Part shown: positions 1-64,000 of the stretch, piece after piece | Layout of the letters: every line of letters starts with the position of its first letter | Numbering within the stretch: position 1 is the first letter of the stretch | NCBI GenBank assembly: GCA_036785375.1 | Contig: JAWMAR010000070.1 | Span: 7,192,001 to 7,256,000, forward strand | DNA length: 64,000 nucleotides | Direction of reading: 5' to 3' | Origin: Leucoraja ocellata | Lineage: Eukaryota | The notes under the pieces: model-generated | Database searches by the model: none | What the model was told of the DNA's origin: nothing | What the model saw: only the letters and a program-made list of their open reading frames with translations | Program-made: the position numbers and the translations under genes

Positions 1-3
1 TCT

Positions 4-548
4 GTGAGTGATGGGGGTGGGATTGTCTCTGTTCACTGTTCCCCCAGTTCAGAAGCCTGATAGCAGAGGGGAAGAAGCTGTTCCTGAGTCTGGTGGTGCG
101 CGCTTTCAAGCTTCTGTACCTTCTGCTAGACAGGACCAGGGAGAAGGAGGAATGACCGGGGTGGGACAAGTGATGGAGTCATAGAGTCACAGCGAGACCT
201 TCGGCCCAACTTGCCCGCGCCCACCAATGTGTCCCCATCAATACTAGACCCACCTGCCTGCGTTTGGCCCTTACCCCTCTAATCCTGTCCTATCAATGTA
301 CCTGTCTAACTGTTTCTTAATCATTGTGATAGTACCTGCCCCAACTACCTCTTCCGGCAGCTCGTTCCAAACACCCTCCACCCTTTGTGTAAAAAAGTCA
401 CCCCTCAGTTTCCCATGAAATCTTTCCCCCCCCCTCGCCTTAAACCGATGTCCTCTGGTTCTCGATTCCCCAACTCTGGGCGGGTTCAGGGAATGTCATC
501 ATGAATCCTACTGAGTTGCAATAAGGTGACCCATTGTTTCACCCACAG
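4..548 (+). other. Predicted 5'UTR intron of A1 (paralogous introns: 6587-7133, 14556-15098, 41503-42047 on +; 38443-38988, 56608-57152 on -)
   Basis: GTGAGT donor at 4 and TTGTTTCACCCACAG acceptor ending at 548, 4 nt before the ATG; filled with decayed LINE fragments. Confidence 0.7.
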
Positions 549-552
549 GAAC

Positions 553-1092
553 ATGGGACTGCAGAGATGGATAGGATTCATGGTCCTTGTGGAGATGGTG
601 TGGCAAGTCTCCGCAACTGGAACAGGTCCGATCTCCAGAGAATGGGGAGAGGAAGCAAACTTGGCCGGGCGGAACACACGGGCGTATTTCAAAGTCACCA
701 ATGAACCGCTTCCAAGATGCACGAACGAGTCAGATTCTGATGCCATCAGTCATCACCCATCACCGATTAACAAGAAGGTGCTCGTTGCATCTCTGGGTGG
801 TTCTGTTACGTTGCCATGTAATATATCCATCCTTAAAAATCATTACAGGGTTGTTCAATGGAAAAAAGATGGTGTTCAAATTGCCAGTTTCCATGAGAGA
901 GCGTATGCGCGTTATACGGGGTCTGATGTTCACTGGAAGTTCGTTGATCACGACGTCTATATGGCTCAGGACGCCACGTTGCTCCTGACAGGTGTAAAAG
1001 AGGAAGATACAGGGACGTATTCCTGTGTTTGGTTCCATTATAGAGATAGACCGTTTTGTGAATTATTGATGCAGCTGATGATCTCTCACTGA
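553..1092 (+). CDS. Secreted single V-set Ig-domain protein, subfamily A copy 1 (A1), 179 aa
   Basis: ATG 553 in strong Kozak context (GGAACATGG) just after a splice acceptor (TTGTTTCACCCACAG, AG at 547-548); the ORF-track GTG start at 526 lies in the intron. Hydrophobic leader MGLQRWIGFMVLVEMVWQVSA. V-set hallmarks: GGSVTLPC, VQW, DATLLL, EDTGTYSC, about 68 aa between the canonical Cys. Stop right after the G strand, no TM segment. Confidence 0.88.
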   Translation: MGLQRWIGFMVLVEMVWQVSATGTGPISREWGEEANLAGRNTRAYFKVTNEPLPRCTNESDSDAISHHPSPINKKVLVASLGGSVTLPCNISILKNHYRVVQWKKDGVQIASFHERAYARYTGSDVHWKFVDHDVYMAQDATLLLTGVKEEDTGTYSCVWFHYRDRPFCELLMQLMISH

Positions 1093-1964
1093 TTCAGCAG
1101 GGCCAGTCCCAGGGTCAGTAACAAAGTCTAGTCTAGTTTAGTTTCGTTCAGAGGTACAACAGGGAAACAAGCCCTTCGGCCACAGAGTCAATGGGGACCA
1201 GTGATCACCCCATATACTAGTTCTATCCCACACACTAGATACAATTTACACTGACCAATTAACCTACAAACCTGCACGTCTCTGGGGTGTGGGACGAAAC
1301 CGGAGCTCCCGGATTCCAAAGAGGAAGGAAGATTCCAAGGGGAGTTAGGGGCGACCGTGGCTGACAAGGGAAGTCAGGGACACTATCACAAATGCATTTC
1401 GTTGTCTCTGTTCTGTACACTGACAATGACAATTAAATTGAATCTGAATCTGATAAAAGTGAACAGGTATAACGTTGCAAAGATGAGCGGAAAGCCAGGG
1501 GATTAGGTAACTCTTTTAAAGAGCAACAGAAGATAACTAAAAAAGCAATACGGGGAGAAAAGATGAGGTATGAAGGTAAGATAGCCAAGAATAGAAAGGA
1601 GGATCGTAAAAGCTTCTTTAGATATGTGAAAAAAATTAGTTCAGACTAAAATTGGTCCTTTATAGACTAAAAACTTTGGATCCGTCTTCACTAAGGAGAA
1701 CACAAACAATCTCCCTGATGTACTAGTGGCCAGAGGATCTGGGGACAACGGAGAGCCAGTGGATGTAGTGTACCTGGACTTGCAGGAAGTATTTGATAAG
1801 GTCCCACATAGGAGATTAGTGGGCAAAATTAGAGCACATGGTATTGGGGGAAGGGCCTGTTTCCATATTGTTTGACTCTGACACTAAGTAGGGAATAGTA
1901 AAGGTATAAAGATGAGCAGCGTGGAAGGTGTGAGCGTGGATCGCCTGCAGTGAGGAGAACTGAC

Positions 1965-2115
1965 CTTGCTTGCACCGGTAAATGTACGTTTAATTTAAAT
2001 AAACTTTCCTCTGCCTGCCCTGAAGACAGCCGGTGTGAGTGATTCTTTGTACGCCAGCATTGAGTTGGGTGTGAACTTTGTGCAACTTTTGCTCACTACG
2101 GGCAACATCGCCGGA
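1965..2115 (+). terminator. Conserved polyadenylation module of A1 (A2 AATAAA 8585-8590; A4 43436-43441)
   Basis: AATAAA 1998-2003 followed by GT-rich GTGTGAGTGATTCTTTGT; the same block lies downstream of every intact A and B gene in gene orientation. Confidence 0.6.
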
Positions 2116-2118
2116 TTA

Positions 2119-2280
2119 AAGGGCCTGTCCCACGAGCATGCGACTCCATGCGGCAAGCGCGACCTAACGTGGTCACTTGAGCCGTACGGCCTCGCGGGGC
2201 CGGTCCCACTTTGATCGCCGGAGCCGTATGGAGTTGTGTGGAGCTGGTCCCGACATCGCGCGGGGCTCTGAAAAACTGAA
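2119..2280 (+). mobile_element. Truncated MITE-like fragment, possibly PIF/Harbinger type (also about 8706, 43558; related end at about 39530, 53163, 57695)
   Basis: Begins TAA|AGGGCCTGTCCCAC exactly where similarity to the B-gene 3' module stops; no second terminus found. Confidence 0.4.
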
Positions 2281-2289
2281 TATGTTAGG

Positions 2290-2570
2290 ATATGGAAACA
2301 GGTTCTTCGGCCCACCGAGTCTAACCCAACCAGTGATCACCCCTACACTAGTTCTAACCTACACACTAGGGACAATTTACTGAAGCCAATTAACCATCAA
2401 ATCTACACGTCTTTGTAATCTGAAAGGGAACCAGAGCACCCGGAGGAAACCCACATGGTCCCAGGGACAATGTACATACACTGTACAGACAGTGCCCGTA
2501 GTTACCATCGAAGGCGGGTCTCTAGCGCTGTAAGGCAGCAACTCTACCGCTGCGCCACTGTACCGCCCCT
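2290..2570 (-). mobile_element. HE1-like tRNA-derived SINE (other copies about 1140-1315, 8880-9155, 15690-15900, 18078-18310 +, 34090-34325, 43735-44005, 48480-48715 +)
   Basis: Reverse complement starts GGGCGGTACAGTGGCGCAGCGGTAGAGTTGCTGCCTTACAGCGCTAGAGACCCG, a tRNA-like head with A/B boxes typical of elasmobranch SINEs. Confidence 0.75.
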
Positions 2571-3340
2571 GCATTGCCCTCGTGCATTGTTAGGGCTGCT
2601 GATTAGAGTCCAGTTTTGACCCTCGTTGGGTGTCAATTGTGGTTGTCAAGGAGCTTTCTTACCTCCGTATGGAGCCTGGTCTTCCAGTTATAGACCCACA
2701 CCACCCTGGCCACACTCTCTTATCACCACTACTGAGGGGAAGGTACAGGAGCCTGAGAACCGTGAGCTCCAGGTTCAAGAGCAGCTTCTTCCCAGCAAGC
2801 ACAAGGTTGTTGAACCAGCCTGCACAACCCCAACCACAACCCTACGCCACTCACCACAACCCTACACAACCCTGATGGACACTGCACCACTGGTGATGCC
2901 CCACGTACGTTGTCTTGTACTATCATGGTCTGGTTTACTTGGAATAACTGAGACCTTATTGTGTACTTATGGTGTAAGTATATAATCATGATAGGCCAGG
3001 GTAGACAGTGGAGGGCTGCCACTACAGAGCCGCCCATAGACCTGATAGAATTATATAAAGTTACTGTGCAGACCAAGTACAAACCCAACGCAATATTCCA
3101 CCACTCACCCATTCCCCAACGCTATATTTCACCACTCACTCATAGCCCCTAATTGTGCAGGAGCGGCTCATTTCTCCGTTTCCCCTCTTCCTCCTCTTCA
3201 CCCTCCCTCTTCAATACCTAGAGAGGGAGGAGGGGTAGAGGGAGGGGGTAGAGAGGGAGAGAGGCAGAGAGAAAGGGGGTAGAGAGAGAGTGGGAAGGGG
3301 TAGAGGGTGAGGGGGGGGGGGGGGTAGAGTGGGGTGGAGG

Positions 3341-3874
3341 GATTAAATACATTCTTCTCAAGCTTACCCCCAGTCTAGTTCAGTCAAAAACCACTGAGTC
3401 AAGCACTGGAACAATTAATCTTTATTTTTGGACTGTACATCTAATTCAACTACACGATACCTAAACCACTGCGGGTTCGATCCTTGTATCTGCTTGGCCA
3501 AACCCTTCAGCCTCGTGCAAGCAGAAACACTCCAAAAGGTCACGCTGTCCCAAGGATTCTTCCAGAAGATCGACAAAGGACCTCGTGGGGGCTGCCTTTT
3601 ATAAGTCCCCGAACCTTGAGGGGCCGAACTACATAGGGGTGGTCTCTTTACAATCCAATCAAACATATTAATTACATCAGTATATTATAGACAGTTCCCC
3701 AGACCACTAACAGATCCCATACATTGTTTCAGGAGAAGCTTCTGGAAGATACTAACTTAACTTGAATAATGCAACATTTACCCTGGAATTCAAACAAACC
3801 TGCCAGGGCTCAACACTTTAGCCAATCAACAAACAGTAGGATAACTGCCTGGCACATTATATACAATATTTACA
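3341..3874 (-). mobile_element. Solo-LTR-like sequence (paralog 10039-12384, split by CR1)
   Basis: On the - strand it starts TGTAAATATTG, has TATAAAAG and AATAAA in order, and ends TTAATCA in the paralog; no TSD seen. Confidence 0.35.
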
Positions 3875-4169
3875 ATGCTGTTGCAGTAATCCAATCAACC
3901 ATGCATTTACACTTCATTGGAGGTCATCTCCTTGCACGGAAATCGGCATCAAAACATGGGGGTGCACAATTCCATGGCGGCACACATGCACACGTGTGCA
4001 TGCGGCACACACGCGAGAATTCGGCCATGGGCCCTGTGGACGGTAACATCGGGAGCTGACTTGGTTGGTGACCGACTCCGAACTCCAGCAACAGCAGCTT
4101 CGTCCGCCCGGAATCGTGAGGCTTGAATCGGCCCGTTCGCGGGGCCTTTCATCGCCCGACGGGGGTTTC

Positions 4170-4937
4170 AACATTGGTATTGATGTGGATAGAGAACTGG
4201 CTGGCAGACAGAAAGCAAAGAGTAGGAGTAAACGGGTCCTTTTCAGAATGGCAGGCAGTGACTAGTGGGGTACTGCAAGACTCAGTGCTGGGACCCCAGC
4301 TATTTACGATATATATTAATGATCTGGATGAGGGAGTTGAATGCAACATCTCCAAGTTTGCAGATGACACGAAATGGGGGGCAGTGTTAGCTGTGAGGAG
4401 GATGCTAGGAGGCTGCAAGGTGACTTGGATATGTTGGGTGAGTGGGCAAATGCATGGAAGATGCAGTATAATGTGGATAAATGTGAGGTTATCCATTTTG
4501 GTGTAAAAAACAGGAAAGTAGATTATTATCTGAATGGTGGCCGATTAGGAAAAGGGGAGATGCAACGAGACCTGGGTGTCATGGTACACCAGTCATTAAA
4601 AGTGGGCATGCAGGTGCAGCAGGCAGTGAAGAAAGAGAATGGTATGTTAGCATTCATAGCAAAAGGATTTGAGTATAAGAGCAGGGAGGTTCTACTGCAG
4701 TTGTACAGGGTCTTGGTGAGACCACACCTGGAGTATTGCGTACAGTTTTGGTCTCCTAATCTGAGGAAGGACATTCTTGCCATAGAGGGAGTACAGAGAA
4801 GGTTCACCAGACTGATTCCTGGGATGTCAGGACTTTATGGCATACTGAGTTGGATGATCAGTATAATCATATTAAATGGCAGTGCAGGCTCGAAGGGCCG
4901 AATGGCCTACTCCTGCACCTATTTTCTACGTTTCTAT
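4170..4937 (+). mobile_element. CR1/HER1 LINE fragment, internally deleted
   Basis: RT-domain peptide [13 protein letters not shown]...FADDTK, VRPHLEYCVQFW; CR1 3' tail. Confidence 0.85.
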
Positions 4938-6254
4938 GGGAGCCTCGATCGCCTCGATGCAGCAGTTTGATTTTAAGCCGCTCGGGCGCTGAAAGGCCCC
5001 GCGAACGGGACGATTCTGCCCATAGAAAGCGTCTGATAAAGTCCGGAACACAAAACATGGGCGGGGGGGGGAATCGTCCCCCACCTCCCAAAGCATAGGG
5101 AGACGTGCCCCCTGTTCCCCCCCCCCCCCAGGATTTCCGCCCATGGCGGTCACGATATCTCCTTCACCGCCGCAGTCTCGACGCCTCTTTGATGGCCGCG
5201 AAAAACCCCATGTGGGGCGTAGAAGGCCGGGTCGGATAAAGCGGAAAGTTAATTTCAATGAGGTCCTCCCCCTGACATCACTGGAAGCTGCTGGTCGACC
5301 ACTCCCCCTTTGTGACATCACTCGAAGCGGGGTGAAGGTTTGCCGTTTAATAAGTTGGTTTTCACTATTTTTAAAACGCTATAACTTGTGAACTACAGCA
5401 TGTAATGTGAAGTGGAGGAGTTTATTTTGTCAAAGGGGTTAATGTGATTAATAATGTGCGGAGGAGGGGAGGAGGAGAGGGGAGAGAAGGAGGAGGGTGT
5501 AGACGAGGGGGAGGGAGTGTAAGAGACTCGCCTGCGCAGTTGTGGGGTATGGGTGAGTGGTGGAATATTACGTTGGGGGGACGGGTACATCGCAAAGGAA
5601 TCTCATTTAGATTTCTTGGGAGGAGGCTTTTCATTGTGGGGGGTGGAATTGCTGAGAGGTTTCATTTACTCCTTATTTATAAAATAATTACGATTGTGGG
5701 GAGGGGTGGGTTGGGGGCGGGGGCTCCCCGTTTCATTGTGGGGGGGTGGAGTAAGAGAGAGGTTTCATTTCCAGAATTTTCCTTGCTAGGGGATGGGGTG
5801 AGTATTGTGGGGTATGGGTGAGTGGTGGAATATTACGTTGGGGGAACGGGACCCAACGGGTCCCACTTGGTCTAGTTATCATTATTTATTTAATGTTTCA
5901 CGTTTACACCAATCTCTCCACCACCACGAACAAGCAGCACAAGACGCAACAAGACAGACACCATTTTATGCAGATGCCGAGAAGTGTGATCAGCTCTGGC
6001 TGAACAACTAATCTTGTGTGTGGATTCGATAAGCAGAAGATTTAATGTCATAGTGTTATACAGTCATAGAGTGATACAGCATGGAAACAGGCCCTTTGGC
6101 CCAACTTGCCCACATTGGACAACATGTCCCAGCTACACTAGTCCCACCTGTCCACGTTTGGTCCATATCCCTCCAAATCTGACCTATCCCTGTTCCTGTC
6201 TAGCAGTTTCTTAAACGTCGGGATAGTTTCTGCCTCAACTGCGATGAGTTGACC

Positions 6255-6586
6255 AGAACGAGACGTGGTGGAGACACAAGCAGGATGTGTGGGGCGCCTG
6301 GTTGGCCGCTGGCAGCTGGGATGACGTTGTTCTTGTTAAACGTTAACGGCTGATGCAACGACACGTTTGGCAGAGGGTGGAGAGGTCGCGGCTGACTCCG
6401 GCCAATGCTCCGTGGGAGGCAGTGATTGGTTGAATGTACGTGAGGGCAGACAATGAGGGGCAGGAGAAGCCGGGAGTCGGTATAAAAGGAGCGAGCGATG
6501 GCAGGAGATGAGAACAAGACCGACCCCGTCACCCTGTGTGGAGACTCCGGAGCTGGTAACCAACCCTGTGGATCCTTCAAGTGTCT
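6255..6586 (+). promoter_or_regulatory. A2 promoter and non-coding exon 1
   Basis: TATAAAAG 6481-6488; CCAAT 6402-6406; reverse ERSE CGTGG-N9-ATTGG 6411-6429; TGATGCAAC 6351-6359; TGACGT 6322-6327; splice donor GTGAGT 6587-6592. Confidence 0.75.
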
Positions 6587-7137
6587 GTGAGTGATGGGGG
6601 TGGGATTGTCTCTGTTCGCTGTTCCCCCAGTTCAGAAGCCTGATAGCAGAGGGGAAGAAGCTGTTCCTGAGTCTGGTGGTGCGCGCTTTCAAGCTTCTGT
6701 ACCTTCTGCTAGAGAGGACCAGGGAGAAGGAGGAATGACCGTGGGTGGGACAAGTGATGGAGTCATAGAGTCACAGCGAGACCTTCGGCCCAACTTGCCC
6801 GCGCCCACCAACGTGTCCCCATCAATACTAGACCCACCTGCCTGCGTTTGGCCCTTACCCCTCTAATCCTGTCCTATCAATGTACCTGTCTAACTGTTTC
6901 TTAATCATTGTGATAGTACCTGCCTCAACTACCTCTTCCGGCAGCTCGTTCCAAACAACCTCCACCCTTTGTGTAAAAAAGTCACCCCTCAGTTTCCCAT
7001 GAAATCTTTCCCCCCCCCCTCGCCTTAAACCGATGTCCTCTGGTTCTCGATTCCCCAACTCTGGGCGGGTTCAGGGAATGTCATCATGAATCCTACTGAG
7101 TTGCAATAAGGTGACCCATTGTTTCACCCACAGGAAC

Positions 7138-7674
7138 ATGGGACTGCAGAGATGGATAGGATTCATGGTCCTTGTGGAGATGGTGTGGCAAGTCTCCGCA
7201 ACTGGAACAGGTCCGATCTCCAGAGAATGGGGAGAGGAAGCAAACTTGGCCGGGCGGAACGCACGGGCTCCTCGACAAGTCACCAATGAAACGCTTCCAA
7301 GATGCACGAACGAGTCAGATTCTGATGCCATCAGTCATCACCTATCAACGATTAACAAGAAGGTGCTCGTTGCATCTCTGGGTGGTTCTGTTACTTTGCC
7401 ATGTAATGTATCCAACGTTGACAATAGTCCCGAGGTTACATGGAATAAAGATGGTGTTGAAATTGCCTATTTCCATAGTAGAGTGCATGAGCGTTATACA
7501 GGATCTGATGTTCACTGGAAGTTCGTGCAACGAAACGTCCTTTGGGAACAGGACGCCACGTTGCTCCTGACAGGTGTAAAAGAGGAAGATAAAGGGACGT
7601 ATTCCTGTGTTTGGATCAAGTATCGTCAGAAACCGGTTTGTGAATTATTGATGCAGCTGATGATCTCTCACTGA
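7138..7674 (+). CDS. Secreted single V-set Ig-domain protein A2, 178 aa
   Basis: Same leader and acceptor as A1; GGSVTLPC...VTW...DATLLL...EDKGTYSC; intact ORF. Confidence 0.88.
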   Translation: MGLQRWIGFMVLVEMVWQVSATGTGPISREWGEEANLAGRNARAPRQVTNETLPRCTNESDSDAISHHLSTINKKVLVASLGGSVTLPCNVSNVDNSPEVTWNKDGVEIAYFHSRVHERYTGSDVHWKFVQRNVLWEQDATLLLTGVKEEDKGTYSCVWIKYRQKPVCELLMQLMISH

Positions 7675-9529
7675 TTCAGCAGGGCCAGTCCCAGGGTCAG
7701 TAACAAAGTCTAGTTTAGTTTAGTTTAGTTCCGTTCAGAGGTACAACAGGGAAACAAGCCCTTCGGCCACAGAGTCAATGGGGACCAGTGATCACCCCAT
7801 ATACTAGTTCTATCCCACACACTAGATACAATTTACACTGACCAATTAACCTACAAACCTGCACGTCTCTGGGGTGTGGGACGAAACCGGAGCTCCCGGA
7901 TTCCAAAGAGGAAGGAAGATTCCAAGGGGAGTTAGGGGCGACCGTGGCTGACAAGGGAAGTCAGGGACACTATCACAAATGCATTTCGTTGTCTCTGTTC
8001 TGTACACTGACAATGACAATTAAATTGAATCTGAATCTGATAAAAGTGAACAGGTATAACGTTGCAAAGATGAGCGGAAAGCCAGGGGATTAGGTAACTC
8101 TTTTAAAGAGCAACAGAAGATAACTAAAAAAGCAATACGGGGAGAAAAGATGAGGTATGAAGGTAAGATAGCCAAGAATAGAAAGGAGGATCGTAAAAGC
8201 TTCTTTAGATATGTGAAAAAAATTAGTTCAGACTAAAATTGGTCCTTTATAGACTAAAAACTTTGGATCCGTCTTCACTAAGGAGAACACAAACAATCTC
8301 CCTGATGTACTAGTGGCCAGGGGATCTGGGGACAATGGAGAGCCAGTGGATGTAGTGTACCTGGACTTGCAGGAAGTATTTGATAAGGTCCCACATAGGA
8401 GATTAGTGGGCAAAATGAGAGCACATGGTATTGGGGGAAGGGCCTGTTTCCATATTGTTTGACTCTGACACTAAGTAGGGAATAGTAAAGGTATAAAGAT
8501 GAGCAGCGTGGAAGGTGTGAGCGTGGATCACATGCAGTGAGGAGAACTGGCCTTGCTTGCACCGGTAAATGTACGTTTAATTTAAATAAACTTTCTTCTG
8601 CCTGCCCTGAAGACAGCCGGTGTGAGTGATTCTTTGTACGCCAGCATTGAGTTGGGTGTGAACTTTGTGCAACTTTTGCTCACTACGGGCAACATCGCCG
8701 GATTAAAGGGCCAGTCCCACGAGCATGCGACTCCATGCGGCAAGCGCGACCTAACGTGGTCACTTGAGCCGTACGGCCTCGCGGGACCGGTCCCACTTTG
8801 ATCGCCGGAGCCGTATGGAGTTGTGTGGAGCTGGTCCCGACATCGCGCGGGGCTCTGAAAAACTGAATATGTTAGGAAATGGAAACAGGTTCTTCGGCCC
8901 ACCGAGTCTAACCCAACCAGTGATCACCCCTACACTAGTTCTAACCTACACACTAGGGACAATTTACTGAAGCCAATTAACCTACAAATCTACACGTCTT
9001 TGTAATCTGAAAGGAAACCAGAGCACCCGGAGGAAACCCACATGGTCCCAGGGACAATGTACATACACTGTACAGACAGTGCCCGTAGTCACCATCGAAG
9101 GCGGGTCTCTAGCGCTGTAAGGCAGCAACTCTACCGCGGCGCCACTGTACCGCCCCTGCATTGCCCTCGTGCATTGTTAGGGCTGCTGATTAGAGTCCAG
9201 TTTTGACCCTCGTTGGGTGTCAATTGTGGTTGTCAAGGAGCTTTCTTACCTCCGTATGGAGCCTGGTCTTCCAGTTATAGGCCCACACCACCCTGGCCAC
9301 ACTCTCTTATCACCACTACTGAGGGGAAGGTACAGGAGCCTGAGAACCGTGAGCTCCAGGTTCAAGAGCAGCTTCTTCCCAGCAAGCACAAGGTTGTTGA
9401 ACCAGCCTGCACAACCCCAACCACAGCCCTACGCCACTCACCACAACCCTACACAACCCTGATGGACACTGCACCACTGGTGATATAAAGTTACTGAGCA
9501 GACCAAGTGCAGATCCATTGGGTCTGCTC

Positions 9530-9870
9530 CCCCAACGCAATATTCCACCACTCACCCGTTCCCCAACGCAATATTCCACCACTCACCCGTTCCCCAACGC
9601 TATATTCCACCACTCACCCGTTCCCCAACGCAATATTCCACCACTCACCCGTTCCCCAAAGCAATATTCCACCACTCACCCGCTCCTCAACACTATATTC
9701 CACCACTCACCCGTTCCCCAACGCAATATTCCACCACTCACCCGTTCCCCAACGCAATATTCCACCACTCACCCGTTCCCCAACGCTATATTGCACCACT
9801 CACCCATTCCCCAACGCAATATTCCACCACTCACCCGCTCCCCAACATTATATTCCACCACTCACTCATA
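9530..9870. repeat. 31-bp minisatellite, about 11 copies (CCCCAACGCAATATTCCACCACTCACCCGTT)
   Basis: Period of 31 seen directly (AACG at 9534, 9565, 9596); only about 2 units at the paralogous site 3083-3150. Confidence 0.9.
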
Positions 9871-10209
9871 GCCCCCAACTCTGGAGGCGCGGCTCATTTT
9901 GCCGCATCCCCTCGTCCTACTCTTCACCCTCCCTCTTCAATACCTAGAGAGAGAGAGGAGGGGGAGAGAAGGAGAGAGGCAGAGAGAAAGGAGGTAGAGA
10001 GAGAGTGGGAAGGGGTAGAGGGAGAAGGAGGGTGGTAGTGATTAAATACATTCTTCTCAAGCTTACCCCCAGTCTAGTTCAGTCAAAAACCACTGAGTCA
10101 AGCACTGGAACAACTAAACTTTATTTTTGGACTGTACATCAAATTCCCCCACACGATACCTAAACCACTGCGGGTTCAATCCTTGTATCTGCTTGGCCAA
10201 GCCCTTCAG

Positions 10210-12014
10210 GTCCCTTGCAGTCAGAAACAAGTGAATTGATCATGGGGAACAAGGACATGGCAGACCAATTGAATAACTACTTTGGTTCTGTCTTCACTAA
10301 GGAAGACATAAATAATCTGCCGGAAATAGCAGGGGACCGGAGGTCAAATGAGATGGAGGAACTGAGTGAAATCCAGGTTAGCCGGGAAGTGGTGGTAGGT
10401 AAATTGAATGAATTAAAAGCCGATAAATCCCCAGGGCCAGATAGGTTGTATCCCAGAGTACTTAAGGAAATAGCCCCAGAAATAGTGGATGCATTAGTGA
10501 TAATTTTTCAAAACTCTAGATTTGGAAGTAGTTCCTGAGGATTGGAGGGTAGCTAATGTAACACCACATTTTAAAAAGAGAGGGAGAGAGAAAATGGGGA
10601 ATTACAGACCAGTTAGTCTAACGTTGGTAGTGGGGAAACTGCTAGAATCAGTTATTAAAGATGGGATAGTAGCACATTTGGAAAGTGGTGAAATCATTGG
10701 ACAAAGTCAGCATGGATTTATGAAGGGTAAATCATGTCTGACGAATCTTATAGAATTTTTCGAGGATGTAACTAGTAGCGTGGATAGGGGAGAACCAGTG
10801 GATGTGGTGTATCTGGACTTTCAGAAGGCTTTCGACAAGGTCCCACATAAGAGATTAGTATACAAACTTAAAGCACACGGTATTGGGGGTTCAGTATTGA
10901 TGTGGATAGAGAACTGGCTGGCAGACAGGAAGCAAAGAGTAGGAGTAAACGGGTCCTTTTCACAATGGCAGGCAGTGACTAGTGGGGTACCGCAAGGCTC
11001 AGTTCTGGGACCCCAGTTATTTACGGTATATATTAATGATTTGGACGAGGGAATTGAATGCAACATCTCCAAGTTTGTGGATGACACAAAGCTGGGGGCA
11101 GTGTTAGCTGTGAGGAGGATGCTAGGAGGCTGCAAGGTGACTTGGATAGGCTGGGTGAGTGGGCAAATGCATGGCAGATGCAGAATAATGTGGATAAATG
11201 TGAGGTTATCCACTTTGGTGGCAAAAACAGGAAATTAGACTATTATCTGAATGGTGGCCGATTAGGAAAGGGGGAGATGCAACGAGACCTGGGTGTCATG
11301 GTGCACCAGTCATTAAAAGTAGGCATGCAGGTGCAGCAGGCAGTGAAGAAGGCGAATGGTATATTAGCATTCATAGTAAAAGGATTTGAGTATAGGAGCA
11401 GGGAGGTTCTACTGCAGTTGTACATGCTCTTGGTGAGACCACACCTGGAGTATTGCGTACAGTTTTGGTCTCTTAATCTGAGGAAAGACATTCTTGCCAT
11501 AGAGGGAGTACAGAGAAGGCTCACCAGATTGATTCCTGGGATGTCAGGACTTTCATATGACGAAAGACTGGATAGACTCGGTTTGTACTCGCTAGAATTT
11601 AGAAGATTGAGGGGGGATCTTATAGAAACTTACAAAATTCTTAAGGGGTTGGACAGGCTAGATGCAGGAAAATTGTTCCCGATCTTGGGGAAGTCCAGAA
11701 CAAGGGGTCACAGTTTAAGGATAAGGAGGAAATCTTTTGGGGCCGAGATGAGGAAAACTTTTTTTCACACAGAGAGTGGTGAATCTGTGGAATTCTCTGC
11801 TGCAGAAGGTAGTTGAGGCCACAGTTCATTGGCTATATTTAAGTGGGAGTTAGATGTGGCCCTTGTGGCTAAATGGATCAGGTGGTATGGAGAGAACGCA
11901 GGTACAGGATACTGAGTTGGATGATCTGCCATGATCACATTGAATGGCGGTGCAGGCTCGAAGGGCCGAATGGCCTACTCCTGCACCTATTAGCTATGTT
12001 TCTATGTTTCTATG
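10210..12014 (+). mobile_element. 5'-truncated CR1/HER1 LINE with frameshifted ORF2
   Basis: [37 protein letters not shown] motifs; (TTTCTATG)n tail; TTCAG duplicated at both ends; absent from the paralogous site near 3510. Confidence 0.92.
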
Positions 12015-14223
12015 TTCAGCCTCGTGCAAGCAGAAACACTCCAAAAGGTCACGCTGTCCCAAGGATTCTTCCAGAAGATCGACAAATGAACCTCGTGGGG
12101 GCTGCCTTTTATAAGTCCCCGAACCTTGAGGGGCCGAACTACATAGGGGTGGTCTCTTTACAATCCAATCAAACATATTAATTACATCAGTATATTATAG
12201 ACAGTTTCCCAGACCACTAACAGATCCCGTACATTGTTTCAGGAGAAGCTTCTGGAAGATGCTAACTTAACTTGAATAATGCAACATTTACCCTGGAATT
12301 CAAACAAACCCGCCAGGGCTCAACACTTTAGCCAATCAACAAACAGTAGGATAACTGCCTGGCACATTATATACAATATTTACAATGCTGTTACAGTAAT
12401 CCAATCAACCATGCATTTACACTTCATTGGAGGTCATCTCCTTGCACGGAAATCGGCATCAAAACATGGGGGGCCACAATTCCATGGCAGCACACATGCA
12501 CACGCATGCATGCGGCACACACGCGAGGATTCGGCCATGGGCCCTGTGGACAGTAACATCGGGAGCTGACTTGGTTGGTGACCGATTCCGAACTCCAGCA
12601 ACAGCAGCTTCGTCCGCCCCGAACCGTGGGGCTTGAATCGGCCCGTTCGCGGGGCCTTTCATCGCCCGGCAGGGGTTTCAACATTGGCATTGATGTGGAT
12701 AGAGAACTGGCTGGTCTCTTAATCTGAGGAAAGACATTATTGCCATAGAGAGAGTACAGAGAAAGTTCACCAGACTGATTCCTGGGATGTCAGGACTTTA
12801 TGGCATACTGAGTTGGATGATCAGTATAATCATATTAAATGGCAGTGCAGGCTCGAAGGGCCGAATGGCCTACTCCTGCACCTATTTTCTATGTTTCTAT
12901 GGGAGCCTCGATCGCCTCGATCGCCTCGATGCAGCAGTTTGATTATAAGCCGCTTGGGCGCTGAAAGGCCCCGCGAACGGGACGATTCTGCCCATTGAAA
13001 GCGTCTGATAAAGTCCGGAACACAAAACATGGGCGGGGGGGGGGGAAATCGTCCCCCACCTCCCAAAGCATAGGGAGACGTGCCCCATGTCCCCCCCCAG
13101 GATTTCCGCCCATGGCGGTCACGATATCTCCTTCACCGCCGCAGTCTCGACGCCTCTTTGATGGCCGCGAAAAACCCCATGTGGGGCGTAGAAGGCCGGG
13201 TCGGATAAAGCGGAAAGTTAATTTCAATGAGGTCCTCCCCCTGACATCACTGGAAGCTGCTGGTCGACCACTCCCCCTTTGTGACATCACTCGAAGGGGG
13301 GTGAAGGTTTGCCGTTTAATAAGTTGGTTTTCACTATTTTTAAAACGCTATAACTTGTGAACTACAGCATGTAATGTGAAGTGGAGCAGTTTATTTTGTC
13401 AAAGGGGTTAATGTGATTAATAATGTGCGGAGGAGGGGAGGAGGAGAGGGGAGAGAAGGAGGAGGGTAAAGACGAGGGGGAGGGAGTGTAAGAGACTCGC
13501 CTGCGCAGTTGTGGGGTATGGGTGAGTGGTGGAATATTACGTTGGGGGGACGGGTACATCGCAAAGGAATCTCATTTAGATTTCTTGGGAGGAGGCTTTT
13601 CATTGTGGGGGGTGGAATTGCTGAGAGGTTTCATTTACTCCTTATTTATAAAATAATTACGATTGTGGGGAGGGGTGGGTTGGGGGCGGGGGCTCCCCGT
13701 TTCATTGTGGGGGGGTGGAGTAAGAGAGAGGTTTCATTTCCAGAATTTTCCTTGCTAGGGGATGGGGTGAGTATTGTGGGGTATGGGTGAGTGGTGGAAT
13801 ATTACGTTGGGGGAACGGGGCCCAACGGGTCCCACTTGGTCTAGTTATCATTATTTATTTAATGTTTCACGTTTACACCAATCTCTCCACCACCACGAAC
13901 AAGCAGCACAAGACGCAACAAGACAGACACCATTTTATGCAGATGCCGAGAAGTGTGATCAGCTCTGGCTGAACAACTAATCTTGTGTGTGGATTCGATA
14001 AGCAGAAGATTTAATGTCATAGTGTTATACAGTCATAGAGTGATACAGCATGGAAACAGGCCCTTTGGCCCAACTTGCCCACATTGGACAACATGTCCCA
14101 GCTACACTAGTCCCACCTGTCCACGTTTGGTCCATATCCCTCCAAATCTGACCTATCCCTGTTCCTGTCTAGCAGTTTCTTAAACGTCGGGATAGTTTCT
14201 GCCTCAACTGCGATGAGTTGACC

Positions 14224-14555
14224 AGAACGAGACGTGGTGGAGACACAAGCAGGATGTGTGGGGCGCCTGGTTGGCCGCTGGCAGCTGGGATGACGTTGTT
14301 CTTGTTAAACGTTAACGGCTGATGCAACGACACGTTTGGCAGAGGGTGGAGAGGTCGCGGCTGACTCCGGCCAATGCTCCGTGGGAGGCAGTGATTGGTT
14401 GAATGTACGTGAGGGCAGACAATGAGGGGCAGGAGAAGCCGGGAGTCGGTATAAAAGGAGCGAGCGATGGCAGGAGATGAGAACAAGACCGACCCCGTCA
14501 CCCTGTGTGGAGACTCCGGAGCTGGTAACCAACCCTGTGGATCCTTCAAGTGTCT
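14224..14555 (+). promoter_or_regulatory. A3 promoter and non-coding exon 1
   Basis: TATA 14450-14457, ERSE 14380-14398, donor GTGAGT at 14556; essentially identical to the A2 promoter. Confidence 0.72.
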
Positions 14556-15102
14556 GTGAGTGATGGGGGTGGGATTGTCTCTGTTCACTGTTCCCCCAGT
14601 TCAGAAGCCTGATAGCAGAGGGGAAGAAGCTGTTCCTGAGTCTGGTGGTGCGCGCTTTCAAGCTTCTGTACCGTCTGCTAGACAGGACCAGGGAGAAGAA
14701 GGAATGACTGGGGTGGGACAAGTGATGGAGTCATAGAGTCACAGCGAGACCTTCGGCCCAAGTTGCCCGCGCCCACCAATGTGTCCCCATCAATACTAGA
14801 CCCACCTGCCTGCGTTTGGCCCTTACCCCTCTAATCCTGTCCTATCAATGTACCTGTCTAACTGTTTCTTAATCATTGTGATAGTACCTGCCTCAACTAC
14901 CTCTTCCGGCAGCTCGTTCCAAACACCCTCCACCCTTTATGTAAAAAAGTCACCCCTCAGTTTCCCATTAAATCTTTCCCCCCCTCGCCTTAAACCGATG
15001 TCCTCTGGTTCTCGATTCCCCAACTCTGGGCGGGTTCAGGAAATGTCATCATGAATCCTACTGAGTTGCAATAAGGTGACCCATTGTTTCACCCACAGGA
15101 AC

Positions 15103-15652
15103 ATGGGACTGCAGAGATGGATAGGATTCATGGTCCTTGTGGAGATGGTGTGGCAAGTCTCCGCAACTGGAACAGGTCCGATCTCCAGAGAATGGGGAGA
15201 GGAACCAAACTTGGCCGGGCGGAACGCACGGGCCCCTCAGCAAGTCAACAATGAACCGCTTCCAAGATGCACGAATGACTTAGATTCTGACAGTGATCAC
15301 GGTGCATCGAATAGCGATATTAGGCTCATTGCATCTCCGGGTGATTCTTTGACGCTGCCCTGTAAAATATCCAAAGATTACAAACAACTCTGGTTAGTTC
15401 AGTGGAGACAAAACGATGTTGAAATTAACAATTATAATGAGAAAACGTTTGATGAATATACGGGATCTGATGTCCGCTGGATATTTGTGGATCTAGAAGT
15501 CCTTTGGGACTGGGACGGCTCGTTGCTCCTGAGGCATAAAAGAGAAAGATGAAGGGATATATTCCTGTGTTTCGTTCATTGATACTCATGTGTTATGTGA
15601 AGAATTGGCCCAGCTGACAATCCTCCCAGTGATTCAGCAGTGCCCGACCTAG
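15103..15652 (+). pseudogene. Frameshifted A-type Ig V-domain gene (A3)
   Basis: Same leader; PGDSLTLPC...VQW...DGSLLL, then a 2-nt deletion after 15532 (CTG A-- GGC versus CTG ACA GGT in A1). The shifted frame continues GIKEKDEGIYSCVSFIDTHVLCEELAQLTI. An extra base near 15622 also moves the paralogous TGA (15630-15632) out of frame. Confidence 0.75.
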
Positions 15653-16759
15653 GGTCAGTAGCAAAGTCTAGCTTAGTTTAGTTTTGTTTAGTTCTGGGAA
15701 ACAGGCCCTTCGGCCCACAGTCAACGGGGACCAGTGATCACCCAATATACACTAGTTCTATCCCACACACTGGATACAATTTACACCGACCAATTAACCT
15801 ACAAACACGCACGTCTCTGGGATGTGGGAGGAAACCGGAGAGCCCGTCGGAAACCCACACGGTCACAGTGAGAACGTGCAAACTCCGTACAGACAACACC
15901 CGGGGAATAGAGAGAGTGAATGCACAGAGTCTTTTACCCAGAGTGCGGGAATCAAGAACCAGGGGGCACAGGTTTAACGTGAGAGGGGCAAATTTTGAAA
16001 GGAATCTGAGGGGCAACTTTTTCACTCAGGTGGGGGGGGGGGGAGGGGGGGAGGTGTGTATGGAACGAGCTGCCAGAGTAGGTAGTTGAGGCAGGTTCTA
16101 CAACAACATTTAATGGGCACTTGGATAGGTCCATGGATAGGAATGGTTTTATGGGGATATGGGCCAAATGTGATGAAATAGAACTAGCTTAGTGGGTCTG
16201 CATGGGCGAGGCTATTAGTAGGTCAAATGGCTATTTCCTACTAGCCAATTATTGTGCTTGTTAGTAGTGACTAGATAGATAGATAGAATCTTTATTTGCC
16301 ACACGACCAGGGTTGGTGGTATGTGGGTTCGGTACATGATGCTACACTGCTTTAGTCACATTAACACTAATAACAACACAGATCACAGTAATAAAGTGCA
16401 TCCATACCACATCACAAATCACAAATCTCACCAACAATACATAGTGCAAAAGAACAGACAAAGACCATAGACAAGACACTGTATACATCAAAAGTCTTAG
16501 TATTGTCTGATTATTGGAGGGAATTGAGTGTTCTTATTGCTGAGGGGAAGAAACTGTTTTTAAAGCGGGTGGATTTTGTAGCAAGTGACCTGAGGCGCCT
16601 TCCTGAAGGGAGAGACTGAAATAGGTGGTTTGCTGGAGGGGAGGGGTCCGAGATGATCTTTATTGCCCGTTTTGAGGTACGTTGGAGATAAATGGAATGG
16701 ATTGAGGGCAGGGGGGAGTTGATGATCCTGAGGCCTTAGAGACAATGCGCTGTAATCTG

Positions 16760-19700
16760 GGTAGTGAGTAGACTACACCTATTATGCGCGTTATATTATC
16801 AAGAGCTTGCCTCCGCTAGTTTGTACGAGTAGCTACTAGGAAATGTAATGTCCTGCAGATCTATGCTGTAAGTAGATTTAATAAACATGTGTTGTATCTT
16901 GATATGTGTCCGACTCAGCTCATTACATGATGTCCACTATGTCATGTTTTTTTTAATTAGTTTTTGTGTCTACTATATCCATCATGACACATTTTTGTCG
17001 CCTTCCTAGTCCTGTGATCTTTGACTCTGACATTGCTGAACTCGGGCGTCTTTTCGAGCATGACTACACTCATTATGCTGGCATTGTTCATCGCAACGAC
17101 CCCCCCAATGTGCGTGCTTTTGTGTTGCTCAACTTAGCGGGACCTGAAGCTATGAATCGCGCTGGCAATTTCACATTTGAGCCTGCTGTTCTGGATGCTA
17201 ATGGTCAGGTCCTGGCGCCTGCTGAGACGAATGACGACCCTGCTGTCTTTCTTGCAAAGTTCAGATGGTTGTGTGACCTGCACTCAAACTATATTATTGA
17301 ACGGAGGTACACAAAAATGCTGGAGAAACTCAGCGGGTGCAGCAGCATCTATGGAGCGAAGGAAATAGGCGACGTTGCCTATTTCTATAAGGGTTTCGGG
17401 ATGAAACGTTGCCTATTTCCTTCGCTCCATAGATGCTGCTGCACCCGCTGAGTTTCTCCAGCATTTTTGTCTACCTTTGTTCCATTTGATCTTCCGTTTG
17501 TGCACGTCGAGTTGATTGCATTAGTTGAAACAGGGCGGACCTCGTGAAATCTTCCACCCCTGACATATGACGAAGGAATGGATCGACTGTGCTTGTATTC
17601 ACTGGAATTTAGGATGAGACTGGAACTTATAAAAACATATAAAATTCTTAAGGGATCGGACAGACTAGATAGATGCAGGAAAAATATTGGGGGAGTCCAG
17701 AACCAGTGGTCACACAGTTTAAGAATAAGGTCTCGGCCATTTAGGACTGAGATGAAAAAAAACCTTTTCACCCAGAGAGTTGTGAATCTGTGGAATTCTC
17801 TGCCACAGAAGGCAGTGGAGGCCAATTCACTGGATGTTCTCAAGAGAGAGTTAGATTAAGCTCTTAGTGCTAACGTAATCAAGGGATATGGGGAGAAAGC
17901 AGGAACGGGGTAATGATTTAGGATGTTCAGCCATGATCATATTGAATGGCGGTGCTGGCTCGAGGGGCCGAATGGCCTCCTCCTGCACCAATTTTCTATG
18001 TTTCTGCACAATCCCAACAAGGGTCAAAACTGGACTCTAATCAGCTGCTGCAACTGTGCAAGAGGCCAATGTAAGGGAGGCTCAGTGATACAGCTGTAGA
18101 GTTGCTGCCGTACAGCGCTAGTGACCCGGGTTCAATGCTGACTGTAGGTACTGTCTGTACGGTGGTTGTACTTTTTCCCTATGACCGTGAGGGTTTCGCC
18201 CAGGTGCTACAGTTTCCTCACAGATGTCAAAGACGTGCAGGTTTGTAGGTTAATTGGCTTCAGTAAATTGTCCCTTGTGTGTAGGTTAGAACTAGTGTAC
18301 GGGCGATCACTCAAGTTCAAGTGTTTAAGAGAGATTATTGTCATGTGTCCCTGATAGGACAATGAAATTCTTGCTTTGCTTCAGCACAACAGAACATAGT
18401 AGGCATTTACTACAGAACAGATCAGAGTTTCTCCAGCATTTTTGTGTACCTTTGATCTTCCAGCATCTGCAGTTCCTTCTTGAGCATATTATTGAACGGA
18501 CCAAGTTTTATGCTCGTATGCAACAGGTTGGTGAACCAAAGGTTTTATCAGTGACTTAAAACAAATGGCTGCACGCTGCTGATTTCAAGATCTCTGCGAT
18601 GAACTCATCCATGACAAACTTGTCGGAGGAATGCTTGATAGCAAGTTACGGGGTGAACTTCTTTGTAATACTGACCTAACCCTTAATCAAGCAGAGCATG
18701 CCTGTTGGATGCTGAGATAACATCTTCCCACACTGAGTCTGTGTCCTCTGGTCACTGTTCGCAGCATAGTGTTAATCTTGCAGACTACTCCTCTTGTAAC
18801 ACCCACACAAGGTCTGTTCGATGTCAAAATTGCAACTATTTTCTTGCTAGGTGTCAGCAGTTCTGCGTTGCTTATGGTAAAGCCTGTAATTTCTGCAAGA
18901 AGTTAAACCACTTTTCTCGATGCTGCCGTTCCCGTGTGACTCAAGCAGCGTCAAGGATGAGCCTGCACCTGCTGCAACATGAGCTTGTTGATAATGACTT
19001 CCAAGAGCTTGATTTGCCATCCCCCGCTCCACTCTCAGAAAGTACAGATACCAGTTCTGCAACCCATTCTCCCCTCCCTTCGTCTAACAAGCAACTTGAC
19101 CCTGAGGTAACCATGTTTGTGATTAACAGGCCTTTAATCGCTAAGGTTGATACTGGCACAAAATGCAATGTCATCTCGTTAACAGAGTTTTAAAAATTCG
19201 TTATGCTGCATGTATTGAAAAGGCCTCGGCCACGCTTTGGACTTACGGGGGAGATGTTCTACACCCTCTTGGACAAGCTGATTTAAAGTGCACCATAGAC
19301 AAGCAGACTCATACTTTAAAGGTTTATATTGTTAAGGGGGATTCAGAGACTTTGCTCAGTATCAACGCAATCCACGATCTAGGCCTGGTATAGTTTGGCT
19401 ACGCCGTCCATCAAGACTTTCTCGCTGATGGACACACTCAACAGGTACTCTCTCAATACAAAGATCTGTTTAACGCCAAGCTTAGCAAATTGCCTATCAA
19501 ATACCACATTGTTGTCGATCCCAACATAACTCCTGTGGTCCGAGAACCGCATCATGCTCTGCACGCCATGCGTGGCAGAGTAAACAATGAACTCAAGCGG
19601 ATGGTCTCCATGGGTGTTATTGCCGAGGTTACAGACCCATCTGACTGGGTTTCCACAATGGTGGTCGCAACAAAGAAAAACAAAGAGGAGATCCATATCT

Positions 19701-20325
19701 GCATAAACCCCAGAGACCTTAACTGCCATCAAACGGCCACACTACCCAATGCGATTATTAGAGGAAGTTGCTGCTCAGGTAGGCAACACTTCAGTATTCT
19801 CCATTCTGGATGCCAAGAGCTCATTTTGGAAGATTCCACTGGACCCAGACACGTCAAATCTCATTTCATTCGGCACCCCCTTTGGCCGATACAAATTTCT
19901 GAGAATGCCCTTTGGCATCAACTCTGCCAGCGACGTTTTCCAGCGCACGATGGAACAATTGTTTGTTGAGTACCCATGTGCCATCATTGTTGATGACATT
20001 CTCGTCTACAGACGTGATTGGACTGAACATGACGCCAATCTGAAGAAAGAACTATACAATGCCAAAGACATTCAGCTCAAACTCAATCCCTTGAAGGGCA
20101 AGTTTCGAGTTCCAGAAGATACTGACGTTGGACATGTCTTCACAAGTGATGGTCTCAGACCAGACCCATCAAAAACTGCACCTATCAACAAAATGCCGGT
20201 TCCTTGGAATGGTCAACTACCAGGGGAAATTTATTCCCAACCTCAGCGACATATCTGCCCCCTGTGGGAACTGACACACAAGGACGCTGCATGGTCATGG
20301 TATCCGCAGCACCAAAGAGTTTTCC
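16760..20325 (+). mobile_element. Decayed Ty3/Gypsy LTR retrotransposon (Mag-like), 3'-truncated
   Basis: Short 5' LTR about 16760-16927 ending CTCATTACA; gag with Zn knuckle CNFCKKLNHFSRCC; protease KVDTGTKCNVIS; RT FSILDAKSSFW, RMPFGI, IIVDDILVY; multiple stops and frameshifts. Confidence 0.88.
17306..18485. mobile_element. Composite insertion with palindromic Penelope-like ends and 15-bp TSD (duplicate 47119-48889)
   Basis: ATATTATTGAACGGA at 17291-17305 and 18486-18500 flanks the insert, which interrupts the Gypsy gag. Confidence 0.65.
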
Positions 20326-20572
20326 ATCAACCGTTCCTCAGCCCACCTGGCCATTATTTCAGGATGCTGCTGCAATTTATCACAACCATCTCCACTATCT
20401 GCAAAACCGCCTACTTTTGTGTCATCTCCCTTTACTTCTGTCCCTGTTTTGTTCCTGACAACATTCCCTTTTACTTTTGTTCCTGTTCTCAACACCTGCG
20501 GACTCCATGATTTTCCACATGTTGTTCCGGCCCCGTGTGGTCATGGACAATGTTGGACACAGCTCATAGAAG

Positions 20573-20710
20573 CCGGCGATGTTGCCCGTAGTGAGCAAGA
20601 GTTGCACAAAGTTCACACCCAACTCAATGCCGGCGTACAAAGAATCACTCACACCGGCTGTCTTCAAGAGAGTTTATTTCCATTAATGATACATTTACCG
20701 ATGCAAGCAC
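20573..20710 (-). terminator. Conserved polyadenylation module of B1 (B2 37486-37491; B3 51107-51112; B4 55646-55651)
   Basis: TTTATT on + strand at 20673-20678 inside the reverse complement of the A-gene module. Confidence 0.6.
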
Positions 20711-21112
20711 GATCTGTCCCATTGCACTACATTTGCCCCATATCCCCCTAAACCTTTCCCTGTCCCAAGTGTGTATTAAATATTGTTACAATTCCCACCC
20801 CACCAGACAGTTCTATAAACCCACCGCCCCCTGAGTGAAAATGTTGCCCTTCAGGTTCCTATTAAATCTTGCCCCTCTAACCTTAAACTTATGTCCCCCT
20901 GGTTCTTGATTCCCGTACCCCAGGTAAAATATGTTTTGTGTTCACCCCTCTATTCCCCACATGATGAATTAAGTGACTACAATATAGAATGCTGTTGTTG
21001 GCCTAAGTATGTGGAGTTTATAATGATGGATGTTATTGTGTGTTTGTGCTGTCCTGCCACTGCCTGTTGCTTCTGTCACATGGGGGGGCCTGTGCTGGGT
21101 CAGTGTGAGGTT

Positions 21113-21628
21113 TCACTTCACTGTCAGCTTGATATTTAGTCTACATTCCTTTTGGCCAGTGAACCAAGAGCAGGAATATATCCCAATATCAGTCTTGAGT
21201 AAACCTATGATGACCAACGAGGCATCCCGTGTCCCATCCACGTTTGTATTCATGAACCTCCAGCGGCCGACCCCCCCTGGATAAGTCGCTCCTTTCCCTT
21301 TAGTAAACACGCCCAGTATCCCGCTCCCTTTACTCCAGGTGATCATAAAATCCGCGGGTCCAGTCTTCCCTGTGGGTACTTTACAGGGCAGCGTAGCAGA
21401 ACCACCCTTGCGTGCCGTCACATCCGTGAATTTCATCTTGGTCGCAGCTGGCTTAGCACCGCATTCTGGAGAACTTTGTTTTTTGACTTGTCGAGGCTCC
21501 CGTGCGTTCCACCCGGGCAAGTTTGCTTCCTCTCCCCATTCTCTGGAGATCGGACCTGTTCCAGTTGCGGAGACTTGCCACACCATCTCCACAAGGACCA
21601 TGAATCCTATCCATCTCTGCAGTCCCAT
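21113..21628 (-). CDS. Secreted single V-set Ig-domain protein, subfamily B copy 1 (B1), 171 aa
   Basis: Same leader as the A genes; GGSATLPC, ITW, GRWRF, RDASLVI, DIGIYSC, ends KLTVK-stop; no TM segment. Confidence 0.88.
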   Translation of the reverse strand: MGLQRWIGFMVLVEMVWQVSATGTGPISREWGEEANLPGWNAREPRQVKKQSSPECGAKPAATKMKFTDVTARKGGSATLPCKVPTGKTGPADFMITWSKGSGILGVFTKGKGATYPGGVGRWRFMNTNVDGTRDASLVIIGLLKTDIGIYSCSWFTGQKECRLNIKLTVK

Positions 21629-21632
21629 GTTC

Positions 21633-22218
21633 CTGTGGGTGAAACAATGGGTCACCTTATTGCAACTCAGTAGGATTCATGATGACATTCCCTGAAGCTG
21701 CTGCCACCACACTGGGCAATATCGCTGTGCAGCTTCTACAGCTCCCGCCTGGTTTAGTTTAAGTTGCTTTGACCTGTCGTGGACCAACAACATTGAAGTG
21801 GCAGCCAAGGAGGCACACCAATGCATCGACTTCCTCAGAGACAGAGGAAATACGACAAGTCTCCAATGTCTCTTAGAAACTTCTACAGATGCACCACAGA
21901 GAGCAGACTGTGGGGTTGCATCACAGCTTGGTTTGGGAACAGCTCTGAGCCCAAGACCACAAGATATTGCAGAGTTGTGGATGGAGCCCAGTCCATCACA
22001 CAGACCACACTCCCCACCAGTGACTCCATCTACAACCAAAAAAATCAAAGTCTTGTCCCACCCCGGGCATTCCTCCTTCTCCCTGGTCCTGTCTAGCAGA
22101 CGGTACAGAAGCTTGAAAGCGCGCACCACCAGACTCAGGAACAGCTTCTTCCCCTCTGCTATCAGGCTTCTGAACTGGGGGAACAGTGAACAGAGACAAT
22201 CCCACCCCCATCACTCAC
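21633..22218 (-). other. Predicted 5'UTR intron of B1, alternative type (also B3, 52036-52621)
   Basis: Same donor and acceptor ends as the other copies, but the middle (about 21696-22050) is a longer Rex1-like remnant instead of the CR1-type fragment. Confidence 0.65.
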
Positions 22219-22593
22219 AGACACTTGAAGGATCCACAGGGTTGGTTACCAGCTCCGGAGTCTCCACACAGGGTGACGGGGTCGGTCTTGTTCTCATCTC
22301 CTGCCATCGCTCGCTCCTTTTATACCGACTCCCGGCTTCTCCTGCCCCTCATTGTCTGCCCTCACGTACATTCAACCAATCACTGCCTCCCACGGAGCAT
22401 TGGCCGGAGTCAGCCGCGACCTCTCCACTCTCTGCCAAACGTGTCGTTGCATCAGCCGTTAACGTTTAACAAGAACAACGTCATCCCAGCTGCCAGCGGC
22501 CAACCAGGCGCCCCACACATCCTGCTTGTGTCTCCACCACGTCTCGCTTTGGCCACCCATCGGACCAGATGTCCCAGCCACGCCACGTCACCA
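22219..22593 (-). promoter_or_regulatory. B1 promoter and non-coding exon 1
   Basis: TATA 22317-22324; ERSE CCAAT-N9-CCACG 22376-22394; UPRE-type TGACGTGG (CCACGTCA on + strand) 22583-22590. Confidence 0.75.
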
Positions 22594-22599
22594 CCACAG

Positions 22600-23547
22600 A
22601 TTCAGATTCAGATTCAGATTCAATTTTAATTGTCATTGTCAGTGTACAGTACAGAGACAACGAAATGCATTTAGCATCTCCCTTGAAGAGCGACATAGCA
22701 AACGATTTGAATTAAAAAAAAAAATAATAAGTGTCCGGGGGGGGGGGGGGGGGGGGTGATTGGCAGTCACCGAGGTACGTTGTTTAGTAGAGTGACAGCG
22801 GCCGGAAAGAAGCTGTTCCTCGACCTGCTGGTTCGGCAACGGAGAGACCTGTAGCGCCTCCCGGATGGTAGGAGGGTAAACAGTCCATGGTTGGGGTGAG
22901 AGCAGTCTTTGGCGATGCTGAGCGCCCTCCGCAGACAGCGCTTGCTTTGGACAGACTCAATGGAGGGGAGCGTGGAACCGGTGATGCGTTGGGCAATTTT
23001 CACCACCCTCTGCAATGTCTTCCGGTCGGAGACAGAGCAGTTGCCATACCATACTGTGATGCAGTTGGTAAGGATGCTCTCGATGGTGCAGCGGTAGAAG
23101 TTCACCAGGATCTGAGGAGACAGATGGACCTTCTTCAGTCTCCTCAGGAAGAAGAGACGCTGATGAGCCTTCTTGATCAGAGTAGAGGTATTGTGGGTCC
23201 AAGAGAGGTCATCGGAGATGTTGACTCCCAGGAACCTGAAGCTAGAAACACGTTCCACCTCCGTCCCGTTAATGTGGATGGGGGTGTGCGTGCCGCCTCT
23301 GGACTTCCTGAAGTCTACAATGAGCTCCTTGGTCTTCTTGGAGTTAAGGGCCAGGTTGTTGTCAGCGCACCATGCTGCTAAGTGCTGGACCTCCTCCCTG
23401 TAGGCCAGCTCATCGTTGTTGCTGATGAGGCCAATCACCGTTGTATCATCTGCATACTTGATGATGGTGTTAGTACCATGTACAGGTGTGCAGTCATAGG
23501 TGAAGAGGGAGTAGAGGAGGGGGCTCAGCACACAGCCCCCTCAGCCC
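22600..23547 (-). mobile_element. 5'-truncated Rex1/Babar-type LINE
   Basis: Open RT C-terminal ORF 22767-23531 (LSPLLYSLFTYDC, KYADDTTVIGLI, KTKELIVDFRK); (CTGAAT)n tail; CCACAG at both ends; absent from B2, B3 and B4 promoters. Confidence 0.88.
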
Positions 23548-23774
23548 CCACAGCCCTTGGCACCTGCGCTGGTTCCACAGTTTATACTCAATCTGAGCCG
23601 GCAGCTGGGATGGCGTTGGATCAATTCTTCCTTCCCAACAACCATCAGGCTGTTGAACACGACACGACACTGAGGTCAACAATGAACATCTATGGAACAT
23701 CTTTGGTTGCACTAAGGATGTTGGCTTTTCACACTAGTATTGTGCTCTCTCATTTATTGAATTCTCTTTGAAAA

Positions 23775-24362
23775 TTGAGGGGGGATCTTATAGAAACTTA
23801 CAAAATTTGTAAGGGGTTGGACAGGCTAGATGCAGGAAGATCGTTGGGGAAGTCCAGGACAAGGGGTCACAGTTTATGGATAAGGGGGAAATCCTTTAGG
23901 ACCGAGATGAGAAAAAGTTTTTTCACACAGAGAGTGGTGGATCTCTGGAATTCTCTGCCACAGAAGGTAGTTGAGGCCACAGTTCATTGGCTATATTTAA
24001 GAGGGAGTTAGATGTGACCCTTGTGGCTAAAGAGATCAGGGGGTATGGAGAGAAGGCAGGTACGGGATACTGAGTTGGATGATCAGCCATGATCATGTTG
24101 AATGATGGTGCAGGCTCGAAGGGCCGAATGGCCTACTCCTGCACCTATTGTCTATGTTTCTATGAAAGCTAGGGCATAGGAAATAGGTAACGTTTCGGGC
24201 CGAACCCCTTCGGGATTCGGCCCGAAACGTTGCCTATTTCCTTCGCTCCATAGCTACTGCTGCACTACTGAGTTGGATGATCAGCCATGATCATATTGAA
24301 TGATGGTGCAGGCTCGAAGGGCCGAATGGCCTCTACTCCTGCACCTATTTTCTATGTTTCCA
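23775..24362 (+). mobile_element. CR1 3'-end fragments plus a palindromic repeat
   Basis: RGDLIETYKI...FFTQRVV and two CR1 tails. Confidence 0.8.
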
Positions 24363-24518
24363 TGTTTGTTGCTTGTTACATATTTTGTTGCTTTATTGCT
24401 TTTAGTGGTTTATTGCTTAAAAGGCTCCTCAACAAAGGACACTTTCCAGTCATGGGTTTCCTTCCTGTTCCCCAGGCTCAGTGACTGATGACCAACAACT
24501 GTGGAGGAGCCATGGTGT

Positions 24519-25185
24519 TGATGAAGCCGAATTTTAGTTAAAAATATAAGAAGATATTAAATTGGCTTCTGGGCTAGCTTACAGCTTATATTTAGTGTCA
24601 AATTAAACTTTCCTCAGGTTGCGGGGTGTGTGAGATAACATTGTCTCCCAAGTGAAGGAGCTAGAGAGATATCTTTGAAAGTAAGATGCCATAAACCAAA
24701 TGACCAATGTTTATGGGGGAGGAGGCAATAAAGGAAGAGAGAAATAGACAGTCACATCTTTGTAAACAAATGACCTATGTTTATGAGGGACCAAATGACA
24801 GAGGAAGCAGCGAAAAGAGCTAGGGTGGTCTATTTGGAGATAAGGCAAATGGCCAATGTTTTTAGTATATCTTGTACCATGTAAAAAAAAGGTTTGATGT
24901 GATGCATTCTGTGGAAACCTTTTCCAGTACCTCTGACCATGACTAATGTCTGTGGAATGTGATAAGGGGACAAAAAAACCCTATTTAAAGCAATGTAATT
25001 CTGTTGTTCAGAGAAGGTGGCTGAGCACAGTCAAGTGTCTGTGTTGGTCACATGACTGGAGTTCTCCCTCCCTTCCATCGGCCGATGTTAAGTAAAGTTT
25101 TGAACTGGTCTACCAAACAGTTTGTGTGGTGTCTGTTTATTAAGAAGCGAACCTGGTTTAGTAGTTAAGATAAGTAACTTTTTCA
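24519..25185 (+). repeat. ERV 5' LTR
   Basis: TGATGAAGCC...TTTTTCA, direct repeat of 32778-33444. Confidence 0.92.
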
Positions 25186-26202
25186 TTGGCGTAGTTATGC
25201 AGGCCTCGCTGGGACCACATCAACGGCTGACTGTGCAAGAGGTTGCGGAGGTTGCCGGGATTGGAAGGGAGATAACTGAGCTCTATCGGCCCCCTTGTAC
25301 GACCGACTCCCTAGAAACTCCCGGGAACGTCTGTGATCCTTCATCAGAGATTGAATTGGTTCCCTGCCGAGGGTCTTAGCAACAGACAAAGGTCAGACCA
25401 GTTGGGCTTTATATGTTTTTTTAAAGAGGGGATTGTGTATGTATTTTTAAGGCAGCATTGTGCATGTATTTTTAAGAAAGGTCTTATGTATATTGTTAAG
25501 AAGGACGTGAGTGGTTCCTCTCTCTCTCTCTCTCTGTCTATCTCTCTTTGTTTTTTTCTCTCTCTACTAAGGGCTCATCAGCGTTGTTGAGATATCCGTG
25601 ATTTGTCGGGTTGAGATACGGGGGTTGAGGTGTGTGTCTGGCTTATTGAGACATCCGAAGAGTTGTCGGGTTGAGAAATAAGTGACATTGTATATTACAG
25701 TATTAAGAAGTCTACCAAGTTGAAAAAAACTGGGGTCTCGGTTAGCGGGTCTGCTTCATTGAGACACTTGGGTCGTATATTAAAGAGTTAAAAAAGTCAG
25801 CCAAATTGAGAAACTGGGGTCTCATTTAGTGGGTCGGCCTGGTTGATATATTTGGAACGATTCGGAATTAAGAAGTCTGTTTTCTCTCTCTCTCTTTCTA
25901 TCTATCTATGGGGAATGCTATTGATACCGGTCCTATATATGTGTTATTTGAATCCTATGTATAATAAGAAATTTAGAATGTTAAGTTACAAGTTGACCAA
26001 ATGGTTAGGGGATGAAGCCTGGCCAGTAGGGGGCACATGGAATGTTGAGACAATTAAATAAGCAGAGGTGTTGATATGGGAAAGGAAGACAGGAAAGAAA
26101 TGGAAGAAAGGAATTAAAACATGGAAATCAGGAACAGAGGAGAAGCATGAGGAGAGTAGAGTTCGAAGTTGGATGGATACTACATGTAAGAAGGGGATAG
26201 AG

Positions 26203-27235
26203 TAGGTATGTTACAAAACTTACCTGAATCGTCAATGAGAATCTGCCATCAGGCCGTGTGCGTGATTTTGGCGCTGTTTAGAGGAGACAGGTTTAAAACG
26301 AGATTTTTACTAGGCTGTTGCAATCGAAAATGTTCAGCCTAGTAAATCATTAACGGAGAATCGCTGGGGGACCCCGTCGCAAAGGGTGTTATTGGTTTTT
26401 ATGGCCTTGTATGGTGGTTGTAGTAGTTTGGAGGTCACTCTCTAGATCCGCGACCTCTCGCAGGCCCAGGGTTTTATAAAGCAAACAATTAAAGGTATGT
26501 ACCTTATTTTTACATTAAAAGGGGCTTCTTAAGAACCTTAAAGTTTTCTATAGCGAGTAGCTCATTTTGGGCTTTTTATATCCCGCAGTATTTTTCTGGG
26601 CATTTGAGGGCACAAATCCAGCGCAATGTGAACGTTCTAAACCAGCGCATTCACAGGAACCCACTAGAAAGCAGATTTAAAATAGACTTTAATTTACAGC
26701 AATTGAACACTAAATTCCTTCCATTTGGCCTATAAATTGATGTAAATGAGATTTAAAAATCATGTTTTATTGTGAATTATTTGTGACTATTATTTGGACA
26801 CTTAGGCTATTTAAAAATGTTAATCATTTATTAAGAAATGGATAGATGTTTGGATCTAGTAATTGAAGTTTGAAATTAGCTACAATTGGGTAACTAACTA
26901 ATTATATGCTTTAATTTCAGGTCATCCAAGTAAGATTATTTTATATTTGTTTCAGAATGCTTCAATCTATGATAACTGAAAATTTCATTCAGTTCTCTTA
27001 ATTTTTAAGAAGGTTATGGGCTTTTGACTGTCGATGATCACAGTTTTTTTGTTATGTCCATAGAAAATCAATAGGGAACAAGATGCTAATTCCCGAGTAT
27101 GAAAATGGCCATAATTCTTTTATTACTTGAGATATGAAAGTGAATTAGGTGTTAAATTAAACATTGTTATGCTTTATCTGATGGGATAAATTGCAGACTT
27201 GATTTTTTAAATCTCACAATTTTGTAACATTGCTA
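26203..27235. mobile_element. Non-autonomous TIR DNA transposon nested in the ERV gag region
   Basis: Imperfect TIRs TAGGTATGTTACAAAA / TTTTGTAACATTGCTA; GATAGAG duplicated at 26196-26202 and 27236-27242; AT-rich, no ORF; superfamily uncertain. Confidence 0.75.
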
Positions 27236-29070
27236 GATAGAGTTAAGAAACAAGGATAGCACTCGGAAAGGATGGAAATTAGTGCAACTAGAATGCCAGT
27301 GGGCAGAGGAACAAGAGAATAGAATTAAAAGACAGACTGGAGGTGAGAAACAAGTGATGGTTCGTAAAAAATAAACCCAGTACTGGTAAATCCTCTGGAG
27401 GAGACTTCATGTCTGGCACGACAACCCTATTTGGTAATGAAGATGAGGAGTTAGATAATCTTGAGAGATGTCTACCAGTAGCAATGGCATCTTTACCTGG
27501 GACAGTTCCGTCAGTAACATCCCTATAACTTGAAGTTCTGACATTACAAAGCTCCCCAGGATTGGGAGCACGGGAATCCCTTTCTGTGTGTAACTTGTTT
27601 AAGGCATTGATGCTACCAGAACAGCTGGTCATTATTAAATGTACTGCATACACTGGTGCTGGGGACCCTATAGCAAAAGGCAATGAGTTGCCGATAGTGT
27701 ATCCAAACAGGCAGCCTGTACATCCAAATGCATAGTGACAGCAGCTAAACAGATGCTAGCAAATAGAACGGTCCTGCCAAACATGAGGGAGGTATGTACA
27801 TTACAGAGGGACGCCTCTTATATATAAAATAACTATGGAAACAAGAGGGCTGTGCCATTAATTCAGCACACCCCGCTTGGACAAGTTGGTGTATACGATA
27901 CATTTTTACCCGTCTTACCCATGCTGGTAAGGAGGGAATGATAGGATAACAAAGGAAATGTGGTGGCACCCGAAAATTTGATAAGAGGCACTGAAGCAGG
28001 CCTCTGAATGTAAAATTTGCCAATGAAATAATCCAGGCAAACCAATTAGGATACCCTCAGGGGTGACGCCAATGCCATCATGATCGTTTGAATGCATACA
28101 GATTGATTTTATTGAGATGCCAAGGGCCCAGTGTTATAAATATTGCGTATTGATTTTAGATTTATTTAGTAGGTGGAGTGAAGCTCTACCAACCACCAAT
28201 AATAAGGAAAATGTGCACATTTTAATATCTGACAGAAATTCACTGTACACACCACCCACTGGTATCTGGGATGGTGGAAAGAGTCAATGGGGATTGCAAA
28301 ACAAAATTACCCCGGAGGTAAATCCTTTTCCTGACAAGCAACTATGTTATAAAAATTGGGGATGAAGGAAAATTCAATGGAGAAATGAGGATAGAATAGG
28401 GAGACTGAATAGTCAAGGGCAGTCTGACTAATCATGATCTGGATCAATGTCCAATTAGGGTTAGGTGACCAGGATTTTGGTCAACAGAAGTCTTGTCAGA
28501 AAAAGGGAAAGTAAATTACAAAGAGATGTCTTTGAAGATGAAATATTATATACTGCTGGTAAAACAATGTTTTTGTATATGTACTGCTTGTAAAACAATG
28601 TTTTTTGTATGTGGAATGTGTGAAATTCGAAGCAATGAGCAAAGTTGTGTGTCGCTTTAAATAGTTTGTCCTTTAAAATGCAAATAGACAAAGTTTATGG
28701 TGTGCTCAGTTAAAGAAACAGGCATGAATGGGGGGCGGAGCTATACTCGATGATAAAATGTGTTGGTTGATTATAAATCTTTTGAACCAAGTTTAAAAAA
28801 AAAGACTCATCCCGATTAAAGTGTTAAATGAGATTGGAAATGTCAAAATTACAGAGAAAAGAAAATGTATTATTGATTACTGATTCTGAATGAGTTTTTT
28901 TGGGAAAGATTGTTTTGATATGATAACAGAGGTTGTCTTTTAAAATGTAAATGAAGCAAGATTACTGTTTTCAAGCAAACAAAAAGATGTTGCTGTAGCA
29001 TGTGCTGTGTGAGTGAAATGAAGGTGTGAATGTGTGAAGATAAAGCTTTAGATGTAAAAGGGGCAAAAAC

Positions 29071-31597
29071 GGACCACAATATGGTCGAATTCCATATTCA
29101 AATAGAAGGGGAGCAGGTTGAAACTCAGGCTAGGGTGCTTAGTCTAAATAAGGGGGATTATGAAGGTATGAGGACTTAGCTGATCAAAGTTGACTGGGAT
29201 AGCAGACTCAAGAATAAGACGGTACATGAGCAGTGGTGTACGTTTAAGGGTATACTGTATAATCTTCAAGAAAAATTTATTCCTATGAAGAAAAAAAGGG
29301 GTAAGGGTAAGAACAGTCAGCCATGGCTCAGTAAAACTATAAAGGATAGTATTCGGCTGAAAGCAAGGGCATATAAGGTAGCCAGAGATAGTGGGAGGGT
29401 AGAGGATTGGGAAGCATTTAAAGGTCAGCAAAAAATAACTAAGAGATTAATTAAGACGGGGAAAATAGATTATGAAAGGAATTTAGCGAACAACATAAAA
29501 ACTAATAGTAAGAGTTTTTATAGCTATATAAAAAGAAAAAGGGTGGCTAAGGTGAACGTTGGTCCATTGGAGGGTGAGACTGGAGAGTTGTTGGTGGGGA
29601 ACATGGAAATGGCAAAGGCATTAAACGAGTATTTTGTATCAGTCTTCACCATAGAAGACACAAAAAATATTCCAACGCTGGATAAACAGGGGGCGGTAGG
29701 AATGGAGGAGCTAAATACTATTAAGATCACCAAGGAGGTGGTATTAGGGAAATTAATGAGACTGAAGGAGGATAAATCCCCTGGGCCTGATGGATTACAT
29801 CCAAGGGTCTTGAGGGAGATAGCGGTGGGGATTGTGGATGCATTGGTGATAATTTTCCAAAACTCCCTGGAGGCAGGAACGGTCCCAGTGGATTGGAAAA
29901 TGGCCAATGTAACACCTATATTTAAAAAAGGAAGTAAACAGAAGGCGGGTAACTATAGACCGGTTAGTCTAACATCGGTGGTGGGTAAAATGTTAGAGAC
30001 AATTATTAAAGAAACACTAACGGGGCACTTGGATAAACATGACTTCATCGGACAGAACCAGCATGGTTTTGTGAAGGGGAAGTCCTGTTTAACGAATCTG
30101 CTCGAATTCTTTGAGGAAGTAACAACCCGGGTGGATAAAGGGGAACCGGTGGATGTGGTATACTTGGACTTCCAAAAGGCTTTTGACAAGGTGCCACATA
30201 AGAGACTATTGCTAAAAATAAAAAATTATGGGATTGGGGGTAATATATTAGCATGGGTAGAGGATTGGCTAACAAATAGGAAGCAGAGAGTGGGGATAAA
30301 TGGTTCATACTCGGGATGGCAACCGGTAACTAGCGGGGTTCCGCAGGGGTCGGTGCTGGGACCCCAGTTGTTCACAATTTATATAAATGATTTGGAGGAG
30401 GGAACCAAGTGTAATATATCAAAATTTGCGGACGATACAAAAATGGGAGGAAAAGTAGGGGATGAGGAGGATAGGAAGAGTCTGCAAAAGGATATAGATA
30501 AGCTAGGTGAGTGGGCAACAACTTGGCAGATGAAATTTAATACTAATAAATGTGAAGTCATTCACTTTGGGAAAAAAAATGATAGGGCAAGTTATTTTCT
30601 AAATGAGGAGGAGCTGCGTTGTAATGCAACGCAAAGGGATCTAGGGGTATTAGTACATGAATCACTGAAAGTTAGTATGCAGGTGCAGCAAGCAATCAGG
30701 AAGGCCAATGGAGTTTTGGCCTTTATTGCTAGGGGGATTGAGTATAAAAACACGGAGGTCTTGCTGCAGCTGTACACAGTATTAGTGAGACCACATTTGG
30801 AATACTGTGTACAGTTCTGGGGTCCATACTTAAGAAAGGATGTACTAGCCCTGGAGGCAGTGCAGCGAAGGTTTACAAGATTAATTCCTGCAATGAGGGG
30901 ATTGACATATGAGGAAAGGTTAAGTAGGCTGGAACTCTACTCTTTGGAGTTTAGAAGAATGAGAGGCGATCTCATTGAAACATATAAGATCGTGAGGGGC
31001 CTTGATCGGGTGGATGCACCGAGGATGTTCCCAATGATCGGGGAAACTAGAACTAGGGGACATAGTTGCAGAATAAGAGGGGGCTCTTTTAAAACTGAGA
31101 TGAGGAAGAACTTCTTCACCCAGAGGGTGGTTAATTTATGGAATTCACTGCCCCAGGGAGCAGTGGAAGCAGAAACTTTAAATATATTTAAGACAAAAAT
31201 AGATGTTTTTTTAGCTGCCAAGGGGATAAGGGGCTACGGGGAGAGGGCAGGGATATGGACCTAGGTATGGTTAGTATAGTAAGACCTGAGTGATCTCCTG
31301 GACAAGTGTCGATCGCCTGGATTGGGGTCAGAGAGGAATTTCCCGGATTTTTTTCCCGAATTGGACCTGGGTTTTTATCCGTTTTTTTGCCTCCCCCAGG
31401 AGATCACGAGGTTCTTGGGGTGGAGAGGGGTGATAGCGGTATAAGGGGGAGGGTAGTGTCTTGTGTTCTGTGTCTTGTGTCTACTGTTTGTGGGTAAGTG
31501 TGTCTGTTTAGTGTTCAGCCATGAGCGAATGGCGGTGCGGGCTCGACGGACCTGGTGGTCTACTCTCGCACCTACTTTCTATGTTTCTATGTTTCTA
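29071..31597 (+). mobile_element. Young 5'-truncated CR1 LINE nested in the ERV
   Basis: ORF2 homology begins at DHNMVEFHI; ends in (TTTCTATG)n. Confidence 0.92.
29285..31264 (+). CDS. CR1 ORF2 remnant, reverse transcriptase domain, 659 aa open frame, endonuclease missing
   Basis: [43 protein letters not shown]; in-frame stop upstream at 29177-29179. Confidence 0.8.
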   Translation: MKKKRGKGKNSQPWLSKTIKDSIRLKARAYKVARDSGRVEDWEAFKGQQKITKRLIKTGKIDYERNLANNIKTNSKSFYSYIKRKRVAKVNVGPLEGETGELLVGNMEMAKALNEYFVSVFTIEDTKNIPTLDKQGAVGMEELNTIKITKEVVLGKLMRLKEDKSPGPDGLHPRVLREIAVGIVDALVIIFQNSLEAGTVPVDWKMANVTPIFKKGSKQKAGNYRPVSLTSVVGKMLETIIKETLTGHLDKHDFIGQNQHGFVKGKSCLTNLLEFFEEVTTRVDKGEPVDVVYLDFQKAFDKVPHKRLLLKIKNYGIGGNILAWVEDWLTNRKQRVGINGSYSGWQPVTSGVPQGSVLGPQLFTIYINDLEEGTKCNISKFADDTKMGGKVGDEEDRKSLQKDIDKLGEWATTWQMKFNTNKCEVIHFGKKNDRASYFLNEEELRCNATQRDLGVLVHESLKVSMQVQQAIRKANGVLAFIARGIEYKNTEVLLQLYTVLVRPHLEYCVQFWGPYLRKDVLALEAVQRRFTRLIPAMRGLTYEERLSRLELYSLEFRRMRGDLIETYKIVRGLDRVDAPRMFPMIGETRTRGHSCRIRGGSFKTEMRKNFFTQRVVNLWNSLPQGAVEAETLNIFKTKIDVFLAAKGIRGYGERAGIWT

Positions 31598-32777
31598 AGG
31601 TAGATGAAAAATTGTTTTATGACTTAAAAAAGGGGGTTTGAGGGAACTCACAATGAGGGATGAAAGGTGAGAAGATAAAGTAGATTGGGGAAGAGAACAT
31701 ATTTGGAGAATTGAATATTTAGGTGGGGAGAGCCTCTTTGGATATAATCGGATTAAAGGATAAATTCACAGGGAAGTGTTAAGAAGGGACTGGAGATACT
31801 GGAGGATCAAAGGGGGACAAAAGTGCTGGAGAAACAGCTGGTGAACAAGATTCACAACTTTTTATTGATACAGGAAAAGCTGCTCTGTCCACCCCCTGGA
31901 GAGTGGGGGAAAGCCACCTACAGGCCCTGGGCAATTAACTAATTATGTATGGTCGGCAATTAACCCATGTCTTGCCAGATCTACATTCCCAGGTTGGAGG
32001 AGTTTTTGCTGGAAACCAGTGACCAAGGCCATAAAGGCTATACGATGGGGGTGCTGGGACAAGAAGAAATTGAGACTGTTGAAAGAAACAACCAAGTGTT
32101 GCTAACAACATGAACTGCTGTAAAGATGAAAGATCATCGTCGCTGGATACATTTGATTGACTGTGAACAGTTTGTGGAAACAAGGACGATGGGCTATTGA
32201 TGCTCCCTTTATTCTGGGGTGGCCCAGCCCACATGGACTGAACTTTCTTCAGAATGGCAAACTTGCAGACTAACCTACATTTAAAGGATGGTACACACCT
32301 CCTTTTAAACAAGATTGAAGTCAAACATGACAAGCGCAGCAAAGATACCCTGACTACGGACAGTAAGAGGTCTGCAAAGGCCAGTTAAATCTACCTGTTT
32401 TTGCCACAACCAAGGCACTGGTGTATATTAAGGAAACAGTATATTTGTGACAGGGCATTGTTATGTTGCAAATGCAGTGCCACACAAGAGAAGCATGAGC
32501 CAGTTACACCAGCACACAGGGAATTCCAAATGAAGCCGAATAAAGGCTGAGCAATTTTTATGAACCTTTTCCTGTCCTATGGTAGTATCTTAGTGTCACA
32601 TCCGGGGGAGGTTGGTGGCCATTTAAAATGTTTGGAGGGACTTGTGAAACGATTGTCCACTATGAATTGATTGTGCTACTAGTGTACTATTAATTTGTCT
32701 GATGAGATGCTTATGGTCTTTCGTATGTACTCAGGAAGGACTGCAGTTGTTATCAAAATTTTGATAAAAGGATGGAA

Positions 32778-33444
32778 TGATGAAGCCGAATTTTAGTTAA
32801 AAATATAAGAAGATATTAAATTGGCTTCTGGGCTAGCTTACAGCTTATATTTAGTGTCAAATTAAACTTTCCTCAGGTTGCGGGGTGTGTGAGATAACAT
32901 TGTCTCCCAAGTGAAGGAGCTAGAGAGATATCTTTGAAAGTAAGATGCCATAAACCAAATGACCAATGTTTATGGGGGAGGAGGCAATAAAGGAAGAGAG
33001 AAATAGACAGTCACATCTTTGTAAACAAATGACCTATGTTTATGAGGGACCAAATGACAGAGGAAGCAGCGAAAAGAGCTAGGGTGGTCTATTTGGAGAT
33101 AAGGCAAATGGCCAATGTTTTTAGTATATCTTGTACCATGTTAAAAAAAGGTTTGATGTGATGCATTCTGTGGAAACCTTTTCCAGTACCTCTGACCATG
33201 ACTAATGTCTGTGGAATGTGATAAGGGGACAAAAAAACCCTATTTAAGGCAATGTAATTCTGTTGTTAAGGGGAGGTGGCTGAGGACAGTCAAGTGTCTG
33301 TGTTGGTCACTTGACTGGAGTTCTCCCTCCCTTCCATCGGCCGATGTTAAGTAAAGTTTTGAACTGGTCTACCAAACAGTTTGTGTGGTGTCTGTTTATT
33401 AAGAAGCGAACCTGGTTTAGTAGTTAAGATAAGTAGCTTTTTCA
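32778..33444 (+). repeat. ERV 3' LTR
   Basis: About 8 mismatches to the 5' LTR by eye. Confidence 0.92.
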
Positions 33445-33594
33445 GTGTGGTCTATAGATATTGATGACTTCAGTGGAACAAGATGTAAAGAAGGTGTTTA
33501 TCCCTCGATCAGCGCATTGAAATCCCTCCTCAACATTAACAGTTCGGAACAATTATTATTTGCATCCCAAGTCAAACTGAACTGCCCTCATTTG

Positions 33595-33835
33595 TGTTTA
33601 AGAAGGAACTGCAGATGCTGGAAAATCGAAGGTAGACAAAAGTGCTGGAGAAACTCAGCGGGTGCAGCAACATCTATGGAGCAAAGGAAATAGGCAACGT
33701 TTTAGGACGAAACCCTTCCGGGTTTGGCCCGAAACGTTGCCTATTTCCAGAAGGGTTTTGGGACGAAATGTTGCCTATTTCCTTTGCTCTATAGATGCTG
33801 CTGCACCCGCTGAGTTTCTCCAGCATTTTTGTCTT
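33595..33835. repeat. Palindromic Penelope-like short repeat (also 34945-35185, 17306-17476, 24170-24265, 39705-39820, 53320-53432, 57850-57965)
   Basis: Inverted arms GCTGGAGAAACTCAGCGGGTGCAGCA...TGCTGCACCCGCTGAGTTTCTCCAGC around a GAAGGG...CGAAAC core; family assignment inferred. Confidence 0.55.
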
Positions 33836-35439
33836 CTCTTACTTGTTCCAATCCAGAATATTTTAACAGGTCTGAGCAGCAAAGATGTGCCATGGAGTTG
33901 CCTTTAGCTGAGTTGAGTCGAGTTGACTTGAGTTTAGTTCAGATTTGTTTAGATTTATACAATGGTATATGGACACACTGATCTGTTCTGTATTTGTGCC
34001 TACTATGTTCTGTTGTGCTGAAGCAAAGCAAGAATTTCATTGTCCTATCAGGGACACATGACAATAATCTCTCTTGAACACTTGAACTTGAGTGATCACC
34101 CGTAAACTAGTTCTAACCTACACACAAGGGACAATTTACTGAAGCCAATTAACCTACAAACCCGCACGTCTTTGACATCTGTGAGGAAACTGTAGCACCT
34201 GGGAGAAACCCTCACGGTCATAGGGAAAAAGTACAACCACCGTACAGACAGTACCTACAGTCAGCATTGAACCCGGGTCACTAGCGCTGTACGGCAGCAA
34301 CTCTACTGCTGTATCACTGAGCCTCCCTTACATTGGCCTCTTGCACAGTTGCAGCAGCTGATTAGAGTCCAGTTTTGACCCTTGTTGGGATTGTGCAGAA
34401 ACATAGAAAATTGGTGCAGGAGGAGGCCATTCGGCCCCTCGATCCAGCAGCGCCATTCAATATGATCATGGCTGAACATCCTAAATCACTACCACTTTCC
34501 TGCTTTCTCCCCATATCCCTTGATTCCGTTAGCACTAAGAGCTTAATCTAACTCTCTCTTGAAAACATCCAGTGAATTGGCCTCCACTGCCTTCTGTGGC
34601 AGAGAATTCCACAGATTCACAATTCTCTGGGTGAAAATGTTTTTTTCATCTCAGTCCTAAATGGCCGACACCTTATTCTTAAACTGTGTGACCACTGGTT
34701 CTGGACTCCCCCAACATCGGGAATATTTTTCCTGCACCTATCTAGTCTGTCCGATCCCTTAAGAATTTTATATGTTTTTATAAATATGTTCCAGTCTCAT
34801 CCTAAATTCCAGTGAATACAAGCACAGTCGATCCATTCTTTCGTCATATGTCAGGGGTGGAAGATTGCAACCTTCACGAGGTCCACCCTGTTTCGACTAA
34901 TGCAATCAATTCGACGTGCACAAACGGAAGATCAAATAGAACAAAGGTAGACAAAAATGCTGGAGAGACTCAGCGGGTGCAGCAGCATCTATGTAGCAAA
35001 GGAAATAGGCAATGTTTCGGAACAAAACCCTTCTGGAAATAGGCAACGTTTCAAGCCAAAACCCGGAAGGGTTTCGGCCCGAAACGTTGCCTATTTCCTT
35101 CGCTCCATAGATGCTGCTGCACCCGCTGAGTTTCTCCAGGATTTTTGTGTACCTTCGATTTTCCAGTATCTGCAGTTTCTTCTTCAACATCAAATAGAAC
35201 AAGTTGTCCTACAACTTTAGGCTGTGCACGCCACACGAAAGAAGAAGTTGACATGTCAGTCCCGCCATCCCGGGTATTAACCTGGTGAACCTACGTTGCA
35301 CTCCCTCAATAGCAAGAATGCCCTTCCTCAAGATGACAGTGAAGGGCCGCCACTACACAGACACCCAGTAGACCTGATAGAATGATATAAAATTATGAGA
35401 GGCGTAGATAGCTGAGATAACCTGAAGCAATTTCCCGAA

Positions 35440-35948
35440 GGCTTTGGAGACGGTGCAGAAACGGTTCCCCAGAATGATGTCGGGATCGGAGGTTGTTAGT
35501 TATATGGACAGGTTGGATAATCTTGGATTGGTTTCTCTAGAACTTCAGATGTTGAGCGGAGACCTGACAGAAGGTAATAAAATTCTTAAGGGGTTGGACA
35601 GGCTAGATGCAGGAACGTTGTTTCCGATGTTGGGGAAGTCCAGAACAAGGGGTCACAGTTTAAGGATAAGGGGGAAATCTTTTAGGACCGAGATGAGAAA
35701 AACATTTTTCACACAGAGAGTGGTAATCTGTGGAATTCTCTGCCGCAGAAGGTAGTTGAGGCCACAGTTCATTGGCTTTTTTTAGGAGGGAGATAGATGT
35801 GGCCCTTGTGGCTAAAGGGATCAGGGGGTATGGAGCGAAGGCAGATACAGGATACTGAGTTGGATGATCAGCCATGATCATATTGAATGGCGGTGCAGGC
35901 TCGAAGGGCCGAATGGTCAACTCCTGCACCTATTGTCTATTGTCTATT
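35440..35948 (+). mobile_element. CR1 3' fragment (paralogs about 40075-40590, 53560-54015, and 58095-58332 plus 63142-63360)
   Basis: KILKGLDRLDAG...RTRGHSLRIRGKSF and CR1 tail. Confidence 0.8.
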
Positions 35949-37925
35949 GAGATAGGAAACATTTAAAGATGTGCGAAGCACAGAGGGTGGTGGGTGCCTG
36001 GAACACGATGCTGTGGGTGGTGGAGGCAGATACAATAGTTCAGAGTCTTTATCTAAAAAATCTCATGGATATGCAGGGAATTGAGATTATGGATCAGGTG
36101 CAGGCAGAGGAGATTAGCTGAACTTGGCAGCATGTTCAGCACGGACCTTGTGGGCCGAAGGGCCTGTTCCTGTGCTGTTCCATGTTCTATGTTACATCAT
36201 CTTCTCAATCACATCTTGAGAAGAACATTTTCCAGAGGTGCCCTGGTACCACCAGTGTGACATTCATTGTATCTGCTGCAGTCAACGAGTGTGTTGTGTA
36301 GACAGCCAGAGGAGAAGATGGGATTTATGTGCAGTTTCATTTTGTAATCATTATTTATTTAATGTCATAGTGTAATAGAGTCATAGAGTGATACAGCGTG
36401 GAAACAGGCCCTTCGGCCCAACTTGCCCACACTGGCCAACATGTCCCAGCTACACTAGTCTCACCTGCCTGTGTTTGGTCCATATCCCTCCAAACCTGTC
36501 CTCCCCATGTACATGACTCACTGTTTCTTAAACATTGGGATCTAAATGTTGCCTCACCAACGCAAGATGACCTCCCAACCTCTATACTCCATACTGTGAC
36601 TGATGAAGGCCAAAGTACCAAAAGCCTTTTTGACCACCGTATCTATCAACTGCATCTTCAAGGAACCATGTACCTTCACTCATAGATCCCTCTGCTATAC
36701 AACATTCCCCAGAGCTGGACTATTCACTGTGTAGGTCCTGCACATGTTAGAAACATAGAAACATAGAAACTAGGTGCAGGAGTAGGCCATTCAGCCCTTC
36801 GAGCCTGCACCGCCATTCAATATGATCATGGCTGATCATCCAACACAGTTTCCAGTACCTGCCTTCTCTCCATACCCTCTGATCCCCTTAGCCACAAGGG
36901 CCACATCTAACTCCCTCTTCAATATAGCCATTGAATTGGCCTCGACTACCCTCTGGTTACCCTCTCCCCAAGACTCCCCAAAACACAACATCTCACATTA
37001 CTCTGTATTAAATTCCATCAACCGTTCCTCAGCCCAACTGGCCAATATTTCAGGATCCTGCTGCAATTTTTCACAACCATCTCCACTATCTGCAAAACCG
37101 CCTACTTTAGTGTCATAGAAACATAGAAAATAGGTGCAGGAGTAGAGGCCATTCGGCCCTTCGAGCCTGCACCGCTATTCAATATGATCATGGCTGATCA
37201 TCCAACTCAGTATCCTGTACCAGCCTTCTCTCCATACCCCCTGATCCCTTTAGCCACAAGGGCCACATCTAACTCCCTCTTAAATATAGTCATCTGCCTT
37301 TACTTCTGTTCCTGTTCTCAACATTTTCCACATGTTGTTCCGTCCCCGTGTGGTCATGGACAATGTTGGACACAGCTCATAGAAGCCGGCGATGTTGCCC
37401 GTAGTGAGCAAGAGTTGCACAAAGTTCACACCCAACTCAATGCTGGCGTACAAAGAATCACTCACACCGGCTGTCTTCAAGAGAGTTTATTTCCATTAAT
37501 GATACATTTACCAATGCAAGCACGATCTGTCCCATTGCACTACATTTGCCCCATATCCCCCTAAACCTTTCCCTGTCCCAAGTGTGTATTAAATATTCTT
37601 ACAATTCCCACCCCACCAGACAGTTCTATAAACCCACCGCCCCCTGAGTGAAAATGTTGCCCCTCAGGTTCCTATTAAATCTTGCCCCTCTAACCTTAAA
37701 CTTATGTCCCCCTGGTTCTTGATTCCCGTACCCCAGGTAAAAGATGTTTTGTGTTCACCCCTCTATTCCCCTCATGATGAATTAAGTGACTACAATATAG
37801 AATGCTGTTGTTGGCCTAAGTATGTGAAGTTTATAATGATGGATGTTACTGTGTGTTTGTGCTGTCCTGCCACTGCCTGTTGCTTCTGTGACATGGGGGG
37901 GCCTGTGCTGGGTCAGTGTGAGGTT

Positions 37926-38438
37926 TCACATCACTGTCAGCTTGGTATTTAGTCTACATTCCTCTTTGCCAGTGAACCAAGCGCAGGAATACATCCCAAC
38001 ATCACTCTTCTGTAAACCCGTGATGACCAACGAGGCATCCCGTGTCCCATCCACGTTTGTTTCCTTGAACGACCAGCGGCCGGCCCCCCCTGGATAGGTC
38101 GCACCTTTCCCTTTAGTAAACACGGCCAATGTCCCCTTCCCTTTACTCCAGGTGACAGCAAAGTTGCTGGGTCCATCCTTCCCTGTGGGTACTATACAGG
38201 GTAGCGTAGCAGAACCACCCTTTGCCGTCACATCCGTGAATTTCATCTTGTTCGCAGCTGGCCTAGCACCGCATTCTGGAGTATCTTGTTTGTTGACTTG
38301 TCGAGGCTCCCGTGCGTTCCACCCGGGCAAGTTTGCTTCCTCTCCCCATTCTCTGGAGATCGGATCTGTTCCAGTTGCGGAGACTTGCCACACCATCTCC
38401 ACAAGGACCATGAATCCTATCCATCTCTGCAGTCCCAT
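37926..38438 (-). CDS. Secreted single V-set Ig-domain protein B2, 170 aa
   Basis: Intact paralog of B1 (GGSATLPC...VTW...DASLVI...DVGMYSC...KLTVM). Confidence 0.88.
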   Translation of the reverse strand: MGLQRWIGFMVLVEMVWQVSATGTDPISREWGEEANLPGWNAREPRQVNKQDTPECGARPAANKMKFTDVTAKGGSATLPCIVPTGKDGPSNFAVTWSKGKGTLAVFTKGKGATYPGGAGRWSFKETNVDGTRDASLVITGLQKSDVGMYSCAWFTGKEECRLNTKLTVM

Positions 38439-38988
38439 GTTCCTGTGGGTGAAACAATGGGTCACCTTATTGCAACTCAGTAGGATTCATGATGACATTC
38501 CCTGAACCCGCCCAGAGTTGGGGAATCGAGAACCAGAGGACATCGGTTTAAGGCGAGGGGGGGGGGGAAAGATTTAATGGGAAACTGAGGGGTGACTTTT
38601 TTACACAAAGGGTGGAGGGTGTTTGGAACGAGCTGCCGGAAGAGGTAGTTGGGGCAGGTACTATCACAATGATTAAGAAACAGTTAGACAGGTACATTGA
38701 TAGGACAGGATTAGAGGGGTAAGGGCCAAACGCAGGCAGGTGGGTCTAGTATTGATGGGACACGTTGGTGGGCGTGGGCAAGTTGGGCCGAAGGTCTCGC
38801 TGTGACTCTATGACTCCATCACTTGTCCCACCCCGGTCATTCCTCCTTCTCCCTGGTCCTGTCTAGCAGAAGGTACAGAAGCTTGAAAGCGCGCACCACC
38901 AGACTCAGGAACAGCTTCTTCCCCTCTGCTATCAGGCTTCTGAACTGGGGGAACAGTGAACAGAGACAATCCCACCCCCATCACTCAC

Positions 38989-39365
38989 AGACACTTGAAG
39001 GATCCACAGGGTTGGTTACCAGCTCCGGAGTCTCCACACAGGGTGACGGGGTCGGTCTTGTTCTCATCTCCTGCCATCGCTCGCTCCTTTTATACCGACT
39101 CCCGGCTTCTCCTGCCCCTCATTGTCTGCCCTCATGTACATTCAACCAATCACTGCCTCCCACGGAGCATTGGCCGGAGTCAGCCGCGACCTCTCCACCC
39201 ACTGCCAAACGTGTCGTTGCATCAGCCGTTAACGTTTAACAAGAACAACGTCATCCCAGCTGCCAGCGGCCAACCAGGCGCCCCACACATCCTGCTTGTG
39301 TCTCCACCACGTCTCGCTTTGGCCACCCATCGGACCAGATGTCCCAGCCACGCCACGTCACCACC
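38989..39365 (-). promoter_or_regulatory. B2 promoter and non-coding exon 1
   Basis: TATA 39087-39094, ERSE 39146-39164, TGACGTGG 39353-39360. Confidence 0.75.
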
Positions 39366-41170
39366 ACAGCCCTTGGCACCTGCGCTGGTTCCACAGTTTA
39401 TACTCAATCTGAGCCGGCAGCTGGGATGGCGTTGGATCAATTCTTCCTTCCCAACAACCATCAGGCTGTTGAACACGACACGACACTGAGGTCAACGATG
39501 AACGTCTATGGAATGTCCAAGGTTGCACTAATGCCCCTGTCCCACTTAGGAAACCTGAACGGAAACCTCTGGAGACTTAGCGCCCCACCCAAGGTTTCCG
39601 TGCGGTTCACGGAGGTTTTTGTCTGTCTCCCTACCTGCTTCCACTACCTGCAACCTCCGGCAACCACCTGCAACCTCCGGCAACCACCTGCAACCTCCGG
39701 GAACCTTCGGGACGAAACGTTGCCTATTTCCTTCACTCCATAGATGCTGCTGCACCCGCTGAGTTTCTCCAGCATTTTTGTGTACCTTCGATTTTCCAGT
39801 ATCTGCAGTTTCTTCTTCAACATCAAATAGAACAAGTTGTCCTACAACTTTAGGCTGTGCACGCCACACGAAAGAAGAAGTTGACATGTCTGTCCCGCCA
39901 TCCCGGGTATTAACCTGGTGAACCTACGTTGCACTCCCTCAATAGCAAGAATGCCCTTCCTCAAAATGACAGTGAAGTGCTGCCTCTACAGAGACACCCA
40001 ATAGACCTGATAGAATGGTATAAAATGATGAGAGGCGTAGATAGCTGAGATAACCTGAAGCAATTTCCCGAAGGCTTTGGAGACGGTGCAGAAGCAGTTC
40101 CCCAGAATGATGTCGGGATCGGAGGTTGTTAGTTATATGGACAGGTTGGATAATCTTGGATTAGTTTCTCTAGAACTTCAGATGTTGAGCGGAGACCTGA
40201 CAGAAGGTAATAAAATTCTTAAGGGGTTGGACAGGCTAGATGCAGGAACGTTGTTCCCGATGTTGGGGAAGTCCAGAACTAGGGGTCACAGTTTAAGGAT
40301 AAGGGGGAAATCTTTTAGGACCGAGATGAGAAAAACATTTTTCACACAGAGAGTGGTGAATGTGGAATTCTCTGCCACAGAAGGTATTTGAGGCCAGTTC
40401 ATTGGCTATATTTAAGAGGGAGTTAGATGTGGCCCTTGTGGCTAAAGGGATCAGGGGGTATGGAGAGAAGGCAGGTACTGGATACTGAGTTTGATGATCA
40501 GCCATGATCATATTGAATGGCGGTGCAGGCTCGAAGGGCCGAATGGCCTACTCCTGCACCTATTGTCTATTGTCTACTGTCTATTGTCTATTGAGATAGG
40601 AAACATTTAAAGATACAAGTGGAGGTAGTTACAATAGTTCAGAGACTTTATCTAAAAAATCTCATGGACATGCAGGGAATTGAGATTATGGATCAGGTGC
40701 AGGCAGAGGAGATTAGCTGAACTTGGCATCATGTTCAGCACGGACCTTGTGGGCCGAAGGGCCTGTTCCTGTGCTGTTCCATGTTCTATGTTACATCATC
40801 TTCTCAATCACATCTTGAGAAGAACATTTTCCAGAGGTGCCCAGGTACCACCAGTGTGACATTCATTGTATCTGCTGCAGTCAATGAGTGTGTTGTGTAG
40901 ACAGCCAGAGGAGAAGATGGGATTTATGTGGAGTTTCATTTTGTAATCATTATTTATTTAATATCATAGTGTAATAGAGTCATAGAGTGATACAGCGTGG
41001 AAACAGGCCCTTCGGCCCAACTTGCCCACACTGGCCAACATGTCCCAGCTACACTAGTCCCACCTATCCACGTTTGGTCCATATCCTTCTAAATCTGACC
41101 TATACCTGTTCCTGTTTAACTGTTTCTTAAACGTCGGGATAGTTTCTGCCTCAACTGCGATGAGTTGACC

Positions 41171-41502
41171 AGAACGAGACGTGGTGGAGACACAAGCAGG
41201 ATGTGTGGGGCGCCTGGTTGGCCGCTGGCAGCTGGGATGACGTTGTTCTTGTTAAACGTTAACGGCTGATGCAACGACACGTTTGGCAGAGGGTGGAGAG
41301 GTCGCGGCTGACTCCGGCCAATGCTCCGTGGGAGGCAGTGATTGGTTGAATGTACGTGAGGGCAGACAATGAGGGGCAGGAGAAGCCGGGAGTCGGTATA
41401 AAAGGAGCGAGCGATGGCAGGAGATGAGAACAAGACCGACCCCGTCACCCTGTGTGGAGACTCCGGAGCTGGTAACCAACCCTGTGGATCCTTCAAGTGT
41501 CT
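41171..41502 (+). promoter_or_regulatory. A4 promoter and non-coding exon 1
   Basis: TATA 41397-41404, ERSE 41327-41345, donor at 41503; divergent from the B2 promoter. Confidence 0.75.
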
Positions 41503-42051
41503 GTGAGTGATGGGGGTGGGATTGTCTCTGTTCACTGTTCCCCCAGTTCAGAAGCCTGATAGCAGAGGGGAAGAAGCTGTTCCTGAGTCTGGTGGTGCGC
41601 GCTTTCAAGCTTCTGTACCTTCTGCTAGACAGGACCAGGGAGAAGGAGGAATGACCGGGGTGGGACAAGTGATGGAGTCATAGAGTCACAGCGAGACCTT
41701 CGGCCCAACTTGCCCGCGCCCACCAATGTGTCCCCATCAATACTAGACCCACCTGCCTGCGTTTGGCCCTTACCCCTCTAATCCTGTCCTATCAATGTAC
41801 CTGTCTAACTGTTTCTTAATCATTGTGATAGTACCTGCCCCAACTACCTCTTCCGGCAGCTCGTTCCAAACACCCTCCACCCTTTGTGTAAAAAAGTCAC
41901 CCCTCAGTTTCCCATGAAATCTTTCCCCCCCCCTCGCCTTAAACCGATGTCCTCTGGTTCTCGATTCCCCAACTCTGGGCGGGTTCAGGGAATGTCATCA
42001 TGAATCCTACTGAGTTGCAATAAGGTGACCCATTGTTTCACCCACAGGAAC

Positions 42052-42591
42052 ATGGGACTGCAGAGATGGATAGGATTCATGGTCCTTGTGGAGATGGTGT
42101 GGCAAGTCTCCGCAACTGGAACAGGTCCGATCTCCAGAGAATGGGGAGAGGAAGCAAACTTGGCCGGGCGGAACACACGGGCGTATTTCAAAGTCACCAA
42201 TGAACCGCTTCCAAGATGCACGAACGAGTCAGATTCTGATGCCATCAGTCATCACCCATCACCGATTAACAAGAAGGTGCTCGTTGCATCTCTGGGTGGT
42301 TCTGTTACGTTGCCATGTAATATATCCATCCTTAAAAATCATTACAGGGTTGTTCAATGGAAAAAAGATGGTGTTCAAATTGCCAGTTTCCATGAGAGAG
42401 CGTATGCGCGTTATACGGGGTCTGATGTTCACTGGAAGTTCGTTGATCACGACGTCTATATGGCTCAGGACGCCACGTTGCTCCTGACAGGTGTAAAAGA
42501 GGAAGATACAGGGACGTATTCCTGTGTTTGGTCCGTGTATAGAGATAGACCGTTTTGTGAATTATTGATGCAGCTGGTGATCTCTCACTGA
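42052..42591 (+). CDS. Secreted single V-set Ig-domain protein A4, 179 aa
   Basis: Near-identical to A1; differs at FH>SV in the FG region and M>V near the C-terminus. Confidence 0.88.
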   Translation: MGLQRWIGFMVLVEMVWQVSATGTGPISREWGEEANLAGRNTRAYFKVTNEPLPRCTNESDSDAISHHPSPINKKVLVASLGGSVTLPCNISILKNHYRVVQWKKDGVQIASFHERAYARYTGSDVHWKFVDHDVYMAQDATLLLTGVKEEDTGTYSCVWSVYRDRPFCELLMQLVISH

Positions 42592-44689
42592 TTCAGCAGG
42601 GCCAGTCCCAGGGTCAGTAGCAAAGTCTAGTTTAGTTTAGTTCCGTTCAGAGGTACAACAGGGAAACAAGCCCTTCGGCCCACAGAGTCAATGGGGACCA
42701 GTGATCACCCCATATACTAGTTCTATCCCACACACTAGATACAATTTACACTGACCAATTAACCTACAAACCTGCACGTCTCTGGGGTGTGGGACGAAAC
42801 CGGAGCACCCGGATTCCAAAGAGGAAGGAAGATTCCAAGGGGAGTTAGGGGCGACCGTGGCTGACAAGGGAAGTCAGGGACACTATCACAATAAAAGAGA
42901 ACAAGTATAACGTTGCAAAGATGAGCGGAAAGCCAGGGGATTGGGTAACTCTTTTAAAGAGCAACAGAAGATAACCAAAAAAGCAATACGGGGAGAAAAG
43001 ATGAGGTATGAAGGTAAGATAGCCAAGAATAGAAAGGAGGATCGTAAAAGCTTCTTTAGATATGTGAAAAAAATTAGTTCAGACTAAAATTGGTCCTTTA
43101 TAGTCTAAAAATTTTGGATCCGTCTTCACTAAGGAGAACACAAACAATCTCCCTGATGTATTAGTGGTCAGAGGATCTGGGGACAATGGAGAGCCAGTGG
43201 ATGTAGTGTACCTGGACTTGCAGGAAGTATTTGATAAGGTCCCACATAGGAGATTAGTGGGCAAAATTAGAGCACATGGTATTGGGGGAAGGGCCTGTTT
43301 CCATATTGTTTGACTCTGACACTAAGTAGGGAATAGTAAAGGTATAAAGATGAGCAGCGTGGAAGGTGTGAGCGTGGATCGCATGCAGTGAGGAGAACTG
43401 ACCTTGCTTGCACCGGTAAATGTACGTTTAATTTAAATAAACTCTCTTCTGCCTGCCCTGAAGACAGCCGGTGTGAGTGATTCTTTGTACGCCAGCATTG
43501 AGTTGGGTGTGAACTTTGTGCAACTTTTGCTCACTACGGGCAACATCGCCGGATTAAAGGGCCTGTCCCACGAGCATGCGACTCCATGCGGCAAGCGCGA
43601 CCTAACGTGGTCACTTGAGCCGTACGGCCTCGCGGGGCCGGTCCCACTTTGATCGCCGGAGCCGTATGGAGTTGTGTGGAGCTGGTCCCGACATCGCGCG
43701 GGGCTCTGAAAAACTGAACATGTTAGGATATGGAAACAGGTTCTTCGGCCCACCGAGTCTAACCCAACCAGTGATCACCCCTACACTAGTTCTAACCTAC
43801 ACACTAGGGACAATTTACTGAAGCCAATTAACCTACAAATCTACACGTCTTTGCAATCTGAAAGGAAACCAGAGCACCCGGAGGAAACCCACATGGTCAC
43901 AGGGACAATGTACATACACTGTACAGACAGTGCCCGTAGTTACCATCGAAGGCGGGTCTCTAGCGCTGTAAGGCAGCAACTCTACCGCTGCGCCACTGTA
44001 CCGCCCCTGCATTGCCCTCGTGCATTGTAGGGCTGCTGATTAGAGTCCAGTTTTGACCCTCGTTGGGTGTCAATTGTGGTTGTCAAGGAGCTTTCTTACC
44101 TCCGTATGGAGCCTGGTCTTCCAGTTATAGACCCACACCACCCTGGCCACAAACAGTAGGATAACTGCCTGGCACATTATATACAATATTTACAATGCTG
44201 TTGCAGTAATCTAATCAGCCATGCATTTACACTTCATTGGAGGTCATCTCCTTGCACGGAAATCGGCATCAAAACATGGGGGGGCACAATTCCATGGCGG
44301 CACACATGCACACGCGAGGATTCGGCCGTGGGCACTGTGGACGGTAACATCGGGAGCTGACTTGGTTGGTGACCGACTCCGAACTCCAGCAACAGCAGCT
44401 TCGTCCGCCCCGAACCGTGGGGCTTGAATCGGCCCGTTCGCGGGGCCTTTCATCGCCCGGCAGGGGTTTCAACATTGGTATTGATGTGGATAGAGAACTG
44501 GCTGGCAGACAGAAAGCAAAGAGTAGGAGTAAACGGGTCCTTTTCAGAATGGCAGGCAGTGACTAGTGGGGTACTGCAAGACTCAGTGCTGGGACCCCAG
44601 CCATTTACAATATATATGTTTTGTTTAGTTCTGGGAAACAGGCCCTTCGGCCCACAGTCAACGGGGACCAGTGATCACCCAATATACAC

Positions 44690-45587
44690 GTGTGGGGCCG
44701 GTGGGGGCGCTGCACTGGCAGCAGCCCTGTCAGCAGCGTGTTAGTCTTTTCAACTTTTTTTATTTTTTTAGTATGTCTTAAAGTCTGTTTTTAGTGTTTC
44801 TTAGTGTGTTTTGTGTGGGGGGGTGAGGGGGAAACCGTTTTGGCCGCCTCCTCCATGGAGAGGCGACTTTTTCCAGGTCGCCTCCCCCGTGGCCTAACAG
44901 CGAGGATCGGCGCGGCCTTACCCGGAGACGCGCCCGGGGCTCGGGTCTCCGGCGGCGGGTGCAGCGTGGACTGGGGCTCGCTGGAGGGGAGCGCTCCGTT
45001 CCGTTGGCCCGCAGCAGACGGCAGCCTGAAGTCGCGGTCTGCACAGCTCCAGCTGGCGCGGCGTCTACAGCCCGGGATCCCTCGTGGGGGACCCGGGGGG
45101 AAGAAGAAGCTTCCACCGCCGGCCCGCGGCCAACTTCTACCGCGGGTCCGGTATGGACTTACATCACCCCTGGAGGGGAGCTTCGACCGCCGGCCCTGCA
45201 GACTGCGGTGCTTACGGCTGCGACATGGAGGGAACTTTAAATCTTCGGCCGCCGGCCTGCGGCCTACACCAACTAAAAGCCGCGGTCTCCGGTGGGGAGG
45301 AGCCGACTCTGGACTTACCTGGACTTGTACCTTGTCCTTTTACCATCTGGACGCCCGCAGCAACGGCTGCGGAGGGTTGAGGTCCCGACCACGGGGGGAA
45401 ATGGAGGAGGACTGGCCAAATTGTGTGCCTTCCACCACAGTGATGAATGCTGTGGTGGATGTTTATGTTAAAAATTTATTGTGTTTTTGTGTGTGCCCTT
45501 TATCATTGTATCGCTGCTGACATATCATTTCACTTGCACTTTTTGTGCAATGTGACAAATAAACCGTTGTATTGTATTGTATTGTAT
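44690..45587 (+). mobile_element. GC-rich non-autonomous retroelement inserted into a SINE
   Basis: Absent from the paralogous site near 15750 (CAATATACACTAGTTC); ends AATAAA...(TGTAT)n; CpG-rich body without a credible ORF. Confidence 0.55.
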
Positions 45588-46579
45588 ACTAGTTCTATCC
45601 CACACACTGGATACAATTTACACCGACCAATTAACCTTCAAACACGCACGTCTCTGGGATGTGGGAGGAAACCGGAGCGCCCGTCGGAAACTCACATGGT
45701 CACAGTGAGAACGTGCAAACTCCGTACAGACAACACCCGGGGAATAGAGAGGGTGAATGCACAGTCTTTTATCCAGAGTGCGGGAATCAAGAACCAGGGG
45801 ACACAGGTTTAACGTGAGAGGGGCGAATTTTGAAAGGAATCTGAGGGGCAACTTTTTCACTCAGGTGGGGGGGGGGGGGGGAGGTGTGTATGGAACGAGC
45901 TGCCAGAGTAGGTAGTTGAGGCAGGTACTACAACAACATTTAATGGGCACTTGGATAGGTCCATGGATAGGAATGGTTTTATGGGGATATGGGCCAAATG
46001 TAATGAAATAGGACTAGCTTAGTGGGTCTGCATGGGCGAGGTCAAATGGCTATTTCCTACTAGCCAATTATTGTGCTTGTTAGTAGTGACTAGATAGATA
46101 GATAGAATCTTTATTTGCCACACGACCAGGGTTGGTGGTATGTGGGTTCGGTACATGATGCTACACTGCTTTAGTCACATTAACACTAATAACAACACAG
46201 ATCACAGTAATAAAGTGCATCCATACCACATCACAAATCACAAATCTCACCAACAATACATAGTGCAAAAGAACAAACAAAGACCATAGACAAGACACTG
46301 TATACATCAAAAGTCTTAGTATTGTCTGATTATTGGAGGGAATTAAGTGTTCTTATTGCTGAGGGGAAGAAACTGTTTTTAAAGCAGGTGGATTTTGTAG
46401 CAAGTGACCTGAGGCGCCTCCCTGAATGGAGAGACTGAAAAAGGTGGTTTGCTGGAGGGGAGGGGTCCGAGATGATCTTTATTGCCCGTTTTGAGGTACG
46501 TTGGAGATAAATGGAATGGATTGAGGGCAGGGGGGAGTTGATGGTCCTGGAGGCCTTAGAGACAATGCACTGTAATCTG

Positions 46580-49500
46580 TGTAGTGAGTAGACTACACCT
46601 ATTATGCGCGTTATATTATCAAGAGCTTGCCTCCGCTAGTTTGTACTAGGAAATGTAATGTCCTGCAGATCTATGCTGTAAGTAGATTTAATAAACATGT
46701 GTTGTATCTTGATATGTGTCTGACTCAGCTCATTACATGATGTCCACCATGTCATGTTTTTTTAATTAGGTTATGTGTCTACTATATCCATCATGACACA
46801 TTTTTGTCGCCTTCCTAGTCCTGTGATCTTTGACTCTGACACTGCTGAACTCTGACGTCTTTTCGAGCATGACTACACTCATTATGCTGGCATTGTTCAT
46901 CTCAACGACCCCCCCCCCCAATGTGCGTGCTTTTGTGTTGCTCAACTTAGCGGGACCTGAAGCTATGAATCGCGCTGGCAATTTCACATTTGAGCCTGCT
47001 GTTCTGGATGCTAATGGTCAGGTCCTGGCGCCTGCTGAGACGAATGACGACCCTGCTGTCTTTCTTGCAAAGTTCAGATGGTTGTGTGACCTGCACTCAA
47101 ACTATATTATTGAACGGAGGTACACAAAAATGCTGGAGAAACTCAGCGGGTGCAGCAGCATCTATGGAGCGAAGGAAATAGAAACATAGAAACATAGAAA
47201 CATAGAAACATAGAAATTAGGTGCAGGAGTAGAGGCCATTCGGCCCTTCGAGCCTGCACCGCCATTCAATATGATCATGGCTGATCATCCAACTCAGTAT
47301 CCCATACCTGCCTTCTCTCCATACCCCCTGATCCCCTTAGCCACAAGGGCCACATCTAACTCCCTCTTAAATATAGCCAATGAACTGGCCTCAACTACCC
47401 TCTGTGGCAGAGAGTTCCAGAGATTCACCACTCTCTGCGTGAAAAAAGTTCTTCTCATCTCGGTTTTAAAGGATTTCCCCTTTATCCTTAAGCTGTGACC
47501 CCTTGTCCTGGACTTCCCTAACATCGGGAACAATCTTCCTGCATCTAGCCTGTCCAACCCCTTAAGAATTTTGTAAGTTTCTATAAGATCCCCTCTCAAT
47601 CTTCTAAATTCTAGAGAGTATAAACCAAGTCTATCCAGTCTTTCTTCATAAGACAGTCCTGACATCCCAGGAATCAGTCTGGTGAACCGTCTCTGCACTC
47701 CCTCTATGGCAATAATGTCCTTCCAGGCCAAAACCCTTCTTCAGACAGGTTTCGGCCAGAAACGTTGCCTATTTCTAGAAAGGTTTCGTTCCGAAACATT
47801 GCCTATTTCCTTCGCTACATAGATGCTGCTGCACCCGCTGAGTTTCTCCAGCATTTTTGTCTACCTTTGTTCCATTTGATCTTCCGTTTGTGCACGTCGA
47901 ATTGATTGCATTAGTCGAAACAGGGCGGACCTCGTGAAGGTTGCAATCTTCCACCCCTGACATATGACGAAGGAATGGATCGAATGTGCTTGTATTCACT
48001 GGAATTTAGGATGAGACTGGAACTTATAAAAACATATAAAATTCTTAAGGGATCGGACAGACTAGATAGATGCAGGAAAAATGTTCCCGATGTTGGGGGA
48101 GTCCAGAACCAGTGGTCACACAGTTTAAGAATAAGGTGTCGGCCATTTAGGACTGAGATGAAAAAAACCTTTTCACCCAGAGAGTTGTGAATCTGTGGAA
48201 TTCTCTGCCACAGAAGGCAGTGGAGGCCAATTCACTGGATGTTCTCAAGAGAGAGTTAGATTAAGCTCTTAGTGCTAACGGAATCAAGGGATATGGGGAG
48301 AAAGCAGGAACGGGGTAATGATTTAGGATGTTCAGCCATGATCATATTGAATGGCGGTGCTGGATCGAGGGGCCGAATGGCCTCCTCCTGCACCAATTTT
48401 CTATGTTTGTGCACAATCCCAACAAGGGTCAAAACTGGACTCTAATCAGCTGTTGCAACTGTGCAAGAGGCCAATGTAAGGGAGGCTCAGTGATACAGCA
48501 GTAGACTTGCTGCCGTACAGCGCTAGTGACCCGGGTTCAATGCTGACTGTAGGTACTGTCTGTACGGTGGTTGTACTTTTTCCCTATGACCGTGACGGTT
48601 TCGCCCAGGTGCTACAGTTTCCTCACAGATGTCAAAGACGTGCAGGTTTGTAGGTTAATTGGCTTCAGTAAATTGTCCCTTGTGTGTAGGTTAGAACTAG
48701 TGTACGGGCGATCACTCAAGTTCAAGATTCAAGAGAGTTTATTGGCATGTGTCCCTGATAGGACAATGAAATTCTTGCTTTGCTTCAGCACAACAGAATA
48801 TAGTAGGCATTTACTACAGAACAGATCAGAGTTTCTCCAGCATTTTTGTGTTCCTTTGATCTTCCAGCATCTGCAGTTCCTTCTTGAGCATATTATTGAA
48901 CGGACCAAGTTTTATGCTCGTATGCAACAGGTTGGTGAACCAAAGGTTTTATCAGTGACTTAAAACAAATGGCTGCACGCTGCTAATTTCGAGATCTGTG
49001 CGATGAACTCATCCATGACAAAGTTGTCGGAGGAATGCTTGATAGCAAGTTACGGGGTGAACTTCTTTGTAATACTGACCTAACCCTTAATCAAGCAGAG
49101 CATGCCTGTTGGATGCTGAGATAACATCTTCCCACACTGAGTCTGTGTCCTCTGGTCACTGTTCGCAGCATAGTGTTAATCTTGCAGACTACTCCTCTTG
49201 TAACACCCACACAAGGTCTGTTCGATGTCAAAATTGCAACTATTTTCTTGCTAGGTGTCAGCAGTTCTGCATTGCTTATGGTAAAGCCTGTAATTTCTGC
49301 AAGAAGTTAAACCACTTTTCTCGATGCTGCCGTTCCCGTGTGACTCAAGCAGCGTCAAGGATGAGCCTGCACCTGCTGCAACATGAGCTTGTTGATAATG
49401 ACTTCCAAGACCTTGATTTGCCATCCCCCGCTCCACTCTCAGAAAGTACAGATACCAGTTCTGCAATCCATTCTCCCCTCCCTTCGTCTAACAAGCAACT

Positions 49501-61720: not shown

Positions 61721-62644
61721 ATGTCGGCGTCCCTGCGAGTCTCTACCAAGAAACAGTACTTGACCTACATCAGGAAATGGGAGCAGTACTGCTTGGATGC
61801 AGGGACATCATACAAGACAGCCTCGATCACGGACGTACTGGAATTCCTGGCCCACTTGCACCATGACCAAAAGATGAGCTACAGTGCCATCAATGCAGCA
61901 CGGAGCGCCCTGTCCGCTTACCTTATGCCTACAGGACATCACAGCATTGGATCCCACCCTCTGGTTATAAAACTCCTCAAAGGGATTTATAATACTAAAC
62001 CCCCTACACCCAGATACACCCATGTATGGGATGTAAGTGTAGTTTTGTCACACCTTAGAGGTTGGCCTCCGGTGGGATCCTTGAGTCTGGAGCAGTCCAC
62101 TCTCAAGACCCTCATGCTCATGGCGCTCGTCTCTGCACAAAGGGTTCAGTCGCTGCATCAACTAAGACTGGACAACATGGTAACCACCCCAGATTCCATT
62201 ACATCTACCATGCCGGGGTTGGTAAAACAAAGCAGGCCAGGTATGCCCAACTCTCCGTTAATCTTCCGGGCCTATCCTCCAGAACCTAGGCTGTGTGTAG
62301 TGACCCATCTATACAACTACGTAGACACAACCCAAACGCTTAGAGGGAGTGAAAAAGCCTTATGGGTCAGCCACAAAAAGCCTTTTGGACGGGTTACCAG
62401 CCAGACAATATCTAGGTGGTTGAAACAGGTCTTAAAAGCCGCGGGGATTAACACGGATGTTTTAAAATCCCATTCTACCAGGGCAGCGTCCACGTCAGCG
62501 GCGGAACGGATGCAGGTTCCCATAGACCACATCCTTAGTACAGCGGGATGGTCAAGGGAATCAACGTTCCGGAAATTCTACCACAAACCGCTGATGGAGA
62601 AGGACTTGTTTGCGGACAAAATTTTAGAATCTGCAAACTTATAA
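61721..62644 (+). CDS. DIRS tyrosine recombinase
   Basis: Catalytic R (SAQR), HSTR, GW and Y (FRKFY); first ATG 61721 in CACCACCATG context. Confidence 0.88.
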   Translation: MSASLRVSTKKQYLTYIRKWEQYCLDAGTSYKTASITDVLEFLAHLHHDQKMSYSAINAARSALSAYLMPTGHHSIGSHPLVIKLLKGIYNTKPPTPRYTHVWDVSVVLSHLRGWPPVGSLSLEQSTLKTLMLMALVSAQRVQSLHQLRLDNMVTTPDSITSTMPGLVKQSRPGMPNSPLIFRAYPPEPRLCVVTHLYNYVDTTQTLRGSEKALWVSHKKPFGRVTSQTISRWLKQVLKAAGINTDVLKSHSTRAASTSAAERMQVPIDHILSTAGWSRESTFRKFYHKPLMEKDLFADKILESANL

Positions 62645-64000
62645 TTTAAAGCCCAGGGGAGCTATTTTTGTTATTGTTAAATAAACAATTTTGTTTCAAA
62701 AAACTAACAAATTCGTTGGTCTTTAGATACCACTTCCTCCCTCGATGAACTTCGGCAGTGAGTGATATAGCTGTTACACGGTTTGAAATCACAGACCTTT
62801 GAAGTCTTCACGTAGTTACTCACGTGACTCCGAAGTAAAATAGTGAGATTAAACGAGTACTTACCAGTACCAAGTTTGATCTGTATTTTATGAGGAGTTA
62901 CGATGAGGGATTACGTGCCCTCCGCTCCCACCCTCGTTGTATAGATCAAACTCGAGCTGATGTCTCATTAATCTTTACTATCTTTACTTCAATATTGTGT
63001 CTACCTGTGATTCCACACCGCTGCTTGGAAGTATGCCGCGCCTGCGCACTGGGTGGGTTCTTCACGTAATCCCTCATCGTAACTCCTCATAAAATACAGA
63101 TCAAACTTCGTACTGGTAAGTACTCGTTTAATCTCACTATTCTCTGCCACAGAAGATATTTGAGGCCAGTCATTGGCTTTATTTAAGAAGGAGTTAGATG
63201 TGGCCCTTGTGGCTAAAGGGATCAGGGGGTATGGAGAGAAGGCAGGTACTGGATACTGAGTCGGATGATCAGCCATGATCATGTTGAATGGCGGTGCAGG
63301 CTCGAAGGGCCGAATGACCTCCCCCTGCACCTATTGTCTATTGTCTATTGTCTATTGTCTATTGAGATAGGAAACATTTAAAGATACAAGTGCAGGCAGT
63401 TACAATCGTTACTGTGCTGTACTGTTCCATGTTCCATGGCCTACTCCTGCACCTAATTTCTATGTTTCTATGTTTCAATGAGAGCCAGATAGGGTAGACA
63501 GTCAGAACCAATTTGCGCAGAGTGGAAATGCCAAAGACTAGAGGGCATCGCTTTAGGGTAGGAGGCTTTCAAGAGAGAGTTAGATAGAGCTCTTAAATAT
63601 AGCGGAGTCAAGGGATATGGGGAGAAGGCAAGAATGGGGTACCGATTGTGGATGGCGGTGATCACAGTGAATGGCGGTGCAGGCTCGAAGGGCCGAATGG
63701 CCAACTCCTGCACCTATTGTCTATTGTCCATTGAGATAGGAAAAATTTAAAGATGTGCGGGACACAGAGGGTGGTGGGTGCCTGGAACACAATGCTGTGG
63801 GTGGTGGAGGCAGATACAATAGTTCAGAGTCTTTATCTAAAAGATCTCATGGACATGCAGGGAATTGAGATTATGGATCAGGTGCAGGCAGAGGAGATTA
63901 GCTGAACTTGGCATCATGTTCAGCACGGACCTTGTGGGCCGAAGGGCCTGTTCCTGTGCTGTTCCATGTTCTATGTTACATCATCTTCTCAATCACATCT

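Follow-up and report, generated by a model that had tools for sequence, protein, structure and literature searches.

A tandem family of predicted secreted nectin/PVR-type V domains in a skate, with a homogenised 5' cassette and a diversifying binding face

In the skate Leucoraja ocellata, an array of genes predicted to encode secreted single-V-domain proteins combines a 5' cassette that is nearly identical from copy to copy with a mature domain under diversifying positive selection, and by analogy with known families this combination of a conserved cassette and a diversifying binding face suggests a soluble recognition or decoy repertoire. The window is a stretch of 64,000 nucleotides (positions 7,192,001 to 7,256,000 of contig JAWMAR010000070.1, assembly GCA_036785375.1); the skate contig that carries it is called C70, and C16 is another contig of the same genome. 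The gene family appears to be undescribed, since no paper on it was found in the main texts of the open-access literature.

Results

Eight copies of the gene lie in the window (Table 1), namely A1, A2, A4, the frameshifted copy at 15103 and four minus-strand B-type genes. Of 85 candidates from a search of the skate's own genome, 61 were matches. In the fetched regions that define the census (C70 6.98-7.55 Mb and C16 1.77-1.80 Mb) 59 copies have a leader, 57 of them on C70 and the other 2 on C16, and 52 of the 59 are intact (51 of 57 on C70 alone). The intact copies comprise 41 different coding sequences for 37 different proteins and form eight subfamilies (A with 24 members, B with 16, D with 3, C, E, F and G with 2 each, and a C16 type with 1), whose V domains share 31-55% of their residues (69% for B versus G) and whose predicted charge ranges from acidic (pI ~5) to basic (pI ~10). 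A DIRLIASPG-type subfamily is represented here by broken copies only (window 15103-15640; C70:7119380, 7165062, 7446113 and 7491516).

Table 1. Features of the gene family within the window; selected sites are residue numbers
Feature	Position	Strand	Remarks
Intron 1 of A1	4-548	+	GT...AG; exon 1 ends at base 3
A1 copy, coding region	553-1092	+	179 aa; predicted signal peptide, pro-piece, Cys56 stalk, probable nectin/PVR-type V domain, stop directly after strand G
Variable block, pro-piece junction	676-691	+	fifth block, 8 differences; absent from the earlier note
Variable block, BC loop and strand C	823-864	+	14 differences; selected sites 98, 100, 102, 104
Variable block, C'/C'' strands and loop, nectin 'lock' segment	877-921	+	11 differences; selected sites 109, 112, 115, 118, 120, 122
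Variable block, DE loop/helix	945-966	+	12 differences; selected sites 132, 133, 136, 137, 138
Variable block, end of F, FG turn, start of G, nectin 'key' position	1033-1054	+	9 differences; selected sites 161, 162, 164, 165, 168
A1 3' flank	1093-2897	+	99% identical to that of A2, mostly repeat DNA; homogenised or recent duplicate
A2 homogenised 5' cassette	6248-7284	+	promoter, exon 1 (to 6586), intron (6587-7133), signal, pro-piece
A2 copy	7138-7674	+	178 aa
Broken copy, further subfamily	15103-15640	+	end approximate; frameshift 3' of strand E
B-type copy	21113-21628	-	basic V domain, ~30-36% identity to A
B-type copy	37926-38438	-	head to head with A4
A4 copy	42052-42591	+	A1-like; F/FG tip differs (SVY vs FHY)
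B-type copy	51516-52031	-	
B-type copy	56088-56603	-	4 residues off the L. erinacea LOC129708941 protein

The array consists of two tandem blocks, at C70 ~6.99-7.316 Mb (32 copies) and 7.316-7.566 Mb (25 copies), whose interiors are 99.4% identical and whose outer ends are ~97% identical. The two blocks are either a genuine duplication or two haplotypes, and the comparison of A1 with A2 is unaffected either way. Orphan copies of the promoter and exon 1 were seen at C70:7260970 and 7512387, where the intron is broken by other DNA and no exon 2 is adjacent. In the head-to-head B/A pair at window 38438-42052 the 1-kb cassettes form 98-99% inverted repeats, and this layout, which is open to inversion or conversion, occurs six times in the array. 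The window also holds long frames at 29180-31264, 58469-62644 and 18687-20510, which we take to be a LINE reverse transcriptase, a tyrosine-recombinase (DIRS-like) element and a decayed LTR element, respectively.

Full-length relatives were found only in L. erinacea (LOC129708937-46), in Rhinoraja longicauda and, as one protein, in the electric ray Narcine bancroftii, and carry the database label 'uncharacterized' or, for N. bancroftii, 'nectin-1-like'. Wider homologue searches, two of which depend on shared words and for which annotation may be missing, added only the Narcine protein, the presence of which indicates that the gene dates back to the split between skates and electric rays or earlier. 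In the tree each L. erinacea protein groups with its own subfamily, the E-type V domain showing 0 differences from its L. erinacea counterpart; because the Rhinoraja protein nests within one subfamily group, the F/C16 branch (support 96/95), the subfamilies predate the split between Leucoraja and Rhinoraja.

Exon 1 of A1 matches C70:7191915-7192004, and in A2 an intron of 547 bases is followed by a single exon for everything from the signal peptide through the V domain. The A2 promoter contains what we take to be CCAAT boxes and a TATA box (6481-6488). In the shared promoter (window 6320-6490) a palindromic GTTAAACGTTAAC, presumably similar to an HNF1 site, accompanies the putative CCAAT boxes, spaced ~32 bases apart, and is also kept in the C16 copies.

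The signal peptide has a hydrophobic stretch peaking at 2.2, and the acidic pro-piece ends in RxPR-QV in 42 of the 52 intact copies and in a RAY(F/W) junction in 10. The PR-Q junction is conserved as far as Narcine, and cleavage after PR would, we assume, occur at a site resembling minimal convertase or thrombin-type sites. Exactly four cysteines are found past residue 40 in 51 of the 52 intact copies, and since the two non-canonical ones, in the stalk and in strand G, are also present in the Narcine homologue, it is reasonable to suppose that they form a second disulfide. A stop codon follows strand G in all 52 intact copies and likewise in the RefSeq models, the encoded proteins contain no transmembrane segment, and no C2-set match was detected on C70 or C16 among the 150 of 438 candidates that were scored. 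The family members are thereby predicted, from their encoded architecture, to be secreted single-V-domain proteins without a membrane anchor.

The Logan protein P0159 comes from a contig of 900 bases in which exon 1 is joined to exon 2, and since the intron would require more than 1,150 bases the contig is too short to hold it, which indicates that some relative is transcribed and spliced. The same join occurs in the L. erinacea models; the sequencing-run search listed no RNA dataset containing the gene. We doubt the 31-residue N-terminal extension given in RefSeq, as its ATG lies 17 bases past the TATA box and exon 1 does not keep the frame in either C16 copy or in one C70 copy whose exon 2 is intact; P0159 includes the extension, which counts against this doubt.

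By sequence and by modelled fold the V domain is closest to domain 1 of nectin/PVR proteins, and is probably of that type. All four proteins scanned exceed the Pfam V-set cut-off, the hallmarks C, W, D, Y and C are invariant, and the model has V-type strands including C' and C''. PVR was the best of 22 PDB sequence matches (E 2.6e-6). An AlphaFold model from a 37-row alignment (pLDDT 78; only 33 for a single-sequence model) had PVR D1 and nectins 1-3 as its best Foldseek matches, with small margins over PD-L1 and JAML, and the top ESM Atlas matches of the Narcine homologue were of nectin/PVR type; the tree does not separate a nectin from a CD200-like ancestry. CEACAMs were absent from the 22 PDB sequence matches and the fold matches listed, as were CD300/pIgR proteins from the listed sequence, ESM Atlas and fold matches. 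The array copies do not encode a V-C2-C2 ectodomain with transmembrane segment and tail. Nothing pointed to a viral origin, the viral fold search returning only generic Ig-domain matches at 10-25% identity.

Genuine nectin V exons were located elsewhere in the genome, one nectin-1-like (L086:3676-4017, on C34) and one nectin-2/PVR-like (L085:3001-3345, on C1288). A further V exon on C70 at 4.71 Mb (L087:3568-3864) resembles those of CD300/pIgR-type receptors. A scan of the array flanks for a syntenic parent gene, covering the 150 longest of 201 single-copy frames, yielded just a GH18 chitinase-family gene (L098:6272-6568 to L099:9081; C70 7.592-7.605 Mb), which starts ~75 kb past the last copy.

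The GFCC'C'' face is the one by which PVR-family proteins pair, with AX6G as lock and T(Y/F)P as key (PMC10486284). The Narcine protein (P0064) and both skate nectin exons have lock and key alike; among the 52 intact array copies the lock is kept in 14 and the T(F/Y)P key in none. Because both are kept in Narcine and largely lost in the array, selection is likely to act on the old nectin interface.

An earlier note on this DNA had named four pairs of loop peptides that differ between A1 and A2, and all eight were recovered at their places (A1 823, 877, 946 and 1033; A2 7408, 7459, 7528 and 7615). When the A1 unit (1-2897) was aligned globally with the A2 unit (6584-9484), 48 of 306 bases of the V domain (781-1089) differed, in addition to one codon indel, as against 23 of 2,354 flank bases, which confirms the claim that the domain is far more divergent than its surroundings. 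The intron differs at 5 of 549 bases and the 3' flank at 18 of 1,805, and codons 1-40 show no difference. Within 820-1075 lie 47 of the 48 domain differences, forming four blocks plus a single change at 1010, and at the fifth block the APRQ of A2 (RNARAPRQV) is replaced by AYFK in A1 (RNTRAYFKV). For this pair alone dN is 0.20 and dS 0.11, and 17 of the 40 differing codons carry 2-3 base changes.

Diversifying positive selection on the V domain is real, and it is robust to recombination and to multi-base changes. Codon site models, in our own implementation with five beta classes and naive empirical Bayes posteriors, were applied to 17 distinct A-type domains (of 19 distinct A coding sequences; 103 codons) and gave an M0 omega of 2.8 and an M2a omega of 11.2 at 29% of sites. 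The strong positive selection proposed earlier held under these models, with 2dL of 71.7 for M1a/M2a, 71.7 for M7/M8 and 71.4 for M8a/M8; it was 51.7 when each of four segments had its own tree and 50.4 with double- and triple-hit rates, and neutral mosaics simulated on those four trees but fitted to a single one gave 2dL of at most 8.7 in 22 of 22 cases. The B+G group (12 sequences) independently gave 2dL of 25.0, or 19.3 with multi-hit rates, and an omega of ~3.5. A conservative tree-free count that favours synonymous paths gave non-significant dN/dS values of 1.56 over the whole A domain (78 vs 15 changes, p=0.067) and 1.34 over the whole B domain (p=0.16). Thirteen recent duplicate pairs had 8 nonsynonymous and 6 synonymous changed codons among 1,338, and since there is no nonsynonymous excess, selection is episodic rather than constant. 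It is strong at a subset of sites.

Twenty-two sites passed the cut-off for selected sites (posterior >0.95). With strand limits taken from DSSP on the model and faces assigned from DSSP and alternation rather than from coordinates, these comprise 12 of 40 front-strand positions (C, C', C'', F, G), 10 of 43 loop positions and 0 of 19 back-strand positions (front versus back, p=0.006). Five of the loop sites are in DE and one each in BC, C'C'', C''D, EF and FG, and in strand C the selected sites alternate (100, 102, 104) about the core Trp103. Variability had been said to be confined to the CDR-equivalent loops, a view at odds with these results, as only 3 of the 22 sites are in the BC, C'C'' and FG loops and 12 are on front-sheet strands; besides loops, the variable blocks themselves cover strands C, C', C'', F and G. 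The pattern is one of receptor-face diversification rather than antibody-like CDR variation. Differences from the L. erinacea proteins also touch the back sheet (13 of 117), and the B-family selected sites are less confined than the A-family ones.

Strand G is encoded in the same exon as the V domain, with no J motif (FGxG/WGxG), and the window contains no recombination signal sequence (RSS) with a 12- or 23-spacer at up to 3 mismatches from the consensus. A rearranging Ig/TCR V gene was rejected on these grounds, that is, zero RSS and no separate J.

Silent sites are also raised in the domain: 4 of 36 four-fold sites differ between A1 and A2, as against the 23 of 2,354 flank bases (p=4e-4), so that silent domain sites are about tenfold more divergent than the flanks. 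The inference that coding sequence outpaces adjacent neutral DNA therefore survives in its selection part and loses its argument from the flanks, because these are homogenised and hence provide no neutral clock.

Homogenisation extends over the whole array. In a stretch of 340 promoter bases all 57 C70 copies are within 5 mismatches of A2, the two C16 copies having 27 and 31, and the 1-kb promoter-to-leader cassette is ~99% identical across subfamilies, although part of the intron has been replaced in some. Among the C70 subfamilies four-fold divergence in the domain is 0.08-0.44, compared with 2-10 mismatches over ~500 bases of promoter, exon 1 and intron; between subfamilies domain dS is mostly 0.35-0.9 and leader pS 0-0.016. 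A D-type gene whose domain is 35% identical to A has A-type DNA on both sides, with 0-4 differences per 100 bases in that DNA and 31-52 per 100 in the domain. Because domains group by subfamily across species, the domains are old and the cassette young. A dispersed repeat was rejected as the nature of the promoter, the 40 of 65 candidates scored being all on C70.

Conversion of the loop blocks from divergent donors, which the earlier note had offered as an alternative to selection, found no support among the non-A intact copies, the best donor match in that set (broken copies excluded) having at least 6 mismatches in 24 bases. A PHI-like test for recombination within the domain was non-significant (p=0.10 and 0.27), and a runs test marked 2 of 15 mixed A genes as mosaic (p=0.001 and 0.004, uncorrected). 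Block shuffling among A genes adds some variety, and no outside donor among the intact copies explains the loop blocks. In recent duplicates silent change is ~0.6% in the domain and 0.34% in the cassette, with no strong excess. The simplest account of these data is that the cassette undergoes conversion and that selection prevents this in the mature domain. A comparable 'peak of divergence' is described for the red/green opsins in PMC3924837.

Discussion

In the explanation that we favour, frequent gene conversion and unequal crossing-over would erase differences in promoter, intron and leader, as well as in the 3' flank of neighbouring copies, and selection would remove those conversions that overwrite the binding face and fix new amino acids there, the outcome being a divergence peak over the domain, silent sites included. 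We regard this evolutionary part as very probable. The copies would be co-expressed from one shared promoter, secreted and trimmed after the conserved PR, exposing Gln, and the mature domain would be braced by the extra disulfide from the stalk Cys to the strand-G Cys. The products may then act as soluble binders of fast-changing foreign ligands, the likeliest of which would be microbial or viral adhesins that use nectin-family receptors, with the copies serving as decoys. To the whole, evolution and panel of soluble binders or decoys for foreign ligands together, we assign a probability of about 0.55.

Because nectins and PVR are used as viral receptors (for poliovirus and herpesvirus glycoprotein D, by PDB titles), a decoy or defence role is our leading guess by analogy, at roughly even odds and ahead of a reproductive or signalling role. 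It is possible, though we hold it only tentatively, that the skate germline carries an antibody-independent 'nectin-body' repertoire, in which one continually homogenised cassette would drive V domains that can stand in for one another and come from eight or more old subfamilies. Cleavage at PR-QV (at another junction in the A1 and C types) would activate the proteins, and the former lock-and-key face would be a hypervariable viral or microbial trap.

The same evolution could also have served a reproductive or social role, in testis, clasper, alkaline/shell gland, egg jelly or skin, through gamete recognition, sperm competition or chemical signalling. Secretion, tandem copies and a common promoter, together with positive selection and turnover of copies, suit reproductive proteins just as well. 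Moreover, CEACAM32, which offers the closest conversion pattern, is testis-specific (PMC7042247), and PSGs are reproductive-tract proteins (PMC5594555). However, eight coexisting subfamilies with near-identical counterparts in L. erinacea fit a standing repertoire better than species-specific gamete matching, and we consider this role a serious but clearly less probable competitor.

We think it improbable that the proteins are soluble modulators of the skate's own nectin/TIGIT/CD96/CD226-type receptors, with one subfamily per paralogous receptor. The fold and the variable face are indeed those of nectin-family pairing, and genuine nectin-1-like and nectin-2/PVR-like V exons are present elsewhere in the genome, but none of the 52 intact copies retains the T(F/Y)P key and 38 of them have lost the AX6G lock, and an omega near 10 is hard to reconcile with conserved self ligands.

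A peak produced by local hypermutation, or by templated conversion from divergent donors, instead of by selection against homogenisation would account for the many A1/A2 codons with 2-3 base changes (17 of 40), for the elevated silent sites and the two mosaic A genes, and for the improvement of the neutral model by a double-hit rate. Yet selection remains significant with multi-hit rates (2dL=50.4), which then shrink; the recent duplicates have 6 silent changes in 1,338 domain codons, without a strong excess over the cassette; no non-A intact copy is closer than 6 of 24 mismatches to an A loop block; and the window has zero RSS, all of which leaves this origin quite unlikely. An assembly artefact, with A1 and A2 as alleles or the array falsely duplicated, is very unlikely: in this assembly haplotype duplicates seem to remain on contigs of their own (paired matches), the array is itself a two-block duplication of 97-99.4% identity and L. 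erinacea RefSeq has only ~10 loci, but A1-type and A2-type genes alternate many times inside one block, the main subfamilies all have separately annotated L. erinacea counterparts, three public runs contain 56-68% of sampled words from window 400-1300, and the worst case would still leave 25-32 copies per block.

The reading as a conserved cassette with a diversifying, predicted secreted binder can be set against known systems. With nectin/PVR (CD155), TIGIT, CD96, CD226 and PVRIG the family shares a V domain alike in sequence and predicted fold, and Narcine retains AX6G and TYP. Unlike nectin/PVR, the skate proteins have a single V domain, are predicted to be secreted and lack C2 domains, anchor and tail; they add a pro-piece and a Cys pair, and they exist in tens of copies under diversifying selection, with the key lost in all 52 intact ones. 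Precursors of conotoxins, amphibian skin peptides and MgCRP-I proteins combine a conserved signal and pro region with a hypervariable mature part and fixed cysteines. The skate mature part differs from these in being an Ig domain of 123-144 residues rather than a short peptide; skates are not, to our knowledge, venomous.

Bat PSG-like secreted CEACAMs, as described in PMC5594555, have a dN/dS of 1.66 and selected sites on the CFG face, and a decoy role has been proposed for them; in bats and horses alike an adhesion-receptor IgV domain has been recast as a large secreted family of one- or two-domain proteins. The skate family similarly consists of predicted secreted IgV proteins, a repertoire whose CFG face is under positive selection, and the bat family therein appears to be its closest working analogue. 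The differences, within what that account covers, are that the mammalian proteins are CEACAM-derived and placental, that leader and domain are on separate exons and that no pro-piece is described. In bovine CEACAM32 (PMC7042247) and the red/green opsins (PMC3924837) conversion is likewise limited to leader and intron and the ligand-binding exon escapes it. Those cases are single paralogue pairs, whereas in the skate a single cassette is common to 57 copies, which lie in either orientation, and identity gives way to divergence inside a single exon, at the pro-piece junction.

Among the diversified IgSF families in the germline of fishes are skate MDIR and teleost SITR, NITR and NILT, of which SITR is soluble (PMC3031540). 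The same source presents these families as CD300/TREM/pIgR- or KIR-like and the MDIRs as activating or inhibitory receptors, whereas the present family matches nectins; it is set apart from MDIR by the matches listed and by the missing anchor.

If this explanation is true, the family would be an independent, nectin-derived parallel in cartilaginous fish to the CEACAMs of bats and horses, the parallel consisting in an adhesion receptor's ligand-binding domain that has been freed as a large secreted, positively selected family. It would also offer a sharp and testable case of gene conversion halting partway through an exon, where the mature protein meets the pro-piece, for which the 22 surface positions and the L. 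erinacea loci LOC129708937-46 are named here for work in a model species.

Follow-up and report, generated by a model that had tools for sequence, protein, structure and literature searches.

A homogenised 5' cassette shared by divergent V-set immunoglobulin-domain genes in a skate gene cluster

In the skate Leucoraja ocellata, the members of a clustered gene family encoding single V-set immunoglobulin (Ig) domains share a near-identical 5' cassette of about 1 kb, comprising promoter, exon 1, intron and the first leader codons, whereas the mature domains that follow it are divergent. Cassette and domain have different histories, homogenisation of the cassette depends on linkage, and dN exceeds dS within domain classes. 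We consider it highly probable that the cassette is kept homogeneous by linkage-dependent gene conversion together with unequal exchange, and that the domain is shielded by selection and heterology; conversion would be the molecular route of homogenisation.

Gene architecture and the copies in the window

The window, i.e. the whole 64,000-nucleotide stretch analysed (positions 7,192,001 to 7,256,000 of contig C70), is situated in a 3.4-Gb genome and contains eight copies of the gene, as located by self-BLAST and alignments, four on the plus strand (ATG at 553, 7138, 15103 and 42052) and four on the minus strand (ATG at 21628, 38438, 52031 and 56603). The gene consists of a short exon 1, one GT-AG intron and one coding exon, in which a signal peptide and a ~22-residue pro-segment precede a V-set Ig domain that is closed by a stop codon. 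The copy with its ATG at 7138, assigned to class A1, serves as the reference:

6255..7260, plus strand: homogenised 5' cassette of the class A1 reference copy (promoter, exon 1, intron, leader codons), from self-BLAST and alignments
6255..6497, plus strand: GC-rich, promoter-like segment, putative, from the sequence
6498..6586, plus strand: exon 1, from RefSeq skate models and a spliced Logan contig
6587..7133, plus strand: single GT-AG intron of 547 nt, of which ~6613-6726 and ~6784-7068 are high-copy repeat sequence
7138..7275, plus strand: putative signal peptide (~residues 1-21) and pro-segment ending RNARAPR, homogenised to codon 37
7276..7674, plus strand: mature part, i.e. a linker with Cys56 and the V-set Ig domain (Cys89, Cys157, extra Cys168), from Pfam V-set (E=3e-10), model, fold search and hydropathy

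The promoter-like segment contains CCAAT (6402-6406), a reverse CCAAT (6425-6429) and TATAAAA (6481-6487), which we take to be promoter motifs. An ATG at 6498, which has a good context and lies only 17 bases past the TATA-like motif, would add 31 residues, including three cysteines. The frame that it opens reads on into exon 2 in 54 of the 56 scored cluster copies (one further copy was missed by the anchor) and is part of the RefSeq skate models as well as of a spliced Logan contig of 900 nt. Since the two unlinked paralogues on contig C16 have this frame disrupted, exon 1 is, as judged from sequence, probably mostly 5' UTR. The Logan contig encodes a 202-residue member joining exon 1 to exon 2 and, because the unspliced gene is too long for 900 bases, the splice would be real in some public run. 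Two public runs guessed to be RNA had coverage on the repeat parts only, which speaks neither for nor against expression.

The other window copies are as follows:

1..1092, plus strand: class A2 copy, CDS 553-1092, its cassette starting before the window
14211..15552, plus strand: class E pseudogene (ATG 15103), frameshifted by a 2-base deletion in the domain, its cassette still homogenised
21113..22562, minus strand: class B1 copy, CDS 21628-21113, with the ancestral L-type intron middle
37926..39332, minus strand: class B2 copy, CDS 38438-37926, with an S-type intron, forming a head-to-head pair with the 42052 copy
41158..42591, plus strand: class A2 copy, CDS 42052-42591
51516..52965, minus strand: class B3 copy, CDS 52031-51516, with an L-type intron
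56088..57497, minus strand: class B4 copy, CDS 56603-56088, with a B-type upstream flank, an A-type cassette edge and an S-type intron

The B2/A2 head-to-head pair (38438-42052), the cassettes of which are 1.8 kb apart, recurs within a higher-order repeat of ~40-50 kb. Mobile elements are also present in the window. At 58511-62644, a gag-like ORF, a reverse transcriptase ORF and tyrosine recombinase ORFs lie in a row, with Pfam RVT_1 and Phage_integrase matches, in what we take to be a DIRS-like retrotransposon. A reverse transcriptase ORF of 659 residues, presumably of LINE type, lies at 29285-31264, and two decayed pol fragments, presumably from LTR retrotransposons, at 19568-20510 and 49972-50944, were copied with a segmental duplication.

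The encoded proteins and the cluster

The B-strand Cys, the C-strand Trp, the D-x-G-x-Y-x-C motif and the V-type strand pattern place the mature part in the V-set; Pfam V-set scored above its cut-off for four of four proteins, and the strands and fold matches of a predicted model agree with this assignment. The original prediction had a single R-x-x-R site ahead of the domain, but there are two registers among the 51 intact copies, residues 40-43 only in 10, 43-46 only in 22, both in 19 and neither in none. From its sequence, the pro-segment would be cleaved at R-x-x-R, and Cys56 and Cys168 may form a disulfide bond. The reference protein ends within the coding exon and has no transmembrane segment; among 10 class representatives, no hydrophobic 19-mer scoring >1.7 was found after residue 45, i.e. 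no membrane anchor was seen.

The closest proteins are products of uncharacterised genes of the little skate, Leucoraja erinacea (LOC129708937-946), and of Rhinoraja (LOC144605155), with one electric-ray protein (Narcine XP_069798310, 'nectin-1-like') being more distant. These otherwise unnamed batoid proteins have the same leader, PRQ motif, four cysteines and single V domain, the Narcine homologue carrying only P-R-Q instead of R-x-x-R. A third, word-indexed protein search returned the same eight batoid proteins. In a profile search of 1.84 billion proteins, the best 150 of 2251 matches, a selection from which shark relatives with a single domain may be absent, contained only two proteins that aligned over their full length, one from the little skate and the one from Narcine, the rest being multi-Ig proteins; a protein atlas gave generic V-set clusters only. 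The family is thus batoid as far as the sequence searches reach. No description of it was found in the main texts searched, mostly outside subscription journals, where six of the skate and ray identifiers were unmentioned.

The best sequence and fold matches to the skate family are the V domains of nectin, PVR, CD226 and JAML, at 20-28% identity. These are multi-domain membrane proteins, nectins having a V-C-C ectodomain, a transmembrane helix and a cytoplasmic tail, whereas the skate proteins consist of a pro-segment and a single domain without an anchor; the stop in the same exon and the lack of a hydrophobic segment place them outside the nectin family. Nor do they belong with CD300/pIgR/MDIR, of which the hallmark is YWCR or WCR in strand C and a second cysteine pair (PMC3031540, in excerpt): strand C has W-x-K, and the additional cysteines are located ahead of strand A and within strand G. 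Membership of the VCBPs was likewise rejected, because the stop ends the V exon and the last 70 coding bases of 8 representatives contain no GT(A/G)AG donor; no fusion of a V to a chitin-binding domain was seen. With respect to a viral origin, a viral fold library gave generic Ig matches only, at 10-23% identity and no better than the cellular nectins.

A scan of 664 kb around the window revealed 57 leader-bearing copies at 6.99-7.52 Mb of C70, 51 of them intact. They are arranged in two blocks of 32 and 25 genes, which are split by a 200-N gap at 7,312,930 and are collinear flank to flank at 97-99.7%, 6.99-7.30 Mb being repeated at 7.32-7.56 Mb. The sequence suggests that the blocks are probably two haplotypes stacked in tandem, with ~25-32 genes per haplotype, so the copy number in the assembly is probably inflated; if this is correct, the unequal gene counts imply copy-number variation. 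Block 1 alone encodes 22 different mature proteins. In place of the two domain classes, A and B, recognised originally, the domains divide into at least seven major ones (A to G), of which E is a frameshifted lineage. The two C16 copies, one of them intact, are additional to the 57.

Several structural variants were observed. Two orphan cassettes (C70 7,260,731 and 7,512,148; L021, L046) are cut within the intron by retroelement-like sequence and lack the coding exon; they are >99% identical to intact cassettes. The intron of a B copy at C70:7,496,114 (L044-L045) measures 1,200 bases and contains an additional insertion, the cassette ends still being homogenised. Upstream of class F and of a C16 copy (L022:1478-1650; L065:5135-5485), the part of the promoter with the CCAAT motif occurs a second time in inverted orientation (51-56 nt, 92-93%), an arrangement absent from the reference copy. 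Chitinase genes border the cluster, with one situated within it between g06 and g07 (7,049,320-7,059,897), as annotated by a Pfam scan of 150 of the 382 non-repeat ORFs in the flanks. A large tandem array of GH18 chitinases with CBM14 domains extends over C70 6.93-7.97 Mb (e.g. L006-L007, L022-L026, L055-L060), with one gene ending in three CBM14 repeats (L026:5820-6428); 62 of the 66 GH18 exon matches in the genome fall on C70.

Cassette and domain have different histories

Relative to the reference, the seven other window copies are identical at 488-494 of 496 aligned bases over 6255-6751 and at 175-177 of 177 over 7072-7248, bearing out the claim that promoter, exon 1, intron ends and first codons are near identical across copies. 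The sharing had been thought to be limited to the ends of the intron; the ends are indeed shared, but so is the middle, which is common to the reference and five of the seven other window copies (302-306 of 307-309 bases) and is of a derived S type found in 47 of the 57 cluster copies. Only the 21628 and 52031 copies in the window have a different, older middle. Over the mature region, identity of the four B copies to the reference falls to 210-217 of 351 bases and to 36-40 of 117-118 residues, in line with the original statement that A and B domains share little. In 50-base bins against five copies of other classes, identity is 92-100% from 6300 to 7249, compared with 25-68% upstream of 6250 and 30-76% from 7300 to 7699. 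The predicted loss of identity past R-x-x-R is therefore real, but instead of collapsing at a single point identity decays gradually across codons 38-52. The 3' flanks, too, differ by class.

Synonymous sites show the same division. Between A1 and B4, 0 of 24 leader sites differ, as against 35 of 84 sites of the mature part (Fisher p=3e-5). For 12 genes representing the classes, drawn from the 51 intact genes (E excluded), all 66 pairs are synonymously identical over leader codons 1-37, whereas mature dS between major classes is 0.40-1.08 (Nei-Gojobori); when only fourfold sites of unchanged codons are counted, divergence is lower (2-11 differences in 16-43 sites). Cassette and domain were thus examined for congruent trees and comparable synonymous divergence, the outcome that would refute the original interpretation, and this was not found, leader pS being 0. 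Over the 57 copies, promoter and exon 1 diverge by 0.48% between and 0.37% within major classes, and the 3' intron plus leader by 0.73% and 0.83%, respectively.

The unlinked C16 paralogues escaped homogenisation. Fixed differences separate them from all 57 cluster copies at 26 of 299, 4 of 161 and 9 of 172 columns in three parts of the cassette (39 in total), and their domain is nearest to class F (dS 0.25); a clade of all cluster domains is weakly rejected, the test being borderline, with long branches meeting (AU p=0.045). This position, outside all 57 cassettes and inside the domain tree, supports the ongoing gene conversion or cassette swapping of the original prediction. The C16 copies have an L-type intron middle, which implies that the S-type is derived, and share the promoter together with a B-type upstream flank, which implies that the promoter is ancestral. 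The S-type middle, which is high-copy repeat sequence absent from C16, is 98.2% identical between major classes in its 47 copies (1.75% difference). Residue 28 is Ser in 51 of 51 intact copies and Ala in C16 and the Rhinoraja gene. At the level of proteins, to which comparisons with other species are confined, classes G, B4 and D are nearly unchanged with respect to their little-skate counterparts, indicating that the classes are old rather than hypermutating; the domain of the single Rhinoraja gene is sister to class F (support 98/94). The fixed derived changes and the repeat-derived middle, both present across classes, thus spread over domain classes much older than themselves. The 5' intron, however, differs between C16 and the cluster by only 3.3%, and the leader at 0 of 22 synonymous sites, versus 15% in the intron middle; such slow change even against C16 suggests that constraint, or occasional long-range exchange with C16, contributes.

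Signs of exchange are found throughout the cluster. Eight unrelated types of upstream flank abut the cassette and do not track payload, e.g. an A-type flank occurs on B5 payloads and one type occurs in C genes as well as in some A1 genes. Among the 30 cassette SNPs that are shared, the minor allele of 9 is present in two or more major classes, and 23 of 435 SNP pairs fail the four-gamete test, some of which recurrent mutation could explain. Genes at corresponding positions of the two blocks, g30/g55 and g31/g56, are distinguished by leader variants that also occur in other classes, and class A domains have their terminal loop sequences reshuffled between backgrounds. GC-biased conversion is suggestive at most, the GC excess of fixed differences being 19 versus 9 (unpolarised, p=0.09, not significant). 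Codon models gave omega values of 2.3 for class A (19 distinct sequences, 24 genes; LRT against 1 = 12.7) and 2.0 for class B (13 distinct sequences, 18 genes; LRT against 1 = 11.7), which recombination and the inclusion of both probable haplotypes may inflate. In class A, 15 of the 20 positions with at least three states fall at residues 98-121 and 160-167, i.e. in strands C, C' and C'' and the FG loop of the predicted model; in nectin-type V domains these elements form the binding face. The B1 and B4 domains have net charges of +13 and +12, while those of A, C and F are neutral or acidic.

These observations can be accommodated as follows. The 1-kb cassette is the sole long near-identical stretch in all copies, so conversion and unequal exchange would be self-sustaining there. 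Non-allelic gene conversion, and sometimes unequal or inverting crossover, would spread new cassette variants to every copy, with tracts stopping at heterology, i.e. at the repeat-rich unrelated flanks upstream and at codons 38-52 downstream. Selection would purge tracts that overwrite a domain and diversifying selection would keep the old classes apart, while within-class exchange would shuffle surface patches. The outcome would be many putative binding domains on one promoter and one secretion signal. The uniformity of the cassette may itself be selected, or homogenisation may be a by-product of the tandem arrangement.

Purifying selection alone could in principle fix promoter, intron and leader, with the domain under positive selection and exchange unneeded, and both the slowness of the 5' intron and leader against the unlinked copies and a leader still recognisable in the electric ray are consistent with this. 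We nevertheless think it improbable, and it is already largely refuted by the fixed derived differences, as all 57 copies are distinct from C16 at 39 columns and old classes have come to share a derived, repeat-type intron middle. Moreover, leader variants are mostly non-synonymous (8 non-synonymous versus 2 synonymous types), and five frameshifted E copies and the two orphan cassettes, which may be young, are as homogeneous as the rest (0-4 differences from the majority; intact mean 2.7). Local hypermutation has been argued for some toxin genes, and would here mean that all copies are young with a locally hypermutated mature exon. High dS as well as dN in the domain fits such a process, as does the dS of 0.25 between C16 and F, somewhat above the intron-middle divergence of 0.15. 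It is very improbable, however, given that G, B4 and D are near identical to little-skate orthologues and F pairs with the Rhinoraja gene, that positional pairs between blocks differ no more in the domain than elsewhere, and that class differences continue into the 3' flanks.

The sharp 5' edges of the cassette against unrelated flanks and its star-like tree would also be expected had a cassette or mobile promoter captured many old domains in one recent sweep, with no continuing exchange. The promoter, however, is ancestral rather than dispersed in the genome, two intron types coexist with identical ends, and the g30/g55 and g31/g56 partners differ by variants present in other classes, so that we give a single sweep very little credence. 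An origin of the promoter from a mobile element or LTR was rejected separately: all scored genome matches lie on C70 or C16 (40 of 65 candidates scored per search, 65 matches, some partial, being inside the cluster itself), and read depth is low compared with true repeats. That polishing or collapse made the repeats identical is scarcely credible, even though the cluster is present twice, at 97-99.7% collinearity around a 200-N gap. Little-skate proteins from an independent assembly have the same leader across six classes, the copies carry private SNPs, and read-level contigs merge the cassette into single high-depth pieces, e.g. 348 bases at depth 336, versus 58-95 on the A1 domain.

Relation to known systems

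Conotoxins, frog skin peptides and cathelicidins combine a conserved prepro region with a variable mature part. The skate family is like them in layout only, since its payload is a 120-residue Ig domain and its sharing spans promoter and intron at 98-100%; comparison with toxin families is an analogy of layout, and a toxin nature is unsupported by any result. The process is known; its scale here is unusual, and the gene family is unnamed. In excerpts of PMC2955719, the Hessian fly SSSGP-1 genes form a tandem and inverted cluster with conserved promoter, 5' UTR, intron and signal peptide and a positively selected mature region, for which concerted homogenisation was proposed; these are insect salivary effectors, with seven genes in 15 kb and a 3' UTR that is conserved too, whereas the skate has 5'-only homogenisation, an Ig-fold payload, 25-32 genes and an unlinked control. 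The shark scpp/sparc-L genes, elasmobranch tandem paralogues with Ks ~0.7, have converted 5' coding exons while the rest is old (PMC9122587, in part), but involve two genes and four patches rather than one continuous cassette, including the promoter, on dozens of genes. For the red/green opsins, the available part of PMC3924837 describes introns that group by species and a selected exon that resists conversion, in a peak-of-divergence model; there are two genes with a narrow peak, whereas in the skate the whole mature domain and 3' flank escaped.

The VCBPs of amphioxus and Ciona are secreted V-type domains fused to a chitin-binding domain (PMC4757023, in excerpt); the skate V domains are likewise putatively secreted, with chitinases bearing CBM14 nearby, on separate genes. 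The interleaved chitinases hint at a mucosal role, a reproductive or skin secretion being equally plausible, and the copies may be co-expressed to form a mixture of secreted binding proteins on mucosal or other external surfaces. A more far-reaching reading, which we regard as rather unlikely, is that of a germline repertoire of secreted antibody-like V domains outside Ig/TCR, carried on a plug-in cassette, co-secreted with the interleaved chitinases and forming a vertebrate counterpart of the VCBP gut system in which V domain and chitin-binding domain are encoded by separate genes. If true, cassette exchange would let any domain be copied onto a common promoter and secretion signal.

The family provides an unusually clean vertebrate example of a gene with two histories, its front ends being ~0.5% apart and its domains separated by dS 0.4-1.1. 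Its built-in controls, i.e. unlinked paralogues, pseudogenes and a repeat-derived intron marker, make constraint, hypermutation and conversion testable against one another in one locus, which bears on a long-standing question about secreted effector families, namely the stronger conservation of their leaders and introns relative to their mature regions. The results also bring to light a batoid family of secreted V domains that is unnamed and under positive selection, and that may contribute, so far overlooked, to innate defence or reproduction in cartilaginous fish.

Follow-up and report, generated by a model that had tools for sequence, protein, structure and literature searches.

The question raised by this locus is why a family of secreted Ig proteins in a skate should carry, immediately upstream of its TATA boxes, elements of the kind that serve the UPR, and whether those elements are likely to be used. 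The window, a 64-kb stretch of Leucoraja ocellata DNA, contains eight related reading frames of 149-179 codons, and the paralogues, at least eight in number, lie in tandem and inverted arrangement (Table 1). Each frame begins with a near-invariant leader and stops directly past the Ig domain. The gene layout consists of a short exon 1, one intron and one coding exon, and the exon junction of A1 agrees with NCBI models of Leucoraja erinacea. A V-set Ig domain was found in each of the four frames scanned against Pfam, and structure modelling predicts a confident V fold. The A2 frame (window 15103-15640) ends ahead of the second Ig cysteine owing to a 2-bp deletion, with its promoter still perfect; A2 is probably a pseudogene. 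With no match in an Rfam scan, a reading of the locus as non-coding RNA was ruled out.

Table 1. Coordinates of the features in the window; offsets are relative to the TATA box.
Feature	Position	Strand	Remark
LTR-like element	3506-3960, 12015-12470	-	TATA at 3603 and 12113
SINE-like repeat	6040..6241	.	takes the place of the A-gene distal promoter from -239 outward; UPRE lost thereby
5' cassette (promoter, exon 1, intron, leader)	6242..7245	+	pairwise divergence 0.3-1.8%, 7 copies
GACGTGG, partial UPRE	6262..6268	+	-219; present in 7/7 copies
E-box CAGCTG	6313..6318	+	possible bHLH site by motif match
TGACGT (CRE/XBP1-type half site)	6322..6327	+	-159; one of 5-6 ACGT cores
ATF4 site CTGATGCAAC	6350..6359	+	exact match to published motif (A/C)TGA(T/C)GCAA(T/C)
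Second CCAAT box	6402..6406	+	-79
ERSE-I of A1	6411..6429	-	CCAAT-CACTGCCTC-CCACG; CCAAT flanks NF-Y-type (AACCAATCA)
ERSE, all copies	6411-6429, 14380-14398, 22376-22394, 39146-39164, 41327-41345, 52779-52797, 57310-57328
TATA box of A1	6481..6488	+	TATAAAAG
Exon 1 of A1	6511..6586	+	presumed start ~30 nt past TATA, which would make it non-coding; donor GT at 6587
Intron of A1	6587..7133	+	SINE-like insert ~6755-7069, conserved like the promoter
Gene A0	CDS 553..1092	+	promoter outside window
Gene A1	CDS 7138..7674	+	single exon; signal peptide (by eye), pro/linker region, single V-set Ig domain, no membrane anchor
Gene A2	ORF 15103-15552; ERSE to TATA 14380..14457	+
Gene A3	CDS 42052-42591; ERSE to TATA 41327..41404	+
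Gene B1	CDS 21113-21628; promoter 22317..22590	-	UPRE 22583-22590, ERSE 22376-22394, TATA
Gene B2	CDS 37926-38438; promoter 39087..39360	-	UPRE 39353-39360, ERSE 39146-39164, TATA
Gene B3	CDS 51516-52031; promoter 52720..52993	-	UPRE 52986-52993, ERSE 52779-52797, ATF4 site (one mismatch), TATA
Gene B4	CDS 56088-56603; promoter 57251..57525	-	UPRE 57518-57525 (context GGTGACGTGGCG), ERSE 57310-57328, TATA

Protein searches recovered eight full-length relatives and none outside the batoids: Leucoraja supplied six, all uncharacterised, and Rhinoraja and the electric ray Narcine one each. The species range given here is that of these eight proteins. B4 is 97.7% identical to one of the Leucoraja proteins. 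Among the best 150 profile matches only two span leader and domain in a short single-domain protein, and the Atlas returned generic V-set clusters only. A literature search on the gene identifiers found no paper naming these genes and no expression data, although paywalled papers or unseen supplements could hold some. The genes make up an uncharacterised batoid family of secreted proteins, each with a single V-set Ig domain that evolves fast. Ig-region dN/dS is 1.4-2.7 in all six B pairs, nominally significant in one of them, and close to 2 when A1 is compared with either A0 or A3; over these eight pairs nominal significance is reached in two, A2 being excluded for its frameshift. These values are suggestive, but not proof, of diversifying selection on the Ig region. 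Two extra cysteines (56 and 168 in A1) are kept in 14 of 14 aligned family members and are likely to form a second disulfide, linking the linker to the last strand.

By sequence and by fold, the Ig domain comes closest to PVR (E 4.8e-13) and nectin-1 D1 (E 1.2e-9), and the Narcine relative is auto-named nectin-1-like. Identity to the V domains of nectins, PVR (CD155) and CD226 is only 20-28%, however, and many V domains are comparable, so that the resemblance appears generic and not one of orthology. Nectins have a V-C2-C2 ectodomain and a membrane anchor; membership of that family was rejected, since here a single V domain is followed by a stop, with neither C2 domains nor a membrane anchor. 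An Ig V gene segment was likewise rejected: leader and domain share one exon, the domain is complete with its stop, the promoter has no octamer, and no recombination signal was found at any gene end.

An exact ERSE (CCAAT-N9-CCACG), always CCAATCACTGCCTCCCACG, is present in each of the seven visible promoters, and the window contains no other. It lies at -70 to -52 from the first T of TATAAAAG, as the preliminary description had it when it placed an exact ERSE about 50-70 bp upstream of the TATA box in all visible promoters. In every copy it is antisense to the gene. When spacings of 0-30 were scanned, N9 was the sole CCAAT/CCACG spacing in the promoters; ERSE-II (ATTGG-N-CCACG) has no match in the window. 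There are 17 TATAAAA(G/A) sites in the window, 11 with a CCAAT box nearby and seven with an ERSE. The flanks of the ERSE CCAAT conform to the NF-Y consensus. By its sequence, then, the element is a textbook ERSE-I. Major chaperone promoters contain several ERSEs each; here there is one.

The LTR-like element found twice in the window also has a TATA promoter layout. It carries three inverted CCAAT boxes, TGATGTAAT and TATAAAAG, and in the first copy an AATAAA follows 177 bp downstream; an inverted CCAAT stands at -56, as in the gene promoter, without ERSE, CCACG or ACGT. The second copy appears to be split by a CR1 LINE.

A second CCAAT box and TGACGT, also claimed for every promoter, were each found in 7 of 7. 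The remaining elements divide the genes. Four UPR motif definitions were taken from the available part of PMC10700025; under these, B1, B2 and B4 have ERSE-I, UPRE and an exact ATF4 site, the A genes ERSE-I and ATF4, and B3 ERSE-I and UPRE. The ten-base ATF4 motif is present in six of the seven promoters and absent from the rest of the window. B3 reads TGATGCAAG where the other six have TGATGCAAC, and the earlier statement that TGATGCAAC is in all seven holds for six and fails for B3. The full UPRE, TGACGTGG, had been assigned to the B genes only, and it was indeed found near -266 in 4/4 B and 0/3 A promoters; of six UPRE matches across the window, four are in promoters. The B-type UPRE agrees with the first 10 of the 15 bases of the selected ATF6 site TGACGTGGCGATTCC, which serves as an ATF6 reporter in zebrafish, where, in the text available of PMC6994954, XBP1s gave no activation. 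One B copy lacks one ACGT core, and in B1 an insertion lies just upstream of the UPRE. A simple consensus search of -300 to +60 found no octamer, NF-kB, ISRE or heat-shock pattern. In the MHC S-X-Y module the RFX X box is about 20 bp upstream of the inverted CCAAT; an S-X-Y promoter was rejected, as the distance from that CCAAT up to the nearest GCAAC half-site is 70 bp.

How much weight the sevenfold recurrence can bear depends on how the copies came to be alike. The uniform cassette runs from -239 through the end of the leader, whereas the A and B Ig exons diverge by 43-48%. Between A3 and B4, substitutions occupy 2 of 688 cassette positions as against 178 of 386 in the Ig exon, and the switch, near 7250-7265, is sharp. 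When A is compared with B, synonymous divergence rises from 0 in the leader to 0.57-0.87 beyond it, so that fast protein evolution is insufficient as the sole explanation. Variable columns number 6/234 in the promoter, 7/166 in the 5' intron, none in exon 1 and 9/305 in the intron SINE, the SINE count excluding B1 and B3 because of their different insert. Of six informative sites, two cut across the A/B split; two others place B4 together with the A genes. The uniformity of the cassette is the product of gene conversion or exon exchange. Since the intron SINE is conserved to the same degree as the promoter, the identity of the promoters points to gene conversion and not to selection on the motifs.

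It follows that the identity of the ERSE among copies is uninformative on selection: with 18 of 689 cassette columns variable, the chance of an invariant 19-bp stretch is 60%, and an argument for ERSE selection from inter-copy identity has no power. Seven independent ERSEs are rejected in favour of a single homogenised cassette. Collapse of the assembly is an unlikely source of the identity because Leucoraja erinacea paralogues show the same uniform 5' pattern (in six of them, 71-74 of 74 residues are identical over exon 1 and leader); moreover, the copies in the window differ by 2-12 substitutions and by their intron inserts. This homogenisation is possibly a more striking feature of the locus than the motifs, and a literature search found no paper on concerted evolution of a promoter together with a leader. 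In B1 (21697-22051) and B3 (52100-52453), the intron site that holds the SINE in the other six genes is occupied by a different repeat insert; it contains a TGATGCAAC that falls short of the ten-base ATF4 definition.

The promoter is therefore treated as effectively one observation, and one picked post hoc from a genome scan. A test in which 0 of 100 shuffles reached seven ERSE matches is invalid as a measure of significance, all seven promoters having been copied from a single sequence. With the promoter counted once, an ERSE arises in 46 of 30,000 dinucleotide shuffles of B4 and in 36 of 30,000 of A1, or about 1 in 700-1,200. TGACGT (4,652/30,000 A1 shuffles) and a pair of CCAAT boxes (2,169/30,000) are unremarkable alone, and TGACGTGG/A alone arises in 1,916/30,000 shuffles (~6%). 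B4 contains three of the four published motif types, a number reached by none of 120,000 shuffles, of which 50 reached two; A1 contains two of the four, as do 26 of 120,000 shuffles. Letter-permuted motif sets yielded two types in 0/40,000 cases for B4 and 2/40,000 for A1. ACGT cores number six in 290 bp against 1.2 expected (7/30,000 shuffles), with five or six across the promoters; none of 205 tiles elsewhere has at least four, and one of 45 CpG-rich tiles has four. Even as a single case, then, the promoter holds more UPR-type bZIP and NF-Y sites than chance would give. The earlier claim that the family is wired to a secretory programme accordingly stands in part: it keeps the UPR/NF-Y enrichment and the secreted nature of the cargo, but recurrence in seven genes adds no evidence, because the whole 5' cassette, intronic SINE included, is equally homogenised.

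We give an about even chance to the proposal that NF-Y and ER-type bZIP factors drive these genes in a professional secretory cell from a uniform ancestral promoter. A single ancestral TATA promoter would have been copied and kept uniform by gene conversion. NF-Y would occupy the inverted CCAAT at -56, with ATF6 or XBP1s on the CCACG nine bases off; the UPRE and ACGT cores would be bound by XBP1s, ATF6 or a CREB3-like factor, and TGATGCAAC by ATF4 with a C/EBP partner. Cargo output would so follow the UPR that operates physiologically in a professional secretory cell, be it of a gland, of the mucosa or a granulocyte, with a uniform expression-and-export cassette ahead of a variable binding domain. 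Use of the sites by ER-type bZIP factors in one setting or another is probable; developmental use is an evenly balanced matter and acute use unlikely. ATF6 binding to CCACG requires NF-Y on CCAAT, and XBP1s binds ERSE and UPRE independently (PMC8301375, in part); CREB3-family factors can use the same elements as ATF6 and XBP1s (PMC3844873, in part), and ATF6 is reported to function in fish secretory tissue (PMC3639050). Against the proposal, the A genes lack the UPRE, lost to a SINE, yet three of their four frames are intact. The LTR-like element has the same CCAAT-TATA spacing, TATAAAAG and TGATGTAAT, which makes the layout partly generic. Nothing favours plasma cells, one of the cell types suggested at first, and -300 to +60 has no octamer; shark Ig promoters, too, are often octamer-less.

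That such motifs mark chaperone genes and "not cargo", as the preliminary description put it, is too strong, CRP, SAP, Col1a1 and AVP being secreted targets of ER bZIP factors. CRP and SAP are regulated by CREBH with ATF6, and Col1a1 and AVP by CREB3L1 (available text of PMC6616197); in Drosophila CrebA mutants cargo is reduced (available text of PMC12262295). This precedent lends some credit to a second reading, in which ER stress or infection induces the genes acutely, as it does CRP and SAP, and they are not constitutive products of a secretory cell type; exact sites for all three UPR arms do lie inside 270 bp. Ig-region dN/dS above 1 in all six B pairs would suggest host-pathogen conflict, but just one of these pairs is nominally significant. 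The NF-kB, ISRE and heat-shock patterns are absent from -300 to +60, and bulk cargo made during ER stress would presumably be an extra folding load. Acute induction is unlikely on balance. A more specific form of it is rather improbable: a batoid repertoire of soluble, diversifying V-set decoys or binders with a nectin/CD155-like fold, its cassette continually homogenised and hard-wired to all three UPR arms, from which ER stress (for instance in infection) would release the whole variable set simultaneously.

Alternatively, this may be a strong promoter of an ordinary kind, built on NF-Y and TATA and receiving CRE- or C/EBP-type inputs; the spacing of CCACG would then be a coincidence multiplied by duplication. 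The elements have a single origin, the unrelated LTR-like element shares the CCAAT-TATA geometry, and the promoter is CpG-rich (observed/expected 0.83-0.93 against 0.51). Exact ERSE-I matches are rare: the human genome has 535, most away from known UPR genes, and of the 39 human genes with one no more than 10 kb upstream, most of those listed are non-chaperone (PMC5890977, in the part available). Shuffles that preserve CpG nevertheless give an ERSE in only ~0.1% of cases and three motif types in 0 of 120,000, and we regard coincidence as an improbable account.

Donation of the promoter by a transposable element (LTR or MITE), or its copying from an ER chaperone gene, would be compatible with function and is decidedly doubtful. 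The coding sequence is intronless, the locus is rich in repeats, and a 22-bp inverted repeat (91%) with TGACGT in one arm flanks the B UPRE region. On the other hand, the promoter core has no copies outside the gene units in this window, AATAAA is absent within 260 bp past the TATA box, unlike in the LTR-like element, the inverted repeat has no target-site duplication (by eye), and Rfam gave no match. An LTR promoter as such was rejected, for want of AATAAA within 260 bp and of dispersed copies in the window.

Very unlikely is a reading in which the TATA box is unused and transcription starts upstream, the protein being 32 residues longer from the ATG at 6498 and the motifs placed differently relative to the true start: all six retrieved Leucoraja erinacea models begin at that ATG, ten bases past the TATA box, which would require an upstream start, and the 32-codon frame is open, but the Rhinoraja model begins at the signal-peptide Met, the Narcine extension is mostly unrelated, and the Kozak context of the Met at 7138 is strong. 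Automated annotation tends to choose the furthest in-frame ATG. The upstream ATGs at 6498 and 6508 both precede the presumed TATA-directed start; a start about 30 nt after the TATA box would exclude them and make the signal-peptide Met the first AUG.

The ERSE-I promoters of chaperone genes (Hspa5, Hsp90b1, Calr; also Ddit3 and Xbp1) share with the skate genes an exact and, in the skate, presumably proximal CCAAT-N9-CCACG, as defined in the available part of PMC8301375. The skate ERSE, in contrast, is single in each promoter, sits on lineage-specific secreted cargo and exists in seven copies through homogenisation. CREB3/ATF6 cargo genes (CRP, SAP and hepcidin under CREBH, Col1a1 and AVP under CREB3L1, and a subset under Drosophila CrebA) likewise use ER-bZIP-type, TGACGTGG-like sites; in the source texts available, CRE-like or UPRE-type sites are described for them, whereas the skate promoters combine ERSE-I, ATF4 and UPRE in a multigene family. 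Eosinophil RNases, defensins and toxin families resemble the skate family in their non-coding exon 1, single coding exon, invariant leader, fast-evolving mature part and birth and death of copies; they differ in that the skate family has an Ig fold and its homogenisation reaches promoter and intron. The new element is that a canonical ERSE, ATF4 and UPRE set is carried by a homogenised cassette, and that the secreted Ig family it serves evolves fast and is undescribed; bZIP-regulated cargo as such was already known.

If the sites work, a diversifying secreted family would be plugged into the UPR through the canonical ERSE, which is otherwise associated for the most part with chaperones. The genes would then offer a cheap test of how cartilaginous fish co-regulate cargo and secretory capacity, and a way into a batoid Ig family that is so far uncharacterised. 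The loss of the UPRE to a SINE in A but not in B amounts to a natural deletion. If the sites fail, the locus would present one chance motif amplified by duplication.

Several repeats in the window deserve mention. The arms of the 22-bp inverted repeat (57410-57431 and 57578-57599, 91% complementary, 146 bp apart) bracket the UPRE of B4; the repeat is also present in B2 and B3 and is split by the insertion in B1. It could be a MITE remnant or chance. A near-intact DIRS-type retrotransposon, with a gag-like frame, reverse transcriptase, methyltransferase-like region and tyrosine recombinase, occupies 58511-62644, and a 659-codon open frame at 29285-31264 corresponds to the reverse transcriptase region of a CR1-type LINE, the family being judged from the translation. 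A duplicated open frame of 155 and 106 codons (16984-17451 and 46869-47189), the longer copy of which has no Pfam match, is probably transposon-derived.

Follow-up and report, generated by a model that had tools for sequence, protein, structure and literature searches.

Protocadherin genes and RHCE/RHD are examples of duplicates in which a peak of divergence stands out under gene conversion. The red and green opsin duplicates are described in the same terms, at least in the passages of PMC3924837 that treat them: under conversion together with selection, their non-coding DNA is homogenised, divergence lies in the functional exon and paralogue identity is retained across species. These features are shared by a family of V-set genes found here in the skate Leucoraja ocellata, eight copies of which lie within a window of 64 kb (the whole stretch of DNA analysed), A1 to A4 on the plus strand and B1 to B4 on the minus strand. 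Unlike the opsin pair, the skate family numbers at least eight copies, distributed over the two strands; its peak spans the entire mature domain, and conversion tracts also shuffle parts of that domain.

According to the relevant sections of PMC7286890, a nectin is a type I membrane protein carrying several Ig domains, and PVR is reported only in placental mammals. In the dimers of the PVR family, a passage of PMC10486284 identifies AX6G as the lock and T(Y/F)P as the key. The first domains of nectins and PVR (CD155, CD112, nectin-1 and nectin-3, with the receptors TIGIT, CD96 and CD226) are like the skate family in V-set sequence and fold, and the family member from the electric ray Narcine has both the AX6G lock and a T-Y-P key intact. 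However, the family differs from nectins in having one domain, no membrane anchor, a leader and domain encoded in one exon and a pro-piece. It differs also in an invariant cysteine pair (56 and 169), in a lock and a key that are split between the B-type and A-type copies, respectively, and in forming a positively selected tandem array.

Skate MDIR is a receptor comparable to SITR and NITR, and CEACAM N domains lack the canonical B-F cysteines. Lineage-specific expansion of V domains, with some members secreted and under selection, is described for CEACAM/PSG in part of PMC3628338, and in such an expansion the skate family resembles both CEACAM/PSG and the secreted fish receptors (SITR and secreted NITR), as far as those accounts go. 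Unlike CEACAM, the family keeps its B-F cysteines, and CEACAM was absent from the PDB matches listed for the Narcine member or A4; NITR10 matched A4 only at E 0.06. Antigen-receptor V genes, including the germline-joined shark genes and UrIg (VJ plus three C1 domains in the relevant passage of PMC12227049), share the V-set fold and a variable patch where CDR3 would begin, but the skate family has no J motif, no split leader and no constant domain. None of the 14 aligned proteins contains the J motif (F/W-G-X-G), and leader and V domain lie in one ORF. PMC12227049 and PMC3628338 were also considered as descriptions of the skate family itself, which the passages concerned do not describe. A literature search using seven locus identifiers and descriptions, partial in coverage and with supplements outside its scope, returned no account of the family. 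This batoid gene family is apparently undescribed; the evolutionary mechanism itself is already well known.

The plus-strand copies are A1 (553..1092, 179 aa, with an intron at 4-548), A2 (7138..7674, 178 aa), A3 (15103..15632) and A4 (42052..42591, 179 aa in a single coding exon), and those on the minus strand are B1 (21113..21628, 171 aa), B2 (37926..38438, 170 aa), B3 (51516..52031, 171 aa) and B4 (56088..56603, 171 aa). A3 is a probable pseudogene, carrying a 2-nt deletion near 15533 that shifts the frame, with the ORF stopping at 15552, as well as an altered codon for the invariant Trp. The coding exon of each copy encodes, in order, a hydrophobic leader, a pro-piece, a V-set domain and a stop, and introns of approximately 545-585 nt end 4 nt before the start codon. 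In A4 the intron occupies 41503..42047 (+), upstream of the MGLQ start, with a GT donor and an AG acceptor 4 nt before the ATG. Its junction agrees with the L. erinacea proteins named in RefSeq, in which the N-terminal extension reads across this site. The A4 TATA box lies at 41397..41403 (+), and the same motif is found at -653 to -696 in all seven copies that have upstream DNA in the window. The L. erinacea gene models begin at an in-frame ATG 17 nt after the TATA box, which adds 31 residues (41414-41502, + strand). This ATG may lie upstream of the transcription start, in which case the MGLQ methionine would be the real start.

The DNA of the window is repeat-rich, with reverse-transcriptase and tyrosine-recombinase ORFs, and no host gene from outside the family was recognised within the 64 kb. 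Four long ORFs at 58511-62644 (+), including a reverse transcriptase and a tyrosine recombinase, resemble what we take to be a near-intact DIRS-type retrotransposon. A 659-aa reverse-transcriptase ORF at 29285-31264 (+) belongs by appearance to a CR1-like LINE, decayed copies of which are found elsewhere. Moreover, a 155-aa ORF is present twice (16984-17451 and 46869-47189, both +) upstream of a Gypsy-like reverse-transcriptase fragment, and it had no match in Pfam or in phage records. A tandem array with a 31-nt period lies downstream of A2 at 9468-9932. Finally, a segmental duplication relates 14009-22599 to 40956-53002. Within it A4 stands where the probable pseudogene A3 would correspond, yet despite this position the A4 gene and its near flank resemble A1 and A2.

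Relatives were retrieved from two skates and an electric ray, namely six L. erinacea proteins encoded on one chromosome, one from Rhinoraja and a distant one from Narcine, which NCBI names 'nectin-1-like'. Among the relatives retrieved, the family would appear to be found only in batoids. In a profile search of 1.84 billion representatives, the full-length matches among the best 150 listed were P0001 and P0054 (the Narcine member) only. Domain rescoring gave 95.5 bits for P0054 and 43 for the next best, with 1833 weaker matches beyond the listed 150. All eight database relatives are 175-221 aa long, and the ORFs in the window stop right after strand G. No longer or membrane-bound member was seen among 8000 candidates scored, which is weak evidence; the search yielded 11 generic Ig proteins, none of them chondrichthyan.

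The A4 protein consists of a signal peptide (about residues 1-21, by eye), a pro-piece and a V-set domain, with no transmembrane segment. A model of A1 places the V fold at residues 75-178 (mean pLDDT 67.5, low over 1-50), with strands at 154-162 and 165-178. The last of these forms the C-terminus, which is therefore not a membrane anchor. From the leader, judged by eye, we infer that the proteins are secreted. The canonical C89 and C158 (B-F) are invariant in the 14 aligned skate proteins. Two extra cysteines, C56 and C169 in A1 numbering, are likewise invariant in 14/14 and present in the Narcine member; a C56-C169 bond probably ties the N-terminal stalk to strand G. R-x-x-R is the minimal proprotein-convertase site. 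Such a motif at codons 43-46 (A1 679-690) closes the conserved pro-piece in A2, A3 and B1-B4, and sequence conservation ceases near this point. The motif is kept in 6/7 skate database relatives and lost in A1, A4 and LOC129708937.

Within this family, A1 and A4 are set apart by their near-identity. Pairwise alignment of the two CDSs (553-1092 versus 42052-42591) was ungapped over 540 columns and confirmed the five differences given in a preliminary description, at CDS positions 482, 484, 485, 486 and 526 (42533, 42535-42537 and 42577 in A4). The residue changes from A1 to A4 are F161S, H162V and M176V. Four of the five differences fall in codons 161-162 (42533..42537, +), which encode Ser and Val in A4, and Phe and His in A1 (1033-1038). 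These codons lie at the end of strand F and directly precede the 'key' tyrosine, Tyr163 (42538..42540, +). The fifth, M176V, is at 42577..42577 (+), its A1 counterpart being position 1078. This clustering is not due to chance, since only 3 of 400,000 random placements brought four of the five differences within 5 nt of one another. The same description held that no codon differs synonymously, and the alignment indeed contains no purely silent codon; position 486, the third base of a codon changed at all three sites, contributes 0.5 of a synonymous difference when mutational pathways are averaged (Sd 0.5, Nd 4.5). However, a random point change in this CDS is non-synonymous in 73-77% of cases, and therefore zero silent changes would be expected by chance with P 0.39-0.46 (3/3 codons; 0.20-0.27 for 5/5 bases; Fisher p = 0.59). 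The absence of silent changes thus carries no signal, and the A1-A4 pair alone gives no signal of positive selection. The region had also been called CDR3-like, a term that is apt by position only, since the model has a two-residue hairpin turn there with neither J motif nor rearrangement.

A donor tract for the variants, for which the preliminary description proposed a search, was absent from the window, where the 9-mer context of each variant occurs once only. One extra 8-mer match to the A4 variant lies at 51826, in an unrelated part of B3, and five additional 8-mer matches to the A1 variant all fall outside CDSs. The A1 bases at 482 and 526 are common to all six other paralogues (A2, A3 and B1-B4), and at the latter site, that of M176V, the A4 residue is shared with L. 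erinacea LOC129708939. In all, other paralogues carry 4/5 of A1's variant bases, and another species has the three residues of A4; the variants are therefore unlikely to be read errors.

A1 and A4 are identical over window positions 1-1033, agreeing at every variable column upstream of +482, whereas their 3′ flanks differ at 22/1436 positions (p = 8e-6). The intron alone has 0/552 differences (p = 0.001). In the bin +450..+600 they differ at 8/150, like other same-type pairs (5-13 of about 150), and three more differences are found within 55 nt past the stop. Between CDS +526 and +2142, A1 agrees with A2 at 19 events and with A4 at 11, whilst A2 and A4 agree at 7. Moreover, a 62-nt segment of the A1 3′ flank (1391..1452, +) is also present in A2 and absent from A4. 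From these comparisons we attribute the near-identity of A1 and A4 to recent gene conversion between old paralogues over at least 1033 nt, and not to a young duplication. The minimum conversion tract in A4 is 41500..42532 (+), identical to window 1-1033 and covering the intron, leader, pro-piece and V strands A-F; 1033 nt is a lower bound, as the true 5′ end of the tract for A1 lies outside the window. The S, V and V of A4 are present in L. erinacea, and these states therefore predate a species split. On the same comparisons, the five differences for the most part predate the conversion event, whichever its direction.

The direction was probably from A1 into A4. LOC129708939 equals A4 at all 19 residues from 161 to 179, including S, V and V, so that A4 and this protein differ at 19/119 residues in 42-160 and at 0/19 in 161-179. 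A1 differs from it evenly, at 19/119 and then 3/19. The B4/LOC129708941 pair differs at 4/130 mature residues. The step seen in A4, together with the low divergence of the B4 pair, suggests that the orthologue is A4 and that A1 sequence replaced it as far as codon 155-160. The direction test alone gives a Fisher p of 0.074 and assumes that LOC129708939 is the A4 orthologue, compared at the protein level; the protein cluster of LOC129708939 contains a second, unlisted member. The last difference between A4 and LOC129708939 is T155S, with none from residue 161 onward. If A4 was the recipient, the 3′ breakpoint would lie at 42517..42532 (+), after codon 155 and before 161, in YSCVW. In this scheme a recent tract of at least 1033 nt would have copied the intron, leader and V strands A-F of A1 over A4 and stopped in the conserved YSCVW, leaving the FG turn, the G strand and the 3′ flank of A4 as they were. 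The retained FG turn and G strand still match the L. erinacea orthologue, and the five differences would be the unconverted remnant. Taken as a whole, an origin as old paralogues, a tract from A1 to A4 and a role as secreted binders make the best explanation, and one that we hold with slightly better than even confidence.

The reverse event has perhaps one chance in four or so on our reading. In that case A1 would have arisen when an A2-type unit received an A4-type 5′ region and V domain, either by copying or through unequal crossing-over. M176 would then derive from the A2-type end, and F161-H162 would be a retained patch or a new multi-base change, possibly selected. Such an event fits the 3′ flank of A1, which is nearer to that of A2 (16/1495) than to that of A4 (22/1436) and is alignable with A2 further, as well as six sites in +490..+502 at which A1 equals A4 and A2 differs. 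A single protein tree, from which A3 was excluded, places the three changes on A1's branch and fits this direction equally. However, an intact A4 orthologue would have had to change at 19/119 residues but at 0 of the last 19, at a rate about five times that of the B4 pair (p = 0.0007). F161 is, moreover, the state in A3, B1 and B2, so that a new mutation there would be a reversion. An assembly artefact is improbable. Here the 5′ identity would stem from collapse or cross-polishing of genes truly about 10% diverged throughout, and the 1033 nt of perfect identity is indeed unique among 28 pairs, the next exact run through a start codon being 350 nt. Against this, homogenisation and mosaicism of the conversion type are seen in other pairs too, the variant bases and residues recur in paralogues and in another species as read errors would not, and polishing seldom rewrites a 10%-diverged exon.

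The preliminary description regarded the pair as the earliest step of diversification after duplication, in which three new amino-acid changes would have been favoured by positive selection after a very recent duplication. We consider this very improbable. In its favour are the five differences, none purely silent and four clustered, and the positive selection that does occur in the family. Yet the S, V and V of A4 already exist in L. erinacea LOC129708939, and other paralogues carry A1's bases. The 3′ flanks have diverged by 1.5%, with the 62-nt indel and three differences within 55 nt after the stop, and replacement changes are in no statistical excess. Tandem substitutions are known from shark immunoglobulin hypermutation, and a germline, AID-like targeted hypermutation of V exons could have produced the 4-base patch, although we give this the least credence of all. 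Mature-domain dS exceeds flank divergence, multi-base codon changes are numerous and cross-codon adjacent changes are above expectation in 7/7 pairs, but this tandem excess is significant in 0/7 (p = 0.07-0.59). At WRCY/RGYW hotspots the differences stay close to background in 5/7 pairs (e.g. 2/25 vs 14/185), with two pairs read from B2 giving 5 of 18-19 at hotspots vs 23/204. B4 is, furthermore, 98% identical to its Leucoraja orthologue.

Conversion from A1 into A4 would be one instance of a pattern found across the family. Leader dS is 0 in all 21 pairs, while dS in the mature region is 0.05-0.11 within types (A1-A4 excepted) and 0.59-0.94 between them. Same-type flanks have diverged by 0.9-3.5% (A3 and the A1-A4 5′ side set aside) and introns by 0.5-2.9%, even between A and B copies. 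B2 and B4 carry an A-type intron, which is further evidence of 5′ conversion across types; B1 (about 21700-22010) and B3 (about 52100-52410) share a different 300-nt middle. B4 is identical to L. erinacea LOC129708941 at 167/171 residues, compared with 82-85% identity among the B paralogues. The 5′ DNA and flanks are thus homogenised, the functional exon is diverged, and within the peak the orthologue is closer than the paralogues. For B1-B4, all three trees give an omega of 2.4-2.7 (p no higher than 0.003) and a class of sites near 8 (M2a vs M1a, p below 1e-6). Omega is 2.3 for A4-A2 (p = 0.03) and 2.1 for A1-A2 (p = 0.076). A3 was left out of the codon tests, as it was of the tree, because of its frameshift, and recombination can inflate omega values in such tests. 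In the B mature region, 12 informative sites are arranged in blocks backing all three incompatible splits (p = 0.004; 0.008 per codon). Judged from these sequence patterns, conversion keeps promoter, leader and pro-piece near-identical, selection both drives and preserves the divergence of the mature domain, and occasional tracts shuffle pieces of that domain.

With regard to what the domain resembles, 24/29 PDB sequence matches of the Narcine member, including the top 23, are PVR or nectins, with lock and key aligned. The best single-domain PDB match of A4 is PVR, in which S161-V162-Y163 is aligned with V-T-F. Residue 161 therefore stands opposite the position just before the T(F/Y)P key of PVR domain 1, residues 162 and 163 opposite its first two positions, and Tyr163, which is the same in A1, A2 and A4, opposite the key Phe of T-F-P. 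Foldseek with the A1 model gave PVR or nectin-1 D1 as the top four matches, PD-L1 being almost level; in the search with B4, PVR comes only after ROBO2, IL1RAPL1 and an antibody light chain. In the ESM Atlas the first match was a TIGIT-like cluster at 0.95 and the others were generic V-set proteins, which we treat as a lead only. The AX6G lock is exact in 6/15 proteins (B2, B3, B4, two from Leucoraja and that from Narcine) and takes the form GX6G in 2, and its glycine is lost in all seven A-type proteins, A1 and A4 included. The full T(F/Y)P key occurs in 1/15 (Narcine) and in 0/14 skate proteins; its aromatic residue is kept in 6/15, among them A1 and A4, and lost in all seven B-type proteins.

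The several Ig domains, transmembrane segment and cytoplasmic tail of nectins are lacking in the family, and we therefore regard these proteins, on their sequences, as nectin-D1-like rather than nectins; for the skate copies the nectin assignment is weak. As PVR is limited to placental mammals, the parent would be an older nectin-family gene, and no chondrichthyan nectin was retrieved among the candidates scored. The FG region had been proposed as a specificity determinant from the lack of silent changes, which lends it no support. The proposal itself survives as plausible by homology for residues 161-162, because 161-163 align with the key and the mature domain is positively selected. A prediction of an A4 and B4 complex, as a possible heterodimer of A key and B lock, scored 0.00 in a run without alignments, a value that speaks neither for nor against such a dimer.

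Most likely, the products would form a co-expressed, secreted mixture that binds through the GFCC′C′′ face, including the FG key at 162-163, and A4 would be a new combination of the A1 body with its own key region. The target would be a fast-changing partner, with the proteins most probably serving as decoys or soluble ligands for nectin-engaging pathogens or receptors. By homology and the arms-race signature, we give about an even chance to a part in host-pathogen or immune recognition, played as decoys or soluble ligands. Reproductive recognition is in our judgement clearly less likely, and some other role less likely again. A role in a reproductive gland was considered since the family is batoid-only, and the literature search listed nothing bearing on it. 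A more far-reaching reading, which we put forward as doubtful, is that of a germline library of secreted recognition proteins, derived from nectin domain 1 and serving either as decoys against pathogens that bind nectins or in the recognition of gametes or mates. A single promoter-leader cassette, which conversion keeps uniform, would drive a mixture of V domains under positive selection, and tracts that end in conserved framework (YSCVW, for instance) would recombine the parts of these domains. A4 would be a recently formed hybrid of the A1 body and its own FG key, with lock and key split between the B and A types.

Rather than recording first mutations, A1 and A4 thus mark a conversion breakpoint that is clean and can be dated, and the pair provides a natural experiment on three residues at a known binding motif. 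If these proteins are decoys or ligands, the family would show a new way in which cartilaginous fish diversify recognition, separate from the rearranging receptors.
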